A DNA stretch of 32,000 bases from Flavobacteriaceae bacterium (GTDB lineage Bacteria > Bacteroidota > Bacteroidia > Flavobacteriales > Flavobacteriaceae), in the NCBI GenBank assembly GCA_965224465.1, contig OZ245049.1, positions 1,290,001 to 1,322,000 of the forward strand, in the 5' to 3' direction. Within the stretch, counting starts at the first letter, position 1. Every line of letters starts with the position of its first letter. Below are positions 1 through 32,000 of this stretch, piece by piece. Below the pieces are notes generated by a model, which ran no database searches, had not been told where the DNA came from, and saw only the letters and a list, made by a program, of their open reading frames with translations. A program made the position numbers and the translations under genes.

Positions 1-929
1 GATCGTGTTTCAAAAAAAACGAAGGAGAAAATAATAAATAAAGCAGCCGAGTTGGGCTATCAACGCAATAGTTTGGCTTCTAAACTAAGAACAAACCGCA
101 CCAATACCATTGGAGTAATTGTACCTCGTATCTCAAGACATTTTTTCTCTTCTGTAATTGCGGGAATAGAAGAAACTGCTTTTAAGGCTGGTTTTGATGT
201 TATTATTTGTCAATCATTAGAGAGTATCGATAGAGAAAAGAAACTTGTAGAAACTTTATTATCAAACAGGGTCGATGGCATTTTAATATCTATTTCTATG
301 GAGACTACTAGTTATGATCATTTAAATAACTACAAAAAAAACGGATTCCCTCTGATATTTTTTGACAGACCTTGTAATGTACAGGAAAACACAAATGTAA
401 TTATAGATGATTTCAAAGCTAGTTTTAAAGCTACAGAACATCTTATAGAAAGAGGGTGTAGACATATTGCACATTTTTCAGGTCCTCAAAATTTAGAATT
501 GTATCAGAATAGAAAATCCGGATATTTGGAAGCTTTAAAAGTACATGGAATCCCAATTTCAGAAGCGCTAATTATAGAAACACAACTGATGCAAAAAGAT
601 GGAATAACAGCCGCCAAAGCCATTTTAAAATTACCCAAGATAGACGGCGTATTTTCTGCCAATGATACCGCAGCCATAAGTGCCATACAATATTTAAAGA
701 GCCAACAAATTAACATTCCAAATGACATTGCTTTTGTCGGATTTAGTAACGAACCCATTTCAGCGTCATAGAACCATCATTAAGTACCATAAACCAACCT
801 GATTTTGAGATGGGAATTGTGGCTTCTTCATTATTATTTGAACAAATAAAAGATAAAAAATATGCTTCGGAAAATCAAACAAAAATATTAACTCCATCAC
901 TTATCATCAGGAACTCATCAAAATTTTAA
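1..929 (+). pseudogene. LacI-family transcriptional regulator; 5' end lies outside the window and the reading frame is broken near 760-771
   Basis: Frame 1 is open from position 1. It reads DRVSKKTKEKIINKAAELGYQRNSLASKLR (tail of a LacI HTH), then a periplasmic-binding-fold core (TIGVIVP..., GILIS, HIAHFSGP), and ends FVGFSNEPISAS at TAG 769-771. Frame 3 is open from 750 and continues SVIEPSLSTINQPDFEMGIVASSLLFEQI...LTPSLIIRNSSKF to TAA 927-929. That is the canonical LacI-family C-terminus (P-x-L-T/S-T-I/V-x-Q-P ... L-I-x-R-x-S). One indel therefore separates the two halves. Confidence 0.6.
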
Positions 930-1023
930 TTTTAAAGCAACACATTAAATAGCACTAAGAACCCCATGTTTAATCCGCTACAAATTAGTTATCCCCTGCT
1001 AGGAACCTCATACATATAATTTT

Positions 1024-4000
1024 ATGAAACATCTTTTATCCTTGCTGTTTTTTATGATTTCAATGTTGTCAAACAGCATTGTTTGTCAAGAAGAAAACCA
1101 CGACTCAAGTCATTTAAAATTCAAACACTTAACAACCAAAGACGGACTTTCTCAAGGCTCTGTTATTGCAATTTTACAAGACAAAAAAGGATATATATGG
1201 TTTGGGACAAGGGATGGACTCAATAAATATGACGGATCTAAATTTGTAGTATATCGCCACAACTCCGAAAACAAAAACAGCATTTCACACAGTTGGATTA
1301 CTGCCATCTATGAAGACACCAATGGTACTTTATGGGTTGGAACCAAAAACGGGCTTAACAAATACAATGCACAAAAAGATCAATTTACGGTATACAAGCA
1401 TACTTCCAAGTCTGCAAGTATTTCCGATAATGAAATATGGGATATTATACAACCCTCCGATTCTCATATATGGATTGCTACAAACAAAGGAATTGACCTT
1501 ATAAACCTAACAAACGGACACGTAAGTCCTATTAAAAAAAACACAACTAGTGCAACCACAAGTAGCAAAAAAATAAGAGACCTCTTACAGACTAGCAATG
1601 GAGACATATGGTTTACGACTACAGAAAACATCTATTTTTATGATTCGACCAACCATACCTTTAAACAATATCAATACCCGACCCTAACAAATAACGATGC
1701 ACACATAAACAATGCACCTACCCTATTTCTAAGTGCTAAAAACCAACTATGGTTAGGCTATGGACAAGGACTCTCCAAATTTAATAAGCAAAAGGGGGCA
1801 TTTGAAAACTTTAAACTAAACAATCACATTTCGATTCAAATATCGGTACGTAGTATTTGTGAAGATTACAGAGGAGCTTTATGGATTGGAACCTATAAAG
1901 GTTTGCATATTTTAAACCCCGACAGAACACGGATCAAAAGTGTCCTACATGACGAAAACAACAGAAAAAGTCTGAGTCAAAATTCGATTTACAAAATCAT
2001 GCAAGATTCTCGTGGAGACATGTGGATTGGCACCTGGGCAGGAGGAATCAATTTCTTTGATCGCAGTTATGACAACTTCAAACAATTATCTTCTGGCGCT
2101 CATAAAAACATGCTCAATTACAAGGTAATTAGTGCTATCATAGAAGGAGACAACAATACGCTTTGGTTAGGAACGGAAGGCGGAGGCATCAATGTTTATG
2201 ACAGAAAAAAAGGAACATTTCGCTATTTCTTACACAATCCAACAAACAAACAAAGCATTAGTTCTAACAATGTAAAATCAATGCTAAAGGACCATCTAGG
2301 AAATTATTGGATAGGAACCCATGATGGAGGACTCAATTTTTTAAACCCTCACAATAAGCCCTATTCTTTTACACATCTAAATCAAAAAATAGACAGTAGT
2401 TCACTTATTTCTGATTGTAGAATCCTAACCTTGTTAGAAGATGTGAATCACAATATCTGGATAGGTACACAAACCAATGGATTGATTTTATACAATACAA
2501 AAACAAAAAAGTTTTACAAACAGCAAAGTCAATTCAAATCAATCACAAGTATTGTACAATCCAGTACCTCATCCGTATTATTACTTGGAGGAAATAAAGG
2601 TTTTGAAAACATCAACATCAACAGTTTAAAAATCCAATCTGTACATTTAGAAGACACAAAACAAACAGAAAACAATCCCATGTCTGTAAATTGTATTTTT
2701 GAAGACGAAAACAAAAATTACTGGATAGGAACTGAAGGAAAGGGATTGTATTACTACGATACAAAAAGCAAACAATCCATCAAATACGGCATCGCACAAG
2801 GACTCCCGAACGAAGTCATCTATGCCATAGTTCCTGACGACAATAATCATATTTGGATCAGTACAAATAATGGAATTAGCCGCTTGAATTTATTCACGAA
2901 AAAAATCAGTAATTTTGATGAATCCGACGGTTTACAGAGTAATGAATTCAACTATGGGGCCTTTTTAAAAACCGCCACAGGAGAACTGATGTTTGGTGGC
3001 ACCAACGGTTTAAATTATTTTAATCCCTCAAAAATTATTGAAAACACTTTTATTCCATCCGTAGACATCTTTGCGTTAAAAGTGAGCAATAAAGAATATT
3101 TAAAAATCACAGATTCTATAAAATCGATTGACTTAAATTATGATCAAAATGATTTTAGCTTTGATTTTACAGCGCTGAGCTATTCACAATCGAACAAAAA
3201 TAATTTCGCATACAAACTCGTTGGCTTTGACCCTACTTGGAATTATATCGGGAATAAAAAAACAGCAACGTATACAAATTTAGATGAAGGAGATTATGTA
3301 TTTAAAGTAAAAGCATCTAATAATAATGGTTTATGGAATGAAAAAGGAGCAACTATAAAAATAAAAATAGCCCCTGCTCCCTGGAAAAAATGGTGGGCAT
3401 ATTTAATTTATTTGGTCATCATTATTACGATCATATACATCCTTAGGCTTCTCCTATTGACAAGAAACAAAGAGAGAAACGAATTAAAGCAAGAAAAATT
3501 AGACAAAGAAAAACTGGAAGAAGTAAATAAATTAAAATTGCGATTATTTACAAATATCTCTCATGATTTTAGGACTCCTCTTACACTTATTGCAGGTCCA
3601 GTAGAACAATTACTTAAAGTAAAGAAACAGGATCCTACTGTAAAGAGGAACTTAGAGACCATCCAAAGAAATACAAATATCCTGTTGCAATTAATTAATG
3701 AATTATTAGATTTCAGAAAAAGTGAATCAGGAAAACTCGCATTATACGCTTCTAATAATGATATAATATCGTTTACAGAAAACATAAAATTATCCTTTGA
3801 AGAATTGGCTTTACAACGCAACATTAGTTATACTTTTACGCATAGCCTCTCCAAATTAGAGGTATGGTTTGACAAAGTAAAGTTCAAAAAAATACTCTTT
3901 AATATACTCTCCAATGCCTTTAAGTTCACAAGCGATGACAAACAAATAGCCATCCATATTTCACAATTACCTGGACGAAAAAAAACAAGTCCTGGTTTTG

Positions 4001-5133
4001 TAAAAATAGAAATCACCAATTATGGAAAAATCATCCCTAAAAAACACATTAAATTTGTCTTCGATCGTTTTTTTCAAGTAGATCAGCAGCATTCACAATC
4101 TGGAACAGGAATAGGACTATCTCTAGTAAAAAGTCTCGTACTGTTACATAAAGGAAGTATCTCTGTTAGTAGTAACGAAAAAGATGGAACATGCTTTAGT
4201 CTTCTATTACCCTTAGGAAAAAAACATTTATCGGCACGTGAATGTATAAATACCATCGAAAAAAGCACGACAAACGAAGTCTTTAAAAAACCAGTATATG
4301 TACAAAAACAACTGCGGTCTAAAGAAATTCTTCTCGCACAAGAAGAGAAACCGTTCGACAAAGAATTAGCCACACTGCTAATTGTAGAAGACAATATAGA
4401 AGTTCGAGATTTTATTAAAAATTTATTTCTCACTAAATATAATATTTTTGAAGCAGAAAACGGCAAAGTTGCCATGGACATTGCAAGAACAGCACCTATA
4501 GACTTAATTATAAGTGACATAATGATGCCCATTATGGACGGGTTTGAACTGTGTAAAACACTTAAAACCACAATAACTACGAGCCATATTCCAATTATTT
4601 TATTAACAGCAAAAACCTCTCCTATACACAAAGGTCAAGGCTACCAATTGGGAGCAAATGCATATATTACAAAACCTTTTGATGCCCAAATATTAGAAGT
4701 ACGGGTAGATAACTTATTAAAATCAAGAGAAAACTTAATCAGCAAGTTTAAAAAAGACCTTATTTTAAAACCTAAAGAACTCACCATCACATCTTCTGAT
4801 GAAAAATTCCTAGAAAAAGCTATCCAAATAGTAGAAATAAATATTTCTGATTCTGAATTTAATGTCTATATATTTACGGAGCAAATGAATATGAGTAGAT
4901 CGGTATTATTTCGTAAAATCAAAGCACTCACAGGGCAATCTATCTCATCATTTATAAGAACCATAAAAATTAAACGAGCAGGACAGTTGCTATCTAAAAC
5001 AAGTCTAAATATTTCCGAAATCGCATACGAAGTTGGTTTCAATGATTTAAAGTACTTTAGAAAATGTTTTAAAAATGAGTTTAATGAAGTCCCCTCAGAT
5101 TACAGAAATTCTCATACCAATGTTCCAGAATAA
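1024..5133 (+). CDS. Hybrid two-component system sensor histidine kinase / response regulator with AraC-type output (PUL regulator)
   Basis: 1369-aa ORF. It has an N-terminal signal/TM and repeated regulator-propeller motifs (IWFGTRDGLNKYD, LWVGTKNGLNKYN, IWIGTYKGLHILN, IWISTNNGISRLN). A Y_Y_Y-like segment (YVFKVKASNNNGLWNE) precedes a TM helix (WWAYLIYLVIIITIIYIL). The cytoplasmic part has the H-box FTNISHDFRTPLT, the ATPase G-box GTGIGLSLVKSLV, a receiver domain (LLIVEDN...ISDIMMPIMDG...LTAK) and an AraC HTH (ISEIAYEVGFNDLKYFRKCFK). Confidence 0.95.
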   Translation: MKHLLSLLFFMISMLSNSIVCQEENHDSSHLKFKHLTTKDGLSQGSVIAILQDKKGYIWFGTRDGLNKYDGSKFVVYRHNSENKNSISHSWITAIYEDTNGTLWVGTKNGLNKYNAQKDQFTVYKHTSKSASISDNEIWDIIQPSDSHIWIATNKGIDLINLTNGHVSPIKKNTTSATTSSKKIRDLLQTSNGDIWFTTTENIYFYDSTNHTFKQYQYPTLTNNDAHINNAPTLFLSAKNQLWLGYGQGLSKFNKQKGAFENFKLNNHISIQISVRSICEDYRGALWIGTYKGLHILNPDRTRIKSVLHDENNRKSLSQNSIYKIMQDSRGDMWIGTWAGGINFFDRSYDNFKQLSSGAHKNMLNYKVISAIIEGDNNTLWLGTEGGGINVYDRKKGTFRYFLHNPTNKQSISSNNVKSMLKDHLGNYWIGTHDGGLNFLNPHNKPYSFTHLNQKIDSSSLISDCRILTLLEDVNHNIWIGTQTNGLILYNTKTKKFYKQQSQFKSITSIVQSSTSSVLLLGGNKGFENININSLKIQSVHLEDTKQTENNPMSVNCIFEDENKNYWIGTEGKGLYYYDTKSKQSIKYGIAQGLPNEVIYAIVPDDNNHIWISTNNGISRLNLFTKKISNFDESDGLQSNEFNYGAFLKTATGELMFGGTNGLNYFNPSKIIENTFIPSVDIFALKVSNKEYLKITDSIKSIDLNYDQNDFSFDFTALSYSQSNKNNFAYKLVGFDPTWNYIGNKKTATYTNLDEGDYVFKVKASNNNGLWNEKGATIKIKIAPAPWKKWWAYLIYLVIIITIIYILRLLLLTRNKERNELKQEKLDKEKLEEVNKLKLRLFTNISHDFRTPLTLIAGPVEQLLKVKKQDPTVKRNLETIQRNTNILLQLINELLDFRKSESGKLALYASNNDIISFTENIKLSFEELALQRNISYTFTHSLSKLEVWFDKVKFKKILFNILSNAFKFTSDDKQIAIHISQLPGRKKTSPGFVKIEITNYGKIIPKKHIKFVFDRFFQVDQQHSQSGTGIGLSLVKSLVLLHKGSISVSSNEKDGTCFSLLLPLGKKHLSARECINTIEKSTTNEVFKKPVYVQKQLRSKEILLAQEEKPFDKELATLLIVEDNIEVRDFIKNLFLTKYNIFEAENGKVAMDIARTAPIDLIISDIMMPIMDGFELCKTLKTTITTSHIPIILLTAKTSPIHKGQGYQLGANAYITKPFDAQILEVRVDNLLKSRENLISKFKKDLILKPKELTITSSDEKFLEKAIQIVEINISDSEFNVYIFTEQMNMSRSVLFRKIKALTGQSISSFIRTIKIKRAGQLLSKTSLNISEIAYEVGFNDLKYFRKCFKNEFNEVPSDYRNSHTNVPE

Positions 5134-5151
5134 TTTTTCAAAAAAGAACTA

Positions 5152-5303
5152 ATACCAACTACAATCCAAAATAACCGATATAGATGGTTTATTTTATGTG
5201 CTAGCGTTGTTGAAAAATAGAACGATAGCGAAGGTCATCCTTAAATTTTTCACTTAGCTATAATACCCTATCTAGATCGTCACTTGGAAATGTATTTGGT
5301 ATA
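5152..5303 (+). repeat. MITE-like repeat, copy 1 (full length, ~152 bp)
   Basis: Starts ATACCAACTACAATCC and ends GAAATGTATTTGGTAT; the ends are imperfect inverted repeats of each other. It aligns over its whole length with 24839-24997 and 25241-25401. It begins 19 nt after the HTCS stop codon. Confidence 0.8.
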
Positions 5304-5637
5304 AAAAGCTTTTTTTAAGCCCTAAAAAAAACACTAATTAGTCTTATTAATTGCGTTTTTACACAGAAACACAAAGCCTTCATTATAAACAAGTTAAAAT
5401 AAGCATATTCTGCTTTAGTTCAATATTACAACGTTTTCGAACAATCTGTTCCCTTTTATAGAACGATATATCCCTTGTTATACTAAAAACAAAGAGGAAA
5501 TTTACATCATCAAATAACAACATTAAATAACAGAAACTTAATTTAACAGAAACATGATATAGCAAGTGTACCTGACACACATTAAATAGTCGAGATCCAC
5601 TTAATAATCATAGCTCCCTAAATTAACCCTATTCATT

Positions 5638-7101
5638 ATGAAAAAAATAATCTATTTCTTAACCGCTTTCCTCTTGATGATAGCTCTTAAAAGCTGTAAC
5701 GAGGATACATTTATGCCCAACACGGATCCTGAATCCTATGGCAATCCAGCAGACTTATTATATGCAGATATATTAAACGCTAGAGAATATAGTAAACTAA
5801 AATCTGGAATACCACATGTAGACACCAATCAACTAATTCCTACCTACCAACTAATATCTGGTAAAGATAAAGACGGAAAAGCATTGGACGAAACTTATAT
5901 GAGTGACGTTTCTATAGACAATGCAAGTATAAAAAGCGATAAAATAAATTACAGTACCGCTGGAAGAATTACGATTGCTGATGGTAATAAATTTGGTACT
6001 GGAGAATATTTCTTTACCATTAAGGTAAGTACAGAATTGAACGGGGTAAAACACGAAACTACATTTGAAGATGTCTTTCATATACAAGTAGGTCCACAGT
6101 TGGTAAAAGACTTGCTGTACTCCCCTATTGCACAAAATTTAATAATAGGAACAGACAAAACAACTACAAAACCATACTTATTATCTGGAAATCCAGCTGT
6201 TTCTTTTGCTTTAAAAAGTCATAATGACATCTTAAAAATTGACGCAAAAACAGGTATTATTTCCTTAGTAGATGGGTACACAATTACAGAAAACCAAACC
6301 ATCTTCCCTAAAGTAGAAGTAACCAGTAATATGAGCAGTGAAACCACAGAGTTTCAAGGAGACAGTTTCTTGATGATTGTAATTTCTAACAGTCCTGTAG
6401 ATTTACCTAAAAAAACAATCTTCTTTTTTTACCCAACACTTCAAGCAGAAAACACCTTATACGGTTATAGAAAAGACATTATTTCTGCTGGAGATGTAAA
6501 ATATGCAAAAACATGGATGCAATCAGCGCCATCAAACATCGCAGTTTCAGAACGTCCAGAAGATGTAATAGGCGCCAAATCATTATTTACCAATGTCGTA
6601 CTTGGAGGGTGGTCTAATCCACATGAATCAGATGTGATTATCAATTCTCAAGATTTGACTAAATACAGCCTAGGCTATAATGTTTCCACTGTATTTTACA
6701 TAAAAAACAAATACGTAGAATACTTGGCTGACGGACGTACACCTACAGATTTAGAAGTGTATTACTCGACAGATTACGATGGGAATAATAGTGCTGCATC
6801 TTGGACAAAAATCAATGATCAACTTCGCTGTTCTATCAATGGGAAAGGAACTCCTTTTACAGGAACCCCATATCCAGGTGATCAGAAAAAAGCAGATCCA
6901 GACACTAAGAAAAACAGCAGTAGAAATGCAGATTCCAAATGGGTAAAGTGTGAATTTGATTTAAATAATTTCAAATCAGAAAAAAGTTTTACACTAAAAT
7001 TCAAATTCGCTTCTTATTATACAGGAGCTATCAAAGGAGCTAAAGGACGTGGCGGTAGATATTACATCTCTGACGTACACTTTAAAGCCTCTGAGGAATA
7101 A
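5638..7101 (+). CDS. Hypothetical surface lipoprotein, candidate surface glycan-binding protein
   Basis: 487-aa ORF with a signal peptide and lipobox (LMIALKSC). The Cys is followed by acidic NED, which resembles the Bacteroidota surface-export signal. No catalytic motif was recognised. The stop lies 32 nt upstream of the susC-like start. Confidence 0.5.
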   Translation: MKKIIYFLTAFLLMIALKSCNEDTFMPNTDPESYGNPADLLYADILNAREYSKLKSGIPHVDTNQLIPTYQLISGKDKDGKALDETYMSDVSIDNASIKSDKINYSTAGRITIADGNKFGTGEYFFTIKVSTELNGVKHETTFEDVFHIQVGPQLVKDLLYSPIAQNLIIGTDKTTTKPYLLSGNPAVSFALKSHNDILKIDAKTGIISLVDGYTITENQTIFPKVEVTSNMSSETTEFQGDSFLMIVISNSPVDLPKKTIFFFYPTLQAENTLYGYRKDIISAGDVKYAKTWMQSAPSNIAVSERPEDVIGAKSLFTNVVLGGWSNPHESDVIINSQDLTKYSLGYNVSTVFYIKNKYVEYLADGRTPTDLEVYYSTDYDGNNSAASWTKINDQLRCSINGKGTPFTGTPYPGDQKKADPDTKKNSSRNADSKWVKCEFDLNNFKSEKSFTLKFKFASYYTGAIKGAKGRGGRYYISDVHFKASEE

Positions 7102-7133
7102 GCACACTCTTTAACATTATCAATATATTACAA

Positions 7134-10100
7134 ATGAAAAAAATATTTTATATCGTACTATTGCTCACAATTATGCCTTTTGTTGCTTTTGCACAAAATA
7201 GCGTGAGCGGTACAGTAACTGACACCAACGGAGAACCAATCCCTGGTGTGAACGTCCTGTTAAAAGGAACCGCTATAGGAACAAGTACTGACTTTGATGG
7301 TTTGTACAAAATAGAAAGCACGAAGTCTACGGATGTATTAGTTTTTAGCTACCTAGGATTTACCACTACCAACGAGTTGGTAGGAAATCGTACAGAGATA
7401 AACATTCAATTAAAAGCTAGCAACGAACAATTGGACGAGATTGTCATCATAGGATATGGATCTGTTCGTAAAAAAGACCTCACGGGCTCTGTCGCTAAAA
7501 TATCGAGTGATGATTTAATAAAAACAGCTACTACCAACTTTGACCAAGCCTTGGCAGGGAGAGTTTCTGGAGTACAAATTTCTTCTGTAGACGGAACACC
7601 AGGAGAAGGATTAAATATTACCATCCGTGGAGGGAACTCTATCACAGGTGATAATTCTCCTTTATATGTAATCGATGGAATTCCTTTAGATAATTTTGAT
7701 CCAGGAAGCATCAGTACAAACGACATTCAAAGTTTTGACATTCAAAAAGATGCATCTGCCACTGCTATTTACGGATCTAGAGCGGCAAATGGGGTTATCT
7801 TAATCACAACAAAGCAAGGACGTAAGGATGGGAAAACAGATGTTAAACTTAGTGTAGCCCACGGAGTACAATGGGTTTCAAATCGTTTAAAAACACTAAG
7901 TCCTTATGAGTATGTAAAATACCAAGAGCAAGCTGCATATGCTATAGACAACTATGTTCCTGGAGAATATGTTGGATATTTTAAAGATTCTTGGATAGAC
8001 CCAGAATTATATCGCACTAAAAAAGGAACGAGCTGGCAAGATGAAATTTTCAGATTTGCAAGCACAGACAAATACAATGCTAGTATTAGCGGAGGTAACA
8101 GTACGACCAATATCTATTTTTCTTCTGAGTTTATAGAGCAAGAGGGAACCATGATTAATACAGGGTATAAAAAAATATACAACAACCTTAAATTTGGACA
8201 TAAGATAAATGATAAGACCAAACTAAATGGGTATTTACAATATACTTTTCTAAACAGAAATGGAATCGGAATCTCTGGAAACTCATATACTTCTGTAATT
8301 AGAGATGCCATACAGTTTAGACCTGTAGAGCCGATAAACAGTGACGGATTAGAACAGGGAGGATATGACCCTACAGATCAAAGTCAGAAATACTTATTTA
8401 ACCCTGTAAAAAACTTAATGAATACCGATCGTCAACGACGCTCTGATATTTTAAGGGGGAGTTTAAAATTAACACATAAATTTAATTCGGACTTCGTATT
8501 AAGACTGTCTGGATCTTACCAAATAGACAGTAGAAAACAAACCTTATTTTTCGGGAAAGATACCCAACAGGGATCTCGTGGAAGTGATCATATTAGTGGA
8601 TCTGTAACAAATAGAAGGTATCAAACACTTTCTTCTTCAAATACTTTATCTTATAGAAAAAAGATTAATCAACATCGTTTCTCCTTATTAGCAGGTACGG
8701 AAATACAAACCAAAGATTACGAATACTCTTGGATGAAAAATTCTGAAATACCATCAGATTTATTCGGTATTAAAAAACTTGGATTGGGTGTTTCTCCTGG
8801 GATTCCACAAACCTCAAATTCTAGGAATGCATTATTATCTTACTTTGGTAGAGTTAACTATAACTTAAGAGATAAGTATCTCTTTACAGCAACCTATCGT
8901 GCAGATGGTTCTTCAAAATTCAATAAGGACAACCGTTGGGGATATTTCCCATCGTTCTCTTCTGCTTGGAAAATTAGCGATGAACAATTTATGAAAGCTA
9001 TACCCGTAATTTCTTTTGCTAAACTTAGAGCAGGATGGGGAATTACAGGGAATAACCGTATTGGAGATTACGATGCTTACAGCCAACTAAACGCAAATAC
9101 TTCTAGCGGATATGTATGGGGCAACGGAGAAAAATACATCCCTGGAGCTTACCAAAGTAATTTAGGTGTTCCTAATTTACGTTGGGAATCTACAGCACAA
9201 TCAAATGTAGGTTTAGACTTAGCGTTCTTAGATCAAAACATAGAATTGACCGTAGATTATTACAACAAACAAACCTCTGATTTATTATTAAATGCAGAAA
9301 TGGCATTGCACACTGGATTTAACAAAGTGCAACAAAACATTGGAAAGGTTGAAAACAAAGGATTGGAAATTGGCTTAAACACAACCAATATAAATACGGA
9401 TAAATTCAAATGGTATTCCTCATTTAACATATCATTCAACAAAAACAAAACGTTGGCATTGAATGATGGTCAAACAGAAATCTTTACAAATCCTAGATGG
9501 AACAACTCTTATTCCGAATACCAATACATCACTCAAATTGGTCAACCTGTAGGAATGATGTACGGATTGGAATTTGACCGCATCTATCAATTAAATGATT
9601 TTAATTGGGATAATGGGTATCAAACATATATTTTAAAAGACGGAGTTCCTGACAATGGCGCTTTACCTGTAGGTCCTGGGAGTGTGAAATTTATAGATCA
9701 AAATGGAGATGGAACCATCAACGAATTGGATAGAAAAATTATTGGAAACCCACACCCAAAACACTTTGGAGGATTTTCTAATACTATAGAATTCGGAAAC
9801 TTTGATGTCTCTGCATTACTACAATGGTCTTACGGATTTGATATTATGAATGCAAACAAAGCGGTATTTGAAGTACCTACCGCAGGGAAACAAAGTGGTT
9901 TTGCAGCCTTGGCAGATGCATGGACTCCACTAAATACAGATACTACTATTGGTGCAGTGCGTTATATGTCTGTTTATGGAGCACCTCCAAAGGGAAACCA
10001 AATGGACGATCGCTATATTGAAGATGGATCTTATTTAAAATTAAAATCAGTTTCTATTGGGTTTAGTCTTCCTGATAACGCGTTAGAAAACATGAAAGTA

Positions 10101-10271
10101 AAAAAATTCAGAATCTATTTAACGGGTCAAAACATATTTACTTGGACAAAATACTCTGGCTATGACCCAGATGTTTCCGTAGGAAAATACGGAGCTTTAA
10201 CACCTCGATTAGACTATTCTGCATATCCTCAAAGCACCACTATAATGGGAGGAATAGACATCACATTTTAA
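7134..10271 (+). CDS. SusC/RagA-family TonB-dependent outer-membrane transporter
   Basis: 1045 aa with a signal peptide. Carboxypeptidase-regulatory-like N-domain (VSGTVTDTNGEPIPGVNVLLKGT...DFDGLYKI), TonB-box region (DEIVIIGYGS), plug motifs (LAGRVSGVQI, PLYVIDGIP, DIQKDASATAIYGSRAANGVILITTKQG), a long beta-barrel and a C-terminal aromatic residue (IDITF). Confidence 0.95.
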   Translation: MKKIFYIVLLLTIMPFVAFAQNSVSGTVTDTNGEPIPGVNVLLKGTAIGTSTDFDGLYKIESTKSTDVLVFSYLGFTTTNELVGNRTEINIQLKASNEQLDEIVIIGYGSVRKKDLTGSVAKISSDDLIKTATTNFDQALAGRVSGVQISSVDGTPGEGLNITIRGGNSITGDNSPLYVIDGIPLDNFDPGSISTNDIQSFDIQKDASATAIYGSRAANGVILITTKQGRKDGKTDVKLSVAHGVQWVSNRLKTLSPYEYVKYQEQAAYAIDNYVPGEYVGYFKDSWIDPELYRTKKGTSWQDEIFRFASTDKYNASISGGNSTTNIYFSSEFIEQEGTMINTGYKKIYNNLKFGHKINDKTKLNGYLQYTFLNRNGIGISGNSYTSVIRDAIQFRPVEPINSDGLEQGGYDPTDQSQKYLFNPVKNLMNTDRQRRSDILRGSLKLTHKFNSDFVLRLSGSYQIDSRKQTLFFGKDTQQGSRGSDHISGSVTNRRYQTLSSSNTLSYRKKINQHRFSLLAGTEIQTKDYEYSWMKNSEIPSDLFGIKKLGLGVSPGIPQTSNSRNALLSYFGRVNYNLRDKYLFTATYRADGSSKFNKDNRWGYFPSFSSAWKISDEQFMKAIPVISFAKLRAGWGITGNNRIGDYDAYSQLNANTSSGYVWGNGEKYIPGAYQSNLGVPNLRWESTAQSNVGLDLAFLDQNIELTVDYYNKQTSDLLLNAEMALHTGFNKVQQNIGKVENKGLEIGLNTTNINTDKFKWYSSFNISFNKNKTLALNDGQTEIFTNPRWNNSYSEYQYITQIGQPVGMMYGLEFDRIYQLNDFNWDNGYQTYILKDGVPDNGALPVGPGSVKFIDQNGDGTINELDRKIIGNPHPKHFGGFSNTIEFGNFDVSALLQWSYGFDIMNANKAVFEVPTAGKQSGFAALADAWTPLNTDTTIGAVRYMSVYGAPPKGNQMDDRYIEDGSYLKLKSVSIGFSLPDNALENMKVKKFRIYLTGQNIFTWTKYSGYDPDVSVGKYGALTPRLDYSAYPQSTTIMGGIDITF

Positions 10272-10301
10272 TTGATTTATCAAAAATTAATAGTAGAAAT
10301 A

Positions 10302-11978
10302 ATGAAAACAAAATATATAAAATACATCAGCTTATTAACCATTTTAGGTTTTTTAAGTATCAGTTGTTCTGATTTTTTAAACGAAGAACCACAATCCACA
10401 TGGGGAGTAGATGATTTCTACAATACCCAAACAGAAGCAGACATTGCTTTGGCAGGAATCTACTCCACGTTTGCCAGCGACCAAGTGTACGGACAAGGAC
10501 TCTCTATTATCATGGAATCTGGAACTGACGAAGGTTACTACAACCGTCGCTACAATGAAAACTGGACCGTGGGTTTATACAGGCACACCTCTTCTGATAA
10601 ATATGTAGCAAACCTGTGGTCAAAATTATACACAGGAATCAACCTAAGTAATATGTTTATTGAAAAGTTAAAGAAAGATGCTTTTGACCAAGAAACATAT
10701 AATCAATTAATTGGTGAAGCTCGATTTTTACGTGCACATGCGTATAGCTTACTTGTAGCTTGGTATGGAGATGTCCCAATGCCTTTGAATTCAACTTTAG
10801 ATCAGAATGCGAACCACTTGGCAGCAACCAATGATGAAGATGTTTATACACAAATAATTGCAGATTTCACCTTTGCTTCTGAACATTTATTAGCCTCAAA
10901 TGACCCAAAGTACATTCCTGGAAGAGCCAGTAAAATGGCAGCTCATGGATTGATGGCACGTGCTTATTTAAAAATGGCAGGTTTCCCAATAAAAGATACT
11001 GAAAAATATGCATTGGCTAAAAAGGAATGTGAAATTATTATTGCAGATGGACATCATAGTTTAAACACTTTTAATGGTGAAGGCTATAGAGCACATTTCC
11101 TAAACTACATACAAAACACCTATGACACTCAAGAATCGCTGTTCGAGATTTCATTCGCTTATTTAAGAGAAATGGGAATTAGTGCTGATGGTAGAATCGG
11201 AGGGATTAATGGCGTTGCCTTTAATTACGGAGGTGGAGTCGATGGATATCCTGGTGCCTACGCTTTAGAAAACGTATCACCATTGTTAAAAAACATATAC
11301 AGTACAGATGACCAACGAAAAGACTGGAATATAGCAGGCTTCCAATACACAAACAAAGGAGACATAAAAGCTGTAACAGATCCGTTATCTGGACAATATT
11401 GCCCTGGGAAATTTAGACGATGGGAACCAGCAAACTGGGACGATTTAACAACAACTCCTGCCGAAGGAGTTACAGAATCTTACACCTTATTAGAGGCGGT
11501 AACCTCTCCTAGTAAAAACTTTACTTCCATCAATTTTCCTGTATTGCGTTATTCAGATATATTGTTAATGTATGCTGAGGCTAGTAATGAAGTAGACGGT
11601 GGACCAAGTGCATTGGCGGTTTCCTACCTAAACATGGTAAGAAATAGAGCTGGCTTAGGAAATATAGAAGATGACAATGCCACAGCTATAGCAAACAAGA
11701 ATAATTTCTTTAACGAATTGGTAGATGAGCGCTTGAGAGAATTCTGTTTTGAAGGATTGCGCAAACAAGATTTAATTAGATGGGAATTATTAGGCACTAA
11801 ATTGCAACTTCAAAATCTAACAATCCAAGGAGAACCAACCTTCAAAAACACCAACGAAAATCACAAAGCATACTTAAGAGCTGGTAACTTTTATGATACA
11901 AGTAAACACAATTCCTTGCCGTACCCATTGCAAGAAATATCTTTAAATAAAAAATTAAACCAAAAGCCAGGTTGGTAA
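10302..11978 (+). CDS. SusD/RagB-family nutrient-binding outer-membrane lipoprotein
   Basis: ATG at 10302 gives MKTKYIKYISLLTILGFLSISCSDFLNEE (lipobox plus acidic residues). SusD-like motifs are present: LRAHAYSLLVAWYGDVPM, RYSDILLMYAEA, ERLREFCFEGLRKQDLIRW. The ORF-track start at 10272 is a TTG directly after the susC stop and is less likely. Confidence 0.93.
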   Translation: MKTKYIKYISLLTILGFLSISCSDFLNEEPQSTWGVDDFYNTQTEADIALAGIYSTFASDQVYGQGLSIIMESGTDEGYYNRRYNENWTVGLYRHTSSDKYVANLWSKLYTGINLSNMFIEKLKKDAFDQETYNQLIGEARFLRAHAYSLLVAWYGDVPMPLNSTLDQNANHLAATNDEDVYTQIIADFTFASEHLLASNDPKYIPGRASKMAAHGLMARAYLKMAGFPIKDTEKYALAKKECEIIIADGHHSLNTFNGEGYRAHFLNYIQNTYDTQESLFEISFAYLREMGISADGRIGGINGVAFNYGGGVDGYPGAYALENVSPLLKNIYSTDDQRKDWNIAGFQYTNKGDIKAVTDPLSGQYCPGKFRRWEPANWDDLTTTPAEGVTESYTLLEAVTSPSKNFTSINFPVLRYSDILLMYAEASNEVDGGPSALAVSYLNMVRNRAGLGNIEDDNATAIANKNNFFNELVDERLREFCFEGLRKQDLIRWELLGTKLQLQNLTIQGEPTFKNTNENHKAYLRAGNFYDTSKHNSLPYPLQEISLNKKLNQKPGW

Positions 11979-12016
11979 TCACATTTTGATTTTAACCTCA
12001 CTTTTCACCTTCATAG

Positions 12017-12048
12017 AATTTATCCCAATATAATTATTGGGATAAATT
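12017..12048 (+). promoter_or_regulatory. Perfect 14-bp stem / 4-nt loop hairpin between the susD-like gene and the enzyme genes (possible attenuator or RNA-stability element)
   Basis: AATTTATCCCAATA (12017-12030), loop TAAT, then TATTGGGATAAATT (12035-12048) with every position paired. No strong T-tract follows. It lies 39 nt after the susD stop in a 128-nt gap. Confidence 0.5.
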
Positions 12049-12106
12049 TAATGATTGATTTACCTCTTTTAATAGAGGGATAGAACTATTAAATGAAAAA
12101 AACTGT

Positions 12107-14752
12107 ATGCATCACTCCATAAAGCACCTTATTTCTTCAACGAGCATTCTGCTAGTAAGATCACACAAAGCACTCTTGATACTTAGCCTATTTATAAGTA
12201 TAACTTCCTGTGATAAAACCACGGATCCTAACTCCTTTAAAAGCAATTTTGAAGACCTTCCTACACGTACTTGGATCGGACCAGAATATTGGGCAAACCC
12301 ATTGCAAGATTGGCATATTGAAAACAACAGAATAGAATGCTTGGTTAGCAATGAAAACCGAAACATTCATCATCTAACACGTCAACTAGGCTCACAAAAG
12401 GGAACCTTAACCATGCAGGTTAGCTTAGGTCTTTTAAATACAAATTTCACGACCAATAGCAACCATTGGGTAGGATTTAGTATTGGTGCACGAGGCGAAT
12501 TTAACGACTTTAGAAACCACGCCGTATTTGGAAAAGGATTGAACATAGGGATCAGTACCAATGGCGCCTTATTTATCGGTCAACAAAATAAAAACAATAA
12601 AAATATAAAAATAATTAAGTCTTTAAAAGAAGGGGTAGATTTACACGTTAGCCTAACTCCTTTAGAAGGTAAATATAAAATAGACCTCTCTGTCTATGCA
12701 ACAAAAAACAAAGAATTATTAGCTAGTATTTCTAAAAGAGATATAGCTCCCGAAAATTTAATCGGAGATCTAGTATTGGTAAGTGATTTTAAAAACGGCA
12801 TCAACAAACGTGTACAAACAAAAAGTGTATGGTTTAAAGACTGGATGATTAAAGGAACTAAAATAGTTAAAAAAGACGCACAACATTTTGGTCCTATCTT
12901 ATTCTCACAATATACACTGAGCAGGAATACCGTAAAGTTGACAGCTCAAATGCCTCCGATAGACCATCCTACAAAAAAAGTAGCACTTCAACTTTTTAAA
13001 AATGATGTTTGGGAAACAATCGCAGAAATGCCTATTGATAAAAGTGCTAGAACAGCCACCTTTAAATTGAATAATTGGGATGATACTGTCGCTGTAAATT
13101 ACAGATTACTTTATAATTTAGACATTGCAAACAACAAAACAAAAGATTGTTATTGGGAAGGAACTATTCGTAAAAACCCGATTGACAAAAAAGAAATTTC
13201 TATTGCTGGATTTACAGGCAACAATGATCTAGGCTTTCCTAATACCGATATTTTCGAAGAAGTAAAATTACAAAATCCAGATATTTTATTCTTTTCTGGA
13301 GATCAAATATATGAAGAAGTAGGTGGGTATTACATACAATTAACTCCCTTAGAACCTTCAAAATTAGATTATTTACGCAAATGGTACATGTTTGGATGGG
13401 CTTATAGAGACATTTTAAAAGATAGGCCTACAGTCTGTTTAACAGACGACCATGATGTTTATATGGGAAATATTTGGGGAGAAAACGGCCGTAAAACACC
13501 CATTACTACAGGACATCGAAAACACATTCAGGATAGCGGAGGATACAGAATGCCTGCTGAATGGGTAAAAATGGTGGAGCGCACGCAAACCAGTCACCTA
13601 CCCGATCCTTATGACCCAACTCCTGTAAAACAAGGAATAGGTGTTTACTATACACAAATGAATTATGGGCACATCAGTTTTGCCATTTTAGAAGACAGAA
13701 AATTTAAATCAGCTCCAAAAGCCTTATTGCCAAATGCAGGAATTGTAAATGGATGGCCAGAGAATAAAGATTTTAACATGGAAAAAGATGGCGATATAAA
13801 AGGAGCACACTTATTAGGTCAACGCCAATTAGACTTTTTAGAAAGTTGGGCAGCAGACTGGAGCTATGGAGCAGAGATGAAAACCCTTTTATCCCAAACC
13901 ATTTTTGCCAATGTTGCTACATTACCTAAAGCCGCCCTATCGGATGTAGTAGTCCCTACCCTACGCATAATGCGCGAAGGAGATTACCCCGTAGATGATC
14001 AACCTGTAGGAGATTTAGACTCTAATGGATGGCCACAAACGGGTAGAAATAATGCTGTAAAAACAATCCGAAAAGGGTTTACTTTTCATTTAGCAGGAGA
14101 CCAACATTTAGGAAGTGTTATCCAATATGGTGTTGACAATTGGAACGATAGCGGCTATGCTTTTTGCGTCCCTTCTATCTCTAATTATTGGCCACGTAGA
14201 TGGTATCCGCAAGCAGGCGGAAAAAACAGGGACGCAAATGCCCCCAAATACACAGGTGATTTTAAAGATGGATTCGGAAATAAATTTACCGTAAAAGCCA
14301 TTTCTAATCCTTTATTTACAGGGAAAAAACCAGCTAAATTATACGACAGAGCAGCTGGATATGGAATTGTTACGTTTAATAAAACCACAAGAAACATCTC
14401 TTTAAACTGCTGGCCACGTGGAAGTAAATCATCCAAAGGAAACAGTGAGCAATATCCAGGCTGGCCCATTACGATAAATCAACTAGATAATTTCACAACT
14501 ACTTTTAACTACCAATTACCTGTGGTAAAAGTAACTGGAATGGAAAATGCGGTCCTTCAAATTATAAATGAACAAACACAGGAAATTGTGTACACAATTC
14601 GCATCAATGGAAGTACCTTTAAACCGATGGTTCCTAGTAAAAACAGCTACCAAATAAAAATTGGAAACCCAGACAGTAAAAAATTCATCATCAAAAAAAA
14701 TATACTGTCACGTTTGACTCCTCAAAGCGAATTAACCTTCGATTTTAACTAA
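12107..14752 (+). CDS. PhoD-like metallophosphoesterase-fold lipoprotein with an N-terminal jelly-roll-like domain
   Basis: 881 aa with lipobox SLFISITSC. Motifs occur in the order typical of alkaline phosphatase D / calcineurin-like phosphoesterases: FFSGDQIYEE, CLTDDHDVYMGNIWGE, ILEDRKFKS, LLGQRQLDFLESW, FHLAGDQHLGSV. The first ~230 aa (WHIENNRIECL...HWVGFSIG...) look like a lectin/LamG-type beta-sandwich. Confidence 0.65.
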   Translation: MHHSIKHLISSTSILLVRSHKALLILSLFISITSCDKTTDPNSFKSNFEDLPTRTWIGPEYWANPLQDWHIENNRIECLVSNENRNIHHLTRQLGSQKGTLTMQVSLGLLNTNFTTNSNHWVGFSIGARGEFNDFRNHAVFGKGLNIGISTNGALFIGQQNKNNKNIKIIKSLKEGVDLHVSLTPLEGKYKIDLSVYATKNKELLASISKRDIAPENLIGDLVLVSDFKNGINKRVQTKSVWFKDWMIKGTKIVKKDAQHFGPILFSQYTLSRNTVKLTAQMPPIDHPTKKVALQLFKNDVWETIAEMPIDKSARTATFKLNNWDDTVAVNYRLLYNLDIANNKTKDCYWEGTIRKNPIDKKEISIAGFTGNNDLGFPNTDIFEEVKLQNPDILFFSGDQIYEEVGGYYIQLTPLEPSKLDYLRKWYMFGWAYRDILKDRPTVCLTDDHDVYMGNIWGENGRKTPITTGHRKHIQDSGGYRMPAEWVKMVERTQTSHLPDPYDPTPVKQGIGVYYTQMNYGHISFAILEDRKFKSAPKALLPNAGIVNGWPENKDFNMEKDGDIKGAHLLGQRQLDFLESWAADWSYGAEMKTLLSQTIFANVATLPKAALSDVVVPTLRIMREGDYPVDDQPVGDLDSNGWPQTGRNNAVKTIRKGFTFHLAGDQHLGSVIQYGVDNWNDSGYAFCVPSISNYWPRRWYPQAGGKNRDANAPKYTGDFKDGFGNKFTVKAISNPLFTGKKPAKLYDRAAGYGIVTFNKTTRNISLNCWPRGSKSSKGNSEQYPGWPITINQLDNFTTTFNYQLPVVKVTGMENAVLQIINEQTQEIVYTIRINGSTFKPMVPSKNSYQIKIGNPDSKKFIIKKNILSRLTPQSELTFDFN

Positions 14753-14759
14753 TACATCT

Positions 14760-17700
14760 ATGAAAAATACGCCTAATTTTATCCGCCTTATCCTCCTCTG
14801 TACGTTCTTGTTTATCGGATGCGCCAATATTGCCCAACAGAGTACACCAGTTATAAAAGACTCTTTTGAAAACACAGCTAGCTTAAACAACTATGAAATA
14901 AAAGGAGAAAGTACATTGCGTATTAGTCAAAAACACCATCAATTTGGTACTTCGTCTCTACAGTGGAAATGGGATGGAAAAAGTAGTTTTGGAACCTCTA
15001 ATTTCACCCATCTTAAATCCAAAGACAGTCCTTTAAAATACGGGCAACACTTTGCCAATAGTCCGACCCTTATTTTATCTATTTACAATGAAATAGCACA
15101 GGATAATAGCATCAAAATTTCTTATGACGAAAAAAGTGTAGAACAGGTTTGGTTTGAATTAAAATTGAATTTTACAGGTTGGAGAACCATCTGGGTTCCT
15201 TTTTATGAAATGCAAGGAAATGCTCCAAAAAAAACAGCATCGGTTGCCTACGATTATTTTAGAGTAAGTACTGTAAATGGTACAAGTAAAGGAAAACTGT
15301 ATTTTGATGATATTATTTTTTCTCAATTTCAAGATGATAGACATGCATATCCAGATATGATGGTTCCTTTTATCAAAAGAGACATCCCTAAAGGAAAAGA
15401 TCATTGGATGCCATTACTTCGAGATTTAAAACGTGTACAACATATTAAAACAACAAAAATTACTCCGATTGAAAAAAGTGATTTAAGTACTATAGAGCAA
15501 AAATTAGATGCTCATTTTTTTGTGAAACCAAAGAAAAACATAGACCTATTAGCAAAAGCAACCCATGCCTACAACTCCTTGCACTTAGATGTTCAAGAAA
15601 CCGTATTAGGGCTTCCTTTGACCTTTAAACTTAATCAAGTTTATTTCCCTAAGAACGACCCCAATAGAAAAAATAATATTCCTATTCAACAATTAGGAGC
15701 CGTATTAAAAAACATAGCCACATGCTATCAACAAAACAATAGTACAATAGAAAAAAAAGCAATTGCCACTATGTTTGTAAATGCTTCCAAATACTATTTA
15801 GATCAAGGGTGGCAACAAGGGTCTTCTGGAGGAACAAGACATCATATTGGATACAATATGCGCAAATTAACAGATGCTTTTTACATGATGAAAACCCCCT
15901 TAAAAGAGGCTGGTTTACTCAACGAAGTAGGAAGCAGTTTGCAATGGATTTTTAACCTAGGAAAAATACTGGGAAACGAAAAAGAGTTCCATGCTAATAT
16001 TGACTATTTCAATACGCAATCCTACTATCATTTAATGCTTATTTTTATGAGTGACAATGGTGCTAAAAAATCGGCGTTATTAAAAGCTTACAGTAATTAC
16101 ATGTCCATTACCTTAGCACAAGATAATGGAATTGGAGTCTTTAAAGTAGACGGCACCTCTTGGCATCACGGAGGGCACTACCCAGCGTATGGATTGGGTG
16201 CTTTTAACAGCGTAACCCCAGTAATTTTTACTTTGGCTGGCACTGCATATAGTATTAGTGAAGCAGGGCATAAGAATTTTAAAAAGGCATTTTTAACCAC
16301 GCGTTTGTACAGCAACTTGTTAGATTATGGATTTGGACTTGCAGGAAGACACCCTTTAGAGGACAATAGCTTTAAATCACTAAAAGACAACTACCTAGAC
16401 ATGATTTTTTCTGGAACCCCAAGTGGTACAGAAAAAATAGACACCGAAGTTGCCGCTGCTTATTTGAGATTGTGGGGGGGAAAAGACAAAAAAAACAGCC
16501 GCTTATTTCATGAGAAATACAATATAGATCCAGAAATTCTAATAGGTTACGACGTGCTTCCTTATGCTGCAACAGCAATACACAGACGTAAAAACTGGGC
16601 CGCATTTATAAAAGGATACAGTAAATATGTATGGGCATCTGAGATTTATGTAGACGAAAACAGGTATGGACGATACCCTTCCAATGGGAGTATCCAAATA
16701 AACAATAACAAAGGAAGTATAAAAAGTGGATTTAAACAAGAGGGATGGGATTGGAATCGCTACCCAGGAACTACCGTAATAGATTTACCTTGGAGTGATC
16801 TAGAACCAAACACTCCTTTATTGATGTTTAGGTCTGAAGAAACTTTTGCAGGAGCAGCTCACCTAGATAACAATGGTGTATTTGGAATGATTTTGAATGA
16901 AAGTAAAGGCTCAAATGCAGATGGCCCAGAAAAAAACATAGGATTCCCGGGGAAGTTAAAAGCATATAAATCTGTGTTTTCTTTTGGAGATAAATTAATT
17001 TGCATCGGAACAGGAATTACGAGTATTGATATGGAGCATCCAGTTCAAACCAACTTATTTCAGAATTACATTCCTAAAACTACCATGCCAATTGCAAGTT
17101 CTAAAAAACAAAATATAACGGAATTCCCGTATCATAATAGTATTTCAGGATCAGGAACCTGGTTGATAGATGCCTATAATAATGGATACCATATTTTATC
17201 CGATAGTCATATTCACTTAAAACGTGCCTCTCAAGATTCTTATCATAATAAATACTCCTTAAAATCAGGTAAAATGAATAAGAAAGGGAGAGGAGCTAAA
17301 GCCACCAAAGGTAATTTCGCTTCGTCTTGGATAGATCATGGAAATGCGCCTAAAAACGCAAGCTATCAATATGTAATTTACCCTGGATTGAATACTCCAG
17401 CCAAGGAACATTTTTCCGAAATGGTTCTAAAAGACAGGTCTTTTAAAATTCTTCGTGCAGATAATACTGCACATATAGTTCTTGATAAAAGCACAAAGAC
17501 TACAGGCTATTGTATATTTAACGCAGAAAAAAACCTAGATGATTCCATTGTTAAGAATGTATCTGCACCATCTATTCTAATGATTAAAAAACACGGTAAA
17601 AACATAGAGATAAGCGCCGTACAACCAGACCTCAACTTTTTAAACGTCAAAGACAAAACATTAAGAGGATATAGCCAGCCCGTAACTTTAGATATTACTA

Positions 17701-17828
17701 TAAAAGGAATATGGAACCTTAAATCTCCCAATAAAAACAGCATCCTTAATCATACAAACAATGAAACAATCATCCATTTAATATGCCAACATGGATTTTC
17801 AAATAGTATTAATTTAATAAAACCATAA
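14760..17828 (+). CDS. Chondroitin sulfate ABC lyase-like polysaccharide lyase (PL8)
   Basis: 1022 aa, the same length class as Proteus vulgaris chondroitinase ABC I. Recalled family blocks are conserved along the whole protein: SLQWKWDGKSSF, KLNFTGWRTIWVPF, DYFNTQSYYHL, DGTSWHHGGHYPAYG (catalytic His/Tyr block), LAGRHPL (Arg), VWASEIYVDENRYGRY (Glu), EGWDWNRYPGTT, GNFASSWIDHGNAPKNASYQYV, AVQPDLN. Lipobox FLFIGC. Confidence 0.88.
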   Translation: MKNTPNFIRLILLCTFLFIGCANIAQQSTPVIKDSFENTASLNNYEIKGESTLRISQKHHQFGTSSLQWKWDGKSSFGTSNFTHLKSKDSPLKYGQHFANSPTLILSIYNEIAQDNSIKISYDEKSVEQVWFELKLNFTGWRTIWVPFYEMQGNAPKKTASVAYDYFRVSTVNGTSKGKLYFDDIIFSQFQDDRHAYPDMMVPFIKRDIPKGKDHWMPLLRDLKRVQHIKTTKITPIEKSDLSTIEQKLDAHFFVKPKKNIDLLAKATHAYNSLHLDVQETVLGLPLTFKLNQVYFPKNDPNRKNNIPIQQLGAVLKNIATCYQQNNSTIEKKAIATMFVNASKYYLDQGWQQGSSGGTRHHIGYNMRKLTDAFYMMKTPLKEAGLLNEVGSSLQWIFNLGKILGNEKEFHANIDYFNTQSYYHLMLIFMSDNGAKKSALLKAYSNYMSITLAQDNGIGVFKVDGTSWHHGGHYPAYGLGAFNSVTPVIFTLAGTAYSISEAGHKNFKKAFLTTRLYSNLLDYGFGLAGRHPLEDNSFKSLKDNYLDMIFSGTPSGTEKIDTEVAAAYLRLWGGKDKKNSRLFHEKYNIDPEILIGYDVLPYAATAIHRRKNWAAFIKGYSKYVWASEIYVDENRYGRYPSNGSIQINNNKGSIKSGFKQEGWDWNRYPGTTVIDLPWSDLEPNTPLLMFRSEETFAGAAHLDNNGVFGMILNESKGSNADGPEKNIGFPGKLKAYKSVFSFGDKLICIGTGITSIDMEHPVQTNLFQNYIPKTTMPIASSKKQNITEFPYHNSISGSGTWLIDAYNNGYHILSDSHIHLKRASQDSYHNKYSLKSGKMNKKGRGAKATKGNFASSWIDHGNAPKNASYQYVIYPGLNTPAKEHFSEMVLKDRSFKILRADNTAHIVLDKSTKTTGYCIFNAEKNLDDSIVKNVSAPSILMIKKHGKNIEISAVQPDLNFLNVKDKTLRGYSQPVTLDITIKGIWNLKSPNKNSILNHTNNETIIHLICQHGFSNSINLIKP

Positions 17829-17830
17829 TT

Positions 17831-19261
17831 ATGAATCGACTTTTTAAAAAAGTGAACTTGTACATTCTATTGGGCTTTCTTTTCCAATATCCTATTTCGG
17901 GGTTTGCACAAGAACAAGACAGACCAAACATTATTTTGATTATGACAGATCAGCACCAAGCTGACGCCTTGAGTATTACTGGAAATACAGATTTAAAAAC
18001 ACCTCATCTAGACGCATTGGCAACATCAGGAATGCGCTTTAAAAAATCTTATGTTACATTTCCTCTGTGTACTCCAGCAAGATCTAGTATTTTCACAGGT
18101 AAAATGCCTCATAATCTAGGCATCAAATCAAACGAAAAAGGAGCTAATTTAATATCTAATACAGACCGGCAACAAATCTTAGCAAAAAAACTAAAAGAAG
18201 CGGGTTACGATTGTGCCTACGGAGGAAAATGGCATGCACATCAAGCTAGTATGGTGGATGGAAATGGCTTTGAAATGATTGCACTTATGGGTGATATTGG
18301 CCTTGCAGAAAAAAGCATTGCTTATATGAAATCTAAAAAAGACTCTCCCAAACCTTTTTTCTTGACCATCTCTTACGACAACCCTCATAATATATGTGAA
18401 TGGGCACGTGATGAACGTTTACCTTACGGAGACATCCCATCAGTAAGCTTATCTGAAACTCCAGCGCTTCCAGTTAATCATCAGCAAACAACAACATTTC
18501 CAGAAGCCGTACGTTTTGAACAACTTGCGAGTAAAAAAATATATCCTACAGAGCATTATGACGATGAAGATTGGAGACACTACAGACACGCCTACTACAG
18601 ACTTGTAGAAAAAGTGGATGCCGAAATAGGTAAAATACTAACAGCTGTTGATGATTTAGATTTACGTAAAAACACATTAATTATCTTTACCAGCGATCAT
18701 GGAGACGGTAACGGGGCACATGGTTGGAATCAAAAAACGGTACTGATAGAAGAAAGCATTCGCGTCCCTTTTATTGTAAGTTTCCAAGGTAAAATCAAAA
18801 AAAACAGCATTAATAACTCACTTATTTCAAACGGATTGGATCTCTACCCTACCTTATTAGACTATGCTAAAATAAAAATAAACCCAGAATTAAAAGGACA
18901 AAGCCTCAAAACAATTTTTGAAAACAACAAGAAACTAGATAGAGACTATGTTGTTATAGAAACAAAATTTGATGGTAAATATGCCTTTGGAACCATGGGA
19001 CGCTCCATCGTTGGGAAACGTTATAAGTACAACGTGTATAACTGGGGAAAAAACCGTGAACAACTATTTGATTTGAAAAATGATCCCTTTGAAATGAATA
19101 ATTTAGCAAAAAACAAAAACTTCTTAAAAACCCTAGATCTGTTTAGAGATCGTTTACATAAATGGTGTATAAATACCGATGACAAAAAGTTTTTAAGAAA
19201 AATTGTATTGCCAAGTACCAGCACCCTAAAAAGTAGCACACTGTTTGACAAACCTTATTAA
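17831..19261 (+). CDS. S1-family (formylglycine-dependent, Cys-type) sulfatase
   Basis: 476 aa with a signal peptide. Motifs: PNIILIMTDQHQADAL, sulfatase signature PLCTPARSSIFTGKMPHN (C-x-P-x-R), FTSDHGDGNGAHG. The start is 2 nt after the PL8 stop. Confidence 0.92.
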   Translation: MNRLFKKVNLYILLGFLFQYPISGFAQEQDRPNIILIMTDQHQADALSITGNTDLKTPHLDALATSGMRFKKSYVTFPLCTPARSSIFTGKMPHNLGIKSNEKGANLISNTDRQQILAKKLKEAGYDCAYGGKWHAHQASMVDGNGFEMIALMGDIGLAEKSIAYMKSKKDSPKPFFLTISYDNPHNICEWARDERLPYGDIPSVSLSETPALPVNHQQTTTFPEAVRFEQLASKKIYPTEHYDDEDWRHYRHAYYRLVEKVDAEIGKILTAVDDLDLRKNTLIIFTSDHGDGNGAHGWNQKTVLIEESIRVPFIVSFQGKIKKNSINNSLISNGLDLYPTLLDYAKIKINPELKGQSLKTIFENNKKLDRDYVVIETKFDGKYAFGTMGRSIVGKRYKYNVYNWGKNREQLFDLKNDPFEMNNLAKNKNFLKTLDLFRDRLHKWCINTDDKKFLRKIVLPSTSTLKSSTLFDKPY

Positions 19262-19445
19262 TGTATTTATGGTTTAAAAACATTGCTTTAAATCGCATTA
19301 ATTTTTCTTTTTTTTAGCTTGTAAAACCACAGATAAATTCAAATCACCCCCCCATTCAAGGGAACCAAATTTGCTTTCGAAAGACTCTTTTCTATTTCGA
19401 TGTATAACCTTCGAGAATTAAACCCTCAATAAGGAATTAAAAAAC

Positions 19446-19479
19446 ACCCAATCACTGCATCAAAAGTGATTGGGTTTTT
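19446..19479 (+). terminator. Rho-independent terminator
   Basis: Perfect 11-bp stem ACCCAATCACT / AGTGATTGGGT with an 8-nt loop, followed by TTTTT and preceded by an A-run. It lies 185 nt after the sulfatase stop. Confidence 0.7.
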
Positions 19480-19769
19480 AATTGAAATTAACGGAGCAAA
19501 TAGAAGACATTCTTGTCAAAATCCTCCTCAAAGTCAAGCAGAAAAAAGTCAAGGGACTATTTACACTTATTTGCAACATTCAACTGAATCTAAAGGAAAT
19601 ATACTACAAACCTTAAAAAGACACAGCTATAAAAAGAACCCGTTACCCCCTATGACTGACCCCTAAAACTACCCCTAAATAATCATAAATAATGTAAATT
19701 GCCTCTTGTTAGAGAAGCATTACTTTTCTAATAAAACCAACACTATTAATAAACCAAGAACCACTAAAA

Positions 19770-20975
19770 ATGAAAATAATCAACCTCTCTATATGCATCC
19801 TTTACATACTTTTATTCAGTGGATGTACTCCTGACGTCACGGAAACTCCAGCTATATTTGTGGAAAAGCAGTTAAAAAATGCGGATGCTCAATTATCATT
19901 ATTACTCGTTGATGCCTTAGCAGAGAACCGCAATCCACGAACTATAGATGCAGAAGGAAAACTACATTGGGTACGTCAAGGATTTGATTGGACAGAGGGT
20001 TTTTTCCCAGGATCAAGTTGGTTTTTATACGACATCACAAAGAATAAAAAATGGAAAGCATCCGCAGAAAAATTTCAGGCACAATACGAAGAACATAAAT
20101 ATTTAACTGGGTTTCACGATTTAGGTTTTATTTTTAACTGTTCGTACGGAAACGGCTACAAAATCACCAAAAACGAAGCATATAAAGCGGTGTTAAAAAC
20201 AGCTTCTGATTCGTTAATCACAAGATTCAACCCTACTGTAGGATCTATTATGAGTTGGGATGTAGACAAAGGATGGCAATCAAAACGAGGCTGGAAATTC
20301 CCTGTTATTATTGATAATATGATGAATTTAGAATTGCTTTTTGAAACTAGTAAAATCACAGGAGATGACACCTACAAAAAAGTAGCTATCGCACATGCTA
20401 ATACAACATTAAAAAATCATTTTAGAGAAGATTACAGTTCGTATCACGTAGTAGATTACGATCCAGAAACGGGAGCTGTTAGGTCTAAACAAACCGCACA
20501 AGGATATGCAGATAATAGTGCTTGGGCAAGAGGACAAGCATGGGCTATCTATGGTTTCACCATGTGTTATCGCTTTACCAAAGACGAAAAATATTTAGCT
20601 CAAGCTCAAAAAATTGCCGATTACATTGTCAATTACCCTGGATTGCCAAAAGACTTTATTCCTTATTGGGATTATAACGATCCTAAAATCCCTAATGCAC
20701 CACGTGATGCTTCTGCGGCAGCAATTACAGCCTCTGCATTGGTTGAATTAAGCGGATACACCCACGGAAAATATATAAAAGATGCTAGAAATATATTAAC
20801 ATCCTTGGCAAGTCCAGAATATACAGCTGCCCTTGGAACAAATAAAAATTTTATTTTAAAACACAGTGTAGGAAGCATTCCTCACAATAACGAAATTGAT
20901 GTTCCATTAAACTATGCTGATTATTATTATATAGAAGCATTGCTCAAATACAAACACTATTACACTAAAAAATAA
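19770..20975 (+). CDS. ugl: GH88 unsaturated glucuronyl hydrolase (unsaturated GAG-disaccharide hydrolase) lipoprotein
   Basis: 401 aa with lipobox LLFSGC. GH88-type blocks are present: DWTEGFFPGSSWFLYD, FHDLGFIF, VIIDNMMNLELLF, WARGQAWAIYGF. Confidence 0.88.
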   Translation: MKIINLSICILYILLFSGCTPDVTETPAIFVEKQLKNADAQLSLLLVDALAENRNPRTIDAEGKLHWVRQGFDWTEGFFPGSSWFLYDITKNKKWKASAEKFQAQYEEHKYLTGFHDLGFIFNCSYGNGYKITKNEAYKAVLKTASDSLITRFNPTVGSIMSWDVDKGWQSKRGWKFPVIIDNMMNLELLFETSKITGDDTYKKVAIAHANTTLKNHFREDYSSYHVVDYDPETGAVRSKQTAQGYADNSAWARGQAWAIYGFTMCYRFTKDEKYLAQAQKIADYIVNYPGLPKDFIPYWDYNDPKIPNAPRDASAAAITASALVELSGYTHGKYIKDARNILTSLASPEYTAALGTNKNFILKHSVGSIPHNNEIDVPLNYADYYYIEALLKYKHYYTKK

Positions 20976-20978
20976 ACG

Positions 20979-22532
20979 ATGTTTAAAACTATTATTTTAG
21001 GAATTATTTCTCTTAGTTTTTTTACCTGTAATTCACAAACAAAAAGCGTTTGGGAAGATTTTAAACACGCAAAAGAACAAGGAACTGAAGCTATTCTTCC
21101 CGATTTCTCGTTTGCAGGATACAAACACAGTGAAGTAGGCATCCCTAGCGTACCTTACAAAATATTTGACATCACCACTTTTGGTGCGATCCCTAATGAT
21201 GCGCTGTCGGATAAAGAAGCCATCAAAGAAGCGATTAAAGCGGCTCGTCTAAACGGATCTGGAATTGTGTTTTTTCCAAAAGGAACATTTATTATTAATA
21301 CAGGTGATGATATTTTAGAGCCTATAAAAATAACGAGCTCTCATATTGTTTTTAGAGGAGTTGGAGACGGAGAAGATGGAACTATTTTGTTTTTTGATAA
21401 GGACTTAGCTCCAAAAGACCCAAAAAAAATGTGGACTGTCCCTTTTGCACTTAAAGTGACAAGTAAGGGAAAGAATCACTTTTTAACAACCATTACCAAC
21501 GATACCAAAAGAGAAACCTTTAGTATAGAAGTTGCAGATGCACGTCAAATTAAAAAAGGAGACTGGCTGTTGGTACATGTAAAAAACAACGATCCAGATT
21601 TAATTGATTATGACATCCAACCTTTCGAATGTCAACCCGAATGGAAATCGCTTTTAAACAAGGGCGTGGTGGTAAACGAACGTCATCTTGTTACAAATGT
21701 ACAGGGAAAAACAGTTACTTTTAAAGAACCTATTCATTATGACATCCAACACAAACACCATTGGAGCGTATCGCGTTTTGCACATGTTTCTGACGTTGGA
21801 TTTGAAAACATTCGTTTTGAAGGGAATTGGCTAAAAAAATTCAAGCATCACCGTTCTGCACAAGATGACGGTGGATGGAGTATTTTAAATATTTCAAAAT
21901 CCGTAAATTCTTGGATTAAGGATTGTACTTTTAAAAATGTAAACAATGCTGCAAAATTCAGTAGTTCCGCAGCTTGTACGGCTATCAATATTAATATCAT
22001 AGGGAATTTAGGACATGCAGCCATATCCGCTTCCGGAGGCTCTACTGGAATTCTCTTAGCACATATAAACGACAGTGTTGGAATGCATCACGCCACAGGA
22101 GTTGGTGGAGGTAGCACCACTGCTACGGTAATATATAGATCCACACACCCAGCACATACATCCTTTGAATCACATGCTTCACAACCACGTTGCACTTTAT
22201 TTGACAATGTAAAAGGAGGTTTCTTTTTAGGAAGAGCTGGAGGCGCAAAACAAAACTTACCCAATCATGGTCGCTATTTAGTCTTGTGGAATTATAATGA
22301 AACAGACAAGCCAGAAACAAATTTTAGATTTTGGTCAACCAAAACTTGGTACTGGAAAATAGTCCCTCCTATTATTGTTGGATTTCATGGAAGTGGAACC
22401 ACTTTTAAAACCGATGAAGTCCAAATATTAGAAAGTTTAGGGACTCCTGTACACCCTGAATCACTCTTTGAAGAACAATTAAAATTACGCTTAGGAACAT
22501 TGCCTAAATGGCTTGAAACGTACCGCAATTAA
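20979..22532 (+). CDS. Right-handed parallel beta-helix (pectate-lyase-fold) lipoprotein; candidate uncharacterised GAG lyase or hydrolase
   Basis: 517 aa with lipobox LSFFTC. The N-terminal block ITTFGAIPNDALSDKEAIKEAIKAA...GSGIVFFPKGTFIIN is typical of pectate-lyase-superfamily proteins. Beta-helix-like repeats follow (VGFENIRFEGN, IKDCTFKNVNNAA, ININIIGNLGHAAISASGG). The start is 3 nt after the GH88 stop. Confidence 0.6.
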   Translation: MFKTIILGIISLSFFTCNSQTKSVWEDFKHAKEQGTEAILPDFSFAGYKHSEVGIPSVPYKIFDITTFGAIPNDALSDKEAIKEAIKAARLNGSGIVFFPKGTFIINTGDDILEPIKITSSHIVFRGVGDGEDGTILFFDKDLAPKDPKKMWTVPFALKVTSKGKNHFLTTITNDTKRETFSIEVADARQIKKGDWLLVHVKNNDPDLIDYDIQPFECQPEWKSLLNKGVVVNERHLVTNVQGKTVTFKEPIHYDIQHKHHWSVSRFAHVSDVGFENIRFEGNWLKKFKHHRSAQDDGGWSILNISKSVNSWIKDCTFKNVNNAAKFSSSAACTAININIIGNLGHAAISASGGSTGILLAHINDSVGMHHATGVGGGSTTATVIYRSTHPAHTSFESHASQPRCTLFDNVKGGFFLGRAGGAKQNLPNHGRYLVLWNYNETDKPETNFRFWSTKTWYWKIVPPIIVGFHGSGTTFKTDEVQILESLGTPVHPESLFEEQLKLRLGTLPKWLETYRN

Positions 22533-22546
22533 AACAGTAATATCAC

Positions 22547-23134
22547 ATGAAAAATATCTTATTTATTTGTGTATTTGCCTTTACAATAAATGGATTATCT
22601 CAAGAAAAAATAATAGTTTCTGAAGACACATTTATCCAAGGAGGCTCTTCAGCGGATATCGCCATGGGGGTCGAAAAGCAAAAAAACATTCGTATTTTTA
22701 ATTCCAATGCTTCGAGTAAATATGCACGCATTGCTTATTTAAAATTTAAGTTTTCTAAGAAGATAAAGACTGTAAAAAAAGTACGCCTTTGCATTCCTTT
22801 AAAAGTGTATAAATCTACTAAAAACCCAACGGGAAAATTCAAAATGGAAGTAATGGCTATTCAAAATGATTCTTGGAGCGAAAATACCATTACATGGAAC
22901 ACTGTATTGACACTAGGAAAACAACTTGGAACCGCAAGCATTTCACAATCAGAAAACGGAAAAAGTCAACAGGTAACAATCCAATTAGACCCCACTATTT
23001 TTAATACTTTAAGAAACAAAAAAGACAGCATAATTAGTATTGCATTGACCAATACAACATTCAATAAAGTAAATGCCATGACACCTTCTAAAGAACAGTC
23101 TAAACGTGTAGCCGCTTATTTAATTATTAACTAA
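22547..23134 (+). CDS. Small secreted DNRLRE-type (CBM96-like) domain protein
   Basis: 195 aa with a signal peptide. The pattern IAYLKFKFS...VRLCIPLK...EVMAIQNDSWSENTITWNT resembles the DNRLRE/carbohydrate-binding beta-sandwich signature (W-x-E-x-x-[IV]-T-W-N). No catalytic domain is attached. Confidence 0.45.
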   Translation: MKNILFICVFAFTINGLSQEKIIVSEDTFIQGGSSADIAMGVEKQKNIRIFNSNASSKYARIAYLKFKFSKKIKTVKKVRLCIPLKVYKSTKNPTGKFKMEVMAIQNDSWSENTITWNTVLTLGKQLGTASISQSENGKSQQVTIQLDPTIFNTLRNKKDSIISIALTNTTFNKVNAMTPSKEQSKRVAAYLIIN

Positions 23135-23140
23135 TTTATT

Positions 23141-24712
23141 ATGAAAAAAATACTCCTCATAGTTTTGGCGATGCTAAGCATCACCTGTAAAACACCAGAA
23201 AAAAGCACAGAAGTAACAGAAAAAAAACCGAATGTATTGATAATTTTCCCCGACCAATTACGTCGTTATAGTGCAGGTTTTTGGTCTGAAGATCCCTATA
23301 AAAAATACGTAATAGGAAAGCCAGACCCTGTGATCACCCCTACCATAGATAAATTGGCTAAAAACGGCGTTGTTTTTACTCAAGCCATCAGTAATTACCC
23401 ATTATGCAGTCCTTATAGAGGCATGTTTTTGTCTGGAATGTACCCAGAACAAAATGGAATTTGGAACAACTGTAGAAAAGGAAGAGACGACAGCTTAAGA
23501 GACGATATCAAAACAATTACCGACTTGTTTTACGAATCTGGATATAATACTTCTTATTTTGGAAAATGTCACTGGTTAAAAACAGAACCATTGTTTGACG
23601 AAAAAGGAAATTACAAAGGAACATCGTCTGCTCCAGGGGGGCATTATGTAAATACCTACGACACTTATGTACCCGCAGGTCCAAGTCGTCATAGCATCGA
23701 GTATTTTTATCAATCGTTAAAAGACGAACATTACAACCCTCATATTTACGCGAGTGATTCCAGTACTATTAAAGGAAAAAAAGATGGAGATCTATACCTA
23801 CCAAAAATATATTCTCCAAAGAACGAAGCCAATAAAATCATATCCTATTTACAAAACAAACATCAAGAACGCAATTCGGACAAACCTTTCTTAATGATTT
23901 GGTCTTTGAATCCTCCTCACAATCCTTGGAATGATGAAAACACGGACATGGATGCCTTGAAAAAGTATTACGATACAGATAAATATCCACAAGTAGATGA
24001 AAAATTAGTTGTCCGAGAAAATGCAAGCTTAGAAGTAGCAAACCATTATGTGCGTAATTATTTTGCAAATGTTACAAGTTCTGATGCTTATATAGGAATT
24101 GTTATTGACGAATTAGAACGTATGGGAGCTTTGGATAATACCATCGTAATTTTCAGTTCTGATCATGGAGAAATGTTAGGAAGTCATGGATTGGAAGGGA
24201 AAAATGTCGTAGAAATGGAATCTACATCAATCCCTTTTATTGTACACTGGCCAAAAGGATTAAAAGCCAACATCAACGATATTTTATTGAGTGTTCCTGA
24301 TGTACTACCAACCACTATGGGCTTGGCTGGAATTGCTGATAAAATACCTTCAACTGTACAAGGAACAAACTTTGCTCCTTTATTGGAAAACCCAACAACT
24401 AGTACGATTAAAAAACCTACAGCTGTTCTATTAATGTTAGGAAATTCTAGAGGTATCATAACGGACAGATACACTCTTTGCTTACAAGAAAACAAAAAAC
24501 AATGGGACAAACAAAAAGGAACAGCCCTGGCCGAAACTTTTATCTATGACAATAAAAAAGACCCTTATCAATTGCATAAATTAAGTTTGGAAGAACGACC
24601 TGAAGTTGCAAAACACCTCTTAAAACAATTAGGAGAGCAACTAAAACACGCCAACGATCCTTGGTTTAAAGAACAAAAATATTCAGAAGTGATTCCTTAT
24701 CCTTCTTTATAA
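23141..24712 (+). CDS. S1-family (Cys-type) sulfatase lipoprotein
   Basis: 523 aa with lipobox MLSITC. Motifs: NVLIIFPDQLR, sulfatase signature PLCSPYRGMFLSGMYPEQNG (C-x-P-x-R), FSSDHGEMLGSHG. Confidence 0.92.
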   Translation: MKKILLIVLAMLSITCKTPEKSTEVTEKKPNVLIIFPDQLRRYSAGFWSEDPYKKYVIGKPDPVITPTIDKLAKNGVVFTQAISNYPLCSPYRGMFLSGMYPEQNGIWNNCRKGRDDSLRDDIKTITDLFYESGYNTSYFGKCHWLKTEPLFDEKGNYKGTSSAPGGHYVNTYDTYVPAGPSRHSIEYFYQSLKDEHYNPHIYASDSSTIKGKKDGDLYLPKIYSPKNEANKIISYLQNKHQERNSDKPFLMIWSLNPPHNPWNDENTDMDALKKYYDTDKYPQVDEKLVVRENASLEVANHYVRNYFANVTSSDAYIGIVIDELERMGALDNTIVIFSSDHGEMLGSHGLEGKNVVEMESTSIPFIVHWPKGLKANINDILLSVPDVLPTTMGLAGIADKIPSTVQGTNFAPLLENPTTSTIKKPTAVLLMLGNSRGIITDRYTLCLQENKKQWDKQKGTALAETFIYDNKKDPYQLHKLSLEERPEVAKHLLKQLGEQLKHANDPWFKEQKYSEVIPYPSL

Positions 24713-24732
24713 ATAATTGTCTATTATGATAA

Positions 24733-24767
24733 AAAGGAGTTCCTTAAACTGGGAGCTCCTTTTTTTT
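24733..24767 (+). terminator. Rho-independent terminator at the end of the PUL
   Basis: AAGGAGTTCC / GGGAGCTCCTT forms a ~9-bp stem (one G-U pair) with loop TTAAACTG, followed by T8. It lies ~20 nt after the sulfatase stop. Confidence 0.75.
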
Positions 24768-24838
24768 GTATCTAAATCTTATTCAATCCTCTTTAAAAAG
24801 CATCCAATATCTACCGTCCTTATCCCCTTTAGACAGCA

Positions 24839-24997
24839 ATACCAATTACAATCCAAAATAACCGATATACATAGCTTATATTACGTTTTGACATTGTTAA
24901 AAATAAAACGACAGCTAAGACGATCCTTATATTTATCGCCTAGATAAAACAAAAAAACTCCATTTCTAAACCGTCACTTGAAAATCTATTTGGTATA
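24839..24997 (+). repeat. MITE-like repeat, copy 2 (full length, ~159 bp)
   Basis: Runs from ATACCAATTACAATCCAAAATAACCGATATA to CGTCACTTGAAAATCTATTTGGTATA. It is colinear with copies at 5152 and 25241. Confidence 0.8.
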
Positions 24998-25105
24998 ATT
25001 TGGCTTTCAAAGATTCAATTGCAATTGATAATCTTCCAAACTAAATTTTAAATAAGCGTTGTATAATCATCTTGCCTTTTCTTATTTTTAAAACAGCACC
25101 ATCCT

Positions 25106-25163
25106 CTAAGGCTATTTCTCTTTTAGATAAGATAAAAAACACCTGATCCGACTTAATTGGTAT
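25106..25163 (+). repeat. Degenerate, 5'-truncated remnant of the same repeat
   Basis: CTAAGGCTAT...TTAGATAAGATAAAAAACACC...CCGACTTAATTGGTAT matches the 3' half of the repeat (CTAAGGCTAT...CTAGATAAAACAAAAAAACTCC...CCGTCACTT...ATTTGGTAT) with internal deletions. Confidence 0.45.
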
Positions 25164-25183
25164 TCGTTTTTTAACACAAAAAA

Positions 25184-25214
25184 AGTACGGTAGCAACGGC
25201 TATCGTACTTTTTT
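25184..25214. terminator. Bidirectional rho-independent terminator-like hairpin
   Basis: AGTACGGTAGC / GCTATCGTACT forms an 11-bp stem (one G-U pair) with loop AACG. It is flanked by A7 upstream and T5 downstream. Confidence 0.55.
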
Positions 25215-25240
25215 ATCTAATCAGAAATTATTTATGTGTG

Positions 25241-25401
25241 ATACCAATTACAGACCAAAATAAACGATATAAATAGTTTATTTTACGTTCTGGCCTTGTT
25301 TAAAAGCAGAACGATAGCTAAGGCTATCCTTCCATTTTTCGCCTAGCTATAACAAAAAATAATTCCATTTCTAAACCTTCACTTGGAAATGTATTTGTAT
25401 T
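25241..25401 (+). repeat. MITE-like repeat, copy 3 (full length, ~161 bp)
   Basis: Runs from ATACCAATTACAGACCAAAATAAACGATATAAATAG to TTCACTTGGAAATGTATTTGTATTA. Its last bases overlap the TAA stop (25400-25402, - strand) of the S41 peptidase gene. Confidence 0.8.
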
Positions 25402-26401
25402 ACTGTAACTCCAGAATTGCTCTTTCAATAATCTCATCCTCTGTACCATTATTCAAATCTAAACTCACAGATATGTCTGGTTCAAAACCATTATCTAACC
25501 TTCTACCTTCCCAATCAATAAACTCACTTGTAGAAAGCTGCCAATGCCAACCATTCGCTAAAAAACCATCTGAAGTAGAACCACTACCTCCTCCTGTTTT
25601 AGCTCCTATAAAAGTAACGTTATCTAAAGGGTTTAAATAAGAGATCAATGTAGTAGTTGCACTAAAACACTGAATATTTGTCAAAACCATTAAAGGTTTT
25701 AAATACTTTTTACCTCCAGCAGGTTTTATGGTAATCAGACTTTTATGAAAATCTGTTGGATTGGGACCTGTTTTGAATGTTTCATATCCAATATAAACTT
25801 TTTTATTTGTAAAATGGCTTGCCATTAATGCAGCGACAAAAGGATCTCCACCACCATTTCCTCTAACATCTAAAATAATACCTTTTGTGCCTTTAAAGTA
25901 GTCCAAAATAGTATTCATCATAGCATCCGTTACTTCATTGTCAAAATCTCTGTATTGAATGTAACCAATTGTATTGTTTTTTAACAATGTATATCTTAAG
26001 CCATCCCCTTGGGTTTGTACTTGTCCCGTTAAATAAACCATATCAATCACACTTTGATCTAAGTTTAGTGGAATTCCTTCCTCATTATTATACGTTTTAT
26101 AGTCTAAATCATTTTCAATAAAGGAATGTGCATCTTTAAGAGTTACGGCTATTATTCCTAAAACATCGAATAGTTCTGAAGAAGAAATATGATCGCTTAC
26201 CATTGCACGAGTGGTACTGTGTAATTTCTCTTTGTCAATGGCTTTCCCTGGATCATCAAACATTGCAAATTTTTCACTCACAAGTTTCCAATACTCATCA
26301 TAAATAGCAAGGTTATCTGTTGCTGGATTGGGTTCCATAAAAGCTTTTTCACAACTACTCAGTAAAAAAAGAATTGGTAGAATTAAAATTATTTTTTTCA
26401 T
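25400..26401 (-). CDS. S41-family (C-terminal processing / tail-specific protease-like) peptidase lipoprotein
   Basis: 333 aa with lipobox LLSSC. S41-type blocks are present: GIILDVRGNGGGDP and VLTNIQCFSATTTLISYL (Ser nucleophile region). Confidence 0.72.
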   Translation of the reverse strand: MKKIILILPILFLLSSCEKAFMEPNPATDNLAIYDEYWKLVSEKFAMFDDPGKAIDKEKLHSTTRAMVSDHISSSELFDVLGIIAVTLKDAHSFIENDLDYKTYNNEEGIPLNLDQSVIDMVYLTGQVQTQGDGLRYTLLKNNTIGYIQYRDFDNEVTDAMMNTILDYFKGTKGIILDVRGNGGGDPFVAALMASHFTNKKVYIGYETFKTGPNPTDFHKSLITIKPAGGKKYLKPLMVLTNIQCFSATTTLISYLNPLDNVTFIGAKTGGGSGSTSDGFLANGWHWQLSTSEFIDWEGRRLDNGFEPDISVSLDLNNGTEDEIIERAILELQ

Positions 26402-26404
26402 TTT

Positions 26405-27220
26405 TTATAAATTATATCTGATTGAAATAGCGTTGTATCCTTTTGTAAGAGGATACTTATTAATCCTATTAGACCTTTGAAAGCTCCATGTATAAGAAAG
26501 TGACCATCTTTTTAAATAGTGTAATCTAATGGAAGTCCCTACATTCATATATTCCCAAAATAGCTCTGGAGTGTAATATTTCAAATTATTAGGAAACAAA
26601 GAATTCATATCTTGATAATCAAATCCCCCATCTGTTAACATTTTTCGACTTCCTAAGATGGCAAATCCAGGAGCTTCTTTAACAAAACCAAAGAGTTGAA
26701 AATCAACACCTGCCTCTAACTTAAATTTCGGTGAAATTTTTCGTTCATAGATAGAAGAAACTTTGAAACCACTATTTGATATATAGGCGATCGAACTATT
26801 ATCTAAACCTTCAATTTGTCTAAAATAGAGATCAATAATACTCCAAGTACCACCTATGTAAAATTTTTGTTTTTCGGTTTTCAATATGGGATAAAGGTAT
26901 TTGACACTCAATACCGCATTAATTGCAATAGCATCTCCCTTGGAATGCGTTTCTGCTTTTTCATTGGAATAATTTAATTCTAAATTTATTCCCCAAATTG
27001 AATTTTTAGCTTTTTCAAAGCCAAATTTAAATCGTGCACCAACGCCCGTATACTGTACGTTCGAAAATTTGACATCTTGAAATGAACTAGACAAAGCACC
27101 TACTTCCATATAATAAGTAGATGTTTTAGGAGTATCCCCTTCCTTTTCCAATACTGATTGGGAAATCGCATGGTAACTGTTTCCTACAACCAATATTAAT
27201 AGTAGTATTATTTTTTTCAT
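26405..27220 (-). CDS. Hypothetical outer-membrane beta-barrel protein
   Basis: 271 aa with a signal peptide (LVVGNSYHAISQ). Alternating hydrophobic/polar strands are rich in Y/F/G/S/N throughout. Its stop is 3 nt from the downstream S41 peptidase start (operon). Confidence 0.45.
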   Translation of the reverse strand: MKKIILLLILVVGNSYHAISQSVLEKEGDTPKTSTYYMEVGALSSSFQDVKFSNVQYTGVGARFKFGFEKAKNSIWGINLELNYSNEKAETHSKGDAIAINAVLSVKYLYPILKTEKQKFYIGGTWSIIDLYFRQIEGLDNSSIAYISNSGFKVSSIYERKISPKFKLEAGVDFQLFGFVKEAPGFAILGSRKMLTDGGFDYQDMNSLFPNNLKYYTPELFWEYMNVGTSIRLHYLKRWSLSYTWSFQRSNRINKYPLTKGYNAISIRYNL

Positions 27221-27257
27221 ATTTCCTTTTATTGTATATTATACGTTTATTCACTCA

Positions 27258-27265
27258 CAAACATA
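27258..27265 (-). promoter_or_regulatory. Candidate Bacteroidota -7 promoter box (TAnnTTTG) for the beta-barrel/S41 operon
   Basis: The - strand reads TATGTTTG, 38-45 nt upstream of the ATG at 27220. No well-spaced -33 TTTG was found. Confidence 0.3.
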
Positions 27266-27736
27266 AAAAATAAAATTATATTGTAATAAATCAAAAGATA
27301 AAGCTACAGGAAAAGATAACGCACTCGCATATAAGTATATAACATTTATTAATTCTAGTTATTATTTTCTGTATTTAACATTTTTTTATGATTTTTTTCT
27401 ATTCCGCTCCCCCCTTGTCACAATTATCTTCTTAAAAAAAAGATATACTACACTGTGATAGATACACATACCTTAAAAATAACAATTCAATAGCTTCTTT
27501 TCGAATTACTATCTTTTTTTCATGTGTGTAACTACCGCACTCACTAAAAACTAAAATTCTGCAATATGCTTTTTATCAATCTCACAATTAGAATAGTGAT
27601 ATAATTAGTTTATTCACAGAGATTTTACAGCAGTAAAACATCCATTAAAAACGGTATACACATAGCCATACTGCGGTTATCCACACTACAATTTAGTATT
27701 AAAACTAAGATACAACATACATTAAAACATTAAAAA

Positions 27737-28204
27737 ATGATTACATTTGTAAAAAAATGTATGCTTTCAATGAAACAGAATCCAAGAGACAAATCTATTG
27801 GGGCTCAAATGGCAATTGCTTTACAATTGATGAAAAGAAAAACACAGCAAGCAATTTTTGATACGGGTCACAAAATTTCACTGGAACAGCTAGGTATTTT
27901 AGAAGAACTAGCAATAAATGGAGAAATGAACATGTCTCAACTATCACAAGCTATTTGGAAACAAAATGCTAATATTACAAGAATGGTAGATAAGTTGGAA
28001 AACAAGCAATTGATTAAAAGAAAGCCCGTAATTGGTGACCGAAGAGTAAACATACTTTCGATCACAAAAAAAGGGAAACAAGCTTTTACAGAAATTTTAA
28101 CCGTAGTAAAGAAAACAAACAGCGAAATTTATTCTTGCATCACAACAGAAGAAAAAGATTTTCTATTACAAATAACACGTAAATTAATTCAGAGTTTCAA
28201 CTAA
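27737..28204 (+). CDS. MarR-family transcriptional regulator
   Basis: Winged-helix MarR pattern: LEQLGILEELAINGEMNMSQLSQAIWKQNANITRMVDKLENKQLIKRKPVIGDRRVNILSITKKGKQ. The true start may be ATG 27770 (MKQNPRD, 144 aa), because TACATTTG (27742-27749) inside the annotated 5' end matches the -7 promoter consensus TAnnTTTG. Confidence 0.85.
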   Translation: MITFVKKCMLSMKQNPRDKSIGAQMAIALQLMKRKTQQAIFDTGHKISLEQLGILEELAINGEMNMSQLSQAIWKQNANITRMVDKLENKQLIKRKPVIGDRRVNILSITKKGKQAFTEILTVVKKTNSEIYSCITTEEKDFLLQITRKLIQSFN

Positions 28205-28333
28205 AAAACACGAATTACGGACATCAATCTATAGTTTAAAATTCAACAACTTCGTTAAACAGTTTTAATGGTTCGTTGTGTTTTGTCTAAAAAAATAATA
28301 TCCCCAATCACTTCACTCCAATAATACCAAAAG

Positions 28334-28369
28334 TATTTTCTAAAGATTATTTTCTAAAGATTATTTTCT
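28334..28369. repeat. Tandem direct repeat, 14-bp unit x ~2.6
   Basis: TATTTTCTAAAGAT TATTTTCTAAAGAT TATTTTCT, with exact copies. Confidence 0.9.
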
Positions 28370-28504
28370 GTTTCCAAATAGTAAGCCTTGAGGAATTATA
28401 CTAAAATCGATTGTCTAATTAACAACACAATTATTGGAAGAAAATATACAGCCTCTTAATCTAAGTAGCCTCCCTAATATACGAATCTGTTTTTAATACG
28501 ACTG

Positions 28505-28540
28505 TAATAATTACAATCCAAAACAACCGATATAAATAGC
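28505..28540 (+). repeat. Partial or diverged copy of the MITE-like repeat (5' end)
   Basis: TAATAATTACAATCCAAAACAACCGATATAAATAG matches the first ~35 nt of the repeat. Downstream similarity is weak. Confidence 0.55.
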
Positions 28541-28729
28541 AATATTCTTTAGCGCATCTAAGCCCTATATCATTTGAATTATTAGATTTTTCTATAAAAA
28601 AAAGTAAAAACAGCACCCTATAACAATATTTCAGAAACCATTTGTGTGGTTTTTTAAACACTACCTTTCTCATTACTAGATAGAAGTTTAAAATAAACAC
28701 GATTATTTAATAGATTAAAAAAATACATC

Positions 28730-28737
28730 TATATTTG
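28730..28737 (+). promoter_or_regulatory. Candidate Bacteroidota -7 promoter box (TAnnTTTG) for the redox cluster
   Basis: TATATTTG lies 33 nt upstream of ATG 28770. Confidence 0.4.
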
Positions 28738-28769
28738 TCCGCATAAACTTTAACCTAACAAACTTTAAC

Positions 28770-29543
28770 ATGATGAAAAAAATAATCTTATTTGCAATTA
28801 TAGGAACGTTCCTTTCTTGCGACTGCAAACAAAAAGAACAAAAAGCAGAAGAAAACACTACGACTACTACATCTACAGAAGATAACTCAAAATTTGGAAG
28901 AAAAAACTTTGCAGTTGTTTGGAAGTGGACAACAAGCAATATAAAAGAGATTGAAGAAAACAGTGTTCAATTTTCTAAAGAAATGAATGATCTTTGGAAA
29001 AATGGAGATATTGAAAACGTATATTACAATACCGATTCTAAAATTGATAAATTAGAATACTTTCCTAATGTTACCTTTTTTATAAAAGCGAAAACAATAG
29101 AGGAAGCACGCAGTATTTTAAGTGACTTGGTTTTTATAAAAAAAGGTTTAATTACTCCAGTTATTTACCCTGTAGGAACAAAATGGTTGGCTAGAAATGA
29201 AAAATCTATTGCTAAAAAAGGACTGACTAAATCCTATGTTGCTGTTTGGAATACGACTAGAAAAATTGACCCAACTAAAGATCATGACCTAATTATGGAA
29301 CAATCTAATAAACTACTTAAACTTAATGAAAATGGAGATATTGAGAATGTTTATTGGAATTTAGGAAAAGCATCAGGTGCTTCAACAGACAAAGGAATTA
29401 CAGATTTTTTATTCTTTATAAATACAAACACAGAAGAAGAAGCTAAAAAACTGTGTGACAGCTTACCTTTCACAAAAGAAAAGATCACCTCATACACTCT
29501 AATACCAGTTGGTGTATTTTGGTTGGGAGAATTTAAAAAATAA
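28770..29543 (+). CDS. Lipoprotein with two tandem ~110-aa ferredoxin-like (muconolactone-isomerase-like) domains
   Basis: 257 aa with lipobox GTFLSC. Repeat 1 reads FAVVWKWTT...WKNGDIENVYYN...FFIKAKTIEEARSILSDL...VIYPVGTKWL. Repeat 2 reads YVAVWNTTR...NENGDIENVYWN...FFINTNTEEEAKKLCDSLPF...TLIPVGVFWL. The family assignment is tentative. Confidence 0.5.
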   Translation: MMKKIILFAIIGTFLSCDCKQKEQKAEENTTTTTSTEDNSKFGRKNFAVVWKWTTSNIKEIEENSVQFSKEMNDLWKNGDIENVYYNTDSKIDKLEYFPNVTFFIKAKTIEEARSILSDLVFIKKGLITPVIYPVGTKWLARNEKSIAKKGLTKSYVAVWNTTRKIDPTKDHDLIMEQSNKLLKLNENGDIENVYWNLGKASGASTDKGITDFLFFINTNTEEEAKKLCDSLPFTKEKITSYTLIPVGVFWLGEFKK

Positions 29544-29546
29544 AAT

Positions 29547-30800
29547 ATGAGGTTTCTAAAACAAGAATACTACTTTCCTTTTATAATCGTTGTCCACTTC
29601 ATATTTTGGGGGATTGATTTATTATTATACAAAGGAACTTATCCGTATACGACACAGCATATTATTGGAGAAGTTTTTTCTTCTTGGGTAGTTACAGTAT
29701 TTGCCATTAATTTTTTAATGGCAACAAAGGCAAATTGGATTGAAAAACTATTTGGAGGACTCGATAAAATGTATATGATTCATCGCAGAGCTGGAACTAT
29801 TGCAGTTGTACTTCTGCTATTGCATTTTATAACAGTCCCTAAAACTCTTGAATTTACAATAGGAAAACCTTTAGGTTTTATCTCATTGTCATTAATTTTA
29901 ATTGGCGTAGTACTTTCTGTAGTGCCTGTTTTTAAAAGAAAATTAAAATATCACAATTGGATAAAGATTCATAAGTTAATGGGATTATTCTATATATTGG
30001 GTATTGCACATTCTCTAACAGTTCCAACATTAACTGCAGAACTTCCAATTGTTAGAACCTATGTATTAATAATGTCTGTTATAGGAATTAGTTCTTGGAT
30101 TTACAAAATATTCTTATTCAACGTTTTTAATAAAAAACTAGAGTATACAATACAAAATGTTCAACATTTCTCCAATGATACTACCGAACTTTTACTGCAA
30201 CCAATAAACAAATCTTTAGATTTTGAAGCAGGACAATTCACATTCTTATCTATAGATGGATTTAACAATAACGAAGCACATCCTTTTACTATTAGTAACA
30301 ATAAAGGCGGCGAACAACTACGATTGACAATAAAATCTTTGGGAGATTACACGTCCTTATTACAGACAAAAATAAAAGAAGGTCTAAAAGTAAAAGTACA
30401 GGGAGCATACGGAGTCTTTAATTTTAAGAAAGCAAATCATAAAAAACAACTTTGGTTGGCTGGGGGAATTGGAATAACTCCTTTCTTATCTTTTTTACAA
30501 CAACCTTTAACTGATTTTGATATTACATTAATTTGGAGTGTAAAAACAGTAGATGAAGCTACTTATAGAAATGAAATAGAACAGGTAGCCGAAAAATACA
30601 AAAACGTTCGGTTTATTATTTGGAATTCAGATAAAAAGGGATACTTTTCAATAGACAAACTATACAATGCCTCAACAATTAAAGACCACTCTATATTTAT
30701 TTGTGGTTCAGAAGTAATGAGAGAGAGCTATATAAGTCAATTGCTAGAAAAAGGAACACCTATTGATGCTATAAATTATGAAGAATTTAGTTTTAGATAA
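29547..30800 (+). CDS. NOX/ferric-reductase-type transmembrane flavocytochrome (ferric reductase TM domain plus FAD and NAD(P)H domains)
   Basis: 417 aa with about six TM helices. His-x13-His (IHRRAGTIAVVLLLLH) and His-x12-His (IHKLMGLFYILGIAH) give the bis-heme ligand spacing of NOX/FRE proteins. FAD motif HPFTIS, NAD(P)H motif GGIGITPF, late CGS motif, C-terminal aromatic residues (EEFSFR). Confidence 0.85.
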   Translation: MRFLKQEYYFPFIIVVHFIFWGIDLLLYKGTYPYTTQHIIGEVFSSWVVTVFAINFLMATKANWIEKLFGGLDKMYMIHRRAGTIAVVLLLLHFITVPKTLEFTIGKPLGFISLSLILIGVVLSVVPVFKRKLKYHNWIKIHKLMGLFYILGIAHSLTVPTLTAELPIVRTYVLIMSVIGISSWIYKIFLFNVFNKKLEYTIQNVQHFSNDTTELLLQPINKSLDFEAGQFTFLSIDGFNNNEAHPFTISNNKGGEQLRLTIKSLGDYTSLLQTKIKEGLKVKVQGAYGVFNFKKANHKKQLWLAGGIGITPFLSFLQQPLTDFDITLIWSVKTVDEATYRNEIEQVAEKYKNVRFIIWNSDKKGYFSIDKLYNASTIKDHSIFICGSEVMRESYISQLLEKGTPIDAINYEEFSFR

Positions 30801-30809
30801 CATATAAAT

Positions 30810-31256
30810 ATGCTAACAATTATCCAGGTTTTAGAAATAGTTTCATTGGTCTCTGTAGGAATAGTTACAGGTTCAACTTTTTATTCTTCGATGGTAGAAA
30901 TACCCGTACGTACAAAAACATCTGAAATTCAACAGATGGAAAATTGGCGTTTGGTATTTCCAAAAGCAAGTAGCTTGCTAAAAACTATGGGGAATATAAC
31001 AATGGTTCTTATTTTATTAACTTGGTATTTAACAAAAAATACGGGATGGCTTATTGGAGCCATCCCGTTATTTCTTTTAATTCCTTTTACTGCTATTTTT
31101 ATAGCAAGAACAAATCGTAAAATCATCGCTAAAAAAGATATGAAAGGTGTTTCTAAAATCATACGAAGTTGGGATAAATTACATCACGTTCGTACGGTAT
31201 TAGCAATTATCTCTTTTCTTATTTGCACCGTTACTCTTGTACTTAAGCATTCATAA
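30810..31256 (+). CDS. DUF1772-like (anthrone-oxygenase-like) four-TM membrane protein
   Basis: 148 aa with four hydrophobic segments. The pattern WRLVFPKAS...IFIARTNRKI...WDKLHHVRTVLAIISF resembles DUF1772 family proteins. Confidence 0.55.
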   Translation: MLTIIQVLEIVSLVSVGIVTGSTFYSSMVEIPVRTKTSEIQQMENWRLVFPKASSLLKTMGNITMVLILLTWYLTKNTGWLIGAIPLFLLIPFTAIFIARTNRKIIAKKDMKGVSKIIRSWDKLHHVRTVLAIISFLICTVTLVLKHS

Positions 31257-31380
31257 CCAATAATTCATACACATTGGGATCGTTTTAAAAAGACATCCAA
31301 AGTACAGCTTCCCTCCTATTATTTAGCGCATTATTAAAATACGTCAGGTCTCCAACTCATTCTACAAAATAAGTCAATCA

Positions 31381-31456
31381 ATGGAAGGAACTTTTCAACA
31401 ACGCTGCAACGTAAAATAAACTATTTATATCGGTCATCTTAGATTATAGTTGGTAT
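31381..31456 (-). repeat. MITE-like repeat, copy 5 (inverted orientation, 5' half only)
   Basis: The reverse complement reads ATACCAACTATAATCTAAGATGACCGATATAAATAGTTTATTTTACGTTGCAGCGTTGTTGAAAA..TTCCTTCCAT. It is nearly identical to the first half of copy 1, and similarity is then lost. Confidence 0.7.
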
Positions 31457-32000
31457 TACATCAAATTTGCGTTTTATCTTTTTTTTGGAAACGAATACAA
31501 ATTATACTTTATAGTGTCTCATTATATGGTTTCTTTTTCACAAGCTCTTTGTGAAAAAAGTTTACTAAACAAAGGTAATTCTAAGCTGTTTTGTCTTGAA
31601 AAAATAATTCAATATACTCATATGATTTTAGGAAATTAAACGGGGATCACTCTATAAAAACAACATCATTTAACACCTTTTTCTTAAGTCCATAACCTAA
31701 ATGCAAGCCCATGAGGCATAAAAAAGAAAAAAACTTAATCATTTCGATGCGAGCATTGAGGAATTAAACCCACTGGTGGGATTAAATTCACTAGAAAAGA
31801 CAGTCTCAGACACTTCTCAAAAACAAGCACATTTATTCCCTTACAAAAACACGTTTTAACCGCTCATTCTTCTTCGTTTTTTAAAAACCAACACCTTATA
31901 AAAAAAACAATTGATAACTATAACGTTATCGTAAAACAAGGGCAATCTGATCAAAAATCACAAAAAACAACAAATTAAACAGTTTTTGAACAATCACCCC

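What the first reader, a model, noticed from the sequence alone, without database searches (positions are those of the whole stretch)
12107..14752. Large PhoD-like metallophosphatase placed between susD and the GAG lyase
The sequence shows the ordered metallophosphoesterase motifs GDQIYEE, DDHDVYMGNIWGE, GDQHLG and PhoD-like blocks (EDRKFKS, LLGQRQLDFLESW). They sit behind a lipoprotein signal and a lectin-like N-domain, and the PL8 lyase starts 7 nt after the stop. Phosphatases are not part of the described GAG catabolic PULs. One testable idea uses the fact that the proteoglycan linkage tetrasaccharide GlcA-Gal-Gal-Xyl carries xylose 2-O-phosphate in animals (FAM20B/PXYLP1 biology). A PUL-encoded phosphatase could clear that group. 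Alternatively the fold may have been recruited as a sulfo- or phospho-diesterase acting on a modified polysaccharide.
Basis: partly seen in the sequence, partly recalled or inferred. Interest (0 to 1): 0.72.

Follow-up and report, generated by a model that had tools for sequence, protein, structure and literature searches.

The report
Sulfatase-partnered PhoD-like enzyme in chondroitin locus
A large lipoprotein with a phosphatase-type metal site sits inside a chondroitin-sulfate-degrading gene cluster; it belongs to an unstudied enzyme family that in many bacterial phyla is encoded beside, or fused to, sulfatases, which suggests an undescribed step in breaking down sulfated sugars.

Summary
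Window 12107-14752 (+) encodes an 881-aa lipoprotein with four parts: a lectin-like domain, an Fn3-like domain, a PhoD/purple-acid-phosphatase-type core and a C-terminal beta-sandwich. All quoted motifs are present. The gene lies between susD and a PL8 lyase in a chondroitin/dermatan-sulfate PUL.

- Synteny with PL8, GH88 and DUF4955 genes holds in seven loci of close relatives.
- The family is large and spans at least six phyla. Its only recurrent neighbours are S1 sulfatases, about 7-fold enriched within two genes. Three divergent lineages carry one continuous ORF that fuses an S1 sulfatase to this protein.
- The Fe3+ ligand of PhoD (Cys-180, or Asp in other PhoDs) is Gly371 here and in all 120 close homologues. 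Every other ligand equivalent is conserved.

The xylose-2-phosphate idea is weakly supported. The PUL has no linkage-region enzymes, and most family members are not in GAG loci.

My best reading, at confidence 0.4, is a sulfatase-coupled hydrolase that removes a phosphate-containing ester from sulfated glycans. The main rival, at 0.25, is a formylglycine-independent sulfatase. In that case it would supply the GalNAc-6-O-sulfatase step, for which this PUL has no S1_15-type gene. The function is untested, and I found no literature on the family.

The parts
12107..14752 (+). PhoD-like lipoprotein gene, 881 aa plus stop
   Evidence: ORF list and translation. Pfam PhoD 37.3 bits. More than 3,293 full-length homologues.
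12107..12211 (+). Signal peptide ending in the lipobox SITS-C35. No twin-arginine motif.
   Evidence: Read from the translation. C35 is at least 90% conserved.
12224..12871 (+). N-terminal ConA/legume-lectin-like beta-sandwich, about aa 40-255
   Evidence: Full-length AF2 model, pLDDT 83.9 and pTM 0.85. Foldseek matches to arcelin, legume lectins and Emp47, probability 1.0, TM(target) about 0.5. Many residues are invariant. No Pfam match.
12872..13201 (+). Fn3-like beta-sandwich preceding the catalytic core, about aa 256-365, as in PAPs
   Evidence: All-beta in both models. It is part of the alignment to 6git and 1xzw. No Pfam match.
13202..14491 (+). PhoD/PAP-type metallophosphoesterase core, about aa 366-795, with large insertions
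   Evidence: Pfam PhoD on aa 381-692. Model pLDDT 95.1. Foldseek 6git 3.6e-12 and 1xzw 4.6e-12.
13211..13222 (+). Motif I, F-T-G371-N. Gly occupies the position of the PhoD Fe3+ ligand Cys-180.
   Evidence: Alignments: Gly in 120 of 120 close homologues. Among 150 cluster representatives the counts are Cys 68, Gly 61, Trp 10. PhoD ligand data come from PMC4223295.
13298..13318 (+). GDQIYEE. D399 and Y402 are equivalent to the bridging Asp and the Fe-tyrosinate of PhoD and PAPs.
   Evidence: D399 and Y402 are invariant in close homologues and at least 94% conserved in representatives.
13445..13483 (+). DDHDVYMGNIWGE. D447, D448, H449, D450 and N455 are equivalent to PhoD D265, D266, H and N271/N272, the Ca2+ ligands.
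   Evidence: The ligand equivalence is inferred from motif order against PMC4223295.
13691..13711 (+). EDRKFKS block. R531, K532 and K534 are conserved basic residues.
13811..13849 (+). LLGQRQLDFLESW block
14012..14038 (+). DLDSNGWPQ. D636 and D638 are conserved acidic residues and candidate metal ligands.
   Evidence: The ligand role is inferred.
14087..14113 (+). HLAGDQHLG. D665 and H667 are equivalent to PhoD D436 and the following His.
14492..14749 (+). C-terminal beta-sandwich, about aa 796-881
   Evidence: Secondary structure in the full-length model. No Pfam match.
1024..5133 (+). Hybrid two-component sensor, the presumed regulator of the PUL
   Evidence: Pfam Reg_prop, Y_Y_Y, HisKA, HATPase_c, Response_reg and HTH_18. 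It occupies the same position in L001, L003, L008 and L010.
7134..11978 (+). SusC (7134-10271) and SusD (10272-11978) transporter pair
   Evidence: Pfam Plug and CarboxypepD_reg for SusC. SusD_RagB and SusD-like_3 for SusD.
12011..12054 (+). Hairpin in the susD / PhoD-like intergenic region
   Evidence: 20-nt arms. The whole 128-nt spacer (11979-12106), which contains it, folds at -29.8 kcal/mol with z -4.4. A hairpin sits at the same place in L010, L008, L001 and L003.
14760..17828 (+). PL8 lyase with Lyase_N (chondroitinase-ABC-type architecture), starting 7 nt after the PhoD-like stop
   Evidence: Pfam. Gap read from the sequence.
17831..19261 (+). S1 sulfatase. Best PDB matches are the 2-O GAG sulfatases 5g2t and 3b5q (S1_9-like).
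19770..20975 (+). GH88 unsaturated glucuronyl hydrolase
20979..22532 (+). DUF4955 / pectate-lyase-fold protein. PL29-like from my memory of the family.
   Evidence: Pfam.
22547..23134 (+). Stand-alone CBM96 protein
23141..24712 (+). S1 sulfatase. Best PDB match is the endo-4-O-sulfatase 6s21 (S1_27-like).

Best explanation
The gene encodes a catalytically active, exported lipoprotein hydrolase of the PhoD/purple-acid-phosphatase superfamily. It is a dedicated component of sulfated-glycan catabolism, not a phosphate-starvation enzyme.

Shown:
- The domain plan is lectin-like domain, Fn3-like domain, metallophosphoesterase core and beta-sandwich.
- All PhoD-type Asp, Tyr, His and Asn ligand equivalents are conserved except the Cys/Asp Fe ligand, which is Gly371.
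- The gene is co-oriented with susC, susD, PL8 and a sulfatase, and no strong terminator was found between them.
- It sits in GAG-degrading loci in seven cases among close relatives.
- Across the family, in at least six phyla, it lies next to S1 sulfatases, and three lineages fuse it to one.

Inferred:
- The enzyme works in sequence with the sulfatases on the same oligosaccharides.
- It uses a metal-activated water at a PhoD-like polynuclear centre, probably Ca2+-rich, with an altered third metal site.
- It removes an anionic, phosphate-containing ester substituent (monoester or diester).
- That substituent would otherwise block the exo-sulfatases, GH88 and the lyases.
- The lectin-like domain supplies glycan recognition.

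Xylose-2-O-phosphate of the GAG linkage region is one candidate substrate within this reading. It is not the favoured one.
For: Fold and motifs.

Ligand conservation: D399, Y402, D447, D448, H449, D450, N455, D636, D638, D665 and H667 are invariant in 120 close homologues and 88-99% conserved in 150 cluster representatives. That rules out a decayed pseudoenzyme.

Precedent for the chemistry: all characterised relatives are phosphoesterases, namely PhoD, Streptomyces PLD, PAPs and phytase. Some are specialised on polymers such as teichoic acid or on phospholipid (PMC4223295).

PUL membership and synteny.

Paralogues: Wocania ichthyoenteri carries two. One is in a GAG PUL (L088) and one in a DUF3472-GH2-sulfatase locus (L013). 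This indicates PUL-specific roles.

Sulfatase coupling:
- An S1 sulfatase lies within 3 genes in 33 of 82 loci.
- Per-gene sulfatase frequency is 13.5% within 2 genes against 1.8% at 5 or more genes, Fisher p = 1e-7.
- The same sulfatase subfamilies recur beside the gene.
- Three continuous ORFs fuse an S1 sulfatase to this protein. They come from three different samples, and each sulfatase part has an FGly-type motif: C-x-P-x-R in two, C-S-A-S-R in the third.

No Pho-regulon genes appear among 113 adjacent neighbours.

Precedent for PUL-encoded glycan phosphatases: BT2630 and BT3783 in the yeast-mannan PULs (PMC4978465).

Marine polysaccharides carrying both sulfate and phosphate are mentioned in PMC12594817.
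Against: No phosphate-bearing substituent other than Xyl-2-P is known on CS/DS, the evident substrate of this PUL.

The Fe3+ ligand whose alanine substitution abolishes PhoD phosphatase activity is missing.

Genomic coupling shows the enzyme belongs to the same pathway as the sulfatases. It does not identify which ester is cleaved.

No member of the family has been assayed, and I found no literature on it.

Confidence: 0.4

Rival explanations
1. The protein is a formylglycine-independent, metal-dependent sulfate-ester hydrolase. The PhoD-type centre, altered by the Cys-to-Gly change, hydrolyses a sulfate ester that the neighbouring S1 sulfatases do not take. The most plausible target is 6-O-sulfate on GalNAc or Gal. 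That would supply the GalNAc-6-O-sulfatase step of chondroitin-sulfate catabolism.
For: In B. thetaiotaomicron, CS breakdown needs S1_27 (4S), S1_9 (2S) and S1_15 (6S). GH88 tolerates 6S but not 2S or 4S, so 6S is removed last (PMC6994673).

The two sulfatases in the window match 2-O sulfatases and the endo-4-O-sulfatase best. The PhoD-like protein is the one conserved enzyme of these PULs without an assigned step.

In non-GAG loci, the recurrent partner sulfatases match these best:
- the S1_16 kappa-carrageenan sulfatase
- 7ana, named N-acetylgalactosamine-6-sulfatase by its depositors but from my memory BT1622, an S1_20 3-O-sulfatase
- S1_8A
- the S1_19 exo-4S sulfatase
By my reading these cover 2-O, 3-O and 4-O positions, and none of the four had an S1_15 or S1_11 enzyme as best match.

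Fusion to S1 sulfatases fits a two-site desulfation enzyme.

Alteromonas PhoD shows weak pNP-sulfate hydrolysis (PMC12594817).

The canonical Fe ligand is lost while the rest of the site is kept.
Against: No calcineurin-like, PhoD or PAP-fold enzyme is a known physiological sulfatase. SulfAtlas lists only families S1-S4 (PMC9825549 abstract).

PhoD's sulfatase rate is about 1,000-fold below its phosphoesterase rates.

An S1_15 gene may simply lie elsewhere in the genome, as BT1596 does in B. thetaiotaomicron.

Sulfatase cluster D and several singletons near the gene were not typed, because the PDB searches were exhausted.

Both the Cys-type and the Gly-type occur beside or fused to sulfatases, so the Gly change is not tied to this context.
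Confidence: 0.25
2. This is the first reader's idea, and a special case of the best explanation. The enzyme is a phosphatase that removes xylose-2-O-phosphate from the GlcA-Gal-Gal-Xyl linkage region of proteoglycans.
For: Xyl-2-P is the only phosphate ester known on CS/DS chains (established knowledge).

Synteny with GAG-degrading genes is conserved.

GH2 beta-galactosidases lie near family members in 9 loci. S1_16- and S1_19-like sulfatases are also partners. From my memory these act on Gal-4-sulfate. Linkage-region Gal can be 4-O- or 6-O-sulfated.
Against: The window PUL, and the GAG-type loci of relatives as far as sampled, encode no beta-galactosidase, saturated beta-glucuronidase or xylosidase, so the linker could not be used.

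The GH2-containing loci have no lyases. They carry fucosidase GH95, a CBM32-type (F5/8 type C) domain, and sulfatases that match 7ana (from my memory S1_20, 3-O) and S1_8A best. None of these fits the linker.

The linker is a tiny fraction of GAG mass.

The family is 43-86% identical across marine, sediment and soil phyla, including Acidobacteriota and Gemmatimonadota, where proteoglycan linkers are an unlikely selective substrate.
Confidence: 0.1
3. The protein is a non-catalytic surface glycan-binding protein. It occupies the SGBP slot downstream of susD, and the metallophosphatase core is only a scaffold.
For: It is a lipoprotein encoded immediately after susD. It has a lectin-like domain. 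A canonical Fe ligand is lost. B. thetaiotaomicron has SGBPs (BT3329, BT3330) in its CS/DS/HA PUL.
Against: Eleven metal-ligand-equivalent residues are invariant in close homologues and 88-99% conserved across phyla.

In L088 and L089 the gene is not next to susD. It lies between a sulfatase and PL8.

Most members occur without SusC/D, in Planctomycetota, Acidobacteriota and others.

Fusion to an S1 sulfatase whose FGly-type motif is present.
Confidence: 0.04
4. The protein is a general Pho-type alkaline phosphatase/phosphodiesterase that scavenges phosphate, and it lies in the PUL by chance.
For: Pfam PhoD match. Public annotation as 'alkaline phosphatase D family protein'.
Against: The placement is conserved and co-oriented inside PULs. 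Sulfatases are enriched nearby and fused in three lineages. No Pho-regulon neighbours appear among 113 adjacent genes. There is no Tat signal. The Fe ligand needed for PhoD activity is absent.
Confidence: 0.03
5. The metal centre performs a different chemistry. Examples are cleavage of a glycosidic or other non-ester bond in desulfated sugars, or a role in sulfatase maturation or maintenance.
For: The ligand set is unusual. Large conserved insertions and a tightly packed, highly conserved lectin-like domain are present. Sulfatase-glycosidase fusions exist elsewhere, for example 6hr5 'rhamnosidase/sulfatase' in the hit list. Proteins with an FGE-sulfatase domain lie adjacent in 3 loci.
Against: The superfamily has no precedent for such chemistry. 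The conserved residues are exactly those used for phosphoester hydrolysis in PhoD.
Confidence: 0.08

Closest known systems
Bacillus subtilis PhoD, a phosphodiesterase/alkaline phosphatase with an Fe3+ plus two Ca2+ site (PMC4223295)
   Same: Pfam PF09423 is matched above the gathering score. The GDxxY, DDH(D/E)...N and GDxH motifs are present, with Asp-rich ligand equivalents of the Ca2+ type. The fold is PAP-like. The protein is exported. PhoD itself acts on a glycopolymer, teichoic acid.
   Different: There is no detectable sequence match to any PDB chain. Gly replaces the Fe ligand Cys-180. The protein is 881 aa rather than 583 aa (the mature PhoD construct in PMC4223295 spans residues 57-583), with an added lectin-like N-domain, an Fn3-like domain, a C-terminal beta-sandwich and long insertions. 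It has a lipoprotein Sec signal instead of Tat. It is under PUL/HTCS context rather than Pho regulon context.
Plant purple acid phosphatases and purple acid phytase (PDB 1xzw, 6git)
   Same: These are the best and only significant structural matches (E about 4e-12). They share the Fn3-like domain followed by a metallophosphoesterase core, and the Asp/Tyr pair of the Fe site.
   Different: TM-scores are only 0.45-0.57 and identity is 9-10%. The PAP His2-Asp-Asn divalent-metal set (GNH[DE], GHxH) is replaced by Asp-rich motifs of the PhoD type. The first Asp ligand is absent.
BT2630 and BT3783, sugar phosphatases of the B. thetaiotaomicron yeast-mannan PULs (PMC4978465)
   Same: They are PUL-encoded enzymes that remove a charged ester from the target glycan so that glycosidases can proceed. 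This is the same logic as I propose here.
   Different: The structural class is different: BT3783 is a Mg2+ enzyme that the authors overlay on a tyrosyl-DNA phosphodiesterase. The glycan is different, and there is no sulfatase coupling.
BT3333, the S1_15 GalNAc-6-O-sulfatase of the B. thetaiotaomicron CS/DS/HA PUL (PMC6994673)
   Same: It is the one catalytic step of the described CS pathway for which this marine PUL shows no gene. The PhoD-like protein is the one conserved PUL enzyme without an assigned step.
   Different: BT3333 is a formylglycine sulfatase of the alkaline-phosphatase superfamily. The window protein has no Sulfatase domain. Any functional equivalence is conjecture.
Streptomyces PhoD-type phospholipase D (S. 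chromofuscus; the S. avermitilis structure is in PMC13435022)
   Same: It shows that the PhoD scaffold has been specialised to a particular phosphodiester substrate rather than to general scavenging.
   Different: The substrate is a lipid. There is no lectin-like domain or PUL context. The Cys Fe ligand is retained in the S. chromofuscus enzyme (PMC4223295); I did not check the S. avermitilis structure.

Membership tests
PhoD family (Pfam PF09423) | Match to the family HMM above the curated gathering score | tested here: met
   37.3 bits against 27 for the whole protein, and 39.7 bits for the core alone. The match is weak. No phmmer or hmmsearch hit to any PDB chain at E <= 10.
PhoD family (Pfam PF09423) | PAP-like metallophosphoesterase fold | tested here: met
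   Foldseek: 6git 3.6e-12 and 1xzw 4.6e-12, on a model with pLDDT 95.
PhoD family (Pfam PF09423) | Tyrosinate and bridging Asp of the Fe3+ site (GDxxY) | tested here: met
   G398-D399-Q-I-Y402. These residues are invariant or at least 94% conserved.
PhoD family (Pfam PF09423) | Cys (or Asp in the second subfamily) as Fe3+ ligand after strand 1. C180A abolishes activity in PhoD. | tested here: not met
   Gly371 in the window protein and in 120 of 120 close homologues. About 40% of family clusters have Gly and about 45% have Cys. PMC4223295. No compensating residue was identified.
PhoD family (Pfam PF09423) | Asp/Asn ligands of the two Ca2+ ions (PhoD D265, D266, N271, N272, D436) | tested here: met
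   D447, D448, N455 and D665 are conserved. The equivalence rests on motif order, not on a structural superposition.
PhoD family (Pfam PF09423) | Phosphodiesterase/phosphomonoesterase activity and Fe/Ca content | not testable with these tools
   Needs enzyme assays and metal analysis.
PhoD family (Pfam PF09423) | Tat export and Pho-regulon control. These are typical of canonical PhoD but are not strictly defining. | tested here: not met
   The N-terminus has no twin-arginine motif and ends in a lipobox. The gene lies in an HTCS-controlled PUL. No Pho genes appear among neighbours. Regulation itself was not testable.
Purple acid phosphatases | Seven invariant ligands in the motifs GDxG, GDxxY, GNH(D/E), VxxH and GHxH | tested here: not met
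   Motif I is FTGN, motif III is DDHD and motif V is GDQH.
S1 formylglycine sulfatases | Sulfatase domain (PF00884) with the C/S-x-P-x-R motif | tested here: not met
   No Sulfatase match in the window protein. The domain is present in neighbours and in the fusion proteins P0139, P0142 and P0189.
Polysaccharide utilisation locus component (CS/DS PUL) | Co-oriented with SusC/SusD and CAZymes for one glycan, with conserved synteny | tested here: met
   Order is HTCS, unknown, SusC, SusD, this gene, PL8, sulfatase, then GH88, DUF4955, CBM96, sulfatase. Terminator-like sites appear only at 19446 and 24731. Seven syntenic loci. Co-induction was not testable.
Surface glycan-binding protein (SusE/F-positioned) | Lipoprotein after susD that binds but does not cleave | tested here: inconclusive
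   Position and lipobox fit in the window. The position is not conserved in L088 and L089. The catalytic-type residues are under strong constraint.

The most novel reading that the evidence does not exclude
This family would be a fifth, structurally new class of carbohydrate sulfatase. It would be a formylglycine-independent hydrolase on a PhoD/calcineurin-like scaffold with a polynuclear metal centre. It would remove sulfate groups, most plausibly 6-O-sulfate of GalNAc or Gal, that the adjacent or fused S1 sulfatases do not take. In marine chondroitin-sulfate PULs it would replace the S1_15 enzyme.
Probability: 0.22. Interest if true: 0.9.

Novelty: new variant of a known kind. Interest (0 to 1): 0.68.

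Why it matters
Sulfated glycans include animal GAGs, mucins and algal galactans. They are major carbon pools in the sea and in guts. Current degradation models use only lyases or glycosidases together with S1 sulfatases.

This gene belongs to a very large and highly conserved family that public databases label 'alkaline phosphatase D'. Its genomic behaviour ties it to S1 sulfatases in at least six phyla: it lies in PULs, it lies next to particular sulfatase subfamilies, and in three lineages it is fused to a sulfatase.

Either outcome would add something new. If it removes a phosphate-containing substituent, sulfated glycans carry a widespread modification that is currently overlooked. If it removes sulfate, it is a new sulfatase class.

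Metagenomic counts of 'PhoD' used to infer marine phosphorus cycling probably include this family and would need correcting.

The work also gives a concrete experiment: one enzyme, defined substrates, and a CS-A versus CS-C/E growth test.

Tried and rejected
- Sequence searches against PDB with the single protein and with two profiles found nothing relevant. Residue-level alignment to PhoD therefore had to rest on motif order and the PhoD paper.
- NCBIfam gave no meaningful match for the protein and could not subtype the sulfatases.
- Pfam on the isolated lectin-like, Fn3-like and C-terminal parts found nothing.
- The exact protein is not on record with a contig or organism name, so the source organism is unknown.
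- Nine literature searches were run. Six of them paired PhoD, alkaline phosphatase D or metallophosphoesterase with PULs, sulfatases, chondroitin or GAGs, and none returned a paper on this family.
- I looked for a residue co-varying with Gly versus Cys at position 371 that could replace the lost ligand. Only T/S370, S/A690 and S/A397 co-vary, and none is an obvious metal ligand.
- The sigma-70 promoter scan found fewer sites than the shuffled controls and was uninformative.
- Model coordinates are not exposed, so metal-site geometry could not be measured.
- I considered and set aside a role as a phosphate-starvation scavenger, as a pure SGBP and as a sulfatase maturase. Reasons are under the rival explanations.

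Full report
**1. The observation**

The ORF at 12107-14752 (+) encodes 881 aa. The N-terminus is a signal peptide ending in the lipobox SITS-C35, and C35 is at least 90% conserved in homologues.

The upstream gene is SusD (10272-11978). The downstream gene starts 7 nt after the stop and is a PL8 lyase with Lyase_N, Lyase_catalyt and Lyase_8.

The whole + strand block reads as follows:
- HTCS (1024-5133)
- a conserved unknown of 487 aa
- SusC
- SusD
- this gene
- PL8
- an S1 sulfatase
- GH88
- a DUF4955 protein
- CBM96
- a second S1 sulfatase

Terminator-like hairpins on the + strand appear only after the first sulfatase (19446-19475) and after the last one (24731-24764). This is a chondroitin/dermatan-sulfate PUL, and the gene is a member of it.

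**2. What the protein is**

Pfam PhoD (PF09423) is matched above its gathering score: 37.3 bits against 27, on aa 381-692. NCBIfam has nothing. No PDB chain is found by sequence, even with two family profiles.

The full-length AlphaFold model has pLDDT 83.9 and pTM 0.85. It shows four parts:
- a beta-sandwich at aa 40-255, matching legume lectins, arcelins and Emp47 with Foldseek probability 1.0
- an Fn3-like sandwich
- an alpha/beta core
- a C-terminal sandwich

Its best overall match is sweet-potato purple acid phosphatase 1xzw.

A second model covers aa 256-800 and was built on 67 diverse sequences. It reaches pLDDT 95.1. Its only significant PDB matches are purple acid phytase 6git (3.6e-12) and 1xzw (4.6e-12), at TM 0.45-0.57. 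The fold assignment is therefore sound. The protein is nonetheless far from every solved structure, and it carries large insertions.

**3. The active site is PhoD-like with one conspicuous exception**

According to the PhoD structure paper (PMC4223295), PhoD holds a tyrosinate-ligated Fe3+ and two Ca2+ ions. The Fe ligands match those of PAPs, except that a Cys (Cys-180) replaces an Asp. A second PhoD subfamily keeps the Asp. The substitutions C180A, D265A, N271A, N272A and D436A abolish activity.

In the window protein the GDxxY, DDHD...N and GDxH equivalents are all present: D399, Y402, D447, D448, H449, D450, N455, D665 and H667, plus D636 and D638. They are invariant in 120 close homologues and 88-99% conserved in 150 representatives of 50%-identity clusters.

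The position of Cys-180 is different. It lies directly after strand 1, in the sequence F-T-G371-N. It is Gly in the window protein and in all 120 close homologues. Across the wider family the clusters split into Cys 68, Gly 61 and Trp 10.

I found no co-varying residue that could obviously replace the ligand. The Gly type is therefore an evolutionarily stable variant of the site and not a decaying pseudoenzyme. It does not satisfy one defining feature of PhoD or PAP chemistry.

**4. The family and its genomic company**

The family is large:
- more than 3,293 homologues among the candidates scored
- 2,092 clusters at E <= 1e-3 and 621 at E <= 1e-30
- 552 confirmed hits in species-representative genomes

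The hits span Bacteroidota, Planctomycetota, Acidobacteriota, Gemmatimonadota, Calditrichota, Latescibacterota and others. Nearly all are about 860-900 aa and 43-86% identical to the window protein. That is unusually strong conservation for a PUL enzyme.

*GAG context.* Seven loci of the closest clade (about 61-86% identity) carry the gene with PL8, GH88, DUF4955 and sulfatases, although the gene order around it differs:
- the window
- L001/L002
- Tamlana L003
- the MAGs L008 and L010
- Wocania L088
- Maribacter L089

The last two read GH88, sulfatase, this gene, PL8, DUF4955, sulfatase. Synteny with GAG loci is therefore real.

*Other contexts.* Relatives at about 58% identity sit in lyase-free PULs: Arenibacter, Aureibaculum, Flaviramulus, Aquimarina and the second Wocania paralogue. 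Typical layouts are:
- SusC, SusD, sulfatase, sulfatase, a small membrane protein, this gene
- HTCS, this gene, DUF5077/DUF3472, GH2, sulfatase, sometimes with GH95

*Statistics.*
- Across 82 non-redundant loci, an S1 sulfatase lies within three genes in 33 of them.
- In the 80 species-representative loci, sulfatases make up 13.5% of genes within two positions, against 1.8% at five or more positions. The odds ratio is 8.4 and Fisher p is 1e-7.
- Among 113 immediately adjacent non-sulfatase neighbours, no Pfam family occurs more than three times, and none belongs to the Pho regulon.
- GH2 LacZ-type enzymes occur in 9 loci.

*Partner sulfatases.* They fall into recurring subfamilies, typed here by best PDB match:
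- cluster A, 13 loci: the S1_16 kappa-carrageenan sulfatase
- cluster B, 12 loci: 7ana at 1e-180, which from my memory is BT1622, an S1_20 3-O-sulfatase
- cluster C, 6 loci: S1_8A
- cluster F, 5 loci: the S1_19 exo-4S sulfatase

They often appear in the order B, C, A, this gene, F.

*Fusions.* Three divergent cluster representatives are single proteins with an N-terminal S1 sulfatase followed by the complete lectin-like plus PhoD-like protein. They are P0139, P0142 and P0189, 34-40% identical to each other. Each sulfatase part has an FGly-type motif: CAPSR and CSPSR in two, and CSASR in the third.
- The fused sulfatase domains belong to the same subfamilies that are otherwise encoded next door, clusters A and D.
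- Both Cys-type and Gly-type cores occur in fusions.
- Each fusion is a continuous ORF on a contig from a different sample.

This is classical Rosetta-stone evidence that the protein works with S1 sulfatases on the same substrate.

**5. How it most likely works**

*Shown:* a constrained PhoD-type metal site, export as a lipoprotein, membership of sulfated-glycan loci, and coupling to S1 sulfatases.

*Inferred:* it is a hydrolase that removes an anionic ester substituent from the oligosaccharides these loci process, acting in sequence with the exo-sulfatases. The lectin-like domain contributes glycan recognition. The high pTM and the many invariant residues in that domain suggest it is integrated with the catalytic core.

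*Which ester.* Every characterised relative is a phosphoesterase, and PhoD and PLD are specialised on particular polymers. PUL-encoded glycan phosphatases also exist (BT2630 and BT3783). I therefore rank a glycan phospho(mono/di)esterase first, at 0.4.

*Main rival.* The main rival is a sulfate esterase, at 0.25.
- In B. thetaiotaomicron, CS catabolism needs S1_27 (4S), S1_9 (2S) and S1_15 (6S). GH88 tolerates 6S but not 2S or 4S (PMC6994673).
- The window PUL has an S1_9-like enzyme and an S1_27-like enzyme, but nothing S1_15-like.
- The same holds for the other GAG-type loci I could type.
- The PhoD-like enzyme is the one conserved component without an assigned step.
- 6-sulfation is, to my knowledge, prominent in marine CS.
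- Alteromonas PhoD has measurable but very weak pNP-sulfatase activity.

Against this rival, no PhoD or PAP-fold sulfatase is known, and SulfAtlas lists only S1-S4. The missing 6-O-sulfatase may simply be encoded elsewhere.

**6.

The xylose-2-O-phosphate idea remains possible as a sub-case, at about 0.1. The context argues against it for three reasons:
- The window's GAG PUL and the sampled parts of its relatives' loci contain no beta-galactosidase, saturated beta-glucuronidase or xylosidase, so the linker could not be used.
- The GH2-containing loci contain no lyases, and they hold enzymes irrelevant to the linker: GH95, a 7ana-like sulfatase and an S1_8A-like sulfatase.
- The family is conserved in phyla and habitats where proteoglycan linkers are an improbable selective force.

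**7. Comparison with what is known, and novelty**

The closest known systems are B. subtilis PhoD (motifs, Ca-type ligands), plant PAPs and phytase (fold) and Streptomyces PLD (specialisation of the scaffold). BT3783 is the closest in logic.

The protein passes the Pfam threshold for PhoD. It fails three features:
- the Cys/Asp Fe-ligand criterion
- the PAP ligand set
- the Tat signal and Pho context of canonical PhoD

I therefore file it as a new variant of a known kind. It is a distinct, uncharacterised clade of the PhoD superfamily with a new architecture, a new ligand set and a new biological context.

None of my literature searches found a paper on this family or its link to sulfatases or PULs. 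A 2021 paper states that no sulfatase activity had been reported for PhoD (PMC8528806). A 2025 paper reports only a trace activity (PMC12594817).

**8. Verdict**

The finding is more interesting than a stray phosphatase in a PUL. It exposes a widespread sulfatase-coupled enzyme family of unknown activity. It also offers a concrete, testable pathway hole, GalNAc-6-O-desulfation, and clear experiments to fill it.

Interest is 0.68. The main uncertainty is the chemical identity of the bond cleaved, which no computation available here can settle.

Noticed in passing
window 12011-12054 (susD / PhoD-like intergenic region 11979-12106): A strong hairpin with 20-nt arms sits here. The whole 128-nt spacer folds at -29.8 kcal/mol, z -4.4 against shuffles. 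A hairpin lies at the same position in L010, L008, L001 and L003. L010 and L008 differ from the window by a paired change in the stem (ATCCCAAT/ATTGGGAT against ATTCCAAT/ATTGGAAT). It may be an attenuator or RNA-stability element that separates susCD expression from the downstream enzymes.
   Followed up: partly
window 5638-7101 (+): A 487-aa protein between the HTCS and SusC has no family assignment, only a weak DUF5016 N-terminal match. [quoted passage not shown] It is an unassigned component of this PUL type.
   Followed up: no
P0139 (L091:8001-11972), P0142 (L090:1441-5265), P0189 (L092:3724-7245): Each is a single ORF fusing an N-terminal S1 sulfatase to a complete lectin-like plus PhoD-like protein. 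Two have the C-x-P-x-R motif and the third has CSASR. They come from three different metagenome samples and are 34-40% identical to each other. The fused sulfatase domains belong to the same subfamilies that are elsewhere encoded adjacent to the gene.
   Followed up: yes
L004:9615-10004, L011, L014:9567-9950, L016:9642-10013, L028:12637-13044, L075:9588-9965: A small, strongly hydrophobic protein of 123-135 aa that I read as a membrane protein with about four TM segments (not run through a TM predictor), with no Pfam match. In five of the six loci it lies immediately upstream of the PhoD-like gene, and in four its end overlaps the PhoD-like start codon. In L028 it lies just downstream. It is absent from the window's GAG-type locus.
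   Followed up: partly
L047:4620-5975: A second, different metallophosphoesterase (Pur_ac_phosph_N plus Metallophos, 451 aa) lies directly downstream of the PhoD-like gene and upstream of three S1 sulfatases in a Bacteroidales MAG.
   Followed up: no
L013:9965-18822, L014, L075: A recurrent module: PhoD-like gene, then a DUF5077/DUF3472 protein (about 450 aa), then a GH2 LacZ-type enzyme (about 1,100 aa), then an S1 sulfatase, with GH95 added in L075. Wocania ichthyoenteri carries both this paralogue (L013) and a GAG-PUL paralogue (L088) on one scaffold.
   Followed up: partly
L025, L031, L038, L018, L004, L009, L077: A conserved multi-sulfatase block surrounds the PhoD-like gene, often in the order B, C, A, PhoD-like, F. 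By best PDB match, B is 7ana-like, C is S1_8A-like, A is S1_16-like and F is S1_19-like. It is shared between Bacteroidota and Phycisphaerae. The target glycan is unknown, but it is probably a multiply sulfated Gal/GalNAc polymer.
   Followed up: partly
family alignment, position equivalent to G371: About 10 of the 150 cluster representatives have Trp at the Fe-ligand position. This is a third variant besides Cys and Gly.
   Followed up: no
L042, L048 and one further Planctomycetota locus (e.g. L048:12644-14935): Proteins that fuse ECF-sigma-factor regions 2 and 4 to an FGE-sulfatase domain (about 760 aa) lie adjacent to the PhoD-like gene in three loci.
   Followed up: no
window 22547-23134 (+): A free-standing 195-aa CBM96 protein is encoded between the DUF4955 protein and the 4-O-sulfatase-like gene. 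It is conserved in L001/2 and L010.
   Followed up: no
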